Part shown: one piece after another, positions 1 through 64,000 of the stretch | Numbering within the stretch: the first letter of the stretch is position 1 | Layout of the letters: the number at the start of each line of letters is the position of its first letter | IMG/VR virus record: IMGVR_UViG_3300049324_000002 | Location: 64,001 to 128,000 of that record | Reading direction: 5' to 3' (one strand) | Source of the DNA: a virus | Length of the DNA stretch: 64,000 nucleotides | The notes under the pieces: generated by a model | Seen by the model: the letters and a program-made list of their open reading frames with translations, nothing else | Databases searched by the model: none | What the model was told of the DNA's origin: nothing | Position numbers and translations under genes: made by a program

Positions 1-85
1 ATTACCTAAATCTCGAATCATTAAATCATGTGCACCCTCAACACCAGGACAATAACGAGGCAAGGGCTGTTCTTCATGAGTCACG

Positions 86-157
86 TACACCGGGGGAATT
101 ACGATATCCCGACCCTCGCATTAAGAGTGCGATGCTCTGCCTCTGAGCTACCGGTGC
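86..157 (-). tRNA. tRNA-Lys(CTT), atypical T-loop
   Basis: Minus strand folds as GCACCGG/CCGGTGT acceptor, GCTC/GAGC D-stem, TCGCA-CTCTTAA-TGCGA anticodon arm, T-arm GGGAT-ATCGTAA-TTCCC; no encoded CCA. Confidence 0.88.
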
Positions 158-345
158 ATAAAGCGGGAGACGGTGCGCATCCGTATTAGGAACCCGACCC
201 CCGCACAACCATCCTACCGTCACGATGACGGACAACGCTCCAGGGCCACCACTAAGCCTGATTATCAAATCTAAGCACTAACGTAGGAAGCGGGCAAATA
301 TAAACATGATTAGGGCCAAAATAAACACCAACCCACCAGTCAGCT

Positions 346-552
346 TTATCCCGATACACTTTCTTCGTGTCCCACGCCTGTGATAACAAGCAAAAAACAT
401 CTGACAACTTCGTCATTGTATTCCAATCCATCAACACTATTATTATACTCGTCCATGATTGGTAAATCACCATGCTCACTGACAAGTTTATTTAATCTGT
501 CAATAAGAGCAGATGCTGTCAATGGGTGATAAGACTCAGTCACAGCAATCAA
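346..552 (-). CDS. small hypothetical phage protein
   Basis: Overlaps end of upstream gene in operon fashion; LIDRLNKL..EHGDLPI pattern common in small phage proteins. Confidence 0.55.
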   Translation of the reverse strand: MIAVTESYHPLTASALIDRLNKLVSEHGDLPIMDEYNNSVDGLEYNDEVVRCFLLVITGVGHEESVSG

Positions 553-1210
553 TTTTCTTTACTTGTGTAGCACCAGTAGCATCCAAAGAAAACTTATAGC
601 GAACATCAGCAAATGCTGTTAGCGTTTCCTGATGAGTTACCATAACAATCTGAATACCAGTCGTATCAACAAGAGTGCGTAAGAACTGCCCCGCAGCCTC
701 GAGATACTCAGAACTCAGGTGAGCCAACGTCTCGTCTAAAACAAGAATCTCCGGGGCATTCCGGCCCGCGCCTCTTGTCAAGAGAATAAGCACAACTCGC
801 AACAACAACCCAACAACCGCAGCCAAACCACCGCCACGAGCTGACATCACGTCAGTCTCAAACTCAGAACCATCCGGTAAATGTGTCTTCACCACAAAAT
901 CAACCTGAGGGATACCGCGCGACATAGACTCCACCAAATGGAAAGTCAGTCGCTCCTCGAAGACTGCAGCCAACCCGGCCGACACCAAAGACTCCACCAT
1001 CGCACGCGCAGCCGCGTCACGATCAGAACCGATCTTCGACAGAATCCCCGACACCCGATCCGCAGCCTCCCGCGCTGAGCGCGCCACAACAGCCGCCTGC
1101 TGCAGCTCCTGGCCCCTCGCGGCCAGCATCCGCATCTCGCCCACCCGAGCATCCAAACGACGGCGCGCAGCCCGCACATCATCCGTCAAAACCTGCAAAT
1201 CAGTGCTCAC
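536..1210 (-). CDS. SbcC/Rad50-like ABC ATPase, C-terminal half only
   Basis: N-terminal coiled coil, signature-like SARGGG, Walker B/D-loop ILVLDETLAHLS, H-loop IVMVTHQ; no Walker A. Confidence 0.85.
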   Translation of the reverse strand: MSTDLQVLTDDVRAARRRLDARVGEMRMLAARGQELQQAAVVARSAREAADRVSGILSKIGSDRDAAARAMVESLVSAGLAAVFEERLTFHLVESMSRGIPQVDFVVKTHLPDGSEFETDVMSARGGGLAAVVGLLLRVVLILLTRGAGRNAPEILVLDETLAHLSSEYLEAAGQFLRTLVDTTGIQIVMVTHQETLTAFADVRYKFSLDATGATQVKKIDCCD

Positions 1211-1620
1211 TAGCTCACCAACCTAAACGCAAGAAAATAAATAATAGGGCAAGTATCACCATTAATGGACAACCTCGAGTTGACCGCTAGATCAAGCGGA
1301 GTCCACTCAGGTAGATCAAGAGTACTTGAATGCTCACGCTCACAATACCACGTGGCAACACTAAGCCAAAAATGAGGCATCAAATCGTAAGGTAAAGTGA
1401 AAGCTAGACTAATATTAGGATCTCCAGCCAGCCGGAATCCTTCAATAAACAAAACGTCCGGGTCACCAGCGCCAGTATCGGCGATAATCTCTTCTATATC
1501 CTTCTTCGAAATATCGATCACGCCAGTATCATACCGGCTACGAGACAGACAGCCTCCGGGCCGTTCGAGCCAGCTCAGACTTCTTGATCTCCCTACGCCA
1601 CTCCGGGTAATGCTCAGCAA
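1210..1620 (-). CDS. hypothetical protein (true start probably near 1520)
   Basis: Abuts both neighbours; C-terminal two-thirds has globular composition. Confidence 0.55.
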   Translation of the reverse strand: MLSITRSGVGRSRSLSWLERPGGCLSRSRYDTGVIDISKKDIEEIIADTGAGDPDVLFIEGFRLAGDPNISLAFTLPYDLMPHFWLSVATWYCEREHSSTLDLPEWTPLDLAVNSRLSINGDTCPIIYFLAFRLVS

Positions 1621-2230
1621 ACTGCTGCGACACCTTACCCCGCTTCTTCAAAACAATATACCCACCCTTAGCCATAGTGAATGGTGAGTGGCACTCATCA
1701 TTATAGTCCAGCTTACCCTTAGCCTGAGAATCAAACCAGCTCTCATAAACAAAGTTAGAAACAGTCACCTTAGTGGAATCAACGGGAACAGTGTAATAAG
1801 AAGACTCGACCGGGTCACAAACCTCAAGAGCAACCTCAATATCAGAATTACCAGTCTCAGCCCACCGATTACAAGTAGGATCTACGAAAATCTCCAACGC
1901 CTCATGAGAACCAACAGACGCCACAGACAACGGTGCAGTCAGAGCATTACCACCATTCTCCAACACCGGACGCACAAAAATGCGACCATAATAAACACCA
2001 TTATCCTCAGTATGCCAACCAAGGTCACCAGCCTGATCCGCATCATCTAACACACCCAAAACCCATGCGCCAGGAGGAACGTCCTTCTCACTCTTAGCGT
2101 AAGCAACAGCCATAGGAGTCAAACGCCAAGCAGGTGCAGCGTGGTAACGAAGCTGATACGCACACGCGCGAACCATTGTCTGGACGTCAGCATCAGAGAT
2201 GAGCTTCGACTTATTCACGAAGTAGATCAC
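1538..2230 (-). CDS. putative zinc metallopeptidase-like protein
   Basis: GWH...SHEALE...EVCDPVE motif arrangement; 230 aa. Confidence 0.55.
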   Translation of the reverse strand: MIYFVNKSKLISDADVQTMVRACAYQLRYHAAPAWRLTPMAVAYAKSEKDVPPGAWVLGVLDDADQAGDLGWHTEDNGVYYGRIFVRPVLENGGNALTAPLSVASVGSHEALEIFVDPTCNRWAETGNSDIEVALEVCDPVESSYYTVPVDSTKVTVSNFVYESWFDSQAKGKLDYNDECHSPFTMAKGGYIVLKKRGKVSQQFAEHYPEWRREIKKSELARTARRLSVS

Positions 2231-2250
2231 GACATGAGTCTTCGGCCAAC

Positions 2251-2304
2251 AAAAAAGCGTGACCCCCGCACTGGGGGTGAAAGGTAGGGAAGTGCGGGGG
2301 CCAC
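2251..2304 (-). terminator. intrinsic terminator-like hairpin
   Basis: GTGACCCCCGCACT / AGTGCGGGGGCCAC inverted repeat followed on minus strand by T6. Confidence 0.6.
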
Positions 2305-2345
2305 TAACCCAGGAGGAGGGGGATGTCCCCCTGGGTGGTCACAGC

Positions 2346-2612
2346 CTACAGCCTCTTCTTACGGAAAATAGAAATAGATGCAGTATGCGGAATCACATCT
2401 GACCCGGGCAGGGACCTCAAAACACTAGCAATATTGTCGATATTCCCACCAAAACGAACCAAAACAACAGTAGCAACAATATCAGGCAAATGCGACGCAA
2501 GATGAGATAAAACTCTAGAAACCTGAGGCTTCAGATCATTATCAAGAATCAATTTCTCAGTCTCAGCAGTCGCAATGTCAGGAGTTAGCTCCGACAATAG
2601 CTTAGTAGACAC
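2346..2612 (-). CDS. hypothetical protein
   Basis: ORF in dominant orientation with SD-like GAGGGG. Confidence 0.55.
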   Translation of the reverse strand: MSTKLLSELTPDIATAETEKLILDNDLKPQVSRVLSHLASHLPDIVATVVLVRFGGNIDNIASVLRSLPGSDVIPHTASISIFRKKRL

Positions 2613-2652
2613 TTCATCCCCTCAAACAATGCATGAACACTCTGTCAAGGAG

Positions 2653-2874
2653 TCATACCGGACGGCGGAGGGAACGGCCCTTAGCAGTCGCTTCAAACTC
2701 GCAAGAACTACAAACCAAAAAAGGCCACGTCCAAGCAGTCATCTTATAAGGCATACCAGGAACAGAAAAAACATGGTCAGGAGCACTGATAAAGCCAAGA
2801 GTAATTCTTAAAGAAAACGTATTACAATTAGGGCATTTAGCATCTTGAATAACTTCACCAAGCTTAACAGACAT
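2653..2874 (-). CDS. zinc-ribbon protein
   Basis: CPNC ... CSSC; SD AGGAG upstream. Confidence 0.7.
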   Translation of the reverse strand: MSVKLGEVIQDAKCPNCNTFSLRITLGFISAPDHVFSVPGMPYKMTAWTWPFLVCSSCEFEATAKGRSLRRPV

Positions 2875-2889
2875 TTCTATAGCTCCTTG

Positions 2890-2962
2890 CGCGCTGGGTA
2901 GGATTCGAACCTACATCCTTCTGATCCGTAATCAGAGGCTCCATCCGTTGAGCTACCAGCGC
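2890..2962 (-). tRNA. tRNA-Arg(ACG)
   Basis: GCGCTGG/CCAGCGC acceptor, anticodon loop TTACGGA, GGTTCGAATCC T-arm. Confidence 0.93.
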
Positions 2963-3083
2963 AAACACCACAGAGTAACGAAACCCGACCACACTCCGAA
3001 ACTAACAGGCCGGGGGAACACCACCGTCGCGATGACAGCGGAAACGCTAAACCCCGGATCAGCTAGATCAAGAGGGAGTCATC

Positions 3084-3251
3084 ATGCAGGTATCCAGCAT
3101 TTTCGATCTCGGTGTGCGTACCGACCGGGACCATGACCACGATCACGACCATGACCACGACCGTGATCGTGGCCGCCGCCACCACTGGGACCGGCGCTGG
3201 GAGTGGGACGGTCGCGACCACCGCTGGGAGCAGCGCTGGTACTGGAACTAA
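3084..3251 (+). CDS. 55-aa His/Asp/Arg/Trp-rich peptide (missed by ORF track)
   Basis: SD AGAGGGAG 5 nt before ATG; translates MQVSSIFDLGVRTDRDHDHDHDHDHDRDRGRRHHWDRRWEWDGRDHRWEQRWYWN*; GC-rich codons. Confidence 0.75.
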   Translation: MQVSSIFDLGVRTDRDHDHDHDHDHDRDRGRRHHWDRRWEWDGRDHRWEQRWYWN

Positions 3252-3363
3252 ACATCCAGAACTAACCGAGGCACCCTGTCTAAACACAAAAGACAGGGTG
3301 CCTCGCTCTATCACCCGATCTCAACACCACTATCAATAAACACAACCCACCTCCTCACAAACG

Positions 3364-3436
3364 CTGCCCCGTTAGGATTTGAACCTAAAATCTCTCGGGC
3401 CAGAACCGAGTGTGTTGCCAGTTACACTACAGGGCA
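3364..3436 (-). tRNA. tRNA-Gln(CTG)
   Basis: TGCCCTG/CGGGGCA acceptor, loop TTCTGGC, GGTTCAAATCC T-arm. Confidence 0.92.
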
Positions 3437-3440
3437 ATAC

Positions 3441-3716
3441 CTAACCCATATCGAGGGCGCGCAACTCATCAAGAATAGCACGTCGCTCACGATCCAACTT
3501 ACCAGGATCAATAGCAAAGAAACGATAAATCAAATCCTGTGCTGACTCATGAGTAGCAAAATACTCAAAAACATTTGCATCCATACAAATCTTGCCAGTA
3601 TCGTCAAGACGACACAAAACTAAACCATCAGACTGAATCCACTCCAAAAACTCAGACAACGTCGAAACTTCCGAAGAAACAGCATTCAATCTATCACACT
3701 CAGGGTAAGAAGTCAT
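3441..3716 (-). CDS. hypothetical phage protein
   Basis: Complete ORF between tRNAs; EFLEW and ID..KLDRERRAIL motifs typical of a phage family. Confidence 0.7.
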   Translation of the reverse strand: MTSYPECDRLNAVSSEVSTLSEFLEWIQSDGLVLCRLDDTGKICMDANVFEYFATHESAQDLIYRFFAIDPGKLDRERRAILDELRALDMG

Positions 3717-3969
3717 TACTCACCAATCCAAGAAGTCACAATACTATAACTCACAGCAGAGGGGGAAACACTAGGATCCTGCTGAATCCCAGCAACACAC
3801 CAATCAGCAGTAGCATCATTAATAGCACGGCGCAATACCTCACCCGGCCACACAACGTCAGGGTCAGACGTGGGCGAATTCACATCAGGCCAATGCTTAG
3901 CAATCAACTCAAACAAATCGTCTTGAAAATTAGATCTATTAGTTAGATTCACAGCTCCTCCTTCATAAG

Positions 3970-4042
3970 CAGGCCGTGCAAGATTCGAACTCACATCTCG
4001 GAGTTTTGGAGGCTCCTGTTTTACCAGTTAAACTAACGGCCC
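3970..4042 (-). tRNA. tRNA-Trp(CCA)
   Basis: GGGCCGT/ACGGCCT acceptor, loop CTCCAAA, GAGTTCGAATCTT T-arm. Confidence 0.92.
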
Positions 4043-4123
4043 AAAATTAAACGGGTAAGCGTGCGTTGGTTAAACGCACCTCGCCTACAGGGAACCACCC
4101 TGCTTGACTCAGTCTCACCCTCG

Positions 4124-4194
4124 AAGCGGAGACGGGAATCGAACCCGTGTTCGCGGCTTTGCAGGCCGCTACCTAGCCTCTCGGTCACTCCACC
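4124..4194 (-). tRNA. tRNA-Cys(GCA)
   Basis: GGTGGAG/CTCCGCT acceptor, loop CTGCAAA, GGTTCGATTCC T-arm. Confidence 0.92.
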
Positions 4195-4195
4195 A

Positions 4196-4745
4196 TGGCG
4201 GAGCAGTCAGGATCGCCATTGGCGAGCCTATGCACAACCCTGACCGCTCCAGATACTCGAACACCAGACTTCACCCAGCTCCCTCTCTGGCAAGAGGATC
4301 AACGGAACAGCCTAATCTTAAGATCAAGCTACGAGCCCCGAAAATCACGCTGGCACTCATGCTCGGTAGCGACCCGAACTAAAAGCGGTTCGAGCAGAGA
4401 CAGGTAGGTGAGTGACTAGCTCACCAATTGTCGTCAGGTAGTCAGCCACCCAACGCCCTCGGCAGAAGGGGTCAATCGCTCCATCGGAGTGATTACCGTA
4501 GCTAAAGAAGCGATCAACAACGACTTCCCATCTCGTTGTCCTGCTGGGAATCGAACCCAGTCCTCGTCTGAAGTAGGAACAAACATCTCCGAGCCCACTA
4601 CAACAGAACTACCGGCCCCTCGCCGGGTGTGCGCCGTACACCACTGGACATTACCTGGGGTACCAAGCCTCTCCCAGTCCTAGGAATAGCATCCCCATAA
4701 GGAGATACCCCCAGACACCGTACTCTGTTAGTGCCTGCCTAGCCC
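4196..4745 (-). ncRNA. candidate large structured RNA inside the tRNA cluster
   Basis: No minus-strand ORF; many stems; ends in long hairpin GGAGCGGTCAGGG/TCCTGACTGCTCC followed by GCCA. Confidence 0.45.
4536..4610 (-). tRNA. tRNA-like element / pseudo-tRNA (9-nt loop centred on CTA)
   Basis: Perfect T-arm CTGGG-TTCGATT-CCCAG, 6/7 acceptor pairing AGTTCTG/CAGGACA, GTTTG-TTCCTACTT-CAGAC arm; D-arm not canonical. Confidence 0.4.
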
Positions 4746-4749
4746 ATCG

Positions 4750-4820
4750 AAGCCTCAACGGGAGTCAAACCCGCGCTCTCTGATTGAGAATCAGAAGTTC
4801 TATCATTAAACTATGAGGCC
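4750..4820 (-). tRNA. tRNA-Glu(CTC)
   Basis: GGCCTCA/TGAGGCT acceptor, loop TTCTCAA, GGGTTTGACTCCC T-arm. Confidence 0.9.
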
Positions 4821-4839
4821 ACATTTAATTATCAAATAA

Positions 4840-5022
4840 CTAGCACTGACAATGCGCTGGTAGAGCCTTGAACCACAATGTCGGTGCATCTTCATCACTA
4901 CGTTGTACCGCGACCCACCCGCGCATCTCCGGCCGATGCTCCACGACCCAAGAGACTACAGCACCACCCACCGCAGCCAGCCGCTCAAACTCAACCAAAG
5001 TGCAATGGTTGCATCTCGTCAT
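4840..5022 (-). CDS. small Cys/His protein
   Basis: CNHC ... HCQC. Confidence 0.6.
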   Translation of the reverse strand: MTRCNHCTLVEFERLAAVGGAVVSWVVEHRPEMRGWVAVQRSDEDAPTLWFKALPAHCQC

Positions 5023-5188
5023 CTACCAGTGCGACCAATCAACTCGTCCATCGCTGCTTCATCACTTGTTGGTGTATCACGACTAGAATTCGCAACACGA
5101 TCTAGCAAATCTGCATCAGATTCTGCTGACATTTTCTAGCTCCCCTGCAACTTGCTCTTTATGATGGTGTAACTGTACCATCCATGAG

Positions 5189-5491
5189 TCAAGCTTGCAA
5201 GTCTTGGTTGGTAGTCAATATGGTAGCTAAGTCGGTAGACGCAGCCTCCAGCCGCTCGCGCGCCCTGACAACCAACTGCAAGTCAGCATCCTCCACAGAC
5301 GGACCCGGCCTCGAGGCTTTGAGCGCTGCCGGACCCATAAGGCGAGTCTCCACCTTCACCAACAGGCAAGACAAATCATTATAAGCATGCTGAAATCTAT
5401 CAATCTCCTGATTAAGATCTCTAAACGTCGCCATCTTCATTCCTCTTCCTAAAATCAGAAGAAGCAAGAACATCTGCAACACTATCAGCAA
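5189..5491 (-). CDS. helical-hairpin/coiled-coil hypothetical protein (start probably near 5434-5440)
   Basis: Heptad pattern; SD GGAAGAGG before internal ATG. Confidence 0.55.
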   Translation of the reverse strand: MLIVLQMFLLLLILGRGMKMATFRDLNQEIDRFQHAYNDLSCLLVKVETRLMGPAALKASRPGPSVEDADLQLVVRARERLEAASTDLATILTTNQDLQA

Positions 5492-5678
5492 GATACTTCA
5501 TGGAATCGACAACCTTAAGAAGAAGATCCTGAGTCTCAATGTTCAACGAAGGATCAGTCCTCAAAACATTATCAATGGAGTTGAGATCTATATTTAGTGC
5601 ATTTCTAGACTTACGAATAGCACTCAAAGCAACAAGTATATCCGGACTAACTACAGTAGCCATCAGTTCAATCTCCAA
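5421..5678 (-). CDS. helical hypothetical protein
   Basis: Operon overlap with neighbours. Confidence 0.55.
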   Translation of the reverse strand: MEIELMATVVSPDILVALSAIRKSRNALNIDLNSIDNVLRTDPSLNIETQDLLLKVVDSMKYLADSVADVLASSDFRKRNEDGDV

Positions 5679-5988
5679 AACATTCGATAAAACGATTGAC
5701 GGATCCGACCTCGAGCCCTCTCAAGAGTTACATCCGACAGAGCAAGCTCATGTCTCGAAATGGTTTCATCTCGCCGATGACCAATACGATGCTGGCCTCC
5801 GCGCCTCGCAGGCGTCACAACCATGATCTCACTCTCTAGGCTCACGGAACGTAGTACCCCGAACAACGCCACAAGCCACTCCTGGTTACACCCGTGTCAA
5901 CAAAAAGGGATAACTATGGCACGATGAGGGAAGACAAAGAGCCCTGGAGGCCCGCATGGAACACATAGACACCGAACACCTACACATC

Positions 5989-6132
5989 ATGCAAATGAAA
6001 ACAGACGACATCATTTGTGGTGATGTACTACTTCACTGCGATCCAAGTGACCCATACGATAGATGGTCTTGCATTCTGAAACCACATCACCCAGTCATAG
6101 ACCACGAAGCCATAGACGGAACAAGATGGTGA
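5989..6132 (+). CDS. 47-aa Cys/His small protein (missed by ORF track)
   Basis: MQMKTDDIICGD...WSCILKPHHPVIDHEAIDGTRW*; stop lies 1 nt before the next plus-strand ATG. Confidence 0.55.
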   Translation: MQMKTDDIICGDVLLHCDPSDPYDRWSCILKPHHPVIDHEAIDGTRW

Positions 6133-6133
6133 A

Positions 6134-6442
6134 ATGACAAACTGGTTTATATGCCCAACCATCTACGAACGCTCAGACGGGCGAGCATTCATAAGAGAAT
6201 GTAGAAAATGCGGAATAAGTGTGTTAGTACCAGACTTGCACGTACCAGAAGTAGAAGCAGGAACACTAAAACCAGCATGCTGGGAATGTCATAGAAAAAC
6301 AGGTAAGAAAATAACCATCCACCCAACAGAACTAGAGATCATACAAGAAGCAGATCTAGAACCGGAAGCATGGGCATACGTAGAACACCTTAACGCTGGT
6401 CGTCAACCAATATCCAATTGGTATATCCAATTCGAGCAGTAA
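6134..6442 (+). CDS. zinc-ribbon protein
   Basis: CRKC ... CWEC; natural amino-acid composition unlike the shadow plus-strand ORFs. Confidence 0.7.
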   Translation: MTNWFICPTIYERSDGRAFIRECRKCGISVLVPDLHVPEVEAGTLKPACWECHRKTGKKITIHPTELEIIQEADLEPEAWAYVEHLNAGRQPISNWYIQFEQ

Positions 6443-6689
6443 GCTGCATAGCTAACGTAACAACCGTATGATCCCCAGTCACAGGCTCACCCGGGCAGGG
6501 ACCTTCTTTCTCGCCAAGAGGGTAACCCAAAGCCAAAGCAAGATTACGCTCAAGCTCGTAAGACTCAAGTGCATATCCTTGCAGCCTAAAAATAGCAATC
6601 TCTACTAAATCAAGAAGCGAAAAACTAGGTCCAACGTGCAACGCGGCACGCAGCCGCGCGCACGACTCCTCAACCTCACTAACACCCAT
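6390..6689 (-). CDS. hypothetical protein
   Basis: LALALGYP...TGDHT...LA phage-like motif. Confidence 0.6.
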   Translation of the reverse strand: MGVSEVEESCARLRAALHVGPSFSLLDLVEIAIFRLQGYALESYELERNLALALGYPLGEKEGPCPGEPVTGDHTVVTLAMQLTARIGYTNWILVDDQR

Positions 6690-6751
6690 CCCCGACCTTC
6701 AATCCGCTGCGCCAAATGAAAGAAAAAGCCACCAAACTTTAAATCACAAAC

Positions 6752-7018
6752 CTATCGCTTCTTGGTAGGAGTCAGCCTCATCCCGTACTGATCGTTGGTC
6801 TTCTTAACCTTACCAAGAAGACCAGAATTACTCCGAACAGTAAGCTCACTATTCACAGGCATCTGACTAGGACGAAAATTACCGCCACTATCCAAACCAT
6901 GAAAAATAAGACGCTCAGGCTGTTGCTCAATCCACATAGCTAAAACTTCAGAACTCTGAATCCAACCCTTACCCTCCACAAACGCCTTAGCAACCTTAGG
7001 GGAACCTGTTGCCATCAC
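6752..7018 (-). CDS. hypothetical protein
   Basis: SD GGAGGT upstream. Confidence 0.65.
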   Translation of the reverse strand: MMATGSPKVAKAFVEGKGWIQSSEVLAMWIEQQPERLIFHGLDSGGNFRPSQMPVNSELTVRSNSGLLGKVKKTNDQYGMRLTPTKKR

Positions 7019-7048
7019 ACACCTCCACAGTGAGAAACGTGAGCACTC

Positions 7049-7630
7049 CTACCGCAACGGCCAGAGCCTAGGATGATTATACGGCATCAAGAACCTAGCG
7101 ATCTTAAGATTATGATGAGCATCATCCAACGCATTGTGCATGGAGTCTGCAGACTGCTTAGGGATGTCATCACCATTCAACCCGAGACGCTCACATTCCT
7201 GCTTCAAATCCATACTAAACATAGGCAACCCCAAAGGGCGCTGCATCATCGTGCCCCAAAACTGCATCAACGTAACATGATCATAAGCACCGAACCACGT
7301 CCACAAGTCGGGAGGAGAATCTCCAGACAACAGAAAATCTTTAACCTCATATCTGATAGTATCTAAACGCTTCACATCTGGATGAGTCGTATCAATAGGA
7401 GGGACGCTAAGATTAGTACTCCACTTAGTGCCAGGAAGGCGAGGTAACGAAGGAACGACATTATCCATCAACCAATTATGTTTGCGGATACGAGCCCACG
7501 GTGCATCACGATTAACAGCATAATACTCAGTAACTGAATCATCAGGGTTGACACGCACAATCCCAATAGAAATTGGCTTAATAGTCAAACCGTTCTCAAG
7601 GAACTCAAAGTCATAACAAAAAGCAGTCAT
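7049..7630 (-). CDS. RNase AS-like (Rv2179c family) DEDDh 3'-5' exoribonuclease
   Basis: YDFEF, ISIGIV, W..AYDHV.L.Q.WG.M...P, HNALDDA motifs. Confidence 0.88.
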   Translation of the reverse strand: MTAFCYDFEFLENGLTIKPISIGIVRVNPDDSVTEYYAVNRDAPWARIRKHNWLMDNVVPSLPRLPGTKWSTNLSVPPIDTTHPDVKRLDTIRYEVKDFLLSGDSPPDLWTWFGAYDHVTLMQFWGTMMQRPLGLPMFSMDLKQECERLGLNGDDIPKQSADSMHNALDDAHHNLKIARFLMPYNHPRLWPLR

Positions 7631-8007
7631 GCCAACAACGCCCTTCCAAAAGTGAAAGCCACCCTCATATCAGGCTCATAATAATGCTCACCCTTCAAAA
7701 CCTTACCGTCCTCACGCTCAACAAACTTACCGTCAGGACCAACCTTACTCATGTTAGAATCATGCACAGCCTCAATAGCAAGCTGCATATTAATCCCAGG
7801 ACGCTGAGCAGTACCATAAACAACATAAACTAAATCAGACAACTCTTTAGCAACAGCAAACCAATCACGAGCATCCAAAGCATCAAGAACTTCTTTAAGC
7901 TCCTCTTTCAATAACTTCTTACGAAGCTCTAACCAAGCCTCCTCAGAAAGAGTATCACCATTAGTCGCACGACTAAACTCTTCTAACATCAAAGCAACAT
8001 CACGCAC
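7627..8007 (-). CDS. MazG-like nucleotide pyrophosphohydrolase
   Basis: LLKEELKEV ... KELSDLVYV.YG ... VHDSNMSK ... REDGKVLKG. Confidence 0.88.
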   Translation of the reverse strand: MRDVALMLEEFSRATNGDTLSEEAWLELRKKLLKEELKEVLDALDARDWFAVAKELSDLVYVVYGTAQRPGINMQLAIEAVHDSNMSKVGPDGKFVEREDGKVLKGEHYYEPDMRVAFTFGRALLA

Positions 8008-8547
8008 GAAAATTCTCCAATAAATTATTTAACTCCGCATGAACCTGATGCAAAGCTGCCGTCACACCAGCAGTATAATCAGGTGAAGAACTAGACGGAG
8101 CAAAAGAACGAGACATAAAATCTGCAGACAACGCAGTCACTTTCCACATCAAAGACTCTCTCGCCTTACGCTCCTCAGCGTAACTAATATTTGCAAGCTT
8201 CAATTCCTCTTGCAGCCTAGCAATACGAGGATCCTCATCAGAGAGATCTACAATAGGAAAACTAGCCATAACCTAATCTCTCCCGAGCAGCAATAATCAC
8301 AGTCAGAGCATCTTCAACGGAAACAAGCTCCACCATAGGTGAAGAAACAATCTCAGCACGCCAACCAGAAAGAAGCCTGGATAACCCATCAAACCCAATA
8401 GAAAACCCAGTACCAATCGCACTCAACAAAGCATCATCAAAAGCAACCTCACCATCGAACAACTCTCCATCACTAAACACAAGAAACCTATCATAGTAGG
8501 AGTACTATCCTGTGTATCGGTGACACAAAGTTGGATGTTACAGACTC

Positions 8548-8859
8548 CTACCCACCCGGGCGTCGGGACGCCCACACCACCTGCACGCCAGCGGGCATCA
8601 CACCATCATCCCCAGCCTCACCCGGCATTCCATGCACCTCGCACGGGCGCGTGCCATACCACCCATGATTCCTGCAATAAGGGTCACAAGAAAAATCTTC
8701 ACAAGAACAACAAAAACAATTATTTCTCTGATACTCTTCCCAATTAGTAGCTACCACTCTACGACGAGACACCACACCAGGAATACTACGATACTCATAC
8801 CATTCATGTGCTGTCTTAGTATCCGCAGGCTCAGTATAATAATCAGGATAAATGCCCAT
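8548..8859 (-). CDS. Cys-rich hypothetical protein
   Basis: CFCCSC..CDPYCRNHG...PCEVH. Confidence 0.65.
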   Translation of the reverse strand: MGIYPDYYTEPADTKTAHEWYEYRSIPGVVSRRRVVATNWEEYQRNNCFCCSCEDFSCDPYCRNHGWYGTRPCEVHGMPGEAGDDGVMPAGVQVVWASRRPGG

Positions 8860-9164
8860 CAGGAAAACTCCATCGTAGGGTCGGTCTCCGAAACTAAAAC
8901 ACGAAGCCTCTTCACCTCAGCCAACAAACGCTCCACATAAACACGACTATTAGCCATAAACTCTACGGTACCTGAAGGAATCTCAATCAACTCACGATAC
9001 CTGTAATGATAATCAGAAGGAACAAACCCAGGCTTCGGCCTAGCCCACGGCTCCGACAAAACAAAGCCATCGTAATCCTGACACCAACCCCACGGACCCG
9101 GCATGGCTCGAGCGAGGGCCACCTCTACCTCACCCACAATATCCTCAGTCATCAGAAACCTCAA
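8859..9164 (-). CDS. hypothetical phage protein
   Basis: A.PGPW ... EF.A..R..V..LLAEV.RLR, a common phage motif. Confidence 0.65.
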   Translation of the reverse strand: MRFLMTEDIVGEVEVALARAMPGPWGWCQDYDGFVLSEPWARPKPGFVPSDYHYRYRELIEIPSGTVEFMANSRVYVERLLAEVKRLRVLVSETDPTMEFS

Positions 9165-9451
9165 TACGAATTGTAAAAACGAATGATCTTAACATCAGGA
9201 GGCAACTCAGATAAAATAACTTCTAACCCATCGCGCATAAACTCATCCGACCACTCACGAACACAAGAAACATAATCAGGATCAAGAGGCAAAATCACAC
9301 CCTCAGGATCAGGCTCATGCCCATCAAAAAAGTTATCTAACTCTCGAGTAATAGGAAGACCAGCCGCAACCAAAGCATCATGGGCAGCCTTCATCCTCAA
9401 CCAACGCTCATCGGGAGGACGAATAGCCACCACATGCTTACTCATACTCAC
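9161..9451 (-). CDS. hypothetical phage protein
   Basis: Complete ORF overlapping neighbour by 4 nt. Confidence 0.7.
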   Translation of the reverse strand: MSMSKHVVAIRPPDERWLRMKAAHDALVAAGLPITRELDNFFDGHEPDPEGVILPLDPDYVSCVREWSDEFMRDGLEVILSELPPDVKIIRFYNSY

Positions 9452-9601
9452 TGCACAATCCCGTTACCATTATACTTCAACAACATATCTACAGCAGCAA
9501 CCTGATGAGGATAAAAAACTAGACCACGTGCCAACGTATTATAATGAGGTCCAAACAAAAGAATCATTCGATCCTTAAACTCATCGTCATTCTCAGGAAC
9601 T

Positions 9602-9868
9602 TTATCGAAAGTAGTCATCTAAAGTCTCCAACTCAAACTTAGAAGAAAAATCTATAGGAGTGAAAGCCTCGAAACTACCATCTAACCACTTCACGATAAA
9701 ATATCCTGTATACACAGTTCCATAGTCGTGTGGTAGCACAACCACCCAATGATCACCCAACCGACCAACCGAACCACCACACCACAACGCAACCTCAGTC
9801 AGATTCCGACTCGTCACCCGCACCGCTGGAACTGCCGGAAGGCCCGGCTTCGCCCTCAGTAACCGCAT
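9602..9868 (-). CDS. hypothetical phage protein
   Basis: EVA.WCGG ... G.FIVK..DG.F...P..F...FE pattern; CGGTAGGA upstream. Confidence 0.7.
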   Translation of the reverse strand: MRLLRAKPGLPAVPAVRVTSRNLTEVALWCGGSVGRLGDHWVVVLPHDYGTVYTGYFIVKWLDGSFEAFTPIDFSSKFELETLDDYFR

Positions 9869-10082
9869 GACCCTGTCCTACCGCAAGCAACTCATCAAGC
9901 TGATCGTCTTCAGCCATAATATAGAGATAAAACGCAGCCTGCAGACAAATAGTAGCCTCGGTCATAACCTCAAGACGATGAACACCATGACCTAGAGAAT
10001 TAGTCTCCTCCATACAATCCATTGCTCGCCAAAACAACTCACGATGATCAGGAACAAACCTCGAAACAGACATCACTAACCC

Positions 10083-10706
10083 TCAATCCTTCTCAATAGA
10101 AATTAAAACTTCATCACACCGTCGAATAGCTCTCTTCGCTGCAAGAACCTGTCGACCCTCAGTGGGAAAATCCTTCAAAGGACCACCCAGAGCCAACAAT
10201 CCACGTAAAGCATGCGCCGCATCCTCAATAACACCCACAACCTCCGAGTCAACAGAAGGCAACGACCCAGGCCCGGACGGGAAACACTCAGCGTGGACAG
10301 CAAGAAACTCGTCAGTAACCTCACGCCTCGTTCGTACCACACCAAACCGAGCCAACAACTCACTCTCAGACAACGACCCAGTCAGCTCCCAAGCACCATC
10401 AAGAGTACGATCCCACATCTGAATACTATCAGAATAGCCTGTATATACTAGAAGATAATCCTCTGGGATAGACTCACCATAACGAATCACCGACTTACTA
10501 CGACCAGTCAACGCTCGCTCCAAGGCAGTCGTCAACGACGACCAAGCCTCATCACTCAAGGAATTAAGAGTCCCCTGACGCAGCCGCGCCAACTCAGCCT
10601 GAACCTGAGACATGATCTTATCATCCATGACTTGTCCTACCCACCCCAAGCCCACTGAATAGGTGCAGCCAACGAAATCTTCGAACCACAAAACACACAC
10701 CGCCAC
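10083..10706 (-). CDS. hypothetical protein (start probably 10628, MDDK)
   Basis: GGGTAGGA upstream of internal ATG. Confidence 0.6.
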   Translation of the reverse strand: MAVCVLWFEDFVGCTYSVGLGWVGQVMDDKIMSQVQAELARLRQGTLNSLSDEAWSSLTTALERALTGRSKSVIRYGESIPEDYLLVYTGYSDSIQMWDRTLDGAWELTGSLSESELLARFGVVRTRREVTDEFLAVHAECFPSGPGSLPSVDSEVVGVIEDAAHALRGLLALGGPLKDFPTEGRQVLAAKRAIRRCDEVLISIEKD

Positions 10707-10828
10707 TCAGGAAGCTCCACCACACCCGGGACGACCGGGCGCAACACCACAACCCACTCAATACCATAACGTTGGCACGACTCATCCGTGCAAACAATCG
10801 TCACACGAATAGTAGGAACCAACTCCAT
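10637..10828 (-). CDS. zinc-ribbon protein
   Basis: CTDESC ... CVFCG. Confidence 0.6.
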   Translation of the reverse strand: MELVPTIRVTIVCTDESCQRYGIEWVVVLRPVVPGVVELPEWRCVFCGSKISLAAPIQWAWGG

Positions 10829-11151
10829 TACGACAACCTCTGCTTATAAGCAAGCTCGCCAGTACACTCAGAATCAACCAAAATACGCAACCAAAGAGGC
10901 TGACTAGAGATATCAATAATCTCTATGCAGCTCACAAATTTACCATCAACCCCAGATACCATACCACGAACAAAAACACGAATACCCCACGTACCGCCAG
11001 ACCCTTTATCACTGCGCAAAAAATACTGAATATCAACACCACTAACATCAATGTCACGATGATAAATGAAATCGCGAACAAGGTCACAATCCGTCACACT
11101 AGCGGCAACACGCCTACTAGCATTAACGCTCTGAACCTTAACGTTACCCAT
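10828..11151 (-). CDS. PxW-tail paralog family A, member
   Basis: W.I.V...G ... QPLWLRILVD. Confidence 0.7.
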   Translation of the reverse strand: MGNVKVQSVNASRRVAASVTDCDLVRDFIYHRDIDVSGVDIQYFLRSDKGSGGTWGIRVFVRGMVSGVDGKFVSCIEIIDISSQPLWLRILVDSECTGELAYKQRLS

Positions 11152-11467
11152 TATGATAATCTCGAATCTTGTGCACACCCGGGACAACGGCCAGCGGCTT
11201 ATGCTGCTGAACAAACACACTCAACCAATCAAACTGAGGATTACTAGGAATACCGCCAACGTCGAAATTCAGGAAACTACTCTTACCAAACACAGTAACC
11301 CTATACATTCGCCACTCACCATGCATCTCCCGCTCATACACCACACGAACAGAAGTAGCATCCCACGAACGAATACCAGGACAACCGGTGTCTATTATAG
11401 CTCCATCAACACTAGCAATGATCTCACACAACTCATTAACTTCAGTTACAATAGTTTTCACTCCCAC
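11144..11467 (-). CDS. paralog family A, member
   Basis: V.V.Y.R...G.W....V.V.G ... FDWLSVFVQQHKP. Confidence 0.7.
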   Translation of the reverse strand: MGVKTIVTEVNELCEIIASVDGAIIDTGCPGIRSWDATSVRVVYEREMHGEWRMYRVTVFGKSSFLNFDVGGIPSNPQFDWLSVFVQQHKPLAVVPGVHKIRDYHNG

Positions 11468-11781
11468 GAAGACACCAACTCACCAGACAACGAATTAGAA
11501 GTATAAGCAGGCATACCCTTAGGGCGTGGCCAAAAATTCTCCACCAACTCACACAACCACGCTGGCAAGCTCGAATCAGGCCAATAAAAAGTAACACTAG
11601 GACCACGATTAAGAGTACGAATAGAATCAACACACCACGAACCATTAATACTACGAGTATACGTAACAACAACCGCACTGGTCTCTAATCGCTTACCGCC
11701 TAAAGGAACCCACGCGCCTCCCCTAATACTGGCAGAAAACGCACGAGTCTCCTCAAAACCATCAACCTCATAAGTAATCAC
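11458..11781 (-). CDS. paralog family A, member
   Basis: V.VTYTR...GSW.V ... LPAWLCELVENFWP. Confidence 0.7.
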   Translation of the reverse strand: MITYEVDGFEETRAFSASIRGGAWVPLGGKRLETSAVVVTYTRSINGSWCVDSIRTLNRGPSVTFYWPDSSLPAWLCELVENFWPRPKGMPAYTSNSLSGELVSSWE

Positions 11782-12113
11782 TCTTCATCCACACCCAACG
11801 CAACATCCAAAGGATAAGTCGGACCAGTAGGAGTGTTGTTAAGTATAAAATCAAGCAACCACTGAGGCTGGTCAGACATAAAAAGAGACTCGCCACCCTT
11901 ACATTTAGTATTAACAGAACCATCAGCATTGATAGGGTAATACCTCACCCACACACCCCAACAACGCCAACGGCCCTCAGTACGCTCATAAACAGCTTCG
12001 ATCTCCGTAACATCAACCAACGTATGCTCAATAGCAGAACGAACAGGCTCCTCATTCTCCACATCAGCATAAGCAACATACTTAGAAAGACGATCACGCA
12101 GCTTCACCGTCAT
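11778..12113 (-). CDS. paralog family A, member
   Basis: AVYER.EGRW ... QPQWLLDFILNNTP. Confidence 0.7.
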   Translation of the reverse strand: MTVKLRDRLSKYVAYADVENEEPVRSAIEHTLVDVTEIEAVYERTEGRWRCWGVWVRYYPINADGSVNTKCKGGESLFMSDQPQWLLDFILNNTPTGPTYPLDVALGVDEE

Positions 12114-12138
12114 GATTTACTCCTCGAAAGATCAGCCA

Positions 12139-12432
12139 TCACACAGGCATATTATCTTGGATAAACTGTCGTACCCAATCAGGCTGATCCCGTCGAGGCA
12201 ACGGCACCGTCGACGGCAACAAACTCAACCGACCATCATCGAAAACCCACCGCCCCGTCACCTGCGGAGCCCGCACCTGCCAATGCCCATGACCATCAAC
12301 TCGTCGCGAAAACGAGATCTTAATGCTACTCACAAGAAGTGAAGGAGAGTTAGACAAAAACTTAATCGGCTCCTCGTCAAAGACCATAGCTCGCACTTCG
12401 AACATCGCAGTAACAGACTCAGGATCTATCAT
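12139..12432 (-). CDS. paralog family A, member
   Basis: ISFSR...GHW.V ... QPDWVRQFIQDNMP. Confidence 0.7.
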   Translation of the reverse strand: MIDPESVTAMFEVRAMVFDEEPIKFLSNSPSLLVSSIKISFSRRVDGHGHWQVRAPQVTGRWVFDDGRLSLLPSTVPLPRRDQPDWVRQFIQDNMPV

Positions 12433-12440
12433 ACCTAGTC

Positions 12441-12677
12441 CTACCCGGCAGTGACGGCGCTTGCCCAATACTTACAATGGTTACGCTGGATCACCTCACG
12501 TGACGGACCGCTCAACACCAGAATCTCCACCTCAGGATAAGCAGAATACTGAGGTTCCAACGAAAAACGATATCTCAACGCAATATCTGAATCATCGAAA
12601 GTAGCCTCACCAAGTAACTTACTCTGAATACGATCATAAACAACCAGTATATTAACTGCCTGACTCATCCAAATCAC
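12441..12677 (-). CDS. hypothetical actinobacterial-type protein
   Basis: LVVYDR....L.....F.D...A...RF.LE......EI.VL...S........H..Y. Confidence 0.65.
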   Translation of the reverse strand: MIWMSQAVNILVVYDRIQSKLLGEATFDDSDIALRYRFSLEPQYSAYPEVEILVLSGPSREVIQRNHCKYWASAVTAG

Positions 12678-13071
12678 GCTCCCACATAGCTAACTCCGCA
12701 GCATTCTTGCCCATACTCTTCACTTTAGGCGCCCAATGCGTGGCCAACGCAATAGCCTCCTGCTCACCAAAACGATGGTCATCTAACCATTGATCGTAAG
12801 ACTCACCGTCAGCACAACCATCACTCCACCAACCATCACGACCTAAAAACGAACCCTCATGCGTAACCGACCACCGCTCAAAACCACGATGCTCAACCTT
12901 AATCACCCAATGACGCCTATTAATATTATTAAAAGGAACGCAACACACTTCATACGAAGCAATCCTAAAATCAACTTTAGGCGTTTTCTGCGTCATAATC
13001 AGCTCGATCCTTCTCCTCGTACTGAGCATGCTCAAAAGCAAGATGTGCATCTTCACCCATAATACGAACAC
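12652..13071 (-). CDS. hypothetical phage protein (start probably 12996)
   Basis: VEHRG..RW.V...G..L..DG.W motif. Confidence 0.65.
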   Translation of the reverse strand: MFVLWVKMHILLLSMLSTRRRIELIMTQKTPKVDFRIASYEVCCVPFNNINRRHWVIKVEHRGFERWSVTHEGSFLGRDGWWSDGCADGESYDQWLDDHRFGEQEAIALATHWAPKVKSMGKNAAELAMWERDLDESGS

Positions 13072-13339
13072 ACTTCACACAAATCTCATAATCACAAAAC
13101 ACATCAATGTAACGATCCTCAAACGCTGGGGACGTCGACCCCACCCAACCACACAACGACACCACAGGACCATGCATCAACGCCATCATTGGCTGCGGAG
13201 GCTTCAACCCATAAGGAGCCAAAAACCGCGTCCACGCACGCTCCCGCATACCCGGATCGGAGGCGACGATATGCACCATCCCCGTCCGACCATTACGAAC
13301 AAACTCAGGCTCCTCATCAGGCGCGTGCGTAACCATCAC
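12977..13339 (-). CDS. putative Zn-binding protein
   Basis: G.VH ... SLCG ... C.KC. Confidence 0.65.
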   Translation of the reverse strand: MMVTHAPDEEPEFVRNGRTGMVHIVASDPGMRERAWTRFLAPYGLKPPQPMMALMHGPVVSLCGWVGSTSPAFEDRYIDVFCDYEICVKCVRIMGEDAHLAFEHAQYEEKDRADYDAENA

Positions 13340-14328
13340 TTACCAGTCTTCCGCTCCACATAATCAGCAATCTTCCTCAAAGAAGTACCGCGATCATTCA
13401 TACGCATAACATCCTTAAGAAGCTTATCCCCATATACCTCACGTGCCTTATCCATAGCAGGATGCTTCCTGCCATTCCTACCTCTAGGGCCATCATAAGG
13501 CTGAATCTCTTCAAGCAAATGATCAACGCCACACCTATCATCACTATGCATGTTGACAGCAGTCTCTAAGCTACCGCCATACATAGCATCAGCTAGCAAA
13601 TCATAATGACCACCCTGCCACATACCAACTGCCTGACTAGAATTCTTATTGCGCAACCCAGACAACCAACGATCTGTCAAATCAGCAGAATCATCACTAG
13701 ATACTTCTTCTGCAGGGATATCAGTCGGCATCCTCAATGTAGATGTCATACCAAACAATGTCCCTACTTTTGGGGCCGCATCACCACCAGCCTTAGGCTT
13801 GTCAGGACTAGCCTCTGCAGGCTTCTCGACCTTCGACACCGGCTGACTCGCCGTCGACCCACTAGAACCGCCCACAGCACGGGCCAGCACCCACACCAGA
13901 CCGAGCACCAAGCCGCCCCCAACAACCGGGCCAATCGTCGAACCGAAGCCCGCCACGACCGCCCCAGCAACGTACAACACGTGAAACACAGACATCAAAG
14001 ACTGCCAAATAAGATACCCAATATACGCAGCGAATGCGCCAACACCCGTAACCAACCCAAAAAGCAAAGCCTCAGACCAAGGAAAATAACGAACCCAATC
14101 CAACCGCGAATCAGATTTACTAACAGGCTTATCAACAACAGGTGCATCTACAACCTGCTCGACAACCTCGCCCTCCACCACCAACGGCTGCGCGACCACC
14201 AACTCCGCACCAGACGGACCCGGCTTAGGGAAACCAGGCAACGGACCAACAGTAACAATAACCTCAGGAACAATAACCTCAGGCTCGTCAACCTCACGAA
14301 CAGGCTTAGGCTTTGGATCAGTGCTCAC
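13336..14328 (-). CDS. membrane protein with Pro-rich N-terminus
   Basis: 330 aa, central hydrophobic helices, C-terminal MND.G.S...IADY.E motif. Confidence 0.8.
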   Translation of the reverse strand: MSTDPKPKPVREVDEPEVIVPEVIVTVGPLPGFPKPGPSGAELVVAQPLVVEGEVVEQVVDAPVVDKPVSKSDSRLDWVRYFPWSEALLFGLVTGVGAFAAYIGYLIWQSLMSVFHVLYVAGAVVAGFGSTIGPVVGGGLVLGLVWVLARAVGGSSGSTASQPVSKVEKPAEASPDKPKAGGDAAPKVGTLFGMTSTLRMPTDIPAEEVSSDDSADLTDRWLSGLRNKNSSQAVGMWQGGHYDLLADAMYGGSLETAVNMHSDDRCGVDHLLEEIQPYDGPRGRNGRKHPAMDKAREVYGDKLLKDVMRMNDRGTSLRKIADYVERKTGK

Positions 14329-14358
14329 GGCATCCTCGATCTGAAGTATAATACTAAT

Positions 14359-14898
14359 TTATCCGTACGAACAACACACGTGCCAACCAGGAGTACCAAT
14401 TACAGGAACACGCAAATCCAACAAAGCAACAAAATCACGCATCTGAGTATTCCACTCAGGGCGAGCATTCAAGGCATTCAACTGAACACAACCCCAATCA
14501 GGAGTCTCCTGCACCGACTCCCTAATCCTCACACAATAAGCAGGTTCATCACGATAACCATACTCAGCAAAATCTACATTCAAATCTTCAATAATACGTT
14601 TCTGCCTATCACGATTAGCCGTATAATCCTTAAACTCAGCAGTATTGTAAAATATCGCGTTGGCAGCAAGTCTTTCCTCACGACTACAAGGATAACTAAT
14701 ATCTAAAGAAGAAGGACGTACAGGTCTAGAAACAGGAACCCAACCCAACTTCTTAGATACAACATCGCGCCAATCCTCGGAATCAGAACCATCCGCAGGC
14801 TCCATCCACAAAGGCTTAAAATCCTCTGACGTATGAGGATCAAACATATCCCCTAGATTCCAACCCCAAAACACAGTAGCTGACGCAGCATCACTCAC
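14359..14898 (-). CDS. hypothetical protein
   Basis: 179-aa ORF; A..FWG ... PGW....SYG termini typical of a phage family. Confidence 0.75.
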   Translation of the reverse strand: MSDAASATVFWGWNLGDMFDPHTSEDFKPLWMEPADGSDSEDWRDVVSKKLGWVPVSRPVRPSSLDISYPCSREERLAANAIFYNTAEFKDYTANRDRQKRIIEDLNVDFAEYGYRDEPAYCVRIRESVQETPDWGCVQLNALNARPEWNTQMRDFVALLDLRVPVIGTPGWHVCCSYG

Positions 14899-15108
14899 TA
14901 CTTCCTCCTCAAAAGTCTGACACGACGAATAGAACGCTTACTCCACACATCATCATGGTCATCGACTTCAGTCAAAGAAACAAGCACAAGATGACTATCA
15001 AAAGACCACACATCAAAATAATTATCTGCCAAATCAGGACTATGTGATTCGTGCCGAAACACACTACCATCACGATACTTGACCTTAACTTTATACATTT
15101 TCATAAGA

Positions 15109-15471
15109 TCACGGACCTACAGCAACAAACTTCTCGCAATGATAAACATCCGAACGATCAGTAGGCTCCGCAACCCTCTCCCACTCCACAGGAGTACGAC
15201 CACACATCGAAATCAACACCAACGGACAACCCACCGACGACGACCCAGCACGGAACGCCGCGTCATGACGACAATTACCGCACCACCGACCAGTCCAAAT
15301 CAAACCCTCATCTGAATTAGAGAACGGGGAACCCTCTATAGCCAGGCTCCACGTATCCTCCAACACCTCTAAATCCCCAGGGAGCGGCTCACCCGGCCCA
15401 GCAACATAAGGATCCGAAACCTCACTCATCGTCCATCCCTCCATAACGTAGACTCGTGTTTGTCCGCGCAT
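15109..15471 (-). CDS. Cys-containing hypothetical protein (start probably 15429)
   Basis: FSN..EG..W..RWC..C..D ... CP ... C..F. Confidence 0.65.
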   Translation of the reverse strand: MRGQTRVYVMEGWTMSEVSDPYVAGPGEPLPGDLEVLEDTWSLAIEGSPFSNSDEGLIWTGRWCGNCRHDAAFRAGSSSVGCPLVLISMCGRTPVEWERVAEPTDRSDVYHCEKFVAVGP

Positions 15472-15622
15472 TCAGCGCACACACGCACCCATCTACCCGC
15501 TACCAACACCAAAGCCTCAAGCTCACCATGCTCCACTGGCCCTGACCGGCCAGTTCTCGACTCAAACGGACAACGAACAAAATCATCGTCATCCAACTCA
15601 CCCAAAGGATTTACTGCTGACA

Positions 15623-15934
15623 TCACGAAACCCCAGGCATCTGCTTAGCAATCCAATCAAGCAGCCACTTAGGCTGAAAGCATTTGTTGTGCAAAGATAT
15701 AGTAATCATATCAGGAGGAACCCATCCATCAGGATCATCCCGAACTTCATCAAAAAAGCCAGTCACTAAAACAGAATCCACACGCCACCGCACGTCACGA
15801 CGCGCGAAGTTAACCTCAACCTCTACCACATCAAATAACGGACCATGAATCGACAACCGAATAGGATCCTGATCAATCACAGAAGCAACAATAGTCTGTG
15901 CACCACGAATACTCGTCAACTGAAAAGCCATCAC
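15623..15934 (-). CDS. paralog family A, member
   Basis: V.F.R....W.V.SV.V.G ... QPKWLLDWIAKQMP. Confidence 0.7.
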   Translation of the reverse strand: MMAFQLTSIRGAQTIVASVIDQDPIRLSIHGPLFDVVEVEVNFARRDVRWRVDSVLVTGFFDEVRDDPDGWVPPDMITISLHNKCFQPKWLLDWIAKQMPGVS

Positions 15935-16239
15935 GAAATCCCACCCGCTGGCTTACGCTCCATCACCCAAGACCACAACCAACCCTTAATACCATCAGGG
16001 AACAACATATGGTCCGTCTCATAAGCGCGAACACCATCTTCACTCATCAAAAAACCAGCAACCCTCACAGCATCCACACACCACTCGCTGCCAGTCAACT
16101 GACTACATTTATAGTCAACGCGAAATCTAGTGACAAGCAACTGCTCGCGGCGAGCCGGGAAAAGCGAAATAGGAGGCATCTCCTCGACCTCCGTATAAAC
16201 GGAGTGAGTGCCAGCCAGACTCACGACCTTAATACCCAT
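15931..16239 (-). CDS. paralog family A, member
   Basis: VDY......EW.V..V.V.G ... GWLWSWVMERKP. Confidence 0.7.
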   Translation of the reverse strand: MGIKVVSLAGTHSVYTEVEEMPPISLFPARREQLLVTRFRVDYKCSQLTGSEWCVDAVRVAGFLMSEDGVRAYETDHMLFPDGIKGWLWSWVMERKPAGGIS

Positions 16240-16242
16240 GAC

Positions 16243-16614
16243 CTATCCTACCGCAGGCACGTCAGGACGATGCTCCTCAGCAAAATCCAACAACCAACCC
16301 GGGACCCTGTCCGGCAACACCTCAATCTCCACACAACCTAAATCATAACCAATAGGAACACCACTCGCGCGTGCGTAACTACCTCGCGCTTTCAACATAA
16401 AAGTAGTCCAAACAGCAGACCCTGGCTCACGACGATAATGAACAGACACAGCATTAGGCAAAAACTTCAAATCCATAATATCAGAAGGAACACTCAAAAT
16501 AGGCTCACCAACCACAGACCCTGACACCACATGCCTCTCCGCAACACGCGCATGATACAAACTAAACGGAGGGGTAATCGTCGTGTAAGTAACATCCGTG
16601 ATTCTTATCGTCAT
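16243..16614 (-). CDS. paralog family A, member
   Basis: VHYRR.....W ... VPGWLLDFAEEHRP. Confidence 0.7.
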   Translation of the reverse strand: MTIRITDVTYTTITPPFSLYHARVAERHVVSGSVVGEPILSVPSDIMDLKFLPNAVSVHYRREPGSAVWTTFMLKARGSYARASGVPIGYDLGCVEIEVLPDRVPGWLLDFAEEHRPDVPAVG

Positions 16615-16773
16615 CGTCGTCCTTGATCTCATAGAACTCAGTATCACCATAAACACACTCGAAAGACTCTTCGCCGCGATCCGCTTTCTCTAACACACGC
16701 TCACGCAGGAACGCCTTACTAGAACCCTCCGGAGCCTCTACCACAGTACAAATAACAGACTCCTGCGATACAA

Positions 16774-17106
16774 TCACTCGGAAACGCATCGTGACCCCGT
16801 CTCCGTAGGCGAAAACCGAAACACCAAATCAACAACCCAGGTATTCGACAACTCATGATTATCAAAATGAAGATAAGTTGGAAGAGAACCAATACCACTA
16901 CCGTCAGAACGAACCATCATACCAGATATCTTCACATCGACAACCTCCCACACACCACCAGTTTTATCTGCCCTAGCGTATTTAATCTCCAAAAAATCAA
17001 CTTCGATAAACAACGGAGGATTAGTACCAGGAATATGCAATTTATCAAAACCATCAACATTTAATTTAACAGTGCAAGTAGCAGACGCACTAGATACATT
17101 AGACAC
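16774..17106 (-). CDS. paralog family A, member (first gene after the array)
   Basis: IKYAR.....VWEV..V.ISG...RSDG ... TWVVDLVFRFSP; SD AAGGAG. Confidence 0.7.
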   Translation of the reverse strand: MSNVSSASATCTVKLNVDGFDKLHIPGTNPPLFIEVDFLEIKYARADKTGGVWEVVDVKISGMMVRSDGSGIGSLPTYLHFDNHELSNTWVVDLVFRFSPTETGSRCVSE

Positions 17107-17109
17107 AAC

Positions 17110-20100
17110 AAACTCCTTCGTAACGTCGGAAAGGAAAAGACGGGAATCGCACTGACCCGGGAAGTCGGATGAGAACTGAAGTGGAAACGAATGGTCGGGC
17201 TCGAGTAGTCGAGTAGAACTGAATGGACGTGCATAGTCGGAACCGATTGGAAGGGAATAGACACGATCTGAGTAGTCGAATCGACGCGATCCGGCCAGGA
17301 ATGGAGTAGTCGGTAAAGAATAGACTCGACACGTAAAGACAGAAGCGATCAGTCGAAACGACCGGGCACGAAACGCAGTGACGTGGCTTGTCGGAAAGAA
17401 CGGAAGTGCGCCGCCAGGAGTAGTCGAGCCGATCGGATGCGATAGGGCGTGACGTGGCTTGTCGGTGATGGCCAGTAATGACCGGGGGCGACTCGTGTAG
17501 TCGGGTCAGACCAGACTCGCCTTGGACATGAGTAGTCGAAGGACCAGAAACGACTCGCCGTGACATGTCGTATTGTACCGACGTGATCCGCCTGGTCTCG
17601 AATCGCGAAGTCGGAGCTGGATGGGGGAGCGGAGAGAAGTCGGAGCTGAGTGGAACGGAGATGAGGAGTCAGTAGGGGACGACAAGATCTGAATGGTCGA
17701 ACAGAAACGACGAGATTTGTGCGGTCAAAAGAGTCGAAACGATCTGACCCGATCCGATTCGTCGCATTGCAGTGATTGGAACTGACTTGGCTGGTCGAAC
17801 AGAATCGAAAGGACATGGCTTGTCGACGGGAACGAGAGGGCTTGACTGGTCGATCGGAGTCGGACGGAGCTGGCTAGTCGAAATGAATCGCCCGGACCTG
17901 AAAGAAGTGACTTGTCGAACAGGCACGAAATGATATGGATTGTCGAACAGAATCGAAAGGACTTGACTGGTCGATGGAAATGAAAAGACGTGAGTTGGCT
18001 GGTCAAGCGACTCGACTAGGCTGGAACTGACTCGTCGGTAAAGGATCGTCAGGAATCGGAATGAGTAGTCGACAGGAATCGAATAGAGTAGACTCGTCAG
18101 ATCGGGATCGCTGGGATTCGAATAGACTTGTCGGAAAAGAGTAGACTTGACAGGACTAGACGTGAGTGGTCAGACAGTCATGGCTTGACTTGAAACGAGT
18201 GGTCGGTGCGGTCACGATCTGACTCGAAATGAGTGGTCAAAAAGAACTGACCTGACGAGACAGGGTTAGTCGAAAAGAACTGGCCTGACCCGGGGCGACC
18301 GGACGTGAGAAGTCAAGCGAATCGAACAGACATGTTAGTGACCGGATGTGTCGAATCGGCATGACCTGACTTGTAGTGAGAAGTCGAAACGTATCGAATC
18401 GAAAGCGATAGGCCTTGGAGTGTCAAACGAAGTGACTCGGCCAGGCGTGACTGGTCAACAGAATCGACTCGTTGACGAATAGTCAAAGTGGTTCGGATCG
18501 ATTCGCCTCGGCTCGCGTAGTCAACTGAGAAGGAAAGATCTGAATGGAAGAGTCGGACTGGAAACGTCGAGGGCTGACCTGAAACGAGTAGTCGGACTAG
18601 GAATGCCAAGAAACGATTAGCATCGAGTAGTCGGAATAGAATAGCTAAGGCAAGACAAGATCAGTCGGAACAGACAGGACTCGCAAAGGAACAGAAGTGC
18701 CATGAGTAGTCGGTCCGACGTGAATCGACAATGTTAGGAATAGTCGTACGGGGCCGATACGCCTCGACTTGAACTGTCGAAACGAAATGACTTGGCGGGC
18801 ATGGAGAAGTCGGTCTAGAAACGACAAGATCTGCAACGGCTAGTCAGATCGGAGGGAATTGACTGGTATGGAAGCGGGAAGTCGGATGGGGAATGACTGG
18901 ATTGGAAAGCGGGTAGTCACGCGAGACGAATCGACACGCATAGTCGAACAGACATGATAGGAAACGCGTCGAGTAGTCGTCAAGGACTGACCCGACACGA
19001 GTAGTCAAAAGGCACGCATCGTCTGGAAACGAGTAGTCAAACGGGGTGAATCGCCACGCACAGTCAACCGACTCGATCTGACCCGTAAGGAAACGAGTAG
19101 TCGGAAAGAAAGGAAGCGAAGACGGAACGCGTCGAGTAGTCGGAACGGATGAGTAATGAAATCGCATCGCCACGAGTAGTCGGCATGGCAGGGGAGAGGC
19201 GAGAGTAGTCGAAAGGACGTGAACCGATATGAATAGATTCGTCGTATCGAGCTGAGGGGATGAGAAACGCATCGCGTAGTCAGACGGGACTGGACATGAT
19301 TAGTCGGATAAGACGTGAGCGGTAAAGAGTAGTCGGAAGTGTGCCGCTAGGACCTGACACGTCAAGCGAACAGAGTCGATCTGACCCGTCAACAGAAGTG
19401 ACACGTAAAGAATAGTCGGACCCGGAAGGTAGGGAACGGACCTGACACGTCACCAGAGCAGAAGTGGCACGCAAAGAGTAGTCAACTGACACGGAGTGAG
19501 TGGACGTGGATAGCGTAGTCAATCGAGACGACCCGAAACGCAAGGAGAAGTCGGAAAAGATACGGACAGAAAGTGGATTGAGTAGTCATACGAGACGACA
19601 CGGAACGTAAGGAGAAGTCGTGCGATTCGAATCGATAGGAATCGAAGTAGAGTAGTCGAACGGACCCGACGTGGGAGGAAAAGGGCAGTCACCTGACCCG
19701 GCGCGGACCGAGCGGGAAAGAGTAGTCGAGGTGGAGAGCCCAGAATCGATCTGTCGAAGCGGACCGAACGGTCGTGAATTGAGTAGTCGTACTGAGTTGG
19801 AATCGAGTGGGAATGAGTAGTCAACTGAGCGGAATTGTACAGAGTAGTCAAACGAATCGAAGCGGTATCGCGCGGGAATGAGTAGTCGCACAGTATTGAG
19901 CGGGCTCGCGTTGAGTAGTCAACTGACACGAAGGGACGTGGCACGATCCGTCAGGTCACATCGCATCGAATAGACGTGAGTAGTCGAAACGAAGGGAAAC
20001 GACTCGGGTCGGCTCGAACAGAGATGTCGAAACGAATCGGCGGGATATGGAAAGTCGTAACGGGTCGGCGGGATGTGAGATGTCGAAAAGATAAGACACG

Positions 20101-21110
20101 ACCGGAAAAGAAGAAAGAGACGCGACTGGTCGAACGAAAAGAATCGGAATGGATCGCGTAGACTCGTCACCAGAACAGAGCGGGTCGGTAGTGATCTGTC
20201 GGGCGACAAGACACGGCGCGATGTGAAAAGTCGAAAGAAACGACCTGAACCGTAGAGCATCGACAGGTCGCTGGGAACGAATTGTCCGGGCCAGAGAAGT
20301 CACACGAGTGGGAACGAATAGGTCTGTCACTCGAAATGAGTTGACGCGGTAATGGGTAGTCAAGTGAAAAGACGTGGCAGGAATGGACGTGAGTAGTCAC
20401 ACGATCCGATATGATCGGAAGGGACTTGTCGGTATAGTAAGAATGGATCGGTGACGATCAGTCGAATAGACCGGGAACGACACAACGCGACATGAGTAGT
20501 CAATCGAATCGATAAGCGTGGCATGGACTTGTCGGACTAGCAAGGACCAGAAAAGATCTGTCGAACGGACCTGACTCGACCAGCATGGACATGAGTAGTC
20601 AACTGACACGGATCGAGTGGCATGGACTTGTCGAAACGAAGGGATACGCCTCGACTTGACCTGTCAAAAGACCGGAAAGGACCAGACTCGACGCGATAGG
20701 TCACATCGAAACAAATAGACGCGAATCGTCAAACGATAAGACAAGATGCGAAACGACTGGACCTGTCGAAATGATCGGACGGGCAGTGATTTGTCAAATG
20801 AAGCGATTGGACGGGAAATGACACGTCACATGAATCGACCGGGAGCGACCCGATAGGTCGTACGAAGTGAAAGGGCAGGAAAGGACATGTCAGCATGAAC
20901 AGAAATGTAGCGATCTGAACGGTCGTGCAGAAGTGGGGTGATGGGAAAGGACATGTCAGTGCGAATGGACCGGGCATGACTTGCCACGTCAAGCGACCAG
21001 ACCAGACTAGACTCGAAGCGATAGGTCGAACAGGAACGACGCGACTCGATAGGATATGTCACAACGACCGGAATCGACGCGTCACGACGCGATATGTCAC
21101 ACGATACCCA
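17110..21110 (-). repeat. ~4-kb non-coding pentamer-phased repeat array (units mostly 5n+3 nt, punctuated by GAC)
   Basis: Plus strand e.g. 19888-19920 GCACA GTATT GAGCG GGCTC GCGTT GAGTA GTC and 19986-20028 GAAAC GAAGG GAAAC GACTC GGGTC GGCTC GAACA GAGAT GTC; GAGTAGTC/GACTTGTC recurs every ~27-43 nt; purine-rich plus strand, unlike flanks. Confidence 0.9.
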
Positions 21111-21128
21111 GACCACTGGGGTACCACC

Positions 21129-21158
21129 ATCATACCCCACCCGGCCACCGCCACTCAA
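21129..21158 (-). promoter_or_regulatory. sigma-A-like promoter pointing into the array
   Basis: TTGAGT-N18-TATGAT on minus strand, ~25 nt before the first repeat unit. Confidence 0.6.
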
Positions 21159-21198
21159 ACAAAAGCAAAAGAACACAAACAATAAAACGGTGCAGCCG

Positions 21199-21270
21199 TG
21201 CCCCCAGGGAATTCTGCCATCCCGACCCACGCTTTAAAAGAGCGTTGCTCTGCTTCTGAGCTATAGGGGC
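21199..21270 (-). tRNA. tRNA-Lys(TTT), atypical T-loop
   Basis: GCCCCTA/TGGGGGC acceptor, GCTC/GAGC D-stem, ACGCT-CTTTTAA-AGCGT, T-arm GGGAT-GGCAGAA-TTCCC. Confidence 0.88.
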
Positions 21271-21280
21271 CAATATTTAA

Positions 21281-21694
21281 CTAGGAAACCTCAGAATTAG
21301 TTGACTGCCAATGAGCCAACAAATCCTCATCGACGTCACCCAACGAATCCACCCGCTCAGTAAAACCATACGACGCCCACCACTGACCCGGGAGCACGTC
21401 ACCCTCCACCAACCGCTGATCCAACGACTCAAACGCCCACGCCGCCGACCCATACAACAGAAGCTTCTGCTCAGGATCAGAAACCTCAGCAGCCTGCTTC
21501 AACGTACCCCTAATATAACCCAACCCCTGCGACGCCGATCCACCAAACCTAGAATCCCTACTAGCTCGCAAACCATGCGAGTCCTTAGCAACAGAAGGCT
21601 TATCAACACCAGACACGACAACACTCCTAACTAGACAACCCGATAACAAACAACACCACCAGTATACCAAACGCCACCACACAACCCAGTACAA
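21281..21694 (-). CDS. hypothetical protein (start probably near 21610)
   Basis: C-terminal FESLD..L..G..LP.QW motif of a common small phage protein. Confidence 0.6.
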   Translation of the reverse strand: MYWVVWWRLVYWWCCLLSGCLVRSVVVSGVDKPSVAKDSHGLRASRDSRFGGSASQGLGYIRGTLKQAAEVSDPEQKLLLYGSAAWAFESLDQRLVEGDVLPGQWWASYGFTERVDSLGDVDEDLLAHWQSTNSEVS

Positions 21695-21858
21695 AACCCG
21701 CTAACACAGTCAACACCATGCCAGCCAACATAGCGATCACAGCGCCCATCACACATCCTACCGACGATTCTCCAACAACCAACACACGCCAAAAACAATC
21801 AAAGCCAACAAAAACATACCAAGCAGTATGTAAAGAAGAACACCCAACGACTCTAACA

Positions 21859-22110
21859 CTAAATAGCCTCAATACTATCAGCCCACTGCCGCGCCCACTG
21901 ACCAATCCTAGAAAAAAACTCCTCTTTCTCACCATCAGAGAGACCGCGAAACAAATTAGAATAAGTAGAACTAGCTTCAACCCGAACACGCCACTCAGCA
22001 TCCAACAACTTATTAAGCATACGTATTTTCTCAGAAGAAGAAAACAAAATTATATACTGATTAAACGTATCATCAACTTTAGAATCAGACATCAGAACCA
22101 CCCGGGCCAA
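21859..22110 (-). CDS. helical paralog family B, member
   Basis: GLSDGEKEEFFSRI. Confidence 0.65.
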   Translation of the reverse strand: MARVVLMSDSKVDDTFNQYIILFSSSEKIRMLNKLLDAEWRVRVEASSTYSNLFRGLSDGEKEEFFSRIGQWARQWADSIEAI

Positions 22111-22330
22111 ACTCGATATCTAACCTATCATTCAACTCGCGCATCTGACTCTCCGACAACCCACTAACCATAGCAGCAAACTCACCATCAAGCTTGCATG
22201 CAATATCAGTCACATGATCTAACTTAACTCTAGCCTCGCTAACATCAGCTTTCGCTGACTGTAAATCACGAAACACCACAATGATTTCAATAATCTCATC
22301 CATTAGAACCACCCGGCAAAGCATTAACAC
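22085..22330 (-). CDS. paralog family B, member
   Basis: GLSESQMRELNDRL. Confidence 0.65.
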   Translation of the reverse strand: MLMLCRVVLMDEIIEIIVVFRDLQSAKADVSEARVKLDHVTDIACKLDGEFAAMVSGLSESQMRELNDRLDIEFGPGGSDV

Positions 22331-22529
22331 GCTCAGTCAACTCACCACGCTGAGCCTCAGACAACCTACGCAACGCAACACCATACCGATCAATAGACCT
22401 CTCCTGCACACCCAACGCCTCATCCAACAACTTCCTAGCCCGACCCACCCGAGCCTTATCCTCCTGCAACGTCACATAAAGGCGAAAAGCTGTGTACACA
22501 TCGTCGAAATCGTCAGTGCGAAGTATCAT
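22296..22529 (-). CDS. paralog family B, member
   Basis: RLSEAQRGELTERV. Confidence 0.65.
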   Translation of the reverse strand: MILRTDDFDDVYTAFRLYVTLQEDKARVGRARKLLDEALGVQERSIDRYGVALRRLSEAQRGELTERVNALPGGSNG

Positions 22530-22772
22530 GACCCCTTCAACTCTCCACCACTAAACGCATACGTCCAACCAGCATCCACAACATGACGAACCAACGCGTC
22601 ACTCGCGTCCTCACCGAAACTAGCCGCTATATAAAGAATCTCCTCACACAACAACGCACGCTGCAACCGCACACCCAACTTCTCAAAACCAGGACGCGAC
22701 CACTCACGACGACAAGAAGACAACGCAATCTCAAACAACCCAGCCGTATCAACATTAAAATCAGTATTACTA

Positions 22773-23027
22773 TTAGTGCCAGGCATCAGGACCACCACCC
22801 TCCGACACCACTGACCCGGCCACACCCAACGACGCCAAACGGTCATTCACCTCTTGAACCTCACCATCAGACAACCCACTCAGCAAACTACAAAACCGAG
22901 CGTCCGCGTTATTCTTCGCGATCTGCGCCTTCAACAACTCCTGCTGAGCCAACTCAACACCCACACGAGTCTCCTGCAGCACGCGATACGCATCAAGGGT
23001 TTCAGTAACAACATCAACACTGTCCAT
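22773..23027 (-). CDS. paralog family B, member
   Basis: GLSDGEVQEVNDRL. Confidence 0.65.
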   Translation of the reverse strand: MDSVDVVTETLDAYRVLQETRVGVELAQQELLKAQIAKNNADARFCSLLSGLSDGEVQEVNDRLASLGVAGSVVSEGGGPDAWH

Positions 23028-23699
23028 AACGAATCAACTCACCCTGTCACGATTATTTGTTGTCAACACCCGAATGCTATATCCCCTGGGGAGGGGACCC
23101 TCCTACCGAGGAAAACAGACCAAGATCAACGTGGGCTAGTGCGAGCCTCACGAGCAAGACGAGTGGCCTCAACAAGAGCACCCTGCCAATCATCCAACTG
23201 ATCCCGTAAATCCTTCAACGACCCCTTGATATCAAACAGAGAATCAAGAATAGGATGATCTACAGGAACAAGACCCGTATCCTTAATCTTAAACTCCTCA
23301 ACAACCAAATCACAACTCATATGATAAAGAGTCCTAGCCACAACATCCAATACTCCACTCAAAGCATCACGCTGATCTTCAGTCAACGTAGTAACACCAG
23401 GAATACTAGCCATCTTAATCCTCACTCATTTCAGAATGCAGCACCTCACGGGAAACCGATAACAACCAACGACACACCAAAGCCGTAATATTAGCAAGAG
23501 AAGTGCTAGCCTGAGTAGCAAACGCATCAAACTCAGCTAACACCACACCATCCGTCACAGACAGATCACACTGATCAATCATGTGAACAGCAACACTCAA
23601 ATTCTGTTGACACTCACGAACAGCCGACAACGCAGCCATCAGCTCATCCTGCGTCTGCAAAGAATTCATGCGAATGAGATCTGACCTCATCAAAACCCC

Positions 23700-23915
23700 T
23701 TAAAGATCTAGTCGAAGCTGACCGTGATCCATCCAATACTGTGCTTCAGTGATCCACCGCTCCCGACCCCTCACAGGACCCTCAAGCCAGCGAACCTTCA
23801 GACTCCAACTAGTACCCTCCGTGCGCTGCAGCACAACAGCCCTCGTCGTTTTATCCTTCTCAACCCACAACACATTCTCACCACGCTTAGGCTTCCCAGA
23901 AGGCGTAGGCATCAC
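23700..23915 (-). CDS. SH3/KOW-like small protein
   Basis: PKRGE.V.W ... A.V ... L.V.W beta pattern. Confidence 0.55.
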   Translation of the reverse strand: MMPTPSGKPKRGENVLWVEKDKTTRAVVLQRTEGTSWSLKVRWLEGPVRGRERWITEAQYWMDHGQLRLDL

Positions 23916-24048
23916 TCATCACTCGCATCCCGGACAGCCCTACGACGATCAGTACTACGCACCCGAGCCCTACCATGAGAACCCGCAGCACCGGACCAAC
24001 GCAGGCGCTGTACGCGCGCCACGCGGGCCGGAACCGGCTGCCTGGCCA

Positions 24049-25014
24049 TCAGCCCACCACCTCCCCATCCCGCGCGTCGTGCCCAATCAAGAACCGCTCA
24101 TCTTTGGCAGAAGACTCCAAGTCAGCAACGAACCGAACCTCAGAGCCCGTAGGCGCCGACCGCAGCTCCACAGGAGGCAACGTCCACACCCGGAAACCAT
24201 TACCCTGCACCAACATCTTGCCAGCCTTCAAACTCATAATCTTACCAGTCACCAGAGTAACACCAGACGGGATAGGCAAATACGGTGCAGGAATAGGACC
24301 ACTCACCACACGCATCACCGCAGAAACCTGACGCTCCGTCAACGTCCCACGCGTCACCAAATCCTCAGCAAGCGAGCAATAAAAGCACTTCTCAGCACCA
24401 ACACAACCCGCAGTAACATGCTCCTGAACCGTCCGGTACAAAAACCCAGACACCCGCCTATTCTGCGGAGACGCAGCCAACCACTCACGCCTCGTCTGGT
24501 CGATCTTCGTCCAACGCTCCGCAGCCTCAGCCGGAACAGCCTCCTCAGCCGCCCGCGCCTTCTTCCGCATCCCAGCCACGAACTCGCGCAACGCGCCCGC
24601 TCGAGCGGCAACCTCAGACATCTTCGCCGCACCCATCGAAGCAGCACAATCCACACCAGTCGTAATGACACCCGACTCGCCGTCAATATCAGGACGCCAC
24701 GACCACACCACCGCATAACGAATATGTGCACCACAGATGGAACACTGAGACAACGCACGACGATCACCCACCGCACGACGCGCGTACCGAGCAGCCTTCA
24801 CCTTCTGCTTCTCAGCGAACGACAACCACGCACCCGGGACACGAGCACGCGTCACCAACGCAGCAACATCATCCTTAGCGTTGCCAGCATAAAGATCAAG
24901 AACATCCACGAACACATAGTGCTCAGGGACAAGAACACCAACACGATGCTCGTCAACACGCTGCGTGGCCATCACGCCTCCCTGCCTTGGGGAAACCTTC
25001 TCGGTGTTCGTCAT
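24049..25014 (-). CDS. MTNT-start protein with CxxCG..I...G.DC zinc site
   Basis: Leaderless promoter TTGACC-N17-TAACCT upstream; CSICGAHI ... TGVDC; LTERQV motif. Confidence 0.8.
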   Translation of the reverse strand: MTNTEKVSPRQGGVMATQRVDEHRVGVLVPEHYVFVDVLDLYAGNAKDDVAALVTRARVPGAWLSFAEKQKVKAARYARRAVGDRRALSQCSICGAHIRYAVVWSWRPDIDGESGVITTGVDCAASMGAAKMSEVAARAGALREFVAGMRKKARAAEEAVPAEAAERWTKIDQTRREWLAASPQNRRVSGFLYRTVQEHVTAGCVGAEKCFYCSLAEDLVTRGTLTERQVSAVMRVVSGPIPAPYLPIPSGVTLVTGKIMSLKAGKMLVQGNGFRVWTLPPVELRSAPTGSEVRFVADLESSAKDERFLIGHDARDGEVVG

Positions 25015-25081
25015 ACCCGTAGGTTAGCATGCAGGCAGCACGAGGTCAACTAGAATCTAGAGATCTACAGGATTTGCGAGA

Positions 25082-25624
25082 TCAGACAGCAGAGCAAGAA
25101 GCTCTATAATGACCAATGATCTCGTAAGCAAACCACACGATAGCAAAAGCCTCAACACCACAAAACAACATCAAAATAATCGAAGGATGAGGAACCATAA
25201 TACCGTAAACTAAAGCGGCTGCCCAACCAACACCACAAAAAACAAGAATATCTATTGACATCTGAATAAACTTAACTCTACGTCTATTCTTTACAGAACG
25301 ATGAAATGACTCCCAACCCAAAACAGTGACATAAGAAGAATTGTATAGCTTAGGAGACAACTCCGTACGGATATAATTACCAATCTCAGTTATCTTTGTA
25401 TCGTTAGCTAAATAAGTCCACCCAAACACTAAACACACAGGAGGAAGCAATAGTAAAGCAACAACATGTGGAGATGAACTACCAAACGCAAAAAACACCA
25501 CAGCAGCTACAGAAGTAAAAGTAGCATAAATCAAATTATCGCGAACAGTAATACGAGAACGCTGCTCCTCTTTCAAAAGCTTATACTCAGTTAAATACAC
25601 TTCAGTCAGATCAGAAGAATCCAT
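25082..25624 (-). CDS. four-helix integral membrane protein
   Basis: EY..LKEEQ..RI..RDNL.Y followed by four hydrophobic segments; AT-rich. Confidence 0.8.
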   Translation of the reverse strand: MDSSDLTEVYLTEYKLLKEEQRSRITVRDNLIYATFTSVAAVVFFAFGSSSPHVVALLLLPPVCLVFGWTYLANDTKITEIGNYIRTELSPKLYNSSYVTVLGWESFHRSVKNRRRVKFIQMSIDILVFCGVGWAAALVYGIMVPHPSIILMLFCGVEAFAIVWFAYEIIGHYRASCSAV

Positions 25625-25998
25625 TACACCCAACCGCTCCCCGTCAGCAAATCCCAACAATAATAACAATACCCATGAATAACTGCATCTTCACTGCAAG
25701 ACATACACTTACTAGAAACTCGAGACAACTTTATGTTAAAGAAATGCCACAATAAAATCTTATCATGAAGCAACTCGAGCCGATGAATGCAACTTCGCAA
25801 TAGACATATTAATATCACGGACCAGCTCCTCCATCGCCCACAACTGCGAACTCAAACCACTAAGCTTGTCAGCATACTCAGGACTCATTTGCATAGCATC
25901 ATCAATATGAGTAGCACCCTGACGCAACGAACTCACAGCATGACGGGTATTCATCTCGGCAGCATCAAGCTCTTCTAAAAAGTTTCTCACAACAACCC

Positions 25999-26406
25999 CT
26001 AAACTCTAGCAGGAAAACCAGCCTCAATTAAAACAGGACACTCAATAGTCAGGTGCCCCTTAGCCCCACGAATAATGTTCATGTCAGAACAAGCTCCACA
26101 CCCGGAGCAATGCTTATTCTGCGCTCGAGCGCACGCAGGACACGGACCGCGCGAGAACTCACCAGCCTGCTTATGATTATGCGCAGCAGCTTTGCGTAGT
26201 TCCCGCACGGCCCGTAAAAGCCCGTCCCTCTTATGAAGCGCAGCTACATCACCCGGAGATGAATACAGAGTACCACCTCGTGAGGCTTGAGCATTTAGCT
26301 CATTAGCCTCAAGCTGCAACGTACTAGCGACATCACTCAGCCACTTATACGCTGCAATAAAACCATCTACCTGAGCCTTCGTCACCGCTGAAGTAGTAGC
26401 CACCAT
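25999..26406 (-). CDS. hypothetical protein with Cys-rich C-terminus
   Basis: CPAC...HCSGCGAC; CGGTAGGAT upstream. Confidence 0.7.
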   Translation of the reverse strand: MVATTSAVTKAQVDGFIAAYKWLSDVASTLQLEANELNAQASRGGTLYSSPGDVAALHKRDGLLRAVRELRKAAAHNHKQAGEFSRGPCPACARAQNKHCSGCGACSDMNIIRGAKGHLTIECPVLIEAGFPARV

Positions 26407-26411
26407 ACATC

Positions 26412-26699
26412 CTACCGGAAAGCGTAAGCCTCCTGCTCGGCAACGTGCTCCAAAGGCTGGCCAGCCCGCTGAGCACGACGCTTCAACGACCGACGCTCAT
26501 CCTCAGACAAACCACCCCACACACCAGCATCCTGTCCAGACTTCAAAGCCCAGATCAAACACTCAGTAGCGACGGGGCACCGACGACAAACCGCCTTCGC
26601 CTTATTAACCTGCACCAAAGCAGGACCACTTTGCCCTACAGGAAAAAACATCTCCGGATCCTCTTTACGACAAGCAGCACGGTGACGCCAATCAGCCAT
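26412..26699 (-). CDS. whiB: WhiB1-like Fe-S transcription regulator
   Basis: DWRHRAAC..EDPE.FFPVG.SGPA..Q...AKAVC.RCPV..ECL.WAL..GQDAGVWGGLSEDERR.LKRR. Confidence 0.95.
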   Translation of the reverse strand: MADWRHRAACRKEDPEMFFPVGQSGPALVQVNKAKAVCRRCPVATECLIWALKSGQDAGVWGGLSEDERRSLKRRAQRAGQPLEHVAEQEAYAFR

Positions 26700-26789
26700 C
26701 GGAAACACCTCCTCGCCACTAAGAACAGGACACCCACGTCCTACCCAACAACACCAAGGAAGGAAGCAGAGATATAAAGCATACAACAA

Positions 26790-26835
26790 CGACACGAGGG
26801 TGCAACCCATTTACATGAGATGCACCCTCGTGTCG
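26790..26835. promoter_or_regulatory. 15-bp perfect inverted repeat upstream of whiB
   Basis: CGACACGAGGGTGCA-N16-TGCACCCTCGTGTCG. Confidence 0.6.
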
Positions 26836-26862
26836 ACAAAACAGAACGCTTACCCGGGCGAC

Positions 26863-27369
26863 CTACCCAAGCTTCGGGGCATCAATAGCCGGGATAGGAC
26901 GATCCGACTGGATGTAATCGAGGTTAGTTACGATCTTAGTACCATCCGCAAGGAAGAAGAAAATACCAGGATCTCCATTACCATACGAACCATCATCCTG
27001 AGGACCATCAACCACAACAGGCTGGCAACCGTAGTAACCAGTAGTCCCGCCACAAGTCCAATGCACATCCTGCTCAGGAGTGGCCTGACTACCATTAGAA
27101 CTAATCTTGCCACGAGTCACGTAGTAACCCTTGATCTGACCAAAACTCATCACATACAAGTAACCAATAGCATCAGGGTTCTCTTCGCGCTTACGCTTCT
27201 CCTCAAGATTCGACTTCTCAAGAGTAGGACCCGTAGCCTTCTGAGCCTGCAAAGTATCACGAGCCTTATCATCAGCCGTCTGATTATCACACCCGGCTAG
27301 CACAAGAGCGGCCGAAAGCAGAACACCAATCACGCCAGCCCTACGAGTAGGAGTCTTCAAATTAATCAA
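26863..27369 (-). CDS. lipoprotein
   Basis: Signal peptide with lipobox LAGC; GKISS.GSQ.TP and DGSYG..DPGIFFF motifs. Confidence 0.85.
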   Translation of the reverse strand: MINLKTPTRRAGVIGVLLSAALVLAGCDNQTADDKARDTLQAQKATGPTLEKSNLEEKRKREENPDAIGYLYVMSFGQIKGYYVTRGKISSNGSQATPEQDVHWTCGGTTGYYGCQPVVVDGPQDDGSYGNGDPGIFFFLADGTKIVTNLDYIQSDRPIPAIDAPKLG

Positions 27370-27872
27370 CCCTTACAGTCAGTAGCAGTATCGTTATTAT
27401 CAATCTGGAAAGGAAGGTCAGTCGAACGGAAATCTTCCATAGAGAACTTACGCGTATCAGCATTATACTTGCCCACAAGAGCAACACAGTACTGCTCTTG
27501 ACCAATAAGCTGAGTCTTCAACTGAGGATTAGTAGGATCCTGAGCAATAGCCAAAGAACTGATCACGACAGTACGGTCGGCAGCAAGAATATCCTGATAC
27601 CGAGTCTCAAACAACTCCTGAGCCTTCACACGATTAGGCCCAGCATTCTTAATCTTCTGTGCATCCCCCTGACCCTTAATATCACTAGAGAACACACCAA
27701 ACGCCCACAATGCAATACTCAACGCACCAACAAGTATAACCGCAATAACCGCTAGAACCCAACCCCACGCAAGAGCGCCAGCGGCACCCCGCACCGGATG
27801 CGCCTCAAACCTAGCCTCACGCGTCTCCCAATCACGAGCCACCGCACACACCCCTAACGTTAGGTACCACAC
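27366..27872 (-). CDS. membrane-anchored protein paired with the lipoprotein
   Basis: Single N-terminal TM; C...V.KYNA..RKF....F...DLP. Confidence 0.8.
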   Translation of the reverse strand: MWYLTLGVCAVARDWETREARFEAHPVRGAAGALAWGWVLAVIAVILVGALSIALWAFGVFSSDIKGQGDAQKIKNAGPNRVKAQELFETRYQDILAADRTVVISSLAIAQDPTNPQLKTQLIGQEQYCVALVGKYNADTRKFSMEDFRSTDLPFQIDNNDTATDCKG

Positions 27873-27888
27873 ACTGACTAAGCAATAG

Positions 27889-28152
27889 TCAGGAAACCTT
27901 CACACCCTTACCAGTCTTCTCCACAGACGCGTACCACTTACGACTCTTCGCTGGATCAGGGCCAACCACATTAAGAATCGTACCAGCAGGAACCTCATCG
28001 CCACGAATCAAAGACTGCGAACCAAACTGTGACGTAGGATAAAAAGTAATGGTCTGAGGATTCTTCTTTATAGCCTCACCTAAAGCTTTCTTAGTAGGAA
28101 CATTACTACCATCAGCGTTCCTAGCACCAACATTAATGTGATCAGCCATCAC
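27889..28152 (-). CDS. hypothetical phage protein
   Basis: TKKAL..A ... VVGPDP...RKWYA.V motif. Confidence 0.75.
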   Translation of the reverse strand: MMADHINVGARNADGSNVPTKKALGEAIKKNPQTITFYPTSQFGSQSLIRGDEVPAGTILNVVGPDPAKSRKWYASVEKTGKGVKVS

Positions 28153-28766
28153 GAACTCCCAGCAGTAGCAGGATCATACAACTTAGGCTGTATGACACGA
28201 ACACCAGAATCAGACCCAGCGGAAATATGTCTCGACACCATACGAGTATTCAACCGCTCACGATCCGACAAAATATCGGCAAGCAACTCAATCACAGGCC
28301 AATTACGTAAGATGATTTTATCAGTCTCAAGCCTTGCACCAGCCTCACTAAAGTCTTCGAGATGCTGAGCAATATTACGATAATTATTCATATCAGTGCC
28401 AGATCCAGGACGAGTAATACCACGCGCCTCCGATATCGAAAACCCATACGTCCTAGACAACCACAACGACTCAGCCTCTTGACCAGCAAGACAACCATAA
28501 CAAAGGATCTTCAAATCCTCCCAATCAATCACATACTGAAGCTTCTCACCATAAGACTTAGGCATCGTCCAACACGTCTCACCAGAAAACTGTGAACTAA
28601 GGAAAGCCTTCTGAATGGTTACACTCGTCACCACCAACCCGGCCAGGGAGCGTAACAGCGCATGCCCCATCTCATGGACGGCGGTACCGACACGCCAATC
28701 AATCTCAACAGTCTCCACGGAGGATCCTACCGAGAATGAAGCTGCCGTAAAGCCTCCCGCTTCCAC
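28149..28766 (-). CDS. FtsH-protease-domain-like (M41-like) zinc metallopeptidase
   Basis: TAVHEMGHA ... LAGQEAE ... GSGTD ... WP.I..LA..L. Confidence 0.8.
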   Translation of the reverse strand: MEAGGFTAASFSVGSSVETVEIDWRVGTAVHEMGHALLRSLAGLVVTSVTIQKAFLSSQFSGETCWTMPKSYGEKLQYVIDWEDLKILCYGCLAGQEAESLWLSRTYGFSISEARGITRPGSGTDMNNYRNIAQHLEDFSEAGARLETDKIILRNWPVIELLADILSDRERLNTRMVSRHISAGSDSGVRVIQPKLYDPATAGSS

Positions 28767-29063
28767 TCCACCCTCGCCCGCCTACGCGCGTGCAACCCCA
28801 CCCCAAGCACCCACGACGAAAACACCACCACCGTAACTAGCATGCATCATCGTACCGACAAACCTGATTACCAAACCACTTACCATGCACACGACGAAAA
28901 TGCTTCTCGCCATCACTCCAAACCTGCACAACCAACGTCCCGTACTTATCAGCAGGAACTACAACACGAACAGTATAAGACTTATAAGGCCAAGCAGGAA
29001 TACGATAAGAAAGCTGCCATACCTCATCGAAAGAAGGACTCGGCACCGCACCCATCTAAACTC

Positions 29064-29234
29064 CTAACTCAGCTTCCTGTCGAAATCAGACAACGGTATT
29101 GTACGAACATAATTCTGGTAATCGACTCTGACAACTTTCTCCTCGTCTGGAAGAGACAGAATAAACACTTCAACCGGGCCGTAAGGAGAACCTCGCTTCA
29201 ACACCCATCTCTCACAAGGCTCAGGATTAACCAT
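29064..29234 (-). CDS. SH3-like paralog family D, member (missed by ORF track)
   Basis: MVNPEPCERW...VEV...PDEEKVVRV...PLSDF*. Confidence 0.6.
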   Translation of the reverse strand: MVNPEPCERWVLKRGSPYGPVEVFILSLPDEEKVVRVDYQNYVRTIPLSDFDRKLS

Positions 29235-29428
29235 CACTCTTCAATCTCTTCAAGAAAATCATTAATATCAACATAAGCAACAACCGTACGAAGAACGCGA
29301 ACCCGGCCATCAGTAGATGGCTCCTGTACTACGCGCACAGTCTCAGTAGCGCCATTTGCAACGCCCAAAGTAGCAACAATCCACCACTCACCGGGAGCAG
29401 GCTCCATTTTATTATGGTCGAAAGCCAT
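29234..29428 (-). CDS. paralog family D, member
   Basis: EPAPGEWW ... VRVVQEPSTDGRVRV ... VDINDF. Confidence 0.6.
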   Translation of the reverse strand: MAFDHNKMEPAPGEWWIVATLGVANGATETVRVVQEPSTDGRVRVLRTVVAYVDINDFLEEIEE

Positions 29429-29429
29429 A

Positions 29430-29903
29430 TCATCCATCTCCTTCCGCAAGAAATGCGCGAGCCGCCGTAAGTCCGCTAGGAGTGAGAACAATAACAGCGC
29501 CAATATTAGCGTCAAGCTCAAGGCGACCGAAATAATCAGGTAGTCCATTTGGCGTACCTCTTAATTCAATAAAGCTCCAATCAAGAAGCTCCTGGATAAC
29601 ACCATTATGGTACGTATTCATACGAACCAAATCACCAAGAGGATTAAGAATAATCAATCCATACTTACGAACAGTATCAGACGCAATAACAAGATAGCTA
29701 GTAGAGTCATTAACATCTTCCAACTCTTCCAGCAACTGCCGTGCTTCATCACTTATAGAAGGCAACCCTCGATCAGACATCGGAACACCATTCCTCAATC
29801 CATACAACGAATCCCCATACAATGACTTCCAGTACAACCCAAACCTATGAACTAAATCACAAGCCTCCTCCAAAGTAATTTCTCGGTTTTCAGGAACCCA
29901 CAT
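29430..29903 (-). CDS. hypothetical protein, possible winged-helix C-terminus (start may be internal)
   Basis: LTPSGL.AA wing-like motif. Confidence 0.55.
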   Translation of the reverse strand: MWVPENREITLEEACDLVHRFGLYWKSLYGDSLYGLRNGVPMSDRGLPSISDEARQLLEELEDVNDSTSYLVIASDTVRKYGLIILNPLGDLVRMNTYHNGVIQELLDWSFIELRGTPNGLPDYFGRLELDANIGAVIVLTPSGLTAARAFLAEGDG

Positions 29904-30088
29904 TATGACTCCCTAAGATCCGATACATTAACAAGCACGCTAGTCATCTTCAAAGTAAACCCAACCAAGACAGTACCATCCTCAGAAGGATAATCCTCAA
30001 GCTCAACAAGCAATTGCTGTGAGGGCACTGGAATACTCATGCCAGAACGACCAACGAGAGTAACAATTTTGCCTGGATAAAGTCTCAT
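29903..30088 (-). CDS. paralog family D, member
   Basis: PSEDGTVLV ... VNVSDL. Confidence 0.65.
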   Translation of the reverse strand: MRLYPGKIVTLVGRSGMSIPVPSQQLLVELEDYPSEDGTVLVGFTLKMTSVLVNVSDLRES

Positions 30089-30091
30089 CTC

Positions 30092-30277
30092 TTAACTCGC
30101 TATCTCTTGTAAATCAGACGCATGAACATGAGTATAAACCATAAACGAAACTAACACAGTACCATCATCAAGAAGAGGGGGACGCTCAACCCACACTATC
30201 AAATCACTAGGAAGACGAATATCCAACTGTGCATCATCACGCAAAACCATATGACGACCACTATCAATATTCATCAC
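30092..30277 (-). CDS. paralog family D, member
   Basis: DDGTVLV ... VHASDL. Confidence 0.65.
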   Translation of the reverse strand: MMNIDSGRHMVLRDDAQLDIRLPSDLIVWVERPPLLDDGTVLVSFMVYTHVHASDLQEIAS

Positions 30278-30684
30278 AAATGCCTTTCCGCCAAATCACT
30301 TACATGCACTAAACAAGTACATCTCACAGAAACCAACCCTGCATCATTCGGGCCATTCATAATCTTCACTGCACGCCCCGTAAAATTAGGGACTGCGTGC
30401 GGCGCAAGAAAATAGTACTCGCCAGGGTGTACAGGACGAACCGGCTCAAGATCCGGCTGCTCCAGCGCCAGTATCGTCTCCCTACGAGGCCACGTGTCAC
30501 GACCACGATGCCACTCCATCTCGGGCTCTGTCCAAACATCCAACTCAAGGATATATACCTCGCGAGTGATATCGTAACCAATCACAGTAGCCGAACCACC
30601 AAGCTGATACGAGTCAGGATCCTCCATACAAAAAACACGCGCGCCATTAGGATAACGATCAAACGGAGGAAGATCCGACATCAC
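30274..30684 (-). CDS. two-domain paralog family D, member
   Basis: C-terminal PGEYY ... PNDAGLVSV ... VHVSDL. Confidence 0.65.
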   Translation of the reverse strand: MMSDLPPFDRYPNGARVFCMEDPDSYQLGGSATVIGYDITREVYILELDVWTEPEMEWHRGRDTWPRRETILALEQPDLEPVRPVHPGEYYFLAPHAVPNFTGRAVKIMNGPNDAGLVSVRCTCLVHVSDLAERHL

Positions 30685-31331
30685 AACTCCTAGCGGTAGA
30701 ACAGATGGTTAGCGTAATTCGTACCAAGATTAATTCCATAACACAAAGCCAAAACCAGAACAACAACACCAAGAACTAAAACAGTCCAGTTAACTCTCAT
30801 CCGCAAGACCCAACTCCCTCTCCAACGCCTCCACCCGACCAGCCAACTCGATGCCAAAATCAGTCATCACATGCCTAGCCATAGCGCCCGCACAAGCCGA
30901 ACGCTCCGCGCTATCCGCAGGAAACAACGTAACAGGGAAACAATCAGCAACAGCAAAACACTTATTCTTCCATTCCTTCAACTCAGTAAGAACTGCCTGC
31001 TTCTCAGCCTTCACATAACTATCCATCACAACCCCAATGCCAGGCAGATCGCAAACAGGACACCACCGACAGTCACGAAAAAGAACACCAGCGGTAGCAG
31101 CATGACACCTCCTACCGAGAACTACAGTCACTACCAGCAACACCAACAAGTACAACTCTACAGGCTCAATGCAAGATTGTCAACTATGCAGGATCACGAG
31201 GTCCCTCCGATCCATCTTCCCGGGGGGCAAATCCAGGGAGCGATCGATCGTAGATCAGTAGACACCGTACATGCGAGGGCGTGACCAGCACATACAAGAA
31301 TTACTGGCGAATACAGAAAGCAAGCGCAACG

Positions 31332-31598
31332 TCAGCCAGTAATAACATGCCAACCTTTAATGATAGTGTAACCAACCACCAATCTATCAAAACCATCAGA
31401 ATGCACAAGAACGGGAGAGTCACCAAGAAAATGTGACTTCACCATATCCAACACTAACCCGGCCGCATACTCATACTGACAAGCATACTCAGTCTGATCA
31501 GACATACCATCAAAATAAGATTCCAAAATCCTATTCAACTCTGCAGCCCAATCAGTAGCCGCATCCATACAAGCGGGAGAAGTCACTAACTTATTCAT
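31332..31598 (-). CDS. paralog family C, member
   Basis: LVTSP....A..WA.ELN ... PVLV. Confidence 0.7.
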   Translation of the reverse strand: MNKLVTSPACMDAATDWAAELNRILESYFDGMSDQTEYACQYEYAAGLVLDMVKSHFLGDSPVLVHSDGFDRLVVGYTIIKGWHVITG

Positions 31599-31861
31599 CG
31601 ATTAACAACCGCCATCCACTGATCAAGCCAAAACCAAACCACCATCATCTGATCAAGAGACACCAACACCGGGTCATCAGTAATAAACGCACTACGAGTA
31701 GGATGAATCTTCACACCACCAACCTCAAAGTAAAGACCAGCCGCAAACAAAACATCCTCAACATCTAAATCCTTGTCGCGCATACGATCATTAAGACGCA
31801 GAGCCCACGCATTCGCCTCCCCAACATAAAAAGCATTAGTCACAAGCTCAGAAGTATTCAT
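31595..31861 (-). CDS. paralog family C, member
   Basis: LVTN.....A..WA..LN ... PVLVS. Confidence 0.7.
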   Translation of the reverse strand: MNTSELVTNAFYVGEANAWALRLNDRMRDKDLDVEDVLFAAGLYFEVGGVKIHPTRSAFITDDPVLVSLDQMMVVWFWLDQWMAVVNR

Positions 31862-32055
31862 CGTTGCCTCAACTTTATAGGAACTCTCACCCTAACAAGC
31901 TTACCATTCTCAACATCCCACGTCGCATGCAACACATCATACGTATTACCATGCAGCGCCACACGATCACTATCCGGGGGGACAGCCGGGAGAACCACAT
32001 CGTAATAAGAATTGTCGGGAAAAACAAACCTAACGTCCATCACCCAACCTCACAA

Positions 32056-32370
32056 TCATCGTGGTTCCAACACCGCAAAGAAGCCCTCACCCGGGCTCAA
32101 CCGAACAACAAGCAACCCAGTATAAGACACCAACCGCACATCATCCCGAGTAAAATCACACAACTTCTTATCCAACCTCACATTACCAGCAACACCAGTC
32201 AACAAAGCATTATCAATAACAGTATCCTCTCCCCAATCATGCATCCTCGAAGTCAAAGACAACGCCCAACCCACCGCCATCTGCCCACAACCAGGAGCGG
32301 TCACAAACTCAGTCTTAGACATTAGAAACCACAATCCACTCATCACAAGCATGAACATACCTAATAACAA
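32056..32370 (-). CDS. paralog family C, member (start probably 32322)
   Basis: FVTAP....A..WA..L ... RLVS. Confidence 0.65.
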   Translation of the reverse strand: MLLGMFMLVMSGLWFLMSKTEFVTAPGCGQMAVGWALSLTSRMHDWGEDTVIDNALLTGVAGNVRLDKKLCDFTRDDVRLVSYTGLLVVRLSPGEGFFAVLEPR

Positions 32371-32584
32371 ACCAACGATTAATCGACACTAACAAAGCAC
32401 CACGAATAGTGAAATCACTCACATTGCGATCCAACCAAACATCACAAACATTCGCATGCTGCTGAGCCTGCTCCAACACCCCAGCTACACCAACATGACC
32501 AGTAAACTGATCCACCGCGTCACACCACAACTGAGCAAAATCAACATAGTCAGGATGACTCACAGGATCGGCAAAAAACATCAC
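32315..32584 (-). CDS. paralog family C, member
   Basis: PVSHP....A..W ... LLVS. Confidence 0.65.
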   Translation of the reverse strand: MMFFADPVSHPDYVDFAQLWCDAVDQFTGHVGVAGVLEQAQQHANVCDVWLDRNVSDFTIRGALLVSINRWFVIRYVHACDEWIVVSNV

Positions 32585-32706
32585 AACTCACTCTCTAAAA
32601 CATCAACGAGAATTCCCAATCGCCTCCGCAATCTCAATCGCAGAAGTCAACGTCGCATCCGTAATAACAGCAGCATCAACCTGAGTCATTTCCTCAGCCA
32701 CAACAC

Positions 32707-32982
32707 TCACCTCCTCACACGCCACGAATCTCTGGCAAACACAACAACCTTGTTCTGATCAAAAGAAACCAACACCACAAACATCCCACCCGGGCCATGA
32801 CTCACAGACGAAGCAACACAAGAAATCGATTCCTCCGCAGTCCACCCCAACGCAAAAGCAGTATCAACCTGCGCCTCAACCAAACGATAATTATTGCGAA
32901 GCTGAAAATTCAACTCATCAACCCAAGACTGCGCCTCATCATCAAACTCAGGCTCCGTCACCAACCTCGAAGTGTTCGTCAT
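32707..32982 (-). CDS. paralog family C, member with MTNT start
   Basis: LVTEP....A..WV.ELN ... VLVS. Confidence 0.7.
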   Translation of the reverse strand: MTNTSRLVTEPEFDDEAQSWVDELNFQLRNNYRLVEAQVDTAFALGWTAEESISCVASSVSHGPGGMFVVLVSFDQNKVVVFARDSWRVRR

Positions 32983-33250
32983 ACACACATCCTACCGTAC
33001 ATCACACACAACGACAACCTGGGGTACAACAAAACAGGGGGTTTCGTTGGAACTAGAGCCCGAACCTACAACGAACGTTGCACCCCCAGCCACACCACAC
33101 CGGGGCTGTGTTGGAGCCTCCCGCCCTCATCCACCCGGCCCGCCAGCCACACTCCAACCCAGCATTGGCGCCGCTTGGTCACACCTTGGACAAAGCTAGG
33201 AACCGAAACAATCCAACCTAAAAACCCAGTAAAAACTGATAGAAAGGAAA

Positions 33251-33822
33251 CGGGACTCCGGCTATGGGACCCATCGGTTTTAGCGTAAAGGCAGTCAAAA
33301 TTTTAGATAAGAGAATCCCGTTCTGGAGGGGTTTCTGTGGACACCCCCTAGAACAAACATGGGGAACAGGGGTTAAAAAATGGACATGCTACAAATGCTT
33401 ATCAGTCTTTGTGCTGGACGAAGTAGAACAGGTGTGGAAACACGAAGACGGTAGACCAACAGTATGGCACAGCCTCGGAATCAAATGAGGGAGAGAGAGA
33501 AGTACAGAATACAAAATTGCAAACAGCTAAAGGACAACCACAGCGGGAGACACCCAGAGAGTTGAAGATTAAGAGCATCGTAAACCCGTACTCGTAAAAC
33601 AGAAAATATGGGACCCAACCATAAAGGACCCGTATGGGACCCATTGGAAAAATCGAAAATAGTTACTATGAAAATCGGTAGCTCCAAAACTGGGAGCGGC
33701 TGGGAGCTAGCTTGGAACTCCCAGGTCAGAAAGGAGATCGTGAATGCGTATGCATGGGACCCCGCGTGCAACTGGTGGGGGCTGATGCCACGACGCAACG
33801 GGACTCCGACGATGGGTCCCCC
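33251..33822. repeat. cluster of ATGGGACCCAT palindromes and variants
   Basis: Perfect at 33264 and 33634; variants at 33608, 33754, 33812; GGGACTCC at 33252 and 33800. Confidence 0.6.
33264..33488 (+). CDS. zinc-ribbon protein, divergent orientation
   Basis: FCGH ... WTCYKC; SD AGAAAGGA upstream. Confidence 0.55.
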   Translation: MGPIGFSVKAVKILDKRIPFWRGFCGHPLEQTWGTGVKKWTCYKCLSVFVLDEVEQVWKHEDGRPTVWHSLGIK

Positions 33823-34120
33823 TATAAGCCAAATCCTAGATACAATCCTACCACACATCGTAGAACCAGTCAAGCTAGTAGGATCACACGATTGGGTGAC
33901 TAGGCGAGGGCTAACGGAGGGCCGCGCACATACAACCCACACAGAGGGCAAAGCAAAAGCACAATGAATTCATGCATTAAAATAAAACGATTTAAAAGAA
34001 TGAACTAAAGTAATTCACACAATGCAATAGAACACACTAGGCTAATGCATTCATCACATACATGCAATGCAATCATGAATCAATCATCACACATACACAC
34101 AATGCAATAGAGTACACACA

Positions 34121-34549
34121 TCACACACGGTGACGTGCGTGCGCACGTGCATGTGCACCCCACGTAGGCTTGACCACAGACACCCACACCACCACCAACA
34201 AGACACCCACACACAACACCCGTGCCCACCACACCACCACCCACACAGGAGGCCACCACACCACCCACGTGCCCACACCCACCACCACCGTGGTCAGGCA
34301 CACCTTCACCCACACCCACCCGGCCCGCCACCACGGTGAGGACAGGGCCAACAACAGACCGCTCCCCACCGCCACCCCAGACGCCATACACAAGGGCAAC
34401 AACACCACCCTGCAGAGCAGCACCACCAACACAGGTGACCCCCACACAGCACACACCACCACAACACCCAGTACAGCCCACCAACCCACAGAAGACACAA
34501 TATGAACAACAACAATCAATTGACGTAAAGGACCACGTAAACAACGCAT
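34121..34549 (-). CDS. DUF2269-like actinobacterial membrane protein, extremely G/T-biased
   Basis: R.L.VVVHIVSSVGW ... GLLLAL.SPW....WVWVK..LT ... VSVVKP.WG. Confidence 0.7.
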   Translation of the reverse strand: MRCLRGPLRQLIVVVHIVSSVGWWAVLGVVVVCAVWGSPVLVVLLCRVVLLPLCMASGVAVGSGLLLALSSPWWRAGWVWVKVCLTTVVVGVGTWVVWWPPVWVVVWWARVLCVGVLLVVVWVSVVKPTWGAHARAHARHRV

Positions 34550-34925
34550 AGGGACGGCCCTATATAAAGGCCTGTCTAGAAAGGCCCCTTTACGGAAAGC
34601 CGGTACTTGAGGGGGGTTTACAGTCACGATTCAATCCCCTGAATTGAAGAACCCAATAACCGGGATTCCCCATACAACGAACCCAGGAGAAACAAGAAAC
34701 GGGCCTACGAAAAATCGTAGAACCCGTTCCCTGGATAAAGCCTATTTAGTTTAGATTCAGAGCCCGAAAGTTGATTTACCCTTCCTTTCCCGCCTATCCA
34801 ACCACAAACCAATTCCTGCAAGAATCGTACAAAGAAGTGCGCCCACTGCCATCCACAAAAGGAAACTAATCAAACCACTTAAGATATCCATTCTAGAAAG
34901 CCCCCTAAATTGCAATGAACGAATA

Positions 34926-35117
34926 TCAGCTAAGCGATTTAAGCGGAACCCAAGAAATGCGATTACTACCATCAAATCTCACCGGAACCGTACCATCATC
35001 GGAAACAGGCCCCATAACATAAGCCTGACCAATCTTATCCGTATCAAAACCCACATTCACATAAACTTCGGAGTCCTTGAAAATCCTGGAGGGATCGATC
35101 CATTTGGAGTTCGTCAT
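34926..35117 (-). CDS. MTN-start SH3-like protein (family D-like)
   Basis: PVSDDGTVPVRF....WVPLKSL. Confidence 0.7.
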   Translation of the reverse strand: MTNSKWIDPSRIFKDSEVYVNVGFDTDKIGQAYVMGPVSDDGTVPVRFDGSNRISWVPLKSLS

Positions 35118-35168
35118 GCTAGAAGCATAGCACCACCACGCGGACAACGCAAGTAGGTAAACCCTGTA

Positions 35169-35564
35169 TCACCCGTTCGGGTTGACGCGACCAGACTTAT
35201 CGACCACATCAGGCGTCAAGCGGAACGCACCCGCAAACTCCAACCCCGGGGGCAGCGCAGGACGGCCACGCTTCACAGACCCGCTACGTGGGGCAGAGCG
35301 GGACGGTGACGGCCTAGCAGCCACACGCGGGACACCACCCACCCGGCCCGCAGAGCGGGACACAGCAGGCACCGCAGCAGGCTCAAACAGCCCGTCAGAA
35401 ACAACCTCGTCAGCAGGCGCATCACACAGCACGTACGGCTCACCAGACACCGGAACCGCAGCGCACGGCAAGTGCGAATCAAACGCACCCACAGACGGGA
35501 AAACAACGTGGCAAGAACCACACCCCGCAGATTCAGCATTCCAGCCATTCGGATACCTAGCCAT
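35169..35564 (-). CDS. phage FDxH-type zinc-binding protein
   Basis: CGSCH..F..V.AFDSH. Confidence 0.65.
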   Translation of the reverse strand: MARYPNGWNAESAGCGSCHVVFPSVGAFDSHLPCAAVPVSGEPYVLCDAPADEVVSDGLFEPAAVPAVSRSAGRVGGVPRVAARPSPSRSAPRSGSVKRGRPALPPGLEFAGAFRLTPDVVDKSGRVNPNG

Positions 35565-36522
35565 AGTAGGTCCTACCGCCTAACCAAAGAAGCCCGCACA
35601 AACCGCCAAAGATCGTAGCCAATCAGAAAACACAAAGCAAACCACAAAGAATTATCTGAAACAACATCCCACACCGAACGAAACACATCAACAACAAATG
35701 AAACAAGCATTGCAATCACGCCACTTCGAGTTGGTCAGCAACCAAACCTGAACAAATCTTTTCCACTCCACCCTCAACCGACGACGATTCAAAGCGGCAG
35801 GAAAGGCCCCCGTCACGATTTGCGAACGTCATCGAGTAGGACCACGTAACCGCGTGCACGTAAACCGGTAACGAGTTGGGAACCAAAGTGATTGGCACTA
35901 AAACCGACCCAATCACCGCAACGATCGAAGCAAGCACACCCATGATGTTCGTCATACCCGTATGTCGGTGCAGCGACCGCAAACGTTACACCAGGGGAAA
36001 TGAAAAATTCCACACGAACGGGCGCGGTTTCAGGCCAGTCCAGGAGTAACGAAAAGCAGACTTACAACGATACACACTATTTAGATATCAAAGAATACAG
36101 GGTCTAACACCTAGCCATTCCACCAGGCCCTTTACCCAATAACAGCCCACCCGGGGGCACAGATACTCATACCGGCTAAACACACATCTCAATTCATGAA
36201 AAGCCAGTCAATCAATGATCGTGATTTGGAGATTGGGGAAGATAAACGAGTCACGATTTAGACGAAGGCAGGCCACACATCCTCACGACCATTAAAAGAA
36301 CGGAACACAGTCATCAAATCTGAATACAATGCACGAACAATGAATACATTTGCCTCCTCGTGAGACACAGAAAGGACAGGTGAATCAGCGGATTCATTAA
36401 TTCCATCAAGCACATCCATAACAGAATCGACAGAACCGGGGGCACATATAATCTGCAAAGACTGAAACATTGCAATACCTCACATCACGTGAAAGAGGAT
36501 TGAATTGGGGGGAACAATCGAG

Positions 36523-36738
36523 TCAGAACTTAGTTGCACCATAAACGGCACCGCCAAGAGCGATCACAGACAGCAAGGCGAAAGCAATCGCGTCCAACGG
36601 GTGCGGGCTCGTGATCAATGAAGTGGCATAAGCACCACTCACCATCGACACCAACAGCAAGAAGAAAGCCATCACCACATCAGGAAGCTTAGCGATTCGA
36701 GAGGACTTCGAGGACTTGGGGGATTCGGTGTTCGCCAT
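36523..36738 (-). CDS. small two-TM membrane protein (MANT start)
   Basis: Cassette promoter; two hydrophobic helices. Confidence 0.7.
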   Translation of the reverse strand: MANTESPKSSKSSRIAKLPDVVMAFFLLLVSMVSGAYATSLITSPHPLDAIAFALLSVIALGGAVYGATKF

Positions 36739-36844
36739 AAAAGAAGCATACCGTGAAACCACACACCACGCAAGTCAGTAGACATACACGATCAGGTACG
36801 TAACGTCAGGGACCCCACCCGCGATAGCGGGCAGGGCCACCAAC

Positions 36845-37495
36845 TCAAGCAGTCAGCAAACGCAGGTTCTGAGAACCCAACACATAAGCCATACCAGTCA
36901 AAAGAACACCAATCAAAAGACCGGCAAGACCATCCCACACACCAGAACCAGTAGCCATTGTCAAACTCAAACCAATCGAACCAAGAACACAACCAATCAT
37001 ATCAGCAGTGTCCTCAGATAAAACAGTTTTCGCATTCACATTAGTAGTGGTGCGAAGCAATTCGATCCAACCAATACCTCTCGAAACACGCTCCTCATTT
37101 AATGCTTTATAAGCATTCCACCAAGAAGTGGCCTCCAAACAGAACGAGATAGCCAAAACAAGAATACCAACCCCATTCAGTGAATTAGAAACCTCATCAC
37201 CGAACACTGAACGAATACCCTCGTAAATGGCGTACAAACCACCAATCACAAACATATTCACAGAAGCAACCAACGCCCAGAAGAACTGCGCCTTACTCCA
37301 ACGCTTTGAGTGCCACACACCACCCAAAAGAATCAATTCAGTGGAGCTATCAACCAATGAGTGCGCCGCTTCAGACAACATAGCGGCAGAACCAGTGAGA
37401 AAACCAATTCCCGCTTTAGCAACGAAGATCGTCGTGTTCACACCCAACGCCCAAACGACGGGGCCTGAACTGTGGGTTTCCGTGGTGTTCGTCAT
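36845..37495 (-). CDS. cation diffusion facilitator (CDF) transporter, TM domain only
   Basis: ALGVN..I..AK...GF.TGSAAMLSEAAHSLVD ... G.YAIYEGI ... EDTA ... VWDG.A...IGVLL; no cytoplasmic C-terminal domain. Confidence 0.88.
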   Translation of the reverse strand: MTNTTETHSSGPVVWALGVNTTIFVAKAGIGFLTGSAAMLSEAAHSLVDSSTELILLGGVWHSKRWSKAQFFWALVASVNMFVIGGLYAIYEGIRSVFGDEVSNSLNGVGILVLAISFCLEATSWWNAYKALNEERVSRGIGWIELLRTTTNVNAKTVLSEDTADMIGCVLGSIGLSLTMATGSGVWDGLAGLLIGVLLTGMAYVLGSQNLRLLTA

Positions 37496-38439
37496 ACAAG
37501 AAGCATAACGTAAGCACGACGACAACGCAAGTCAGTAGACATACACGATCGAGTAGTAACACAACTGGCCCCACCTACGATGCAAGTGAGGCCAATCGAT
37601 TAAACAAACCTCGGGAAATCAATTGAATAGGTCCAAGCAGGAAGCGCATGATACAATCTACGAATCACATCAAAAAGAATGGCAGTATCACCACTCACAG
37701 TATAAATAGCAGCAACAGAATTCAATTCAACCTCAAGACCAGGATTACCACCAGTAGCATCAAAGAAAACAGCTTCAATGGTGGTACTGAAATCACTATT
37801 CATATTGATTTTAATAAACGAATCCATTTGCTTAACCAATCCAAGAATGAATCACCAAGAAACGATTAACAACAATCAATCTTCAATTACAACATTACTA
37901 GAATGAATCCACGCCATGTGCCCAACAAAGTCACCTTCGCTTTCTGGCCAAACATAAAGCCAACCACCATTCTCAACAGCACCCAAAGAACACAAAACAA
38001 CGTCATCAGCATGTCCAGAAATTTCACCACTCTGACCATTCGGCTTAAACACAACATCGCATTTCAGAATAGCTCTAACAGTATCAGTGTGGTGATTCTT
38101 AAAATTAGACACAATGACCCCCAATAAGAAAATGAATCACGTAGAAACGATTACGAATTACCGACCGCCAATAGGTGAAAGACATTACGGGGCAGTCAAA
38201 ACCTTTTCAGCCGGGACATCGTCAACCGCAACACGGCCACGCAACGCACGAACCGCCCGTACGCGCACCACACCACCAGCACCGGGATAACCATCAACGA
38301 TCACCGCACGACCCGCCAGCGGCGAATCAACGCCCTCAGCCAACCGACCACGCACACCCGGGAACAACCGCGAATCACGCACCACAACCTCCAAGTTTTT
38401 GTGACTACACCCAGTACATCGTAAAACCACGCAAGAACG

Positions 38440-38781
38440 TTACGACCGAACAGCGTGAATCTGGGCAAGAACCTCATCAGACAAATCCACCACACCCATA
38501 TCTTCAAGAACAGAAAGCGCGCCCTCAATGTCACCCTCACCCGGACCATCCGCACACATCTCAATAACCGCATTCAACAAACCACGATCACCCAACAAAC
38601 GCATTCCCAAACGCGACACAACAGCGCTCACAGAAGCGTGCTCCTCCAACAAATCAGAACGACCAGCGGTTGACAATTCAATCATTGAAGTCACCGCACC
38701 ATCAAAAGCCTTTGCAAGCGTAGAATCCAGAGGACCGGCAAACACGAAATCAGCCATTTCATTTCCCTCGATGTTCGTCAT
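38440..38781 (-). CDS. MTNI-start protein, paralog of 39736-40095
   Basis: GPLD....KAFD ... RLGMRLLG.R shared by both. Confidence 0.75.
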   Translation of the reverse strand: MTNIEGNEMADFVFAGPLDSTLAKAFDGAVTSMIELSTAGRSDLLEEHASVSAVVSRLGMRLLGDRGLLNAVIEMCADGPGEGDIEGALSVLEDMGVVDLSDEVLAQIHAVRS

Positions 38782-38826
38782 GATGAAATCATAGCACAGT
38801 TGGACAGACCACGCAAGTAGGTAAAC

Positions 38827-39093
38827 CTAGCGATTCAGGGGAACGCCCGCAGCGACAGACAGAGCAGCATCACGAGCGGCGGCCAAACGATCCCGGCCAG
38901 CGGCCGTCAGGCGCACCCGCAGACGCACAACACGACCGCGACGCACCGACACCACCTCAGCCAAACCAGCGGACACCACCTCGTCAACAGTCGACAGAAG
39001 CGACGCACCCACCTCAACCAACTCAGGCTCACGACCAGCCAGCTCCAGCGCGCTGAAAACCAACCGAGGCCGGGAAAACTTTGTGTTCGTCAT
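38827..39093 (-). CDS. small winged-helix-like protein (MTNT start)
   Basis: LV.AGL.E ... RLT.AGR motif. Confidence 0.65.
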   Translation of the reverse strand: MTNTKFSRPRLVFSALELAGREPELVEVGASLLSTVDEVVSAGLAEVVSVRRGRVVRLRVRLTAAGRDRLAAARDAALSVAAGVPLNR

Positions 39094-39147
39094 GATGAAA
39101 TCATAGCATAGCTGGACCCAACACGCAAGCCGGTAAAGCAAGAATTT

Positions 39148-39633
39148 CTAGCAAACCTCAAGAGCAGAGCGCAGCACCCAACCAACACACGAAGTGCTAC
39201 CGCCCCGACGCACCCAAGTCACCCGGACCGATTCATCGTCAAGCGCACCACGCGCGCACCAAACAATTGCACCTTTACTAACACGCACATACGTATCACC
39301 ATCAGATAAAGAAACAACAGTCAACAAACGACACTTAACACGCTCAGAAGTAATGTCAGGATTAATCATTGCACCGGCTTGAGCAATTACAGTAGCGGGA
39401 CTAGAAACAGGTAATGGCTCTTTGGCATAATCACCAGTACCATTCTTACAATCACGCCTATCCTTTTGCACACATCGAACAAACAACGAAACAAGGTAAC
39501 CAATCAACAACATCAACCAAAAGACACCAGTAATCGTAAAATATGTCATGGGAGAAACGAATCCAGTAATGAATTCAAGGGCAGTGAAACCACCCCACCA
39601 AGCAATGGAATGAATCGCAATAGTGTTCGTCAT
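39148..39633 (-). CDS. membrane-anchored protein with SH3-like C-terminus (MTNT start)
   Basis: Two TM helices; KGAIV ... GWV.RSALE. Confidence 0.7.
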   Translation of the reverse strand: MTNTIAIHSIAWWGGFTALEFITGFVSPMTYFTITGVFWLMLLIGYLVSLFVRCVQKDRRDCKNGTGDYAKEPLPVSSPATVIAQAGAMINPDITSERVKCRLLTVVSLSDGDTYVRVSKGAIVWCARGALDDESVRVTWVRRGGSTSCVGWVLRSALEVC

Positions 39634-39735
39634 GCAACAAGCATAGCATAGCTGGACACGACACGCAAATCGGTAGCGACAAACAGAAGATCCCCCACCC
39701 GGGCAGGCGAGGGACCGTCTGGAGCCATAGACCAA

Positions 39736-40095
39736 CTACCCAACGGAGGCACACGCCGCGAGCACCTGAGCAGCCACAACATCGTCAAGCTCCACAATGC
39801 CCTCACTCCACAACCAACCCAGAGCGCCCATCAGCCCAAACGTAGAATCAGGGCCTGACGGAACATCACGAACCACACCCATTACTTCCTGAACCACCCG
39901 ACGCGAACCAAGCAAACGCATTCCCAAACGAATGATTGAATCTTGCAATTCCATTTCACCATCAACAATGAAATCAGGAATGGCATCGAATTCGTGCATA
40001 GCATCAAGCAACCGATCAAACGCTTTAACCATTGCCAGATCCAGCGGACCGGTCACAGACAACTTAGCCACAACGACCTCCAAGTTTTTGACCAC
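39736..40095 (-). CDS. paralog of 38440-38781
   Basis: GPLD...KAFD ... RLGMRLLG. Confidence 0.7.
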   Translation of the reverse strand: MVKNLEVVVAKLSVTGPLDLAMVKAFDRLLDAMHEFDAIPDFIVDGEMELQDSIIRLGMRLLGSRRVVQEVMGVVRDVPSGPDSTFGLMGALGWLWSEGIVELDDVVAAQVLAACASVG

Positions 40096-40109
40096 AACAA
40101 CGGGATGAA

Positions 40110-40358
40110 TCAGTACTCGAAACGAGGGAAGTCAGGAATATCAATTCCCTGCTCTTCCATGATTTCAGAAGCAACACGCAATGCGGACTTCAACTCAATA
40201 GCAGCAATAGCCACATTCCGAGCCGCACGCTTAATCGTTTCGACGTCAGTCACATCCAAGAAATCTTTACCATTCTCAGCAAGAGAATCGAGAGTGGACT
40301 CGACACAACCAGCAATGTCACTCACGGTGATGGCTGGCTTTTTCGTTGTGTTCGTCAT
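40110..40358 (-). CDS. helical hypothetical protein (MTNT start)
   Basis: Cassette promoter. Confidence 0.75.
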   Translation of the reverse strand: MTNTTKKPAITVSDIAGCVESTLDSLAENGKDFLDVTDVETIKRAARNVAIAAIELKSALRVASEIMEEQGIDIPDFPRFEY

Positions 40359-40418
40359 GCTGAAAGCATAGCATAAGCACGAACACCACGCAACCCTGCA
40401 TAACAAGATTTTCTAGAC

Positions 40419-40465
40419 AAAAGCCAGGAGCCCCCACCCACTCGGGGCAAGAGGCTCCTGGCTAA
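40419..40465 (-). terminator. cassette terminator hairpin
   Basis: AGCCAGGAGCC/GGCTCCTGGCT followed by TTTT on minus strand. Confidence 0.7.
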
Positions 40466-40466
40466 A

Positions 40467-40542
40467 CCACCTAGGTAGGGAGTCGAACCCTACTTACCAC
40501 CCCCTCACGAAGTGGCGTCCTTCCGACTAAACGACTAGGTAG
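40467..40542 (-). ncRNA. tRNA-like RNA with enlarged anticodon loop, in its own cassette
   Basis: CTACCTAG/CTAGGTGG acceptor, GTTT/GGAC D-stem, GCCAC-(11 nt)-GTGGT, GTAGGG-TTCGACT-CCCTAC T-arm; cassette promoter upstream and hairpin downstream. Confidence 0.6.
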
Positions 40543-40674
40543 CTGGTGTTTCGGTGATGTAAGAAGCATAGCACGACACAGCGAACCACGCAACCCTGTA
40601 GAGCAAGATTTTCTAGACAAAACAGAAGCGATCCCCCACCCGGGCAGGCAGGGGATCGCGAGGGACGAAGCAGG

Positions 40675-40896
40675 TCAAGAGCCATACGCACGGCGCAGCT
40701 CAGTCAACGCGTCAGCCACCTGACGGACCTGAGCGGCATAAGGCAACCGAAACCACGTGCCAGCACCCAAGTGAGCATCAACCTCAACCGGTGCCCATTT
40801 CCAAGCCAACCCAAGATCAGAGCTAGCAGTCAGCTCAGTACCATCAGAAGCGACAATGGACATTTCGCCAATCAGAGCAGATCCGGTGTTCGTCAT
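40675..40896 (-). CDS. hypothetical protein (MTNT start)
   Basis: Cassette promoter and downstream hairpin. Confidence 0.75.
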   Translation of the reverse strand: MTNTGSALIGEMSIVASDGTELTASSDLGLAWKWAPVEVDAHLGAGTWFRLPYAAQVRQVADALTELRRAYGS

Positions 40897-41143
40897 GCAA
40901 GAAGCATAGCACGACCACGTGGATCACACAACCTCGTAGATTCACACGATCGAGTAGTAACGAACCCTACCTAGACGTGCCAAGAATGAACAAAAGAAAC
41001 ACAGAAACCATGAAGACAATGAAACAAATAATAAACAATTGAGACAACGCCAACGAAAGACCAACAAACGTAAGCACCAAAGACACAAATGCAATTATCG
41101 ATAAGCTCCAGAAAACAAATAGATCAAACATAATAAACACCAA

Positions 41144-41404
41144 TCACGATGAAACAGGATCGGGAATAGAACTAGGATCAGTGCAATCAGTGATATCTGG
41201 ATTAGACACATGCAATTTATGCATTGCAGTACAAATACCATCACGCTCAGCAGGAGTTAGCTGATGAACATCAGAACTGGTAACAGGATTAGCAGGAACA
41301 GTCGGTGTAGCAGTAGGAGAACCAAACAAACCAATGAGCACAAGAATGATAACAACCATAAATACAATGTTCCTGATCTTCTTTTTCATCTTAATCCCGT
41401 GCAT
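41144..41404 (-). CDS. secreted/membrane-anchored small protein
   Basis: Basic N-terminus, TM helix, Pro/Thr linker, two Cys. Confidence 0.65.
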   Translation of the reverse strand: MHGIKMKKKIRNIVFMVVIILVLIGLFGSPTATPTVPANPVTSSDVHQLTPAERDGICTAMHKLHVSNPDITDCTDPSSIPDPVSS

Positions 41405-42475
41405 TCCTGAGCAAAGTCACTTGCTCTTCCTTATAATGGTCAACGCCATCAGAAAACTCAATAGACAAAGGCCAATCCGAACCATCGTCAATACCAATAA
41501 TCAACCCAGTATCGTCTTCACCATTCCTAGTGTAATAAACCACATCACCAACACGAAGCATAACAACTCCTAACAAAAAGAAATGGAATAAAAAATAATA
41601 GTCAAATATCAGCTAGTATGCATAATCATAGCTATTACAAATGCAACAATGACGGAAGTCAAAAAAAGAAGAAGCACACTACTACCTGAAATTTTCTTTT
41701 TCACGTTTGCCATTACAGATCCCATCTTCTTAACAAATGGAAACCGCTGACCCGGACGGCCATGGTCAACTCATCCAGGCCAACGGCTAGCTCTTTTTCG
41801 CCTCACGCATTAACGTATTGTGGTAAGGACAAAGGAATGCAGGAGGAGCATTCTCACGAACAAACAAAACAGTGCCAGGCTGATCGCAAGACTCAAGAGT
41901 GAAATCGCATTTACCAAACACCAAAAGCCTAAACCAAGCGACAAACCTAGTCCAGCTCATCACATACCACCAATCATCTCGAACAACGAAGGAAAACGAT
42001 TAACGATTTCTAGGAGCCTCGTTGAAATCAATACCTGGGTATTTAATCGCCAACGCCGCCTTAGCCTTTGCTACATGTTTAGCGTTAGACGGTTTCCAAT
42101 AAGGACCCTGAAATGTATGCACACCAGTCTTTGTCCCATAAACCACTCGAGTCTCATCATCGAAATAAACAAACCCAAATGGATAAGAATCATCACCCGA
42201 ACGATTCTCAATACTAGTGACCTCCATCAATCTCATCCCTTTCCGCATCCTTAGCAAGAATGGCACAAACCTCAGTAAGCCCACCACGCAACCGAATAGA
42301 CCAATCTAGATACTCAAACTCTTTAGATAGATCAACCATCCAAGAATGCAGAGCCTCTAAATCCATGGAGAACCGTGAATAACGAAGCCACGCATTAGGC
42401 TTATCAGGACGAGTAAAGATTGCATACACACCATCTTTATCGTCAGTGGAACTAAACGGTGAAGCATCCCGTAAA

Positions 42476-42895
42476 TCAAGCATCAGAATCACCATAAGCC
42501 GCAATACGAGCGTAGCAATCAGCGTCAATTCCTGTCTTAATCAACTCACGCTCATCATCAGTCAAGTAAGGAAATGCATTCTGAATAAGCTCGCCATCAA
42601 CCCAAGCCTGAATACGCTTAACTGGAAGCTTAAGCGTAGATGCCTTACCACACATAAGGCACGGGCGACAAACAAAGTCAGTAAGCGTTTCAACATTCAA
42701 ATCAAACACACGAGCATAGTATTCCATTTGCCCGCCGTGATCACTAACCAAAACCTTCGCAGTACCATTATACTCAGTACCGCGAGTCACCATAACAAAA
42801 AGCCATTCTTCACCACGAAAAGACACAACAACGTCATCACGCTTAACGACACGACCACTAGCATCGGTCACACGGAATTCATCCATTTTCAGCAC
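42476..42895 (-). CDS. hypothetical protein with CxxC and LIQNAFPYL..DERE.I.TG motif
   Basis: Motif common in phage proteins. Confidence 0.7.
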   Translation of the reverse strand: MLKMDEFRVTDASGRVVKRDDVVVSFRGEEWLFVMVTRGTEYNGTAKVLVSDHGGQMEYYARVFDLNVETLTDFVCRPCLMCGKASTLKLPVKRIQAWVDGELIQNAFPYLTDDERELIKTGIDADCYARIAAYGDSDA

Positions 42896-42912
42896 CCCCG
42901 GGAGAACCTATC

Positions 42913-42948
42913 CTACCGAAGGGGAAAACCCCCTGCGGTGTTCGTCAT
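42913..42948 (-). CDS. 11-aa leader peptide MTNTAGGFPLR
   Basis: Full cassette promoter, immediate stop, internal AGGGGG-TTTT-CCCCT hairpin. Confidence 0.45.
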   Translation of the reverse strand: MTNTAGGFPLR

Positions 42949-43002
42949 GCTGAAAGCATAGCATAACTGGACACAGCACGCAAGTCAGTAGACATAGAAA
43001 AG

Positions 43003-43045
43003 CAAGAGGCCCAGCTCACCGGGGCAGGCGTGAGCTGGGCCTCAG
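43003..43045 (-). terminator. cassette terminator hairpin
   Basis: GAGGCCCAGCTCAC/GTGAGCTGGGCCTC then T-rich tail on minus strand. Confidence 0.7.
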
Positions 43046-43053
43046 AGCCAACG

Positions 43054-43329
43054 TCAGCGGACGGGAGGGCAGGGCAACCCAAGATCAGGGATCTGGTAAC
43101 CAGGGACCACAGAGCGACCACAGCGGAAGCACAGAGCCTCAGGCTCAAGAGCAATCGCCGCCAACGCATCATCCAATTTCTCAAACGTGCCGACCGTTGA
43201 AGTGGGCATTTTATCAACAACACGCTCCACCACAAACAAACCAATCGACAACTCAACCAACTTACAGCTACGGAGGTAAGCGAAACGACCGCCACCCACA
43301 GTGGCATTATTCCATCTGATGTTCGTCAT
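43054..43329 (-). CDS. hypothetical protein (MTNI start)
   Basis: Cassette promoter; CFRCG. Confidence 0.7.
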   Translation of the reverse strand: MTNIRWNNATVGGGRFAYLRSCKLVELSIGLFVVERVVDKMPTSTVGTFEKLDDALAAIALEPEALCFRCGRSVVPGYQIPDLGLPCPPVR

Positions 43330-43365
43330 GCTAAAAGCATAGCATAGACAGACACAGCATGCAAA

Positions 43366-43623
43366 TCAGTAGCGGCCAGAAAACATGGAGCCGGGAGGAG
43401 GACCATAACCAAGAACACCAACCATACGGTCAAACTCGTTTTCCGCGCGGGTTTCCTCCGTGCCAGCCTCAGCCGCACGAAGCCAAGCACTCTCAGCCCA
43501 AATCTCAGCCGCCGACTCAAGCTGCTGAACCATGATCTGATCCCAACACGACCGGACCTCGTCAACCGTAGAATGACGGTGCGGAACGCCTGGGATGTTG
43601 CCACATCGAATGGTGTTCGTCAT
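43366..43623 (-). CDS. hypothetical protein (MTNT start)
   Basis: C.....H.H.TV.EVR.C motif. Confidence 0.7.
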   Translation of the reverse strand: MTNTIRCGNIPGVPHRHSTVDEVRSCWDQIMVQQLESAAEIWAESAWLRAAEAGTEETRAENEFDRMVGVLGYGPPPGSMFSGRY

Positions 43624-43678
43624 GAAAGAAGCATAACACAACCCACACACATCACGCAAGCAGGTAGAACAAGATCTT

Positions 43679-43834
43679 CTATTCGCGAGTGCGGGCACGC
43701 AAGGCGCCAAACGCAGACGTAATCAAGAACAAAATAATACCAACAACCGCCAACCACAATAAAGTCTTAAACGCAAACCCAATAACAATGCACACAGCCC
43801 AAAGAAACAGTAGAAACACGATAAGAGCGATCAT
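43679..43834 (-). CDS. small actinobacterial hydrophobic membrane protein
   Basis: LL.LW....VIGF.FK.LLWLAVVG..LFL.T..FG. Confidence 0.7.
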   Translation of the reverse strand: MIALIVFLLFLWAVCIVIGFAFKTLLWLAVVGIILFLITSAFGALRARTRE

Positions 43835-44215
43835 GTCAGTATAACGAGCACGAAACACAACCGATACGAACAGCGACCTCGGAAGGGGAACGGCACCCAA
43901 CCGAGGTCGCTGAAAGGGAAACGTCGACACGTCATCCCAATAACCTATTAAGTTCTGCCAAGACCATTCAAAAACTCATAAGCCATGGTCTCATTCAAAG
44001 CAGCAGGAGCAGTATTGGTCGGGGGAACAATAACATCAGCAGCGACCAATTCATTGTAGCATTCAATCTGCCGTGGGATCATCTCAATGAAATCGTGAGT
44101 AGCCTTACGATTACGCATCACCCGCATACGGAAAGTAAGCTCACCATTCCGAAAACAAATACGACCCTCACGAGCACAAACAATGAGAAGCCTGTAAGTC
44201 GACCCACCTCTGCTA

Positions 44216-44509
44216 TCAGCCATTACCTTTCACCTGTTCACGAATAGAACCCACAAGAACGCCAACATAATCGACATTCTCATCGCCAGCGTTATCAAAA
44301 GCATCCTGAACAGCCTGAGAAGCTACAGGATAACGAGACTCCAATTCATCAATCATCCAAGCTCGAGCCAATTTCTCAGAAGAATCAAGAGAATCGACAT
44401 CAGTATCCAAAACCAACAAAGCCTGAATCAAATTGATGTCAGAAGTATTCCTCAGAATATGATTCCGACGCGTGCCAATATTTTCAGAAGAACTCGATGT
44501 GTTCGTCAT
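44216..44509 (-). CDS. hypothetical protein (MTNT start)
   Basis: Cassette promoter; RAW.IDELE.RYP. Confidence 0.75.
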   Translation of the reverse strand: MTNTSSSSENIGTRRNHILRNTSDINLIQALLVLDTDVDSLDSSEKLARAWMIDELESRYPVASQAVQDAFDNAGDENVDYVGVLVGSIREQVKGNG

Positions 44510-44559
44510 GCAAGAAGCATAGCATGACATCGCACACCACGCAAGTCGGTAGAACAAGA

Positions 44560-44680
44560 ATCTTTAGCCCAAACGCCAGCGGACCCCTCAACCCTTGCGG
44601 GGAGGGGTCCGTGGCAGTGCGGCCCGGTAGATATTTATGACGAACACCCTTCGGGCCGCACCAGCCTAGGGAGCCTAACA
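44560..44680 (-). ncRNA. candidate antisense sRNA; loop complementary to the shared AUGACGAACAC mRNA 5' end
   Basis: GTGCGGCCCG/CGGGCCGCAC stem (44617-44661) whose loop reads GGTGTTCGTCAT on the minus strand; second hairpin at 44581-44610. Confidence 0.55.
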
Positions 44681-44682
44681 GA

Positions 44683-45009
44683 TCAGACAGACGGCAAATC
44701 AACCAGGAGGCCAAGCACCGCCCGAGAAAACCGAGCAAACGGTACGTTATTCAATCTCACACGATAGATCTCAGGACCAAAATGCTTACGGCCACCCAAT
44801 TCAATCACCTCGTAAACACGCAAGTCAAAGTCGCCAGCTTCGATATCCTCAACTCGACATGTGACAGGAAGCTCACTGTGCTTATAAAGACCATTCGAGG
44901 ACATACGAACAGCATCAGTATTCAGCGGGACAAAACCAGAATCAAGAAGAAACTCGACGCAATCCAGAGTATTTACAATGGACTTTGAGGTATTCGCTGT
45001 GTTCGTCAT
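44683..45009 (-). CDS. hypothetical protein (MTNT start), directly upstream of the candidate sRNA
   Basis: Cassette promoter. Confidence 0.75.
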   Translation of the reverse strand: MTNTANTSKSIVNTLDCVEFLLDSGFVPLNTDAVRMSSNGLYKHSELPVTCRVEDIEAGDFDLRVYEVIELGGRKHFGPEIYRVRLNNVPFARFSRAVLGLLVDLPSV

Positions 45010-45380
45010 GCAAGAAGCATAGCATCATGTCAAACCATCCGCAAGTCGGTGGTACAAAGATTTACTGGAAGGGCTGACCCGGGGCAGCGGCCACCACCCG
45101 CAAGCAGGAACGTCGCGTCACAAACACGCACGCGGCACTGGCAGAAACCACACCGACGCACCCACGGAGCCACCTGAGACGGCACCACAGCACCCACAGG
45201 AGGCTCATCGTCCAACGACAACCCCGCCAACGCCGTCGACCCCGCAAGCAACGACACCGCAGCCTGATCAGACCAACCCCAAGCAGCAAACCAATCCCGG
45301 ATAGTCAGCATTCAAAACATCTTCCCCCAAAAGGGACGACTCCGCCACCCACAAAGGTAACGGAGCCATCACAGAAAGAA

Positions 45381-45728
45381 TCAATCAGAAGGATAAATAA
45401 CAACGGAAAACGAGTAATAAGGCTCCAAACGAACCGAAACAGGAATCTGCAAAGGAAGTTCCATAGCCCTACGCAAAGCACCACGCAAAGGCATACCAAA
45501 CTCGTAATAAAGAGTGTCAGCAATCTCTCCGCTCACACCGCCAGCGGCAGCACGCAGAGCCCATTCATCAGGACCACCCTCCCAAACAATACCGAAATGA
45601 CCAGTCTCCATATAATTGTCAATCAACATAGGATGGCCGCAATCATCCATCAAGCCCTCATAACGCAACTCAATGGCTCTAAGAACGCGCTTAGCATTCT
45701 CACGGGAAACACTCTCGATGTTCGTCAT
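45381..45728 (-). CDS. hypothetical protein (MTNI start)
   Basis: IVWEGGP.EW ... EPY.S....IYP motif. Confidence 0.75.
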   Translation of the reverse strand: MTNIESVSRENAKRVLRAIELRYEGLMDDCGHPMLIDNYMETGHFGIVWEGGPDEWALRAAAGGVSGEIADTLYYEFGMPLRGALRRAMELPLQIPVSVRLEPYYSFSVVIYPSD

Positions 45729-45875
45729 GCTGTAAGCCTACCATACCTAGAAAAGGTGGTCAAGTTTGGATAGGCCGGATCTGACGTAGCCCGACACCAT
45801 AAGCACCCCAGCAAATAAATGCCTGCGATCAAGTGCTCATATAGTGCGTCCGTGCCTATACGGGTAACCATGGGA

Positions 45876-46373
45876 TCAGTCGAAGAACAGATCCACAGGA
45901 CGACCATTCAACAGCATCCGATCCTGACCAATAAATCCAGGTGAGCACGGACACATAGAACAGCCAGCATTGATACTGAACTTCCACTCATCAAACTGCG
46001 GCAAAACAATCTCAATGCCGCACTCACGTAAAGCCTCGGCAATCGTAGCCAACACACCATTGTGCTGCATGTACTCTCGAGCATCCTTAATAGACCGACG
46101 CTGGAAAGCAGCCAACACAGGATCCTTTACATCAGGATTCCGATCATTAGCTTCACGGACCAATTCAGTCTCACGATCACTAAAACCAGGAACGAAAGCA
46201 TCCAACACACCATACGCCCGAACCTTAGCCCAGTAAGAACGGCTATCTCTTCCAGAAGGAAACGGGCGAATAACCAAGTGAACCTTAAACTTCGAACCAC
46301 AAACCTGATAATGTCCATTCTTGTCGATGGAAACGATGGCGGAGCCGGTAGATGTCTCAACTGTGTTCGTCAT
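45876..46373 (-). CDS. hypothetical protein (MTNT start)
   Basis: FS..AGCSMCPCSPGFI motif. Confidence 0.75.
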   Translation of the reverse strand: MTNTVETSTGSAIVSIDKNGHYQVCGSKFKVHLVIRPFPSGRDSRSYWAKVRAYGVLDAFVPGFSDRETELVREANDRNPDVKDPVLAAFQRRSIKDAREYMQHNGVLATIAEALRECGIEIVLPQFDEWKFSINAGCSMCPCSPGFIGQDRMLLNGRPVDLFFD

Positions 46374-46427
46374 GTCACAACCATAGCATGGACGGGGGCA
46401 GCACGCAAGTCGGTAGACCAAGAATTT

Positions 46428-46769
46428 CTAGCCGATCGGCAGATGATCCTCACGCTCATCAACCAAACGGAAATGAACATTTTTCTGAAAACCAATCTCA
46501 AGTAAACGCTTACAATCCTGAGCATTCACATAAGGAATGTAATCAAACACAACATCCCTGAACTGAACATCAGCCTGGAGAATGTGATGATGTGGGTGCC
46601 AATCAAAAGAAGCTTCCTCAAGACCTATACGAGTATTAGCATCATGCCTAACTCTATAATCTTCACCATTCTCAGAAACTTCAAGAATAGAACCAGTACC
46701 CCATAAGTAAGCAAAATGGTATCGCTGACCTCGAGTACGAACACGATCGCCGACTCTTAAACCTTTCAC
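46428..46769 (-). CDS. SH3/KOW-like hypothetical protein
   Basis: LRVGDRVR ... G.I.EV....Y.V. Confidence 0.65.
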   Translation of the reverse strand: MKGLRVGDRVRTRGQRYHFAYLWGTGSILEVSENGEDYRVRHDANTRIGLEEASFDWHPHHHILQADVQFRDVVFDYIPYVNAQDCKRLLEIGFQKNVHFRLVDEREDHLPIG

Positions 46770-47041
46770 GACTCCTCCGCTTTCAGATCATAAACAATAG
46801 ACTGCCAGTCAATACGCTCAAGGTCATTAGGTGCAATCTCTTGTGCAACATGCCAAGCAGCCGTATTCTTTGGAGCTAAACGAAGAACAGCAGTCACATA
46901 TCTCTTCAATGCCTTAGGACCACCCAAAGCAACCTGACGCGCAAAATCAATCAAATCCCCATCATTACAAATCCACACACTCACATGATGGGTAGCAACC
47001 TCATCGTGCTTAAAGGAAGCATAATCTAACATATAAATCAT
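46766..47041 (-). CDS. hypothetical phage protein
   Basis: T..V..WI.ND..L ... IDW..I motif. Confidence 0.7.
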   Translation of the reverse strand: MIYMLDYASFKHDEVATHHVSVWICNDGDLIDFARQVALGGPKALKRYVTAVLRLAPKNTAAWHVAQEIAPNDLERIDWQSIVYDLKAEES

Positions 47042-47042
47042 C

Positions 47043-47309
47043 CTATCGAATAGGAACCTGATCTACAACACGAAAGTTAACACCCTCAAAACCAATAGGA
47101 TTCTGTCGTGCATGTCGAGAACACATTCTCATTTCATGAACAGTGCTCTTACCCTCACCAATAGCATAAATCCAAGATTCAGTAGAAACAATGATTGTAG
47201 CTCGAGTAGAACATCCTACCCGGGACCGGGACGATCCTCCACACAAACGACCCTCACGCCTATTCTTTTCGAGTTTATCGTGCAACTCAGCTGAAATAGA
47301 ATAACCCAT
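47043..47309 (-). CDS. putative Zn-binding protein
   Basis: C...C...A ... MCSRHA. Confidence 0.65.
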   Translation of the reverse strand: MGYSISAELHDKLEKNRREGRLCGGSSRSRVGCSTRATIIVSTESWIYAIGEGKSTVHEMRMCSRHARQNPIGFEGVNFRVVDQVPIR

Positions 47310-47642
47310 TTTACTCGTCTCCCAATTCCAGAATCAAATCGATTTGGGAACGGACCGCGCGCTCACGTTCAGTGATCCGCCAAGCCTCACGACCCAGCTC
47401 AACCAGATCCGCACGGAGCTGCGCCAACTTGCGCTGCCTGAAATCCAAGATCTTAACCTGAGTGTTCGTCATACAGGAATGATAGCATACGAGGTTGCAG
47501 GCAGTCAAGACGGTACAGAAGCACAGCAGACTGCAGGAAACACCACGTCAGGAACCCAAGCAAGAGTGCCCAGACAGAGATCGAGGCTGCCCACCACAGC
47601 GGTAGTAGGCAGCCTCGAGGGGAGGGGCAAACGGATGACAGA

Positions 47643-48032
47643 TCAGCCAAACTGGACAATACCACGACAATCCGGGCACGCCCACCCATGCGCCTCACAA
47701 CCCCGCGCAGTCCAACGCTCGTAATACTGCCAATCATCCTCAGACAAAGCAATACAATCACACCACGTTCTAGAAACATTCAATCCATCAGAAGAAGCAA
47801 TAACTTCACTCGGTGGAATGTGAATATAACGACCATCCCACACTCGGGCAGCGACAATCAGAGAAGGAGTACCAAACCTAACAACCTCAGTACCAATCTC
47901 AGCAGTCAAAACCTTTTCAGCATTCTCCCGAGCACGCGCCGCCCAATCAGCAGCCTCAGCGTAATCGTGAGCAGTCAGAGCGCTCCACAGGAGCACCGCA
48001 GGAGGCTTAGAAGTATCTGTAGCGTTCGTCAT
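47643..48032 (-). CDS. hypothetical protein (MTNA start)
   Basis: WCDC ... HGW.CPDC.GI.Q.G. Confidence 0.75.
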   Translation of the reverse strand: MTNATDTSKPPAVLLWSALTAHDYAEAADWAARARENAEKVLTAEIGTEVVRFGTPSLIVAARVWDGRYIHIPPSEVIASSDGLNVSRTWCDCIALSEDDWQYYERWTARGCEAHGWACPDCRGIVQFG

Positions 48033-48163
48033 GTCACAACCATAGCATAGCTCGTAGAACCACGCAACTCAGCCTCCACGGAGACAAACCTGCAGGTCAA
48101 CCCGATAATGAAACCCCAGGATGCAAAGTGCATTGAAACTGGGAGAGAACAAACAAGTCACGA

Positions 48164-49375
48164 CTAAACAAAGAATGGCATGAATGCATCAGGCTGAGAC
48201 GGTGAAACCTGATGAGAAGTAGAGAAATCAGAAGTGCCATCCCAAACCCAACCAACCGTATCACCATCAAGATACGCAAGCTTCTCAAGCGACCAATCAT
48301 AGCGAATACATGAAATAGAGATTACATCACCAGCTCCAAAAGAAAAGCCAGACTGTGGCTCAATATCAATATCAACGAAAGCTGTATTAGCTGGAGCACC
48401 AGCATTCCAAGCAGAAACTATCTGAGGATTAGTATCTAATGTGAACGCTGAAGACAAGTTATTAAGGAATGCCCCAGCAGCATCATGGAAGTTAAAGAAA
48501 ATGTTAATAGGAGTGCTTCCAGTTTTAGAGCATTCAATATAAAAAGACCAAACTTCACCAACACCAGCAGGAATTGGTGGCGTATTCAAAGCAGCAGTGC
48601 TAGTAGCTCCACCAATTGTAAACTTTACACCAGTAGTCCTAGAAAAGCCAGAAACAGACGTGGCAACTAAAGTTGAAACACCAGCACCAGTATTAGACCA
48701 CCCAACAACAGACGCTGACCCGGCCGCAGGATTAGGACACAAATTCTTAGGATTAGGACTCTTAGCAGACAAAACCTGATTAGGATCAGAGAACTGAATA
48801 TACCCATTCAGAGTGGTGACAACAGTATCACCAGAGAACAAATCAGTATTAAAAGCACCGCCATAATTCATGGTGCCTGTAAAAGAAGTGGTTACTGTAT
48901 TTGATGCCCTATAGCCAACTTCAACAACAACACGATCTCCGACTTGCACCGCAACAGAAGTAAGAGCTTTATCAAACTCTGTTGTAGCAGTAGCTGTAAG
49001 AGGCCATTCAGTAGCACCAATGTTATCTGTAAGAACAGTTCCACGAACAGTATTCGTATCACCAGCAGTGACAAAGATATGAATATGATCAAAAGCATTC
49101 ATGCTAGCGCTTGATTCTTTAAAACCTATAACCCAACTAACAACACCAGAAAGGTTACCAGCCGCAACCGCTGGGGCCGATACCCAACGGCCCAGCATTA
49201 CATCCCAGTTATTAGTGACATTTACTTCAGCAATACCAATCGTAGTAGCAGTGCCACCAGGAGTCGCACCCAATAACTTAGTAACAGAAGAAGTGCTTGA
49301 ATCCCAAGCTCCACGAAAGGCAGTAGTCGGAGTATAAGGTGCAGTGGAGTTAGTAAAGTATAAACGAGTTGCCAT
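48164..49375 (-). CDS. virion/tail-associated protein with carbohydrate-binding-like C-terminal domain
   Basis: Thr/Gly/Ser-rich beta sequence; NLCPNP ... YLDGDT..W.WDGT...STS motif of actinophage minor tail proteins. Confidence 0.7.
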   Translation of the reverse strand: MATRLYFTNSTAPYTPTTAFRGAWDSSTSSVTKLLGATPGGTATTIGIAEVNVTNNWDVMLGRWVSAPAVAAGNLSGVVSWVIGFKESSASMNAFDHIHIFVTAGDTNTVRGTVLTDNIGATEWPLTATATTEFDKALTSVAVQVGDRVVVEVGYRASNTVTTSFTGTMNYGGAFNTDLFSGDTVVTTLNGYIQFSDPNQVLSAKSPNPKNLCPNPAAGSASVVGWSNTGAGVSTLVATSVSGFSRTTGVKFTIGGATSTAALNTPPIPAGVGEVWSFYIECSKTGSTPINIFFNFHDAAGAFLNNLSSAFTLDTNPQIVSAWNAGAPANTAFVDIDIEPQSGFSFGAGDVISISCIRYDWSLEKLAYLDGDTVGWVWDGTSDFSTSHQVSPSQPDAFMPFFV

Positions 49376-49376
49376 A

Positions 49377-49949
49377 TTAATACCCGCGAGAAAGAGCTAT
49401 CACAAACCACTTACTAGCAGTCGAATTATAAATAGCACCAAGGAAATCACGCTTAGCTGCCGTAGCAGTTAAATTCACAACAGACAAATCAGTTCCCAAA
49501 GCAAAAGCCGAGCCTAATGTTATAGTACGACTACCAGTGCCATCCTGAATCAATTCCCAAATACAACGCTGACCATCAGTCGGATTAGTCGGATTACTTA
49601 ACGTTCTATTCCCAGCTAACGTCACACGAAAATGATTACCTAAAGAAGCATCCGTAGCAATCGTAGCACCATCAGTGAGAGGGACCGGAGCGAACGGGAC
49701 CACAGACACCCGCGCGTCATTACCCTGCACCGCAGTGCCAGACGCCGACCCGTAAGCCACGGTCAGCGTCCGGTCAGCAGACAGAGCACCGCCACCCGTG
49801 AGGCCCGTCCCGGCCACCACAGACCGCGTAGTGGGCACCCTGGTGGCAACGCCAGCGTCTACATAGTCCTTGGTTGCAGCCTGCAGCCCGGAAGCAGGAT
49901 CCCCCGGCAGCTCGACAGGAGTAAGAAACTTACGTGCACTAGGTGGCAC
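49377..49949 (-). CDS. tail-fibre-like protein
   Basis: AATKDYVD, GTGLTGGG.LS.DRTL, LTDGATIATDASLGNHFRVTL.GNRTL.NPTN. Confidence 0.75.
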   Translation of the reverse strand: MPPSARKFLTPVELPGDPASGLQAATKDYVDAGVATRVPTTRSVVAGTGLTGGGALSADRTLTVAYGSASGTAVQGNDARVSVVPFAPVPLTDGATIATDASLGNHFRVTLAGNRTLSNPTNPTDGQRCIWELIQDGTGSRTITLGSAFALGTDLSVVNLTATAAKRDFLGAIYNSTASKWFVIALSRGY

Positions 49950-49952
49950 TAA

Positions 49953-51089
49953 TCATCCAATTATCGAAACGTAGTACTGATTAGCAGAAGGGGCAGCAGG
50001 CAAAGTCAAAACAATGTTATTAGCGTCACTAGCCAAATCATCGGCCTCGAGTCGCGCACCAGGAGTAGCACCAGAAGAGTAATAACGCAAAACCAAATCA
50101 GCGCACCAGTTACTCAAACCATGGTTAATCGTTACAACAGCACCAGAAACAGAAAAGATGCCAGAACTCGAAGCCGGGATAATCCCCTTAACCCTCTGAG
50201 GAACAACAGCAGTATCAATCGCAACGCTGTCAGAAGCAACACTGATACCAGTGCCAGCCCCAACATCAAACGTAGTGCCAGTAAGAGTAAGTCCATTACC
50301 AGCAATATAAGCAGCACCAGAAGCGGAAATGAATGTGAAAGCAGGAGTGGTCGTGCCTAGCGTGATTGCAGAATCATTAGTGAGGACGGCAAAGTTATCC
50401 GCCTTCGAGCCTTCACGAACAATCCAGTAAGAACCAAGAACAGCCTCAGCAGTAGTATCCCAGTTAGTAGAACGAACCAAAGCACTACCAGAAGCAGACC
50501 AAACATAAGGACCATTCTGACTACCAGTAGTCTGCGCAGTCAGCAAAAACACATCATTAGCTGCTGCGGTCAATCCATCAATAGTAGAGCCAGGAGAAGC
50601 AGTATTAATGTTAGTCAAAACAGCAGCACGAACAGAACCCTTAATGACCTGACCAGTAGCAACCGAAGCAAAAGAATCATCAACATACTTCTTAGTTGCA
50701 GCATCCTGATTGGATCCAGGATCCGTAACGTTAGTCAGCTTATGACTGTTAATGGAAAGGTCAGAAGTAGGAACAGCAAACTGATCCAAGCGATAAGCCT
50801 GAACAGCAGTCGCTAAATCACTAATGGTGCTAGCAACCTGAGTGCCAGTATGATTACCACGCGCCAAATGATAAGCACTACTCTGACCCTGCAACAAATC
50901 AGAATCAGTAGCCTTCAACTCAGCGGCAGAACCATTCCAATACTTAAGCCTATTACCAACAGTATTAAACCACACCAAACCCTTATCACCAGACACTAAC
51001 CCAGTAGGGTCAGAAGCTAGCAAATGAATCTTTGCATTCTGCAGCTCAAAGCCTGCGAGATCAATAGGGGTAATAAACTTGCGGGCCAC
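49953..51089 (-). CDS. fibre/head-decoration-like structural protein
   Basis: R.NHTGTQ.ASTISD, DP...QDAATK.YVD, VRAA..TNI, QT....NG.Y, AGNGLTLTG. Confidence 0.75.
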   Translation of the reverse strand: MARKFITPIDLAGFELQNAKIHLLASDPTGLVSGDKGLVWFNTVGNRLKYWNGSAAELKATDSDLLQGQSSAYHLARGNHTGTQVASTISDLATAVQAYRLDQFAVPTSDLSINSHKLTNVTDPGSNQDAATKKYVDDSFASVATGQVIKGSVRAAVLTNINTASPGSTIDGLTAAANDVFLLTAQTTGSQNGPYVWSASGSALVRSTNWDTTAEAVLGSYWIVREGSKADNFAVLTNDSAITLGTTTPAFTFISASGAAYIAGNGLTLTGTTFDVGAGTGISVASDSVAIDTAVVPQRVKGIIPASSSGIFSVSGAVVTINHGLSNWCADLVLRYYSSGATPGARLEADDLASDANNIVLTLPAAPSANQYYVSIIG

Positions 51090-51099
51090 GTTGCTGCTC

Positions 51100-51525
51100 C
51101 TAGCTCAGATCCGCATAACCAGACATAGGACGACCAGTAAAAAGCAAAACAGTAGTATCAGTATCTACATGAATAATGTCAGCAGGTTCAATGATGTCAT
51201 TAATGGAATCGTAAGCAGTGATTCCGCCAGGAAAGAAACCAAGATTATGAAGAATGGTCCAAATCTCATCAGCACTAAGCTGGTCGTGGTGGTAGCTCAC
51301 GCCGCCCGACAGCGACCCACCCGGCTCAGGGCGCCAGACCCCGTCAGAGTCCTTCACCAACACATTGCCGGGGTTCGCGCCCGCAGCACCGTCAACGTCC
51401 GACAGCCCGTCCAGCGCGCCCACAGCGGGCAGCGGAGGGGGATCCAGGACGTAGGCAGGCGCACCGACCGACAGCCAGCTCACCACGAAAGGCTCGCCCG
51501 CGTGCACACCACCGGGGGCCGTCAC
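51100..51525 (-). CDS. fibre-associated small structural protein
   Basis: LDGLSDVD; W.I.HNLG..P ... F..P.SG.A.LS. Confidence 0.7.
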   Translation of the reverse strand: MTAPGGVHAGEPFVVSWLSVGAPAYVLDPPPLPAVGALDGLSDVDGAAGANPGNVLVKDSDGVWRPEPGGSLSGGVSYHHDQLSADEIWTILHNLGFFPGGITAYDSINDIIEPADIIHVDTDTTVLLFTGRPMSGYADLS

Positions 51526-51878
51526 CCGTACACCCCGTCAGGAGTCACACGCATATCGAAATCGTCAATACGCGCAACACGATTCTCAGTATCAGTCAAC
51601 TTAATCTGAAAAGCACCAACATACCAATCCCACCCAGACGATTCATCCGCGTCAACATGAATCGTCACAGTAGAATTCGTTAACGTGATATTCGCAGGAG
51701 GATCAACACTCGACCACTCATGCAAAACACCTAACCCACCAACCCACCGATTAGGACGAACCTGCGCACGCGCTGACCACCCAGTCAAATCAACAAGACT
51801 ATTATTCTCATCATAGATAGGCCAGCCATAAGCCCAAGTGGTGCCAGCGGGAATAGTGATAGAACTCAAAAAGACCAC
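51522..51878 (-). CDS. tail/baseplate-associated Ig-like protein
   Basis: I..GTTW ... DLTGWSARAQVR ... VTP. Confidence 0.7.
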   Translation of the reverse strand: MVFLSSITIPAGTTWAYGWPIYDENNSLVDLTGWSARAQVRPNRWVGGLGVLHEWSSVDPPANITLTNSTVTIHVDADESSGWDWYVGAFQIKLTDTENRVARIDDFDMRVTPDGVYG

Positions 51879-51941
51879 CCCTCGTCAGCACTCAAACAGA
51901 GTGCAACAAGAGATGGTCTATTCACATATGGATATTCGACA

Positions 51942-52298
51942 TCAGGCAGGGATAAAGGGCAACCGAGGACGTATTACTTTCTTATCAGAAAAAACATCAC
52001 GTTGTGGTTTCCAAGCAGGATCACCACCAAACGAGTAAAGACGCGCCCTCAAATGCGCATAACATAAATTACGATTACGATCGCGTGCCCAATTCCCCCG
52101 ACCCGGGCGCGCAATCTGCCACTTCATAACCTCGTCAACATCCCACACGCGCTCCCCCGTCTCAGGAGAGAAACCTCGAGACGGGGGAGCACAACGTCGC
52201 GTCACCATAGACAACCACGATTTAGGAAGGCACCCCGCAACTGCAGCACACTCATCAGCAGTAAAAGTCGCGCCAGTCGCTAAAGCGAGTTCAAACAC
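51942..52298 (-). CDS. AlpA/excisionase-like HTH protein
   Basis: T..E.A...G....W...V.R..AP ... W..DEV..W...RPGRG. Confidence 0.65.
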   Translation of the reverse strand: MFELALATGATFTADECAAVAGCLPKSWLSMVTRRCAPPSRGFSPETGERVWDVDEVMKWQIARPGRGNWARDRNRNLCYAHLRARLYSFGGDPAWKPQRDVFSDKKVIRPRLPFIPA

Positions 52299-52304
52299 AT
52301 AAAC

Positions 52305-52658
52305 CTATTCGGAAGGCTGCTTAGCGCTCTTCCGCCTAGCACGAATAGCAAGAGATTTCTTAACCCTCTCACGACGCAACCATTCCGCACGATACTCATC
52401 TTTAGAAGCGGAGAAAGTATAATCGATAGGATACCTATAACTCCTAGCCCAAGAAGTGCCATCCGAATTTACATTCTCAGGTCGAACAGTACCACAATCA
52501 CATCTATTCTCTACACGACCACTAGAAGTACCATCTTTAAATTGATAATCAGGAAGTATCACCGGATCCCAACCGTGCCCGAAAGCATGACACTTCAATG
52601 CGGCATCAGGAAGCTCATCGAGGCTCCTGGCCCTCTTCGGCTCTCCACTAGGACTCAT
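52305..52658 (-). CDS. Zn-binding actinophage protein
   Basis: C...GH.W ... C.CGT.R ... Y.YP.DY. Confidence 0.7.
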   Translation of the reverse strand: MSPSGEPKRARSLDELPDAALKCHAFGHGWDPVILPDYQFKDGTSSGRVENRCDCGTVRPENVNSDGTSWARSYRYPIDYTFSASKDEYRAEWLRRERVKKSLAIRARRKSAKQPSE

Positions 52659-52971
52659 GAGCCGATTCTACCGAGACACTACCAGCAAGGCATATCAAAT
52701 CGACTGGTATAACCTTCAGACTCAATCCAAAGAATATTACAGCAACGCTGACACAAAATCACTCTATCGTCTTCAACCGTAACAGGAGTACTAAGAATGT
52801 GATTATTACGATTACGCTTCTTCGGTAACTTAGGAACATGTGTAATCATACGCTCAGCAACTTGTCTCTCTTCCTTCGAAAGATAAGAGACACCCTTATT
52901 GTGTCGATTATCGCCTCTATCATGAGAACGCAATCGACGTCTCGATAAACGCCTACGCCAATCCTTACTCA

Positions 52972-53415
52972 TCACCAATTAGCCACAAAGCCCTTATTAA
53001 TAGCAAAACCAAAATTAGTACAGATCATCATTAAAGCTACAGTGAACAACACCAGAGCTGCGAAAGGATGTCCATAAATATCTACAGTAAACCCAACGAT
53101 AGAAAGCACCAGCGCACTAACCGAAGTAAGAAAATACACAACAGCAGTATCCAACAAACCGAACCCAAGGATAATGACAAACATGAAACAAAACCCAGCA
53201 ATACTTATTGGAGGATAACCAGCTTCAGTATGCTTAACCAACGTGCCCGCAACCAAGTCAGCGTATCCAAACATTAAACCAATAAATCCAAATAAACAAG
53301 CAACTCCACCAATACGACCATACACAGAAGGCATCTGCCTCGTCATCGTAACCATTACAATCTCACCCCTTAAAGGGAGGTTCGGGTGTGGTATTACACT
53401 CCGGTCCTCATTCAT
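52972..53415 (-). CDS. four-TM membrane protein
   Basis: Hydrophobic helices. Confidence 0.7.
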   Translation of the reverse strand: MNEDRSVIPHPNLPLRGEIVMVTMTRQMPSVYGRIGGVACLFGFIGLMFGYADLVAGTLVKHTEAGYPPISIAGFCFMFVIILGFGLLDTAVVYFLTSVSALVLSIVGFTVDIYGHPFAALVLFTVALMMICTNFGFAINKGFVANW

Positions 53416-53458
53416 CAGAACAAGGTATCAATGATACCACACCCGAACCTCACGAACA

Positions 53459-55252
53459 TCATACCGCAGGAACCAACGCCGCAACCCGATCTCGAGCAGC
53501 CTGCGCGATCGTCAACCCAAACTGCTCAGCGACCTGCAAAGCAGCAACAGAAGCGAGACACGTGTTCACCTTCATATCACCATTATACTCAGCCCAGTAC
53601 TTACGCCTAGGCAATTCACGCTGAGCAGCAACCAACCGAGGATCATACTTCGTATTGCGGAAAACCAATTTAGTCTGGTCGTTCGGATCACAAATCACCT
53701 GAGCATCCGCACCCGGCTCCAGCACAACCTCGACCCGCTCAGGCACCTCAGCAGCAGGCATAATCACCCGCTCCCGACCCTGATCCGCTGCAGCCGCGCT
53801 CAACCAATCCCCACCGCCAGGAGACTCCTGGTAATTCGCACCAACCAAAGTAGGATCAAGAAAACGCTTAGCCCGAGTAACACAAACATAAGTCAACATC
53901 AATTCATCCCTGCGGAGATTACCTTCCTCGTCAAACGGGGGAGGAAAATCACCAGCTAACTTAACGCTATCCCATTCCAGCCCCTTAGCCTTATGGCCAG
54001 TCGAAATCTTTAGATGAGCGTAAGCCGCAGGAACCGAACGCTGCACAGCAGTAAGAATATTCTGAGCACCATAACGATTCACAAGCTTCACCAATACCTG
54101 CAAATCCCGAGCATCACTAGAATCAGATTCAACGTAGTCACAAACCTGACCCCAGTTATCGAAAGCAAGCAGCTCAGGATGCGTCGTCCGGCGACCACTC
54201 GTCAGGTCAAGAGCAGCTTTCGCCAGAGCCTCCACAGCGGCCGTGCCACCCACCAGACCCGCCTTCACACCCAACGCCTGAGCCGCCAGCAACCGAGCAA
54301 CAGCCTCAGAGTTGGTGCGACACAACACCGCCTCAGGATCCGTCAACTGAGCCAAACGAGAATCCGGTCCACAACCCTCCAACCGCAAATCAGTACCCAA
54401 CAACTCCAAAATGGTATTAGCAACATCCGCAATATCAGGACCAAACCTAAACGACTTCCTCAATGGAAGATCATTACCATCAGGAACATCGAAATACTCG
54501 AGAGCGTCAATGGCTCCCATCCAAGGATAAAGCTGCTGGAAACTGTCACCAACAATCACAAGCTCAGCATTCTGTTGTTCAACAATATTACGCGTAAGAG
54601 GAGTAGCATCCTGTGCTTCGTCAAACAAAATGACCTTACCCGGGAGGACAGGATTACCCATTCCCCACAACTTCAAATAAACAGAATGGTCGAAACGCAA
54701 CTGACCATCAAGGCTCGTCAGATCTTCCCAAGCACGCTCAACATAAGGAATTAGAAACTCAGTCAAAGCAAGACGTGCTGCAGGAGTAGTCAATCCAGGA
54801 ACCTTAGGAACAAACCGACCACTAATCTCAGCATCAGCAGAACTGCAGAAACGCTTAACCGTCTCATTCACCAAACCAACAAGCTGGAAACTACGCATCG
54901 AAAACTCACCAAACTCGAAACGCTCAGGCAACCCCATAATACTAGCGGAACGGTGAGTAGGGACGCGGCCACCATTCATACGATGCTGAAAACGCTCACC
55001 CATCACAGCATAAGCAAACGCATGCATCGTATTGCAAGTGACATTAGACGGAAACTTGGTCTTAGCATACTCTGCAATCGCACGGTTAAACGCGACATAC
55101 GTCATCAACTCATTAGGACGCATATGAGCGAGATAATCCAAAGTAGTGGTTTTACCCGTCCCGGCAAGGGCTCGAACTTTCAGGTTCCCCCTACGCGCCT
55201 CGAACGCATCACCAATAGCAAGTTGCTCGTCAGTATAAGGAAAACTAGCCAT
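53459..55252 (-). CDS. UvrD/Rep-like superfamily 1 helicase
   Basis: ALAGTGKTT, AFNR, FDEAQD, VGD..QQLY.W.GA, SFRFG, LCRTN, T.HKAKGLEW, YV..TRAK. Confidence 0.95.
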   Translation of the reverse strand: MASFPYTDEQLAIGDAFEARRGNLKVRALAGTGKTTTLDYLAHMRPNELMTYVAFNRAIAEYAKTKFPSNVTCNTMHAFAYAVMGERFQHRMNGGRVPTHRSASIMGLPERFEFGEFSMRSFQLVGLVNETVKRFCSSADAEISGRFVPKVPGLTTPAARLALTEFLIPYVERAWEDLTSLDGQLRFDHSVYLKLWGMGNPVLPGKVILFDEAQDATPLTRNIVEQQNAELVIVGDSFQQLYPWMGAIDALEYFDVPDGNDLPLRKSFRFGPDIADVANTILELLGTDLRLEGCGPDSRLAQLTDPEAVLCRTNSEAVARLLAAQALGVKAGLVGGTAAVEALAKAALDLTSGRRTTHPELLAFDNWGQVCDYVESDSSDARDLQVLVKLVNRYGAQNILTAVQRSVPAAYAHLKISTGHKAKGLEWDSVKLAGDFPPPFDEEGNLRRDELMLTYVCVTRAKRFLDPTLVGANYQESPGGGDWLSAAAADQGRERVIMPAAEVPERVEVVLEPGADAQVICDPNDQTKLVFRNTKYDPRLVAAQRELPRRKYWAEYNGDMKVNTCLASVAALQVAEQFGLTIAQAARDRVAALVPAV

Positions 55253-55310
55253 CTTCGATCCCTTCGGGTTTATCCCCTGTGAAGCTCGTACAGCTATACT
55301 AGCATGCGGC

Positions 55311-55766
55311 CTAGTGAAGCTGCAAGTCTTGTTCTCGCTCATACCTGACCTTGCCATCCGGCCAGACCAGCAAGCGCGACCGCTTCACCGATCTAGCAAG
55401 TCGAATCGTCGTCCACGTACCGGAACGACGAACCTCATGAAACGTATCTGGACACGCTACCAACAACCGAACAGCACGCACAATCACATTATTACGAACC
55501 AACGGAGGAAGCGGCTCCTCCACAATATCAGAAGGAAAAAACGCTCTATACCTTTCAATCTCACTAGGATGAGAATGAAGTATAAACCCAAAATCAACAG
55601 CCAACTTACAAGCCTGCGAATCCGCGCCAGTAGCATCGCCATGATGAAAAACAACGTAACGATCACCAAAAACACTAAAAATATTAGCTAACGAAGGAAT
55701 CTGATTAATCGACAAACCAGACCGAGGTCCAGAAAAACCAACATGCAAGGGAATCACTGAAGTCAC
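55311..55766 (-). CDS. SLOG-superfamily (DprA/YspA-like) nucleotide-binding protein
   Basis: VGFSG.R.G, HHGD..GAD, L.RN..IV, RSGTWTTIR.A. Confidence 0.85.
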   Translation of the reverse strand: MTSVIPLHVGFSGPRSGLSINQIPSLANIFSVFGDRYVVFHHGDATGADSQACKLAVDFGFILHSHPSEIERYRAFFPSDIVEEPLPPLVRNNVIVRAVRLLVACPDTFHEVRRSGTWTTIRLARSVKRSRLLVWPDGKVRYEREQDLQLH

Positions 55767-55774
55767 TAATACTT

Positions 55775-56188
55775 CTACCGACGTTCCATGGCAGGCGACG
55801 CATGCGCAGCCCGCAACTCAACTATCCGTAGAGTCAGAAACTCAGAAGGACGAAGCAGCGAAACCAACAAAGACGACATAATCGCATAACCAATTAATTG
55901 AACTATAGAAGGATCAATCCACCAGTGCAAAACGTCACTCGCAACAGTCAAACTCAGAAGAATCTGCATAAACCGTTGAAACCGTACCTGACCTCTCAAA
56001 GTCTTCCAATTAGGACAATGTAGAATTGCAAACTTCAATGCATCAGTACGAATAACAAGATAAACAGCAAACCCCAACAACGCAATCCCACTCAAAAGAG
56101 GATAACGTATCAAAAGAAACGGATCACCCACTCTGCTCGGATCCACCGTCCATCTCCTTAATCTCTCTAAACCGAATACCCATAACAA
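55775..56188 (-). CDS. membrane protein
   Basis: Three hydrophobic segments. Confidence 0.55.
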   Translation of the reverse strand: MLWVFGLERLRRWTVDPSRVGDPFLLIRYPLLSGIALLGFAVYLVIRTDALKFAILHCPNWKTLRGQVRFQRFMQILLSLTVASDVLHWWIDPSIVQLIGYAIMSSLLVSLLRPSEFLTLRIVELRAAHASPAMERR

Positions 56189-56198
56189 CTCCTACCGT

Positions 56199-56462
56199 CT
56201 ACAGGAAAGGTATGCGAGAACGTCGACGCGACCGCGTGCGACGACGGGTACGAGTGCGGCGCACCCGGCCACCACCACCCAGGACAGAAAAAAGCCACCC
56301 AAGAACAAAAATCAAGACATACGGACCCCACGTGGGCATCGTGACAGCTAGCCACGACAGATCGATCGCGCCACCCAGCTTCATGACCACCAGCACGCAC
56401 GTAAGAAGATTCAACCAGGAGAACAACCCACAACCTGGCAAATTAGCTGCAGACCTAGCCAT
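56199..56462 (-). CDS. small membrane protein with Arg-rich tail
   Basis: KL.G.ID.SW..V..P.W motif of a common phage TM family. Confidence 0.7.
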   Translation of the reverse strand: MARSAANLPGCGLFSWLNLLTCVLVVMKLGGAIDLSWLAVTMPTWGPYVLIFVLGWLFSVLGGGGRVRRTRTRRRTRSRRRSRIPFL

Positions 56463-56537
56463 GACCCTGCCCCTTTAACGGTGTCCTACAGATGTAGTAA
56501 AACTAGCATACATCGTAGAACCATGCAAATCAGTTAC

Positions 56538-57221
56538 TTACAGCCGCGCATCGTCACTCAAACGCTGTACTCGCTCAAGAACAACTTTCACTGTATTACC
56601 ATGATCTACAATTATTTGTTGCAGCGGACCCAAATCAATATCATCACCATCAACAACCAAACGCAACGGTACAAAGTCAGAAACAGAATCCGCATTCGCA
56701 CGAGTAACCAACGTATCAGTAGCAAAAACCTTCATCCTGTTTATAGCTTCATCACCAATAGCAACCCATGAAACAACTGGACTAGGAACAAACGTCTCAT
56801 CCCTAGTCATCACCCAAACAATAACATCCGTATATCGCTGAACAAAGACATACTGTCCACGCATGCGAATCAAATGACCAACCAAAGTAGAAGTACGCTT
56901 AGCACCCGCATCAGGACCATCAAAATGAATACGTGCAACCTCAGAACCCTGTAACGGGAAAGCAAAAACCGAACCCTCTTCAGCCACACCAGCATCAGTC
57001 AAAGCCTCAGCATTGCCACCTAACGAAAGCTTAGGGAGATGGCCGCCAGAAAATACAAGACCTAAATCTACACAAATCTCATTGGCTTGCTTGGCAGTCC
57101 TAGCAAAGATAACCAAATAACCCTGACGCACCCAACTAGGTGCCTTCAGTGTATGAAGAACATCTATAGGAAGATTGACGTCATAAGAATCATACGAATA
57201 AGCTCGTAACTGACGGACCAT
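56538..57221 (-). CDS. hypothetical protein
   Basis: 227-aa ORF with SD AAGGAG. Confidence 0.75.
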   Translation of the reverse strand: MVRQLRAYSYDSYDVNLPIDVLHTLKAPSWVRQGYLVIFARTAKQANEICVDLGLVFSGGHLPKLSLGGNAEALTDAGVAEEGSVFAFPLQGSEVARIHFDGPDAGAKRTSTLVGHLIRMRGQYVFVQRYTDVIVWVMTRDETFVPSPVVSWVAIGDEAINRMKVFATDTLVTRANADSVSDFVPLRLVVDGDDIDLGPLQQIIVDHGNTVKVVLERVQRLSDDARL

Positions 57222-57232
57222 GACAAGCTCCT

Positions 57233-57556
57233 TTATCGGATTTGGAGAAGAGTAGTACCGATTCTTGCTAACTGGGTTACACGATCAATACGAACTCGTT
57301 TAAGATAATCAGTAGACTGAATGTCAGAGTCAATATAATCTAAAATCTCAAAAACGCTGTTCACAGAAACAAAAACACCAACATGATTAAACGAATGAGT
57401 AACTAAAATCTGTGCTCCACTAAAAGGTGTATCTAATACAGTAGAATCAGCATACATAGTGCTATCAGCATTAAGCGCCCCATCATACACATAACCACGC
57501 TTAATCACACCAGACCCAACATCACGAACAGTTCCTAGCACAACAGGATTAACCAC
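57233..57556 (-). CDS. hypothetical protein
   Basis: SD AAAGGAG. Confidence 0.65.
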   Translation of the reverse strand: MVNPVVLGTVRDVGSGVIKRGYVYDGALNADSTMYADSTVLDTPFSGAQILVTHSFNHVGVFVSVNSVFEILDYIDSDIQSTDYLKRVRIDRVTQLARIGTTLLQIR

Positions 57557-57647
57557 GACGACGCTCCTTTACCGGAAATCATGCATTCCTGTAAGACTAG
57601 CAGACCTCGTACACAGCATGCAAGTCGGGCACGTCGTAGTCATACCG

Positions 57648-58424
57648 TCAAACCGAGGTGACTCCCAGAGCCTCCCGCAGCGGAGCACCCACCGCCCACA
57701 AAGCACGCTGCGTCACGATCGCCCGTGCCACGTCCGGGGCCGAACGATGCTGCCACTCCCCCTCCAACCACGAAGCAACATCACGATTACCAAAACAAAA
57801 CCGTGGAGACTCATCCAAATCAATAAAAGTATTCCCAGACTCACTATCAATGTACCATTTAATAATTCCCTGCTCTAGTTTAGAACCAACCAAACCAGTC
57901 AAATTGCTAGAAGTATCCACAGGACGATAACTGACCTGGCCACGCACCCCAGAAGGAACAACAACTCGAGGACAATGCAAACCTAGAATCGAGAAATCAA
58001 AACGAGCCGCGCCAGCACCACAGATATGAACAGTCTCATCAGGATCGCACACATTAGCAATATTATCCAAAAGCAACCGCTCAAGCTCAAAACCATCACG
58101 TAAAACTAAATCAGGATTACACGCAATATGATCCTGAAACAACAAAGACTTCTCAGCCATACTACGAGCAAACTTCTCGGTCTCACCAGACCGCTGCTCG
58201 TTATTCTTCCAATAAGCTTTCTCATTACCACGCTTAAAAGGAATAATCTGTGGGCTATGCCCCAACTTATTATTATAGATAGACAAATAACGATGCTGCA
58301 TAGGAGATCTCATAGAACCACTAGGATCAGTGATAGCCCAAGCGCCCTCCAACAAAGTAATGTCAGAGACTCTCAACCCAGTAGCTTCGAAGTCAATAGC
58401 AAGGAAGGCAGTCATGAGATCCAA
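57648..58424 (-). CDS. oligoribonuclease-like DEDDh exonuclease
   Basis: IDFEATGL....LLE.A..ITD, G....FD, YR..D.SS, HR...D. Confidence 0.8.
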   Translation of the reverse strand: MDLMTAFLAIDFEATGLRVSDITLLEGAWAITDPSGSMRSPMQHRYLSIYNNKLGHSPQIIPFKRGNEKAYWKNNEQRSGETEKFARSMAEKSLLFQDHIACNPDLVLRDGFELERLLLDNIANVCDPDETVHICGAGAARFDFSILGLHCPRVVVPSGVRGQVSYRPVDTSSNLTGLVGSKLEQGIIKWYIDSESGNTFIDLDESPRFCFGNRDVASWLEGEWQHRSAPDVARAIVTQRALWAVGAPLREALGVTSV

Positions 58425-59746
58425 TCACTCCGAACTTGTGATAAAGCCGACTGAACAGTCTTAGAACCATCCTGAACCACAACCCAAGCAGGACGTGACC
58501 TAGAACGTGGCTGCCCCAACAACAACGTCACCGACCCCGCATCAGTAGCATCATCAGACAAAGGAGACGCAGCAACAGCCGCCTTCACCGCCTTAGACAA
58601 CGTATCCAAATTAAGTACGACAGTACGTGCAGAAGCAACAGTCTCCGAACCATCTACAACAAACTTACCATCGATCGTTTCCTCAGACAAATCACCATAC
58701 CGATTACGAGTAGCAATCTGAATCTTGCCGTCCTGAGGGAACCCAACACGCAAAGCAACAGCCGACGTCTCTTCATCAGAAGTAGGAGTAGCCCTACGCA
58801 AAGCATCAATCAACACATCAGCATTAACAGTCAAAGCATCACGATTCTCCGTCAACGGAGCAACCAAAGCAGACCGAGCAGTAGAAGGAAACTCCCGCAT
58901 CAACTTAGCAACAACAACACGATCCGGTGCATTCAACGCACCAATCTCAGCAATGACATGAAAATCAGTATTCGCAATCCTCAACTCAGGCGAGTCATTA
59001 CGATCCAACATCTTAGTCAACAAATCAACACCAGTGGAAGGGAGATCGAAAGCCAACTCAACAGGCAGAGCACCCCTCACCCGGGCAAAGCACGAATCAT
59101 CCGTCGAAACAACATCCCCACCAGACATACTAACCTGAGTAATAAAATCTTTATTAGAATCCCTAGACACAGCAAAACGCGTGCCATCAAAAGCGCGACG
59201 CAAAGCGTGTCGATCAACATCACACCACGTGATATCACCAAGATCAGGAGAAGCAGGATAATCCTGCGCTGCAGCCACCCGCAACGACCACGAAGCAGTC
59301 CCCGACGACAAATGCATCATCGTGCCCTCACAACGGATCGTGATAGACGCGCCAGCCGCCTTAGACACCACAGACGCAAACCGAGACGCACCAATCAGCA
59401 CCCGGCCAGGATGCTCAACCTGCAACGCAGACGTCGAAGACAACACCCACGACGTAGAATCAGAACCAATCAAAACAAGCTTATCATCAGAAACTTCAAT
59501 AACAACATTCTTAAGGGGAGGGTAGAAATCTCGAGTAGGAACGACCAACATCACCTGAGCAAGCATGCTCGAGAAAACCATACGAGACATGGTAAAAGCA
59601 GGAGGAGCATCCGGCTCCTCCGCAACCATATCAAGCTCATCCAAACCTGCAGTATCTCCACTCAAAGCACTAACAGCCTCAGTCAAATCATCAGCACCCA
59701 AAGCAATACCAAGATCTGCCAACATCTCCACGCCAGCGTCAGACAT
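58412..59746 (-). CDS. dnaN: DNA polymerase III beta sliding clamp homolog
   Basis: VVP.R...P.L..V.IE, L.L.G.D, PG.VL, DYP..P, V.TD...A, FP, L..AL.R motifs of the three-domain clamp. Confidence 0.8.
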   Translation of the reverse strand: MSDAGVEMLADLGIALGADDLTEAVSALSGDTAGLDELDMVAEEPDAPPAFTMSRMVFSSMLAQVMLVVPTRDFYPPLKNVVIEVSDDKLVLIGSDSTSWVLSSTSALQVEHPGRVLIGASRFASVVSKAAGASITIRCEGTMMHLSSGTASWSLRVAAAQDYPASPDLGDITWCDVDRHALRRAFDGTRFAVSRDSNKDFITQVSMSGGDVVSTDDSCFARVRGALPVELAFDLPSTGVDLLTKMLDRNDSPELRIANTDFHVIAEIGALNAPDRVVVAKLMREFPSTARSALVAPLTENRDALTVNADVLIDALRRATPTSDEETSAVALRVGFPQDGKIQIATRNRYGDLSEETIDGKFVVDGSETVASARTVVLNLDTLSKAVKAAVAASPLSDDATDAGSVTLLLGQPRSRSRPAWVVVQDGSKTVQSALSQVRSDWIS

Positions 59747-60020
59747 TATTCACCACCCCTTGCCTACAGCAATATTCAACGGCAGCTTGCAAAAAAGCAT
59801 CCGTAGGACAACAGCAATCAGAACAAACAAAAATAGGAAGCCCAAGAGTTCCTATAAAAGAAAACCCTGCCTTACGTGCATTCGTACACTTACACACAGG
59901 TGAAGCTGGGCAAGGAGACTGATCTGAAAAACCAACGCCACAATTCTTACACTCAGAAACACCAATAACTTCTGTAGAGGCCATTTCATGGCCCCATGTG
60001 ATATTATCAAAAACTCTCAC
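59739..60020 (-). CDS. Cys-rich protein
   Basis: CKNCG ... C..C ... CSDCC.PT. Confidence 0.6.
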   Translation of the reverse strand: MRVFDNITWGHEMASTEVIGVSECKNCGVGFSDQSPCPASPVCKCTNARKAGFSFIGTLGLPIFVCSDCCCPTDAFLQAAVEYCCRQGVVNNV

Positions 60021-60283
60021 GATGTAGAACCGGTCTTATCCAACTGATTACGAACACGATCAATCTCAGTAGCAATCTCTTCATCCAAAGTACCAAGCAA
60101 TTCACGAGCAGCCTCGAGCGTAGTCACCCGAAACTCTTTCTGCAATTTATCAAGTAAACGAACCTGCTCCTCTTCAGCGGCAGCGACACGAGCCTCAGCA
60201 CGCGCCTGCTCGTCACGAAGCTGATCCACTTCACCACGCAACGCAGTGACCTCAGCAGCCAAATCACGGGTAGGGGCAGTCAC
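60017..60283 (-). CDS. coiled-coil protein (possible SbcC-associated middle segment)
   Basis: Pure heptad repeat with F.V.TLE.A..LL motif. Confidence 0.7.
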   Translation of the reverse strand: MTAPTRDLAAEVTALRGEVDQLRDEQARAEARVAAAEEEQVRLLDKLQKEFRVTTLEAARELLGTLDEEIATEIDRVRNQLDKTGSTS

Positions 60284-60324
60284 GTCACATCTCCAAATCA
60301 GTGTGGGGAAAGTCTAAAAGAGTC

Positions 60325-61197
60325 CTACCCGCGCGACCGCGCCCGGACCGGAGTGAACACCCTATTAGAACTGGTGAACTTCTTACAAGCCTGTCGAACT
60401 GGGCACATAGAACAACCAGCAGAATCAGGCTTAGCGTCATCCTCTTCGCGCCAACGACGATGCGCAACACGCACTATCCGCGCCAACATATCCATACGAT
60501 CCTGATCTGAAATCACCACATCAGCAAAAGGATTCTCACGAACAGCAGGCTGCAGGAAAGAGAACCGTCTAGGTGAAACGCCAAACTGCGCGCGAATCGC
60601 CAAATCATAAAACGTGCCCTGACCAAGAGTCTTATTCAAATAAGTAGGATCCTTAGTAGCCTTCAAATCGAAAGCAGTCCAAACCTGAGGTACCTCAGAC
60701 TCACGAACAAGAATATCAATACCGCCAGTAAGATTAATAACAACGAGAGTCTTATTGTCAAGCCATGGGATCCTAATAGGAACCTTGAATCTATGCTCAG
60801 GCTCATACTCAAAAGGCACAACCCATTTCAACAACATGGGCTCGAGGCCAGTAAGGACAGTACGACAATGCGAAGCCAACGTCGCGCGATCACCAGCATT
60901 ACGCCAACGAACTACACCATCACCAGTATCTTTAGCTTCGTCTAAACACCTAACAATGAAATCCTCAACCATCCCCGGCATCTGACCCGGGAGGGGAGAC
61001 TCACTAGACAACCAAGCACGCATAATACGGTCACAAACCGTACCATGAAAGTAATTACGAATATCAGTAGCTTCAGACTTCTTACCAGCACGCATCAAAT
61101 TAGACTTGTGCATGCACAATTCCATAGTCTGAAGTGCAGACCAACTAATATTGATGCGGGTCGGCTCAGCGACACACACCGACCCCGCACCAGTCAT
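60325..61197 (-). CDS. PD-(D/E)XK RecB/Cas4-like exonuclease
   Basis: ISWS.L.....C, G...D, E..F, GGIDIL, FDLK.T, Q..FY, C..CPV...C. Confidence 0.88.
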   Translation of the reverse strand: MTGAGSVCVAEPTRINISWSALQTMELCMHKSNLMRAGKKSEATDIRNYFHGTVCDRIMRAWLSSESPLPGQMPGMVEDFIVRCLDEAKDTGDGVVRWRNAGDRATLASHCRTVLTGLEPMLLKWVVPFEYEPEHRFKVPIRIPWLDNKTLVVINLTGGIDILVRESEVPQVWTAFDLKATKDPTYLNKTLGQGTFYDLAIRAQFGVSPRRFSFLQPAVRENPFADVVISDQDRMDMLARIVRVAHRRWREEDDAKPDSAGCSMCPVRQACKKFTSSNRVFTPVRARSRG

Positions 61198-61476
61198 ATT
61201 GAACCCTCCGCTCAGCTACTCCTACCGCTCAAATCAGCCAGTCAAACCACGGAAGTAGTAAGCCAAACCTCGCATCTGCTCACGGTTAATAACAACAGGT
61301 GGAGAATTCTTACGACAAGTTGATATAACACAATCTCCACCACGCTCCGCAACAAAAATCATCTGACAGCGCTCATCGGAATTACTCCAATGCGCCTCAA
61401 CAACAGCTCGTAAACCATCATCAGACACAGTAAACGGAACATTCCATGGCTCACTCATAACTTCGACGCCCCTCGG

Positions 61477-62601
61477 CTAGACACTAGCAAGCTGGTCAAC
61501 ACGTCGACATTGCGCACGGCGCAACCTCGACTGAACCAACTGAATCGAGGAAGCGTCTCTCTCCACAGCAATGATTCGCCGTCGCTCAAGAACAGCAGCC
61601 TCAATAGTGCTGCCACTACCAGCAAACGGTTCTAGAATCAAACCACCACGGAAAGAAATAAGCCTAATAAACCAGCGCATAAGGCTAAGCGGTTTAACAG
61701 TATTGTGCGCAATCTCATCAGCATAATGATTCGGGTTCAGCGGTACCCAATCATTATGGGGGCATATAGGATGTGGCACAGACGAAAACGTCTGGCTCTT
61801 GCGCATATAGGACTGAGTAATAACCCCACAGACTCGACACTTCCAATGCCGTAACTCTCCAATCGTGGAAAGTTTGCCCGTCCCCTCACCGGGCGCCACC
61901 TCCACCCGAGGACGCTCAGCACTCGACGGCTTGTCAGACCAGTAAAAAGCAGGAAACAAATGCCCATTCGGACCAAGCTGCGAAACTACACACCACGATA
62001 CACACAAACCACCGATCTCGCACTGAGGATCATGCGACACCACAACATTACTCGGCCCAGCATTAGAAGGCGTGTCAGTAGACGTCACGTCTAGAGTAGC
62101 AGTTCCCCACTCGGCAATGGTATTAGTCAAACCACCGGACATAGGGGCACGAGCCAACACAAAAGGCTCACGACGCGACTTCACATAAGTCGCACGACCA
62201 GCCATCTCCTGAATTCTTTCAGGAGTATTATTCTTCGTAAGACGTGCTTCGAGATTCACAGCACGATGAAAAGAAGAAGAATAAAGCCAGTCAATAACGT
62301 CTACAATTTCCCAACCTGCATCCTCGACACCTTGCGTCAAACGATGAGCCGTCCTCGCTGACCCGGCCGCAACCATCCAGGCCCCCGGCTTCGCCACACG
62401 CAACGCCTCCACAGCCCAGGACTCACACCACGCCGCAAACGCACGGGCGCCGTAAGAATCCCAACCCTTCGTGCCGCCACCCATATCCAAAGCATAAGGA
62501 GGATCAGTGCAAATAGCATCAACACAATTATCAGGTATTAGTAGCAAGGCGTCTGCGACATCCCCATGAAGTAGAGAAACAGGATTATCGAGACTTATCA
62601 T
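61477..62601 (-). CDS. DNA amino-methyltransferase (N6-A/N4-C, beta class)
   Basis: TDPPY, HNTVKPL.LM.W.I.L, ILEPFAGSGST. Confidence 0.92.
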   Translation of the reverse strand: MISLDNPVSLLHGDVADALLLIPDNCVDAICTDPPYALDMGGGTKGWDSYGARAFAAWCESWAVEALRVAKPGAWMVAAGSARTAHRLTQGVEDAGWEIVDVIDWLYSSSFHRAVNLEARLTKNNTPERIQEMAGRATYVKSRREPFVLARAPMSGGLTNTIAEWGTATLDVTSTDTPSNAGPSNVVVSHDPQCEIGGLCVSWCVVSQLGPNGHLFPAFYWSDKPSSAERPRVEVAPGEGTGKLSTIGELRHWKCRVCGVITQSYMRKSQTFSSVPHPICPHNDWVPLNPNHYADEIAHNTVKPLSLMRWFIRLISFRGGLILEPFAGSGSTIEAAVLERRRIIAVERDASSIQLVQSRLRRAQCRRVDQLASV

Positions 62602-62968
62602 TTCTCTTGCTCGTTCCAGTAAAAGAAGCGATTACAGAAATTATAAAAGCAACAACTATACCAGTGACGAACCAACGCCACTCCCCCAACCAAACCCAAA
62701 GCAAAAAACCTGAACAAAACGTAGCAGCAATAAAGAACAGCAAAATCTTCTCAAGATTCAACCTTGACCACCTTATACCCAGCGGCCAAAAGACTGGAAA
62801 CAATATCCTCTGCACGTTCGCTATACATATACTTTGTCGCAATATCCAGACTAATCCAACGATTGCTATCTGAGAGAATACGTCCACAGTTATTCCCCCC
62901 TAACTCTGCTAATTTCCAAGCAAGAAACTCAGACAAATCTGATAGCACATCTTCATCACTCACTAATG

Positions 62969-63964
62969 TCACTTCAGCGCCCCCGCAATAGCAGCAGTCA
63001 AAACTTCCTCAGCAAGAGACATCTCAGTAACAGACAAATTCATAGCGCGGACCTCTTCCAACACAGACTCCACAGAAGTCACAGACACCTGAGTCTGACC
63101 AACCGCACTAAGAAACACATTCAACCTATCACGATAATCAGTCTTAGCAACATGCTCAGCAAGACGGAAAACCTCACTAGCAGGTGGAGCCGACTTCAAC
63201 ACAACACGCTCAAACGCTTCACTACCCGAACGATTCGAATCCCAAATCGTTACGGCCGGAATACGACTAATATCCTCTTCATGCAAAGAACCACGCGATA
63301 ACGCACCCTGATTACAAAACACAACGCCATCAGTATCAAACACACCATGACAAGGATGAACATGACCGTAATAACAATAACCAAGATTACCCATCCACCC
63401 GGCCACGATAGGAGCCGGAACATTCTCCCACGGCAACTCCTGACCAACCGGATACAACGGAGCATGCGTAACAATCAGTGACTCAGAAATTCTCTGAGGC
63501 TCCAGCACCCAATCAGTAAAAGCCTTACCCGCATTCTGCCAATCCTGCTGCCACGAAACACCATACAAAGGCAAATCGCAATCAGCGCCATACTCATCAG
63601 GAGCCCAACCAGACAACAACCTAGCACCACTATGTAACAAAACACCAAAAGGCTGAGTCTCATGAATCGACTCCACACGATCCTGCTGAATATCGTGATT
63701 ACCAATCACAAAATATACAGGCGCACGAAAAGACTGCACAACACCAATCATGCGCTGCACAGTACGATGACTAGTACGCATAGGAATCTTACTATGGAAA
63801 ATATCACCAGCAAACACAACCGCGTCAACATAACGTTTACCGGCAATATCAACTACTTCATCAAGCATCCTAAACAATTGATCATTATAATCATCAGTGC
63901 AGTTACTCGGTGGCTTATCAGATAAATGGAGGTCACCTATGCACAGGATCGTAGTCATACACAT
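62969..63964 (-). CDS. Mre11/SbcD-like metallophosphoesterase nuclease
   Basis: GDLHLSD, AGDIFH, IGNHD, TH, GHVH, N.GAL.R. Confidence 0.92.
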   Translation of the reverse strand: MCMTTILCIGDLHLSDKPPSNCTDDYNDQLFRMLDEVVDIAGKRYVDAVVFAGDIFHSKIPMRTSHRTVQRMIGVVQSFRAPVYFVIGNHDIQQDRVESIHETQPFGVLLHSGARLLSGWAPDEYGADCDLPLYGVSWQQDWQNAGKAFTDWVLEPQRISESLIVTHAPLYPVGQELPWENVPAPIVAGWMGNLGYCYYGHVHPCHGVFDTDGVVFCNQGALSRGSLHEEDISRIPAVTIWDSNRSGSEAFERVVLKSAPPASEVFRLAEHVAKTDYRDRLNVFLSAVGQTQVSVTSVESVLEEVRAMNLSVTEMSLAEEVLTAAIAGALK

Positions 63965-64000
63965 ATCCTACCGAGACGGCACGACAGCCCCTACCCGGCC

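What the first reader, a model, noticed from the sequence alone, without database searches (positions are those of the whole stretch)
17110..21160. 4-kb promoter-driven non-coding array written in a pentamer code (GAC + n x NN-NYC): candidate guide-RNA array
Seen: the plus strand parses as G-started pentamers closed by GTC, e.g. GCACA GTATT GAGCG GGCTC GCGTT GAGTA GTC (33 nt) and GAAAC GAAGG GAAAC GACTC GGGTC GGCTC GAACA GAGAT GTC (43 nt). Spacings I counted at 19755-20028 were 33, 34, 27, 38, 33, 32, 33, 43, i.e. at or within 1 nt of 5n+3. That implies roughly 110-130 units (estimate). ORFs change frame between units, so the array is not protein-coding. A TTGAGT-N18-TATGAT promoter points into it on the minus strand, giving an RNA of GAC-(NN-DTC)n units with semi-constant triplets alternating with variable dinucleotides. 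Knowledge (from memory, not verifiable here): phage VIPR-type systems use RNAs of alternating constant GGY and variable NN bound by a Cas7/RAMP-like protein, with the NN pairs spelling a gapped DNA target. Inference: this may be a related system with a different constant triplet and an unusually large repertoire. I see no RAMP-like gene in the window, so any effector is elsewhere or unrecognised.
Basis: partly seen in the sequence, partly recalled or inferred. Interest (0 to 1): 0.93.

Follow-up and report, generated by a model that had tools for sequence, protein, structure and literature searches.

The report
Giant phage VIPR-type guide-RNA array
This 4-kb non-coding stretch of an uncultured 146-kb actinobacterial phage is most likely a library of about 118 very short guide RNAs for a lone Cas7-like (VIPR-type) protein encoded 18.6 kb away; the kind of system was published in 2026, but this array is unusually large and uses a different five-base grammar.

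Summary
Window 17128-21098 has a strong 5-base rhythm (lag-5 identity 0.408 against 0.268 in Markov simulations, z 18.7) found nowhere else in the window. On the minus strand it parses into 118 units of GAC + 5-7 pentamers NNN-Y-C, spaced 28, 33 or 38 nt (±1).

It is a single 256-aa protein with a Cas7/Csm3 fold and a glycine-rich loop, directly preceded by a 7-unit array of the same grammar.

In 70 of 80 loci that encode a homologue (down to 29% identity, all Actinomycetota or their viruses), the same GAC + NNNNC units cluster beside the gene on its strand. A related complete 153-kb phage has its own 4.4-kb array and shares no guides with this one.

This is therefore a VIPR-type system (bioRxiv 2026). 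It is a variant: about 142 guides in three arrays, short tail-less units, and a YC scaffold (GR on the other strand) instead of GGY.

Not shown: the RNA itself, which strand is used (minus favoured, about 0.7), the decoding rule, or any target. All target searches stayed at chance.

This scan has noted VIPR-like arrays on other DNA (432 notes, at least 284 genomes), and other windows of this genome flagged the RAMP gene and the smaller arrays.

The parts
17128..21098 (-). Array A4. It holds 118 well-formed units, each a (Y)GAC mark followed by 5-7 pentamers NNN-Y-C. The first pentamer is often TACTC. Unit spacing is 28, 33 or 38 nt (±1).
   Evidence: There is no period-3 signal and no Rfam family. 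Unit contents are nearly all different from one another.
21099..21147 (-). Conserved leader just 5' of the first unit. It contains TGGCCGGGTG, the -10-like GGGGTATGAT (TATGAT at 21134-21129) and the inverted repeat ACCCCAG..CTGGGTA (21122-21105).
   Evidence: The same block stands in front of array A2 (genome ~23.8 kb). TATGAT matches the TATGCT/TATGAT -10 of about 20 leaderless phage promoters. The hairpin is not more stable than shuffles (z -0.3 and -0.7).
21153..21158 (-).
   Evidence: 9 of 12 matches, chance level. It is not conserved in front of A2.
21199..21270 (-). tRNA-like gene directly upstream of the array leader.
   Evidence: Rfam RF00005, 45.6 bits. ARAGORN did not call it.
16774..17119 (-). 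Downstream 110-aa ORF (GTG at 17106) with its ribosome-binding site GAAGGAG at 17119-17113. This is only about 10-20 nt after the last unit, so there is no room for a terminator or for an opposing promoter.
   Evidence: No Pfam or PHROG match.

Best explanation
The 4-kb tract is a multi-guide RNA gene of a VIPR-type system.

Proposed mechanism (inferred): a phage promoter (TATGAT at 21134-21129) drives a long minus-strand precursor, which carries 118 units of 5'-GAC-(NNN-Y-C)5-7. The single Cas7-like RAMP protein of the phage (256 aa, genome 61737-62507, 1.5 kb before the window) coats each unit, one protomer per pentamer. It holds the constant Y-C letters and presents the variable letters for gapped pairing with DNA of competing mobile elements or host genes, which are then silenced. 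The GAC marks break the pentamer register and delimit units of 28-38 nt, either by processing or by ending each protein filament.

Shown here:
- the 5-base grammar;
- the RAMP fold of the protein;
- conserved linkage of gene and array;
- complete turnover of guide content between related phages.

Inferred only: transcription and which strand, processing, protein binding, the pairing rule and the targets.
For: 1. Grammar. The 5-nt period has z = 18.7 and is confined to the tract. The plus strand shows two semi-constant and three information-free positions per pentamer, and the C that ends each minus-strand pentamer reaches 98-100% just after the GAC mark.

2. Effector. The genome has one homologue only. 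Its model (pLDDT 78.6, pTM 0.74) matches Csm3 and type VII Cas7 chains first in Foldseek (E about 1e-5, probability 1.00). It also matches them in an independent all-against-all search (Z 9.5-8; nearly all of the top 30 are CRISPR RAMPs). Viral lone RAMP proteins come first in BFVD (E 1e-9 to 5e-7). The family has invariant G..G.GA.RS.G.G residues in a glycine-rich loop.

3. Linkage. A 7-unit array of the same grammar sits between a conserved 185-aa ORF and this gene. In 70 of 80 homologue loci, three or more strict units cluster on the gene strand within -2 to +3 kb. Five loci have clusters on the opposite strand. Clusters are almost absent elsewhere in the loci.

4. Lineage trait and hypervariability. 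A complete 153-kb relative (RAMP 63% identical) has a 4.4-kb array plus smaller ones, yet shares no guides beyond shuffled controls. Two contigs with identical RAMP proteins differ only in the upstream part of their arrays.

5. Known precedent. VIPR systems are lone viral RAMPs with 5-nt-repeat RNAs. Variant motifs (NNNGG, YNNNG, NNNNG) and tail-less 'staggered' arrays are described (bioRxiv 10.64898/2026.04.26.720920).

6. Strand. The conserved -10 and leader are shared with array A2. Array A3 starts 3 nt after a stop codon, and A4 ends at the next gene's ribosome-binding site. In experimentally mapped phage SUSP1 the repeats lie on the vipr gene strand.
Against:
- No target above shuffled controls. 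This covers this genome, three related complete or near-complete phages and about 0.8 Mb of related loci, under nine rule variants. Three exact scans of IMG/VR also found nothing.
- Sequence similarity to the experimentally studied SUSP1 Vipr is not significant (hhalign E 0.057, probability about 1%).
- The constant letters are not GGY, units have 5-7 rather than 9-16 repeats, and there is no structured ~50-nt tail.
- On the opposite strand the unit end GAGUAGUC resembles the start of the SUSP1 tails (GGUAGU..) and the constant letters would be G-R. That argues for the plus strand.
- Five loci carry the array inverted relative to the gene.
Confidence: 0.8

Rival explanations
1. Same VIPR-type system, but the functional RNA is the G-rich plus strand: units of (G-R-N-N-N)5-7 ending in a short 3' tail GAGUAGUC, transcribed antisense to all neighbouring genes.
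For: Published vrRNAs have G-rich constant letters and a 3' tail. Variant motifs NNNGG and NNNNG are listed, and they equal the reverse complement of what the actinobacterial relatives show. SUSP1 tails begin GGUAGU(U)AG, close to G(A/G)GUAGUC here. G is the best-conserved letter on that strand.
Against: There is no room for a plus-strand promoter: A4 abuts a ribosome-binding site, and A3 begins 3 nt after a stop codon so a plus-strand RNA would run into that ORF. The block shared by A4 and A2 looks like the phage's own -10 on the minus strand. In 70 of 80 loci the C-rich strand is the gene strand, and in SUSP1 the RNA strand is the gene strand. In the hhalign alignment to SUSP1 Vipr, the G-loop residues that the structure paper says read the two guanines (D177, W178) align with A and S here. 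This alignment is of low confidence.
Confidence: 0.22
2. The tract is an RNA decoy or sponge rather than a guide library. Its many RAMP-binding units would titrate or redirect the RAMP protein of this phage or of a competitor, and the variable letters would carry no targeting information.
For: Satellite-encoded vrRNAs that redirect a viral VIPR to decoy sites are described (bioRxiv 10.64898/2026.10.15.759431). No targets were found here. Units are short, with only 15-21 variable letters.
Against: A sponge needs no diversity, yet nearly all 118 units differ (median pairwise identity 40%), and the content is fully replaced between relatives while the grammar is kept. The phage encodes the cognate protein together with a small array in an operon-like arrangement.
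Confidence: 0.07
3. The tract is a DNA-level element, such as phased protein-binding sites, a structural or satellite repeat, or a packaging or partition region, and is unrelated to the RAMP gene.
For: A 5-bp period is half a helical turn. No transcript has been shown. The tract lies 18.6 kb from the RAMP gene.
Against: The same grammar is tied to an RNA-binding-fold protein in 73 of 80 loci across about 30-98% protein identity. The marks and constant letters are strand-specific. Content is hypervariable while the grammar is conserved, which is unlike binding-site arrays.
Confidence: 0.04

Closest known systems
Type II VIPR of Escherichia phage SUSP1 and the Pseudomonas fulva prophage (Vipr + vap + vrRNA; bioRxiv 10.64898/2026.04.26.720920 and .720927)
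   Same: - Phage-borne, with a single small RAMP protein that has a glycine-rich loop.
- RNA genes built of 5-nt repeats in which constant letters alternate with hypervariable ones.
- An accessory ORF next to the RAMP gene, and arrays beside it.
- No self-targets.
   Different: - Constant letters are Y-C (or G-R on the other strand), not G-G-Y.
- Three free letters per pentamer, not two.
- 5-7 repeats per unit, not 9-16.
- A 3-nt GAC mark instead of a ~50-nt structured 3' tail.
- 142 units in three arrays, against four vrRNAs in SUSP1.
- Protein similarity is not significant at sequence level.
- The 1-nt-skip rule is unverified here.
Variant VIPR types with NNNGG, YNNNG or NNNNG repeats and 'staggered' arrays in which one vrRNA ends where the next begins (same preprint, Methods and fig. 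S17-S18 legends)
   Same: Tail-less, back-to-back units, and only one or two constant letters per pentamer. Some units here are one base short (5n+2), as if neighbours overlapped by 1 nt.
   Different: I could not see the figures or tables, so I do not know whether this actinobacterial family is one of the seven types. The main text of the discovery preprint that I read describes no array of more than 100 units. If the gene strand is the RNA, the motif here is NNNYC, which is not listed.
Cas7 backbone of class 1 CRISPR effectors (Csm3, Cmr4, type VII Cas7, Csf2)
   Same: Best structural matches of the 256-aa protein. The principle is the same: one protomer per fixed number of RNA bases, with bases flipped out periodically.
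   Different: No CRISPR repeats and no second RAMP gene. The period is 5 nt, not 6 nt. The other cas genes were not searched for genome-wide.
Solo vrRNA arrays far from any vipr gene (bioRxiv 10.64898/2026.10.15.759431)
   Same: An array with its own promoter, at a distance from the effector gene.
   Different: Here the effector is on the same genome 18.6 kb away, just inside that paper's 20-kb limit, so the array is not 'solo'.

Membership tests
VIPR | Lone RAMP (Cas7-like) protein with an RRM core and a glycine-rich loop | tested here: met
   Foldseek against PDB: Csm3 and type VII Cas7 first, E about 1e-5. VIA-align: Z 9.5-8 with RAMPs filling the top of the list. Viral RAMP proteins come first in BFVD. 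The G-loop residues are invariant. There is one copy in the genome.
VIPR | RNA genes made of tandem 5-nt repeats with constant and hypervariable positions | tested here: met
VIPR | Constant motif GGY (YNNGG repeats) | tested here: not met
   The constant letters are Y-C on the gene strand, or G (85%) and A/G on the other strand, and the third letter is free. The preprint allows 'a related consensus'.
VIPR | 9-16 repeats followed by an invariant structured 3' tail | tested here: not met
   There are 5-7 pentamers per unit, separated by a 3-nt GAC mark and a semi-conserved first pentamer. This resembles the 'staggered' arrays named in the preprint.
VIPR | Array physically linked to the vipr gene across genomes | tested here: met
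   Array A3 is adjacent to the gene. Of 80 loci, 70 have units on the gene strand nearby, and 3 more have them only on the opposite strand. The array under review itself is 18.6 kb away.
VIPR | Accessory vap gene beside vipr | tested here: inconclusive
   A 185-aa ORF upstream of A3 is conserved in position and sequence (33% identity to a Nocardiopsis prophage, E 9e-23). It has no family match, and its helical model is of low confidence (pTM 0.41).
VIPR | Sequence relationship to the characterised Vipr proteins | tested here: inconclusive
   hhalign of the family profile against SUSP1 Vipr gives E 0.057 and probability about 1%. The G-loops do align.
VIPR | Variable letters spell targets under a gapped (1-nt skip) rule | tested here: inconclusive
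   No excess over shuffled guides under NN or NNN rules with skips of 0-3 in about 1.3 Mb of local sequence. There were no exact IMG/VR hits for three decoded patterns from two guides. The searches had little power.
VIPR | vrRNAs are expressed and bound by Vipr | not testable with these tools
CRISPR-Cas class 1 | Direct repeats of 25-40 nt separating spacers, with further RAMP genes such as cas5 and cas6 | tested here: not met
   No such repeats occur in or near the arrays, and there is only one RAMP gene. Other cas genes were not searched for genome-wide.

The most novel reading that the evidence does not exclude
The reading has three parts.

1. This phage lineage runs a pyrimidine-scaffold (NNN-Y-C) version of the VIPR code, read from sense-strand precursors. 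The guanine-reading residues of Vipr are replaced in its RAMP protein.
2. It maintains the largest guide repertoires seen so far for such systems: 142 units here, and a separate 4.4-kb array in a relative.
3. The libraries turn over completely between relatives and change at the promoter-proximal end. That would point to an active, polarised way of acquiring guides without Cas1.
Probability: 0.15. Interest if true: 0.85.

Novelty: new variant of a known kind. Interest (0 to 1): 0.55.

Why it matters
VIPR systems were described only in 2026, with a handful of guides per locus and a GGY scaffold. A phage that spends about 3.5% of its genome on roughly 142 ultra-short guides, in arrays with their own promoters far from the effector gene, would widen the known range of array size, unit format and scaffold letters.

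It also offers natural material for two open questions: how the RAMP protein reads a different scaffold, and how new guides arise. The upstream-end differences between near-identical relatives bear on the second question.

For annotation, it shows that 4-kb 'gene deserts' in actinophage genomes can be guide libraries, and that the effector may lie outside the inspected window.

Tried and rejected
**Codon signal.** Read on the minus strand, the three free letters looked codon-like in A4. Stops were 6 against 14.2 expected, and the third letter was G/T-rich like the phage's wobble position. This did not hold: with all arrays the count was 9 against 13.9 (P 0.08), and the relative G001 showed no depletion (17 against 12). 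Likelihood under phage codon usage was no better than uniform. The composition can be explained by the genome-wide strand bias.

**Targets.** NNN, N4N5 and N3N4 rules with skips of 0-3 were tried against four sets: this genome, 0.78 Mb of related loci, and the complete phages G001, G004 and G002. G001's guides were also tried against this genome. All stayed at shuffled level. Three exact scans of IMG/VR with decoded 21-letter patterns found nothing.

**Position-specific substitution rates between close relatives.** The third free letter changed most in one pair (6 of 13 substitutions), but other pairs disagreed.

**Leader hairpin.** It is conserved in sequence but no more stable than shuffles. 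The generic promoter and terminator scans were at chance level.

**False positive.** A fourth period-5 region (genome 20951-21200) has no unit grammar.

**Relatives and family searches that found nothing useful.**
- No match of the array in cultured phages. Among cultured phages only Microcystis phage Mae-JY09 has a RAMP homologue.
- Leader pattern scans of IMG/VR and JGI metagenomes found nothing.
- The downstream ORF has no relatives in metagenomes.
- Rfam found no family in the array, hammerhead included.

Full report
**1. The observation.** The plus strand of 17110-21160 is purine-rich (G 1314, A 1242, C 818, T 677). Lag-5 identity is 0.408 and lag-10 identity 0.371, while neighbouring lags sit at 0.21-0.25. 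Markov-1 simulations give 0.268 ± 0.0075 (z 18.7), and the highest value in 103 other 4-kb windows of the 64 kb is 0.297. In a sliding scan, only windows between 17101 and 21300 pass the period-5 threshold, and period 3 is absent there. So the ORFs of up to 155 aa listed on the minus strand are not genes. GC skew flips from about -0.33 to +0.24 exactly over the tract, while AT skew does not change.

The plus-strand pentamer logo is G 85%, A 66%, then 0.11, 0.03 and 0.00 bits. On the minus strand, 118 of 143 GAC marks are followed by C at three or more of the next four pentamer ends. The base before GAC is C (60%) or T (38%). The first pentamer tends to TACTC, and the spacings cluster at 27-29, 32-34 and 37-39. 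Units are nearly all different from one another (median pairwise identity 40%, almost all of it from the constant letters). Rfam finds nothing in the tract.

**2. The surroundings and the genome.** The window is bases 64001-128000 of a 146,490-bp virus record, estimated 95% complete. Nearly all genes are on the minus strand, the coding strand is G+T-rich, and there are many tRNA genes. No cultured phage is close.

The same rhythm occurs at genome 23.2-23.8 kb (A2, 17 units) and 62.66-62.84 kb (A3, 7 units). A fourth hit at 20.95-21.2 kb lacks the grammar.

A note from another window of this scan pointed to a RAMP-like gene just before my window, so I tested it. ORF L001:2737-3507 (minus strand, 256 aa; genome 61737-62507) has no Pfam, PHROG or PDB sequence match. 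It does have 188 homologues in the large protein collection. Those that carry a name come from Streptomyces, Nocardiopsis, Actinomadura and a Jatrophihabitantaceae MAG. The family has an invariant glycine-rich loop.

Its AlphaFold model (pLDDT 78.6, pTM 0.74) matches Csm3 and type VII Cas7 first in Foldseek (E about 1e-5). It also matches them in an independent search of 48,161 chains (Z 9.5-8, with nearly all of the top 30 being CRISPR RAMPs). In the viral structure library, lone viral RAMP proteins come first. It is the only such gene in the genome.

**3. Linkage of gene and array.** A3 fills the gap between a conserved 185-aa ORF and the RAMP gene. That ORF is 33% identical to the ORF in the same position in a Nocardiopsis prophage.

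I collected 65 IMG/VR loci, 12 genome loci (all Actinomycetota) and several contigs that encode homologues down to 29% identity. In 70 of 80 loci, three or more strict units (GAC followed by C at four successive pentamer ends) cluster on the gene strand within -2 to +3 kb: 54 loci have them upstream and 23 downstream. Five loci carry clusters on the opposite strand. Only four loci show a cluster anywhere else. Several of the seven loci without any cluster are cut off at the contig end.

High-GC relatives read CGACTACCC + NNNCC or NNNNC. Low-GC distant relatives read YGAC + NNNYC or NNNAC. Only the mark and the last C are universal.

**4. Lineage trait and turnover.** The complete 153-kb relative G001 (RAMP 63% identical) has a 4.4-kb array at 145.3-149.7 kb, plus arrays of 0.9, 0.7 and 0.45 kb. 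Its guides and mine share nothing beyond shuffled controls. The ORFs upstream of G001's large array and of my A2 look alike by eye. I did not align them; if they are homologous, the large array sits at different loci in the two phages.

Two contigs with the identical RAMP protein have arrays whose gene-proximal 190 nt are about 98% identical. Their upstream parts cannot be aligned and differ by 88 nt in length. A 98% relative has a collinear A3 at 95% identity.

**5. Comparison with what is known.** VIPR systems (bioRxiv 10.64898/2026.04.26.720920) are phage-borne lone RAMPs with vrRNAs of 9-16 YNNGG repeats and a structured 3' tail. The NN letters pair with DNA, skipping every third base, and this silences competing elements. 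Seven types are reported, with variant repeats (NNNGG, YNNNG, NNNNG), 'staggered' tail-less arrays and ribozyme-spaced arrays.

The structure paper (.720927) shows one protomer per repeat. The two guanines are read by H17, D177, R138 and W178. In the weak profile alignment to SUSP1 Vipr (E 0.057) the G-loops align, but D177 and W178 correspond to A and S here. That would fit a different scaffold; it is an inference from a low-confidence alignment.

I file the tract as a VIPR-type array of a variant format. The GGY motif and the repeat-plus-tail architecture are not met. The RAMP fold, the 5-nt code and the gene-array linkage are met. Expression and targeting are untested. I could not check whether this family is among the published types, because no supplementary tables are held.

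**6. Which strand.** Evidence for the minus strand:
- A4 and A2 are both preceded by the same block of about 45 nt, with GGGGTATGAT, followed by a short inverted repeat and then the first GAC. TATGAT matches the TATGCT/TATGAT -10 of about 20 leaderless phage promoters.
- G001's arrays likewise begin after a small inverted repeat, and its large array is preceded by a TATGCT element.
- A3 starts 3 nt after a stop codon. A4 ends 10-20 nt before the next gene's ribosome-binding site, which leaves no room for an opposing promoter or terminator.
- In 70 of 80 loci the C-rich strand is the gene strand. In SUSP1, where the RNAs were mapped experimentally, the repeats are on the vipr gene strand.

Evidence for the plus strand:
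- The published scaffolds are G-rich.
- The plus-strand unit end GAGUAGUC resembles the GGUAGU start of the SUSP1 tails.

I put the minus strand at about 0.7.

**7. What I could not show.** No sequencing runs could be retrieved, and the complex predictor was unavailable. Target searches under nine rule variants stayed at shuffled level. Three exact scans of IMG/VR found nothing. With 10-21 informative letters per unit, these searches had little power. An initial codon-like signal did not replicate. Substitution patterns between close relatives were too sparse to reveal the code.

**8. Verdict.** The kind of system is already published, and this scan has noted look-alikes in at least 284 genomes. 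The value here therefore lies in four points:
- the scale (118 units here, 142 in the genome);
- the short tail-less unit format with a GAC mark;
- the YC (or GR) scaffold;
- the dispersed, separately promoted arrays, together with the hint of upstream-end turnover.

Noticed in passing
genome 61737-62507 (1.5 kb before the window; L001:2737-3507, minus strand): The only RAMP/Cas7-fold gene of the phage. It is preceded by a 7-unit array and a conserved 185-aa ORF, and followed by a clamp-loader-like AAA+ gene (PF13177).
   Followed up: yes
genome 23201-23781 (L002), minus strand: Array A2 has 17 units and the same leader as the 4-kb array. By eye, its upstream 281-aa ORF (no Pfam match) resembles the ORF upstream of the 4.4-kb array of the relative G001. 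This was not tested by alignment.
   Followed up: partly
G001 (IMG/VR record of L008) 145301-149700 and 150051-950: A related complete 153-kb phage has its own 4.4-kb pentamer array and a further 0.9-kb one. No guides are shared with this genome.
   Followed up: yes
L105:3490-3828 versus L106:3490-3916: Two contigs with identical RAMP proteins have arrays that are about 98% identical over the gene-proximal 190 nt. Their upstream ends are unrelated and differ by 88 nt in length, so array change is polarised.
   Followed up: partly
window 21199-21270, minus strand: tRNA-like gene scored by Rfam (45.6 bits) but not called by ARAGORN. It lies directly upstream of the array leader.
   Followed up: no
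window 25014-64000 and just beyond (for example genome 89014, 96982, 99117-112032, 128497), minus strand: About 20 genes start with ATGACGAAC and are preceded by a conserved TTGCGT..TGCTATGCT block about 6-7 nt before the ATG. These look like leaderless promoter cassettes.
   Followed up: partly
whole genome: There is an extreme strand asymmetry. Nearly all genes are on one strand, and third codon positions are 83% G or T (G 0.36, T 0.47).
   Followed up: partly
window 33001-34000: The only other place where GC skew leaves the genome-wide negative value (0.002). ORFs are listed on both strands there.
   Followed up: no
L073 (Escherichia phage SUSP1) 27500-28030 and 29062-29510, minus strand: The published GGYNN vrRNA tracts lie on the vipr gene strand. 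Their tails begin GGUAGU(U)AG, which resembles the reverse complement of the GACUACUC unit start seen here.
   Followed up: partly
PP395641.1 (Microcystis phage Mae-JY09) 37713-38450: This is the only cultured-phage record with a homologue of the RAMP protein (29.5% identity over 90% of the query). It is annotated as hypothetical.
   Followed up: no

Follow-up and report, generated by a model that had tools for sequence, protein, structure and literature searches.

Why do so many unrelated genes of one phage begin with the same short sequence, and what is that sequence kept for? The question arises from 13 kb of DNA in an uncultured actinobacterial phage of 146 kb, lying inside the window (the whole 64,000-nt stretch of DNA analysed), where 18 copies of a module of about 58 nt occur between 35106 and 48077, all on the minus strand. 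The module consists of TTGCGT, a 17-nt spacer, the extended -10 box TGcTATGCT, 6 nt and then ATGACGAACAC; 17 of the copies open an ORF and one opens a tRNA-like RNA, with successive starts 200-2052 nt apart. We consider it likely that the array comprises 18 self-contained leaderless cassettes, with promoters for the host primary sigma factor and a functional 5' tag, in a hypervariable region of a lytic-type actinobacterial phage. Its features, in window coordinates with (-) for the minus strand, are:

34926-48077 (-): whole array, 18 predicted promoter modules and cargo
48021-48077 (-): module 1 (-45 to +12), ATG 48032; 129-aa Cys-rich ORF, 48032-47643
47582-47617 (-): terminator-like hairpin before module 2, dG -30
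47461-47517 (-): module 2, ATG 47472; 53-aa ORF, then three Shine-Dalgarno-led genes (47309-46428)
46362-46418 (-): module 3, ATG 46373; 165-aa ORF
45717-45773 (-): module 4, ATG 45728; divergent, -35 TTGACC and -10 TAGGCT; 115-aa ORF
44998-45054 (-): module 5, ATG 45009; 108-aa ORF with the anti-tag hairpin in its 3' UTR
44617-44661 (-): anti-tag hairpin, 10-bp GC stem and 25-nt loop
44581-44610 (-): terminator-like hairpin between the anti-tag hairpin and module 6
44498-44554 (-): module 6, ATG 44509; 97-aa ORF and two downstream genes
43612-43668 (-): module 7, ATG 43623; 85-aa ORF
43318-43374 (-): module 8, ATG 43329; 91-aa ORF
43006-43043 (-): terminator-like hairpin before module 9, dG -31, T-rich tail
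42937-42993 (-): module 9, ATG 42948; 11-codon mini-ORF only, MTNTAGGFPLR, 42948-42913
from 42895/42886 to about 40967 (-): real genes of module 9, with their own starts
40885-40941 (-): module 10, ATG 40896; 73-aa ORF
40628-40659 (-): terminator-like hairpin before module 11, 14 bp, T-rich tail
40547-40603 (-): module 11, ahead of the tRNA-like RNA; start reads ATCACCGAAACACC, ATG lost
40467-40541 (-): tRNA-like RNA, called tRNA-Ser tga by ARAGORN
40422-40463 (-): terminator-like hairpin after the tRNA-like RNA, dG -33
40347-40403 (-): module 12, ATG 40358; 82-aa ORF and 119-aa downstream gene, 40095-39736
39689-39716 (-): terminator-like hairpin before module 13
39622-39678 (-): module 13, ATG 39633; 161-aa membrane-type ORF
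39082-39138 (-): module 14, ATG 39093; 88-aa ORF
38770-38826 (-): module 15, ATG 38781; 113-aa ORF and downstream genes
37563-37597 (-): terminator-like hairpin before module 16
37484-37540 (-): module 16, ATG 37495; 216-aa CDF-type cation efflux protein, 37495-36845
36809-36841 (-): terminator-like hairpin before module 17
36727-36783 (-): module 17, start ATGGCGAACACC at 36738; 71-aa membrane ORF and downstream genes
35935-35955 (-): tag-only copy ATGACGAACATC, no recognisable -10 box; 79-aa membrane ORF
35106-35162 (-): module 18, ATG 35117; 63-aa ORF
32971-33027 (-): outlying tagged leaderless-type site, ATG 32982; -10 TAGGAT
25003-25059 (-): outlying tagged leaderless-type site, ATG 25014; TTGACC, N17, TAACCT; 321-aa ORF

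The original prediction of a repeat array is borne out genome-wide. A weight matrix derived from the module copies and run over all 146,490 bp gave 18 sites above the threshold of 35 bits, every one on the minus strand between 35117 and 48032 and inside the array, and the sole extra match was weak (18 bits, at 32982). On the coding strand there are 20 copies of the tag ATGACGAAC, where 0.18 would be expected, and the exact string TTGCGT-N17-TATGCT-N6-ATG has seven matches, all on the minus strand, with none in 100 shuffles. The 19 copies originally counted correspond to 17 tagged promoters, the tRNA-like cassette at 40558 and the tag-only copy at 35955, which has no -10 box; the two further sites proposed at 25014 and 32982 are genuine tagged leaderless-type sites, but their promoters are divergent. 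Another tagged site lies immediately beyond the window end, at genome position 128497, and all plausible leaderless promoters of the genome bear the tag. TAnnnT is found 5-7 nt upstream of 19 of the 20 tags, at 6 nt in nearly all, and some promoter copies have an A/T-rich stretch. A generic promoter scan found no excess of sigma-70-like sites over shuffles because TTGCGT and TATGCT fall below its cut-off. The 6-nt gap between -10 box and ATG leaves no room for a Shine-Dalgarno site, whose absence had been noted, and the suspicion that annotated starts were overextended was justified: mechanical ORFs cross the promoter upstream, while homologues of one cargo gene, the module 3 ORF, begin MTNT in six of seven database sequences and diverge over residues 5-30.

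The cassettes are self-contained and their cargo genes mutually unrelated, as first described. The module 16 product matches Pfam Cation_efflux (E 8e-25), in agreement with its earlier reading as a CDF transporter; no homologues were found for the other cargo, which are ORFans, and the 119-aa gene downstream of module 12 is a paralogue of the module 15 gene. Two claims stand in part. The tRNA-like cargo is called by ARAGORN, but Rfam returned no tRNA match to 40467-40541 even at E<=1, and the terminator hairpin expected in every cassette is present as a strong GC-rich hairpin (dG <= -24) upstream of 8 of the 18 promoters, not of all. These hairpins are separate from the repeat and not conserved in sequence.

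A WhiB gene scoring above the Pfam cut-off (window 26484-26690) marks the host, as judged from gene content, as actinobacterial, and a 186-kb relative with 38 tags, G001, was binned together with an actinobacterial MAG. In the phage genome, searches turned up neither a sigma factor nor a single-subunit RNA polymerase, and the 6-nt gap and extended -10 are of the host primary-sigma type expected to yield leaderless mRNAs, as had been proposed. Each cassette would thus open with a strong promoter for host RNA polymerase with a SigA/HrdB-type primary sigma factor, in which the -35 TTGCGT, the 17-nt spacer and the extended -10 TGnTAnnnT would set the start on the A of the ATG, giving an mRNA with neither leader nor Shine-Dalgarno site whose 5'-terminal AUG would be bound directly by the 70S ribosome. 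The module includes what would be the initial 11-12 bases of the mRNA, AUGACGAACAC[C], and this tag is most likely a 5'-terminal element for efficient leaderless initiation, through start-site choice, promoter escape or ribosome loading. Since all messages would carry it, the tag could also serve as a single common control handle. Cargo genes are exchanged behind the tag, a hairpin terminator closes about half of the cassettes, and expression is most likely early. This DNA was found in no RNA run, and we infer promoter activity and strength, the +1 position, early timing and the role of the tag from consensus and geometry.

Conservation of the tag is at the level of the nucleic acid rather than of the protein. 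Genome-wide, the phage prefers ACT (58%) and AAT (81%), whereas the tag uses ACG in 19 of 20 copies and AAC in 20 of 20, and at codon 4 mostly the rare ACA or ACC; the fixed synonymous codons reported initially are thus seen against the genome's own preference. The tag is retained on the 11-codon mini-ORF of module 9, while promoter copies ahead of non-coding RNAs have it absent or degraded, and a non-coding stretch in the contig L115 lies behind one promoter copy without it. CA-rich sequence directly past the start codon has been reported to boost leaderless translation (PMC9031893). Accessibility of the 5' end was rejected as the cause of the tag sequence, as preferred synonymous codons would open that end more (dG_unfold 2.15 vs 3.26 kcal/mol).

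Beyond the studied phage (G000), the module recurs in relatives and non-relatives. G001 is syntenic with it, with core genes at 45-66% identity, yet their array cargo shows no homology. L115 has about 13 tags within 7.3 kb, and the module is also found in L116, G152, G153, G154 and G156; these have almost no proteins in common with the studied phage, and arrays of the module are found in five or more unrelated phage contigs. The extended -10 and TAnnnT rule is valid in six genomes of 48-63% GC, with TANNNT preceding 19 of the 20 G000 tags as well as every listed copy in G001, L115, L146, L166 and L168. Searches found no protein common to all tag-bearing phages. Among 150 actinobacterial genomes there were 37 matches to the tag pattern (0.25 per genome) against 11 for a control pattern. 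Because unrelated phages share the tag with its -10 box and host-type genomes almost entirely lack it, the tag is, on this distribution, a functional RNA or DNA element in itself, beyond a mere recombination handle.

A generic optimum for leaderless expression should be visible in host genes too, yet the tag is rare there.

Five arrays each contain one same-strand reverse-complement copy of the tag, in a 3' UTR or intergenic, which suggests an antisense RNA that might act on the entire tagged regulon. In G000 the hairpin loop holds GGTGTTCGTCAT (44648-44637, 12 nt), the exact reverse complement of ATGACGAACACC; G001 has the same GGTGTTCGTCATAAA at about 9470, inside a tRNA cluster, and the other copies are at 5172-5183 in L115, 12112 in G153/L168 and 7635 in G156/L166. 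Three of the five lie in a hairpin loop, and the opposite strand shows a -10 box at none of them. The 10-mer was observed 1/1/1 times against 0.025/0.020/0.007 expected, and the 15-mer occurs in 64 IMG/VR contigs, of which only G001 has same-strand tags. With all 19 5' ends the predicted duplex energies lie between -16.6 and -21.2 kcal/mol, whereas controls give -7.0 +/- 2.8. We give rather less than even weight to the reading that the tag is kept mainly as the target of such a phage-encoded RNA, whose loop, complementary to 5'-AUGACGAACAC, would pair with the 5' ends of leaderless early mRNAs, shutting out ribosomes or else triggering or preventing decay. It would account for the sequence-specific conservation that accessibility leaves unexplained, fits the lack of a protein shared by tag-bearing phages, and has a parallel in Cluster K SAS repeats, of which each genome also contains just one inverted copy (PMC3203893). 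However, no such copy is present in three of the arrays, namely those of G152, G154 and the tiny L116; the copies of L166 and L115 are partly paired in the predicted folds; a search for a shared stem with the anti-tag gave ordinary genes only; and the copy may be what is left of an inverted cassette, or an additional site bound by a DNA-binding protein. The reading is compatible with the preferred one of leaderless cassettes with a functional tag, and one small RNA would then control the whole regulon.

The region is hypervariable, as anticipated: not only is its cargo not shared with the syntenic relative, but near-identical strains from other soil metagenomes differ by whole-cassette indels and replacements. 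In runs X3 and X6 other sequence takes the place of the module 18 cargo, beginning precisely at 35109, which is the final base of ATGACGAAC; the strain in run X5 lacks the tRNA-like unit (200 bp, 40422-40643) between two near-identical promoters; and a 656-bp loss begins directly 3' of a -35 box. Such differences at module boundaries, together with the PeSL precedent (PMC2839356), favour the view that the repeats mainly serve as PeSL-type recombination handles, alike through recombination, gene conversion or duplication and not through selection on the tag, as does the greater similarity of core promoters inside single genomes (0.60, 0.55) than across relatives (0.47); neighbouring core promoters are also slightly more similar than non-neighbours (p = 0.02). 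We regard this as unlikely, however. Further breakpoints lie in modules at 38810 and 39634, but several fall elsewhere and enrichment in modules is only about 2-fold, on metagenomic contigs that may be mixed from several strains. Identical stretches are about 25 nt at most, and recombination within a genome does not explain an identical tag in unrelated phages with no other common DNA.

Still less probable is that the tag is an operator at +1 to +12, by which a phage or host DNA-binding regulator would switch the early regulon off or on. It overlaps the start site, like many repressor sites, and the inverted copy would merely be another site; but the tag is asymmetric, its bearers have no protein in common, antisense copies are located in RNA hairpin loops, and its loss or decay before non-coding RNAs points to an mRNA-specific role. 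Conservation of an N-terminal M-T-N-T peptide as a processing, stability or targeting signal is hardly credible, for although every product begins MTN(T/I) and homologues retain that start, synonymous positions are fixed despite strong codon preference, the tag is also found on a mini-ORF and partly on an RNA gene, and antisense copies occur. As a probable functional 5' element of leaderless cassettes, the tag module could help reveal how leaderless messages are expressed and controlled.

Actinobacterial leaderless promoters of the SigA type have a -10 TANNNT with the start 6-7 nt downstream and a 5'-terminal AUG or GUG. The array follows them in the -10 rule, extended TGn, ATG distance, ATG start and absence of a Shine-Dalgarno site. 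To our knowledge, host leaderless genes have no common sequence past the AUG, whereas the tag pattern occurs 19-38 times per phage against 0.25 per host genome. The features of leaderless initiation are described elsewhere (PMC9031893, PMC8459731). Streptomyces BE-cluster phages such as NootNoot and Samistivirus also have one-strand runs of small genes, each with a repeated promoter-like motif, but their repeat, on our reading, combines a TAGACT -10 with a leader of about 30 nt containing a hairpin and a Shine-Dalgarno site; their arrays have one leaderless-like gene only and the tag in none. The c4 RNA of P1/P7 is a phage antisense RNA with several targets, processed by RNase P, that regulates a single operon via two short stretches of complementarity at a ribosome-binding site. 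For the anti-tag reading alone it offers an analogy, as a small hairpin RNA of the same transcription unit that pairs with translation starts, and the G001 hairpin within a tRNA cluster would permit tRNA-type processing; the putative anti-tag target, however, would be the 5' ends of about 20 separate leaderless mRNAs.

Cluster K mycobacteriophages and Cluster EF Microbacterium phages have start-associated sequences (SAS/ESAS; PMC3203893, PMC7302621), which are likewise short, asymmetric, highly conserved words in one orientation at many unrelated non-structural gene starts, with a single inverted copy away from gene starts, and are absent from their hosts, where the tag is near-absent from its own. 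The 13-bp SAS word sits at the ribosome-binding site of leadered genes, 3-7 bp before their start codon (PMC3203893), and is conserved across subclusters and of unknown function (PMC3203893, PMC7302621), whereas the tag is the start codon and the next 8-9 bases of putatively leaderless genes, fused to the promoter. Similar in working are the promoter-early stem-loop (PeSL) cassettes described by Arbiol et al. (2010, PMC2839356) in the T4-type phages RB49 and phi1, in which dozens of strong host-type early promoters precede ORFans in hyperplastic regions, stem-loops terminate upstream transcription, and relatives show indels and replacements at the repeats. Both systems have a repeated sigma-70-type promoter, here predicted as TTGCGT-N17-TGnTATGCT in 18 copies, and ORFan cargo in a hyperplastic region. 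The PeSL stem-loop, however, lies inside the repeat, which ends in a Shine-Dalgarno site and start codon, whereas here the hairpins stand apart from the repeat, are not conserved and occur in 8 of 18 cassettes, the predicted mRNAs lack a leader, the repeat runs 11-12 nt into the coding sequence, the host is actinobacterial and the module is common to unrelated phages. The array thus resembles the PeSL cassettes in how it works, but is not a member of that class.

The IMG/VR virus record from which the window is taken measures 146,490 bp and was judged 95% complete. The window's genes are nearly all encoded by the minus strand, whose composition is strongly G+T-rich. A module of approximately 58 nt occurs on that strand in 18 copies between 35106 and 48077, numbered here from 1 (48032) to 18 (35117), with the consensus tctaCcGAC-TTGCGT-N17 (ending TGc)-TATGCT-tcttgC-ATGACGAACAC; the shared first 11-12 bases of each predicted message, from the ATG, are referred to as the tag. 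The strict pattern gave seven matches against none in shuffles, and a PWM search of the genome recovered all 18 copies and only one other, weak site at 32982, which bears out the repeated promoter-and-start array of the original prediction. Module starts are 200-2052 nt apart, 17 of the 18 copies open an ORF (11 to 216 codons) and the longer cassettes hold additional genes, each with its own Shine-Dalgarno site. A terminator hairpin had been claimed for every cassette; strong GC-rich hairpins precede eight of the 18 promoters, and for the remaining cassettes the claim did not stand.

Counting from the A of the ATG, the -10 hexamer of the modules occupies positions -12 to -7; it is preceded by TGn (an extended -10), with the -35 box 17 nt upstream. 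This layout matches that of primary-sigma promoters, and the modules are therefore read as such; in actinobacteria the promoter rule is a TAnnnT box and transcription beginning 6-7 nt further on. The 6 nt left before the ATG are too few for a ribosome-binding site, which is thereby excluded, as the predicted absence of a Shine-Dalgarno sequence had it. On the coding strand ATGACGAAC occurs 20 times genome-wide versus 0.18 expected, with TAnnnT 5-7 nt upstream in 19 of these and a spacing of 6 in nearly all. Across the genome, 27 sites combine full leaderless geometry with an ORF of 40 codons or more; the tag is present at 21, at one of these with one change (ATGGCGAAC), and the other six look like chance matches inside genes. 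Strand asymmetry is very strong across the whole window (plus-strand GC skew about -0.25, AT skew about +0.3), and the A/C-rich tag stands out from the G+T-rich coding strand. One module and two RNA elements need separate description:

Window 40558, minus strand: module copy without an ATG; same promoter, start ATCACCGAAACACC
Window 40467-40541, minus strand: tRNA-like RNA behind a full cassette promoter; tRNA-Ser(tga) according to ARAGORN
Window 21199-21270, minus strand: tRNA at the edge of a VIPR-type array; 45.6 bits in Rfam, absent from the ARAGORN list

The start at 40558 is followed by a gap of 17 nt, the 75-nt tRNA-like RNA and a hairpin. The acceptor stem and T arm of this RNA are good and its anticodon arm is odd; Rfam returned no tRNA match for it even at E<=1, and no family for the array as a whole.

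The choice of synonymous codons indicates that the first codons of the tag are conserved at the nucleic-acid level. The long ORFs of the genome prefer ACT for threonine (58%, with ACG 32%, ACA 5% and ACC 5%) and AAT for asparagine (81%, with AAC 19%), whereas the tag has ACG in 19 of 20 copies and AAC in all 20, in line with the fixed synonymous codons claimed beforehand; at codon 4, two rare threonine codons account for most copies. Among homologues of a 165-aa cargo protein (37-98% identity), six of seven begin MTNT, and residues 5-30 have diverged with indels. The predicted fold of this protein (pLDDT 79) was unmatched in a PDB fold search, and a homologue search with a second cargo family was empty. 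The tag is also conserved on the shortest reading frame of the array:

Window 42913-42948, minus strand: tag-opened mini-ORF of 11 codons (MTNTAGGFPLR), ahead of a separately started gene of 136-139 aa

It could encode a leader peptide or be left over from cargo insertion.

Neither a sigma-factor domain nor a T7-type polymerase was found in the phage genome, which does encode a member of a family that marks actinobacteria and the phages infecting them:

Window 26484-26690, minus strand: WhiB-family gene, 94 bits

Together these observations point to the host enzyme, and host RNA polymerase is the likely reader of the module promoters. WhiB-family proteins bind the primary sigma factor, and this one could retune the host polymerase once the early phase ends. 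Genes read by the host polymerase in lytic phages are usually early genes, and from host-enzyme reading we infer early expression of the array; a search for RNA runs containing this DNA gave none. On entry, the host polymerase carrying the primary sigma factor would most likely fire the module promoters; every array RNA would start AUGACGAACAC and be translated leaderless, about half of the units would be insulated by hairpins, and cargo would be swapped behind the tag.

The tag is shared with other phages. A pattern scan of species genomes gave single chance matches and one 186-kb contig with many (G001:C1, also an IMG/VR virus record), in which a single strand carries 38 copies of ATGACGAAC, with 30 belonging to an array at the contig's two ends. 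The core genes of this relative are syntenic with those of the window's phage at 45-66% amino-acid identity, and comparison of the cargo ORFs of the two arrays gave zero homologues in either direction. A metagenome scan found two module copies on one contig (L116) and about 13 cassettes on another (L115; 7.3 kb, 63% GC), laid out as terminator hairpin, TTGnnn, N17, TGCTAnnCT, N6 and ATGACGAACAC; L115 has no DNA or protein similarity to the window's phage. It also holds a copy of the same promoter that lacks the tag:

L115 3551-3840: untagged promoter copy (TTGACA..TGTAATCT), then about 250 nt without a good ORF and a terminator hairpin

Rfam gave no matches on L115, this stretch included, and its putative transcript is a candidate for an unknown small RNA. 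The exact promoter and tag pattern had zero matches in IMG/VR, where a scan found four contigs (G152, G153, G154 and G156) with 5-6 tags each, arranged as TGGTAnnnT-N6-ATGACGAAC with a variable fourth codon; G152 is complete (58.9 kb, with terminal repeats) and has its array close to one end. The proteins of these four are almost unshared with the window's phage, and the idea that all tag-bearing phages have some protein in common was rejected, as comparison of their proteins gave none. Nor is the tag a host-wide habit: 150 genomes of the same actinobacterial class gave 37 matches versus 11 for the reversed control, approximately 0.25 per genome. Among 50,697 phage records there was no close DNA match to indicate a cultured relative and no match to the 403-aa neighbouring protein, and the phage's helicase reached at most 36% identity. 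IMG/VR contigs found via the helicase (L029-L108) reached at most 42%; those found via a tail-fibre-like protein (L009-L028) were discarded as relatives, having only that gene in common and lacking the motif.

The role rated highest for the tag, in our judgement close to evenly balanced, is to make leaderless initiation efficient; CA-rich sequence following the start codon is reported to enhance leaderless translation (PMC9031893). The tag is possibly also the target of an antisense RNA, for which the evidence lies in reverse-complement copies of the tag (anti-tags) within the arrays:

Window 44637-44648: ATGACGAACACC on the plus strand, read as the anti-tag GGUGUUCGUCAU on the mRNA strand
G001:C1 about 9250-9850 (loci L135 and L158): cluster of several tRNA genes inside the array, with an anti-tag hairpin between two tRNAs

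The window's anti-tag sits in a loop of 25 nt closed by a GC stem of 10 bp (44661-44617); the module-5 gene ends 22 nt before it, and a terminator hairpin follows closely. A divergent gene was rejected here because the plus strand lacks a -10 box at the right distance. The hairpin within the tRNA cluster of G001 carries the same 15-mer (GGTGTTCGTCATAAA), L115 has GGTGTTCGTCA 30 nt past a cassette ORF, in G153 two cassettes are separated by a strong hairpin whose loop contains an anti-tag, and G156 has one in a 3' UTR. The anti-tag 10-mer occurs once per array in three arrays versus 0.025, 0.020 and 0.007 expected under a first-order Markov model, and predicted duplexes of the loop with all 19 5' ends range from -16.6 to -21.2 kcal/mol versus -7.0 +/- 2.8 for controls. 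Of the 64 IMG/VR contigs with the 15-mer, only G001 has same-strand tags. Three further apparent copies proved to be real divergent leaderless genes. Weighing on the other side, no anti-tag was seen within the arrays of G152 and G154, and a scan for the shared stem with the anti-tag turned up nothing but ordinary genes with leaders, encoded on the opposite strand. That tag and anti-tag hairpin form an RNA switch acting on the whole regulon is a tentative reading, on the doubtful side. One small phage RNA, from an early 3' UTR or excised from the tRNA cluster, would base-pair with AUGACGAACAC at the 5' end of all leaderless early mRNAs and set their translation or lifetime jointly, and the pair would have spread, or repeatedly arisen, among unrelated actinobacterial phages. 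If the antisense copy is functional, a single RNA would offer simple control over some twenty separate transcripts.

Two further explanations failed. Compared with random stretches beginning at an ATG, natural 5' ends are the more open (3.3 vs 4.9 kcal/mol, p = 0.004), but the genome's preferred synonymous codons would open them further (2.15, p = 0.0003), and start-codon accessibility was rejected as the cause of the tag sequence. Targeting of modules by the phage's VIPR guide arrays was dismissed, with zero shared 11-mers or longer.

Contigs from four other soil metagenome runs (X3-X6), 85-99% identical to the window and covering the array, differ in array structure. In X3, 34894-35108 is replaced by 282 other letters, and one X6 contig departs at the same place; base 35109 is the last of module 18's ATGACGAAC, so that in X3 the promoter and first three codons are kept and the cargo is changed. 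The X5 strain lacks the whole 200-bp tRNA-like unit (net 201 bp at 40422-40643), and the two promoters flanking it are nearly identical in their upstream part. X4 lacks 656 bp beginning just 3' of module 15's -35 box, and X3 has a 33-nt promoter/tag piece separating two genes that are direct neighbours in the window. That piece seems to be positioned in front of the second member of the array's only paralogous pair (35% identity over 106 aa):

Window 38440-38781, minus strand: first paralogue
Window 39736-40095, minus strand: second paralogue

One copy is tagged and leaderless, and the other occupies a downstream position in a cassette and starts at GTG. Core promoters are more alike within the two related genomes (0.60 and 0.55) than between them (0.47), and neighbours are slightly more similar than non-neighbours (p = 0.02). 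Cassette content is thus variable among relatives, as foreseen in the original prediction, given these strain differences and the absence of cargo common to the G001 array. Its proposal that the repeats serve as recombination handles would agree with the differences at the module 18 tag, beside the module 15 -35 box and at the tRNA-like unit; other breakpoints lie outside modules. Overall, the differences fit exchange at modules of the kind proposed for the promoter-early stem-loop (PeSL) cassettes of T4-type phages, short of proof.

In spite of their own codon preference, unrelated phages share the same 9-12 bases directly after a promoter of host type. To our knowledge, apart from a 5'-terminal AUG and an accessible 5' end, the determinants of efficient leaderless translation are poorly defined, and the tag is a short natural element directly testable in Streptomyces, Mycobacterium or Corynebacterium reporters that may be useful as a compact expression part. 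Arrays also mark the location of the fastest-changing genes of these phages, and, because gene callers carry these ORFs upstream across the promoter, the annotated starts of such phages need correcting.

A literature search found no paper mentioning the tag or describing such arrays, although several known systems are comparable. Streptomyces BE-cluster phages have similar small-gene arrays, in which a TAGACT box is followed by a leader with a hairpin and by a Shine-Dalgarno site; in NootNoot (record positions 1-16000), about 20 small genes each follow a repeated TAGACT box with a leader hairpin (cgaaaggggg..cccc) and Shine-Dalgarno site. One NootNoot HNH gene has a leaderless-like TGCTATGCTTCTTGT-ATG start resembling the window's -10 region. 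The array follows the same rules as actinobacterial leaderless promoters, although host genes lack its fixed transcribed word. It works like PeSL regions, but lacks two features that define them, as there is no Shine-Dalgarno site and the repeat contains no stem-loop. The start-associated sequences of Cluster K phages are alike in logic, the lone inverted copy included, but differ from the tag in position.

Follow-up and report, generated by a model that had tools for sequence, protein, structure and literature searches.

The closest described counterparts of the locus analysed here are the CI RNA of phage P4 and the c4 RNA of phages P1 and P7. As in our proposal, these are small phage hairpin RNAs, themselves stable, in which an exposed sequence pairs with short sites in a transcript, and a block of genes is shut off. 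P1 c4 and P4 CI are matured by RNase P. Both pair inside the leader of their own operon, where they affect either termination or a single ribosome site further down. P4 CI is made by the processing of a longer transcript (PMC4825925). Phage T4 dampens many early messages with proteins: RegA and the ribosome compete for about 30 mRNAs, either at the AUG or beside it, and RegB cuts GGAG in early Shine-Dalgarno sites (PMC3014915, PMC1702504). CopA/CopT, RNAI/RNAII and Sok/hok are cis-encoded antisense pairs with one fully complementary target and a usually loop-loop contact; their lower stem is GC-rich, the upper one is weak or bulged, and an apical loop of 5 to 7 nt nucleates pairing, features that recur in the hairpin described below. 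Hairpin RNAs also occur between tRNA genes: T4 species 1 and 2 (rnaC, rnaD) and 3'ETS-leuZ are not tRNAs and are freed by tRNA processing, and 3'ETS-leuZ is a sponge for sRNAs.

Leaderless mRNAs are the norm in Actinobacteria and many archaea, and they have no 5' UTR for the binding of a small RNA or a protein. To our knowledge, little has been reported on their post-transcriptional control. Start-codon accessibility governs leaderless initiation (PMC8459731). Searching the full text of the literature, we found nothing relevant on the start motif described below or on phage sRNAs acting on leaderless mRNAs.

Here we describe a hairpin element in a phage genome of 146,490 bp (49.5% GC), within a stretch of 64,000 nucleotides that corresponds to bases 64,001-128,000 and is called the window hereafter. 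Unlike CI and c4, it is predicted to target about 20 separate leaderless transcripts, each at its extreme 5' end. The element has no sequence similarity with CI or c4 and no match in Rfam 15 at E≤1 (32-49 kb of the window and the related contigs L074 and L085 were searched), and no tyrosine (PF00589) or serine (PF00239) integrase was found in the 95%-complete genome. Like RegA or RegB, it would be a single phage factor damping many early messages at their initiation regions, but recognition would be by an RNA, with an invariant leaderless 5' end as the handle, whereas RegA and RegB are proteins acting on Shine-Dalgarno-led mRNAs. In contrast to the cis-encoded pairs, we propose a trans-encoded hairpin with a match of 11 to 12 nt to the free 5' ends of many targets. 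The predicted target array resembles the PeSL cassettes of T4-type phages, in which an early promoter, a small gene and a stem-loop are repeated; however, PeSLs are not leaderless, belong to another phage group and have no known dedicated antisense RNA. None of the compared systems is seen to share sequence with the element, and none is known to target leaderless 5' ends.

The element suggests a simple control route for leaderless mRNAs, namely, pairing with the start itself. If the proposal is true, it offers a natural, compact and programmable repressor for leaderless actinomycete genes and explains how about 20 separately promoted early genes are coordinated in large uncultured actinophages. 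It would also provide a new RNA family, with its covariance model, for phage genome annotation.

RESULTS

A minus-strand array of predicted leaderless messages

The window is strongly strand-asymmetric, with all function-assigned ORFs of at least 250 aa on the minus strand, and it contains seven tRNA genes. No close relative was found among deposited phages by blastn with 4 kb and the promoter module against 50,697 phage records. Streptomyces BE-cluster phages gave a single-site blastn match and are devoid of the cassette array, and protein searches against deposited phages gave identities of 35% at most. The relatives examined by way of the head decoration protein were high-GC and lacked the start motif. 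Outside the window, the start of the genome is repeated at 146,359; this terminal repeat, about 131 bp long, suggests that the assembly is closed into a circle or terminally redundant.

About 20 minus-strand genes had been annotated as sharing one start sequence, and counts far beyond chance bear this out. With at most one mismatch, the window contains 23 occurrences of the 11-mer start motif, where 1.34 would be expected, and 20 of these 23 are minus-strand gene starts. Genome-wide, the minus strand carries 13 exact and 21 one-mismatch copies, all within 89-128 kb. A TTGCGT-17-TATGCT promoter ends 6 nt before each minus-strand copy. Given this spacing, the predicted +1 is the A of the ATG, and the mRNAs are predicted to be leaderless (Table 1). 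Across 115 cassettes (20 from this genome and 95 from the relatives described below), each mRNA position from +1 to +11 holds about 2 bits, which exceeds the values at the -10 and -35 boxes, and conservation drops at +12/+13. No Pfam match was obtained for nine cassette-region proteins tested, including the products of both genes that flank the hairpin. Since cassettes elsewhere than at the hairpin locus end in one hairpin each, hairpin 1 is an extra element.

Other features of the array were noted. A separate promoter class, GGTAnnAT, was considered and dropped, as some cassettes use GGTAnnAT too. At 40541-40591 (minus strand), a cassette-type promoter with its TATGCT box near 40565-40570 drives tRNA-Ser (40467-40541) and no protein gene; the transcript would start with ATCACCGAAACACC, a degenerate, non-AUG form of the shared start. 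In the promoter of cassette 40358, the minus-strand sequence of the spacer is GGTGTTCGTGCT (plus strand, 40376-40386). This near copy of the anti-start is probably due to chance, that strand being G/T-rich.

A hairpin with a loop antisense to the shared start

The initial annotation had located the only full plus-strand copy of the start motif in the 25-nt loop of a perfect 10-bp stem, in the 3' UTR of a cassette gene and just before a terminator-like hairpin. We confirmed each of these points. The exact sequence ATGACGAACACC occurs once on the plus strand of the whole genome, at 44637-44648, in the 25-nt loop between the arms GTGCGGCCCG (44617-44626) and CGGGCCGCAC (44652-44661). When minus-strand G.U pairs are counted, the stem extends to 12 pairs (44615-44626/44652-44663). 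Hairpin 1 sits between the stop codon of gene 44683-45009 and hairpin 2. The 135-nt region folds at -72.7 kcal/mol, with a z-score of -6.0 relative to shuffled sequences. Searches revealed no second copy of the hairpin in the 146,490-bp genome and no plus-strand promoter at the hairpin locus.

Hairpin 1 differs from a terminator in that it has neither a loop of 3 to 8 nt nor a U tract right after the stem, and hairpin 2 resembles an intrinsic terminator weakly here and clearly in the relatives. A small RNA is predicted to start near 44664-44665. Its 3' end likely lies in the tail past hairpin 2, which would give a length of about 100 nt. The loop of hairpin 1 contains UUCG, which we take to fit the YUNR U-turn motif.

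Table 1. Predicted features of the hairpin locus and of its putative targets, in window coordinates
Feature	Position	Strand	Basis or remark
Target array, 19 predicted leaderless starts	32972..48032	-	Motif and promoter
Array starts 1-10	48032, 47472, 46373, 45728, 45009, 44509, 43623, 43329, 42948, 40896	-	
Array starts 11-19	40358, 39633, 39093, 38781, 37495, 36738, 35955, 35117, 32982	-	
Outlying target start, 321-aa gene	25004..25014	-	Motif, promoter, duplex energy
Upstream leaderless cassette gene, 108 aa; 3' UTR of its mRNA would hold hairpin 1	44683..45009	-	
Candidate -10 box TAGGCT after TGT	44672..44677	-	8 nt before the stem, 5 nt past the upstream stop codon
Hairpin 1, 12-bp stem including terminal G.U and 25-nt loop; conserved family core	44615..44663	-	
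Anti-start 12-mer GGTGTTCGTCAT, complements mRNA +12 to +1	44637..44648	-	First 11 nt invariant in 10/10 copies
Predicted 7-nt apical loop CGUCAUA, likely seed	44636..44642	-	CGUCA pairs with target UGACG (+2 to +6)
Hairpin 2, GC-rich 10-bp stem, terminator-like as at other cassettes	44580..44611	-	
Tail past hairpin 2, CUGGCGUUUGGGCU, weak U tract	44566..44579	-	
Next cassette promoter TTGCGT-17-TATGCT; leaderless start ATGACGAACAC at 44509	44499..44557	-	

Relatives that carry the hairpin

Among 5.8 billion proteins, the product of gene 44683-45009 has one relative, encoded on the 1.5-kb contig L074. The intergenic region of L074 is 97.1% identical to that of the window, compared with 85.3% for the adjoining coding sequence, and both changes in the stem are G-C/G.U switches. 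By scanning metagenomes with the promoter and start module, we obtained contigs (61-63% GC) on which many starts share one strand; in the case of L085, the cassette strand also contains the anti-start. The genes flanking the hairpins of the window and of L085 have no homology, and L085 differs from the window by a 3-nt indel and third-position changes. A coding reading of the conserved core, on either strand, was dropped, as further copies keep the 11-mer only. Six more lineages were reached via a HAD-like early protein of L085 (L164/165, L166, L167/168, L290/291, L292 and L293).

Altogether, 10 copies of the hairpin were found in 8 lineages, i.e., that of this genome and 9 copies elsewhere, in 7 other uncultured phage lineages. 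The latter have GC contents of 60-69%, compared with 49.5% here, and each carries 7 to 20 same-strand cassettes with the shared start. Loss of the element from relatives that keep the MTNT cassettes would have spoken against the first proposal, and it is kept: all seven lineages with enough sequence have one or two copies. Every contig with at least seven cassettes harbors one or two same-strand copies of GGTGTTCGTCA, and only contigs of 1-3 kb are without it.

Three IMG/VR DNA-pattern scans, using the promoter plus start, an arm plus the anti-start, or the loop core, yielded single chance matches only. A scan of prokaryote genomes gave 74 matches, which were rejected, all lying in coding regions (e.g., ABC-transporter and dehydrogenase genes). 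We also rejected a candidate at 2630-2680 of contig L171, with the loop core and a 10-bp A/T-rich stem, which lies inside a gene of a 44% GC contig without cassettes. It represents a useful false-positive example for future models.

A conserved structure on the cassette strand

The loop 11-mer GGUGUUCGUCA is invariant in all 10 copies. It forms the sole invariant block of a MAFFT alignment and is followed by near-invariant A residues. In eight of the copies the stems are uninterrupted, with 12 to 14 bp and arms that share little sequence, and those of L085 and L292 are bulged. The loops of hairpin 1 measure 19 to 29 nt, except for one of 51 nt, and the stem is not followed by a U tract. In alignment A5, which is model-fitted, all 80 cells are paired, with compensatory double changes at 9 of the 12 pairs; the perfect stems are visible without the model. 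None of 500 shuffles matched this pairing, and slid registers pair at 38-47%.

Eight cells are G.U on the cassette strand and hence A.C on the opposite strand. Covariance models R1 and R2 score the window hairpin at 79.3 and 68.5 bits, and the cassette strand reaches 79.3 bits versus 15.9 for the reverse strand. Both the G.U cells and these strand scores place the structure on the cassette-strand transcript. Trained on three copies, a covariance model recovered seven at E<0.01, and the best E value among 100 control loci of IMG/VR with a chance loop core was 0.12. No conserved reading frame was detected at the element on either strand. The stem covariation, the G.U pairs found on the cassette strand only, the -10 box of its own and the terminator all agree with the small RNA first proposed for the minus strand.

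In all 10 copies, the probability that CGUCA is unpaired is 0.96-1.00, and it lies in an apical loop of 5 to 7 nt. GGUGUU is found in a weak, G.U-rich inner helix in all 10 folds, and the minimum-energy fold of L085 departs from the family structure. The initial view of a loop that displays the anti-start single-stranded thus stands for CGUCAUA, but GGUGUU would be masked by the predicted inner helix.

Two genomic layouts

Seven copies (window, L074, L085, L166b, L290, L292 and L293; b-type) all have a TANNNT box preceded by GGG or TGT, 3 to 8 nt before the stem. All seven also have a strong second hairpin with a T-rich tail after hairpin 1, the tails being clearer in the relatives than here. 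Judging from these signals, the layout would be that of a small-RNA gene which is self-contained and about 90-110 nt long. As the preceding cassette gene is not followed by a terminator, read-through transcripts should also carry the b-type hairpin.

The three other copies (L164, L166a and L167; a-type) are found 1 to 2 nt after tRNA-Pro(UGG) and are followed by tRNA-Leu(UAG), with no upstream cassette gene and no adjoining terminator. The processing of tRNAs by RNase P/Z is established biology. Because they are flanked by tRNAs, ordinary tRNA processing would release a fragment of 68-93 nt from these copies. They are placed like T4 species 1 and 2 and 3'ETS-leuZ, which is a likeness of position alone, and the parallel with the RNase P maturation of P4 CI and P1 c4 is suggestive only. 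The origin of the small RNA in one of the regulated cassettes, as first put forward, fits the 3'-UTR position in this genome, but it is too narrow, since the majority of the copies come with a promoter of their own or form part of a tRNA operon.

The tRNA block itself, Pro-hairpin-Leu-Ile-Leu and so on, is syntenic in the early cassette region of L164 (5253-5767), L166 (735-1508) and L167 (3511-4062).

Match between the loop and the message starts

The loop is complementary to positions +1/+2 to +12 of 13 exact and 8 one-mismatch starts in this genome and of 95 starts in the relatives. In the 10 copies, the RNA is invariant exactly over the complement of +2 to +12 and variable beyond. The base opposite mRNA +1 may be U, A or G, and in most lineages the RNA would therefore cover just part of the AUG. 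Comparing folding and duplex energies with the cassette 5' ends had been proposed as a check, and the outcome favours pairing: duplexes of the loop with the 21 cassette 5' ends range from -16.6 to -23.2 kcal/mol, whereas 322 other ORF starts average -9.0. The cost of opening the hairpin is 3.7-7.2 kcal/mol, compared with -20.4 kcal/mol for the duplex.

Substitutions at +2 to +11 are A>G or C>U, and hence wobble-compatible, in 22 of 25 cases, and the four-fold degenerate site +6 shows no variation among the 115 cassettes. This pattern supports pairing in a suggestive manner only, because transitions are common, the cassettes are related and phages devoid of the hairpin also keep ACG.

Complete actinophage contigs of 50-60 kb use ATGACGAACA as a leaderless start at three to five promoters, and no antisense hairpin was found in them. 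The IMG/VR contigs L032, L038 and L040 (52-60 kb), from other actinophage lineages, have this start at three to five genes, likewise without the hairpin. The start motif is thus widespread, and it apparently pre-dates the hairpin RNA or is independent of it. Given its presence in hairpin-less phages, the RNA more likely exploits an existing handle, and conservation of the targets needs no RNA. The early suggestion that the RNA explains the MTNT codons shared by the cassettes is weakened for the same reason. The promoters of those three phages differ from the cassette promoters here, and some of their ATGACGAACA genes are divergent.

Proposed mechanism

Both ends of the argument, the conserved structure with its invariant anti-start and the matching boundaries of conservation in the messages, are observed, as are the promoter and terminator signals; from them we infer an RNA that accumulates, pairs in trans and has repression as its outcome. 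We estimate at roughly 0.58 the probability that it is a trans-acting antisense RNA masking the 5'-terminal AUG of the leaderless cassette mRNAs. A non-coding RNA of about 100 nt would run from the -10 box through hairpin 1 to terminator hairpin 2, and it would also be present in the 3' UTR of the 45009 cassette. Its exposed CGUCA would nucleate pairing on the free 5'-terminal UGACG of the leaderless mRNAs, and pairing would zip through the weak inner helix to form a duplex of 11 to 12 bp over +1/+2 to +12. As leaderless mRNAs need an accessible 5' AUG for ribosomes, this duplex should block initiation of all the approximately 21 cassette messages together, and it would probably hasten their decay. 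As a result, the early cassettes would be subject to feedback or switched off together at a given time.

In this manner, a single small RNA could probably damp about 20 genes simultaneously. The chances seem even to us that this phage small-RNA family uses the invariant 5' 11 nt as a global translational off-switch for a 20-gene regulon. The same even odds apply to what this implies: the RNA would be the equivalent of the T4 proteins RegA and RegB, and leaderless initiation would have its first dedicated antisense regulator.

Some observations count against antisense action. The 5' half of the anti-start is masked in the predicted folds. One RNA gene would face about 21 promoters, and a stable RNA would therefore be required. 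The RNA gene is embedded in the very array that it would silence, which poses a timing problem. The variable base opposite +1, the deviating fold of L085 and the retention of the start motif in hairpin-less phages weigh on the same side. Finally, the 22 wobble-compatible substitutions out of 25 could stem from transition bias and shared ancestry.

Alternative explanations

The same RNA and the same pairing might serve immunity or exclusion, as with P4 CI or P1 c4, rather than a lytic timer. The targets would then be the early cassettes of related phages that enter the cell, those of the phage itself when it persists in a carrier or plasmid state, or host or competitor messages that are leaderless and share the 5' end. 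Other actinophages share the start, which makes cross-targeting possible, and the location of a-type copies in tRNA operons recalls the maturation of P1 c4 and P4 CI. Against this, the RNA lies inside a lytic-type early array, and neither a tyrosine nor a serine integrase was found in the 95%-complete genome. The latter result speaks for a lytic role, although a plasmid-like state is conceivable. We regard an immunity role as unlikely, if the best of the alternatives.

It is a little less likely again that the loop is a protein-binding RNA site. Such a site might act as a decoy or an assembly point for an RNA-binding protein of the phage or the host, or it might mimic the template strand (+1 to +12) and so bind RNA polymerase; its complementarity to the mRNAs would then be indirect. 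In sequence, the loop does equal the template strand of each cassette over the initially transcribed region, and the A-rich 3' side of the loop is conserved too. However, the invariant stretch stops where mRNA conservation stops, as predicted by base pairing and not by a protein site. Moreover, no candidate protein co-occurs with the hairpin, whose neighbour genes vary among lineages.

The hairpin might instead act only in cis or as a sensor, as it shares a transcription unit with a cassette that starts with the motif and directly abuts the terminator. It would pair with the 5' end of its own 45009 mRNA, or it would bind abundant abortive or short 5' fragments made at the 20 promoters and thereby tune the adjoining terminator. 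This appears improbable, since the a-type copies lie between tRNAs, without upstream cassette gene or adjoining terminator, and the b-type copies own a -10 box.

We consider it very improbable that positions +1 to +12 of each promoter form the operator of a DNA-binding regulator and that the hairpin locus is a further, inverted one. The motif does surpass the -10 and -35 boxes in conservation, and asymmetric repeated operators exist, such as the stoperators of mycobacteriophage L5. Nevertheless, a site in duplex DNA needs no inverted repeat, yet the stem covaries perfectly, with G.U pairs that are A.C on the other strand, and the exact placement between tRNAs points to RNA.

Chance, an ordinary extra terminator or a plus-strand leaderless mini-gene (MTNTLRAAPA) deserves next to no credit: the plus strand is A/C-rich, with the exact 11-mer estimated at about 0.1 per genome from base composition, but conservation in eight lineages refutes all three, the 19- to 29-nt loops without a U tract after hairpin 1 do not suit a terminator, and the mini-gene, a reading that the initial annotation had set against its own, is ruled out by the replacement of its ATG by TTG or CTG in 6 of 10 copies, by downstream 'codons' that are the variable stem and by the lack of a plus-strand promoter at the locus.

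Early genes near the hairpin in the relatives

In L085, the gene straight after the RNA and hairpin 2 (5263-5574) has a Shine-Dalgarno sequence, GAGGAGG, and no leaderless start. The terminator before it may be leaky. This gene would not come under the predicted control. In the high-GC relatives, the cassette arrays contain a conserved early gene pair, in which an ADP-ribosylglycohydrolase gene (PF03747) is followed by that of a HAD-like protein (L164, 8858-10735; L166, 8518-10747; L167, 6297-8166; L085, 2459-4452). Both are leaderless MTNT cassettes, and the pair may represent anti-defence or host-takeover chemistry.
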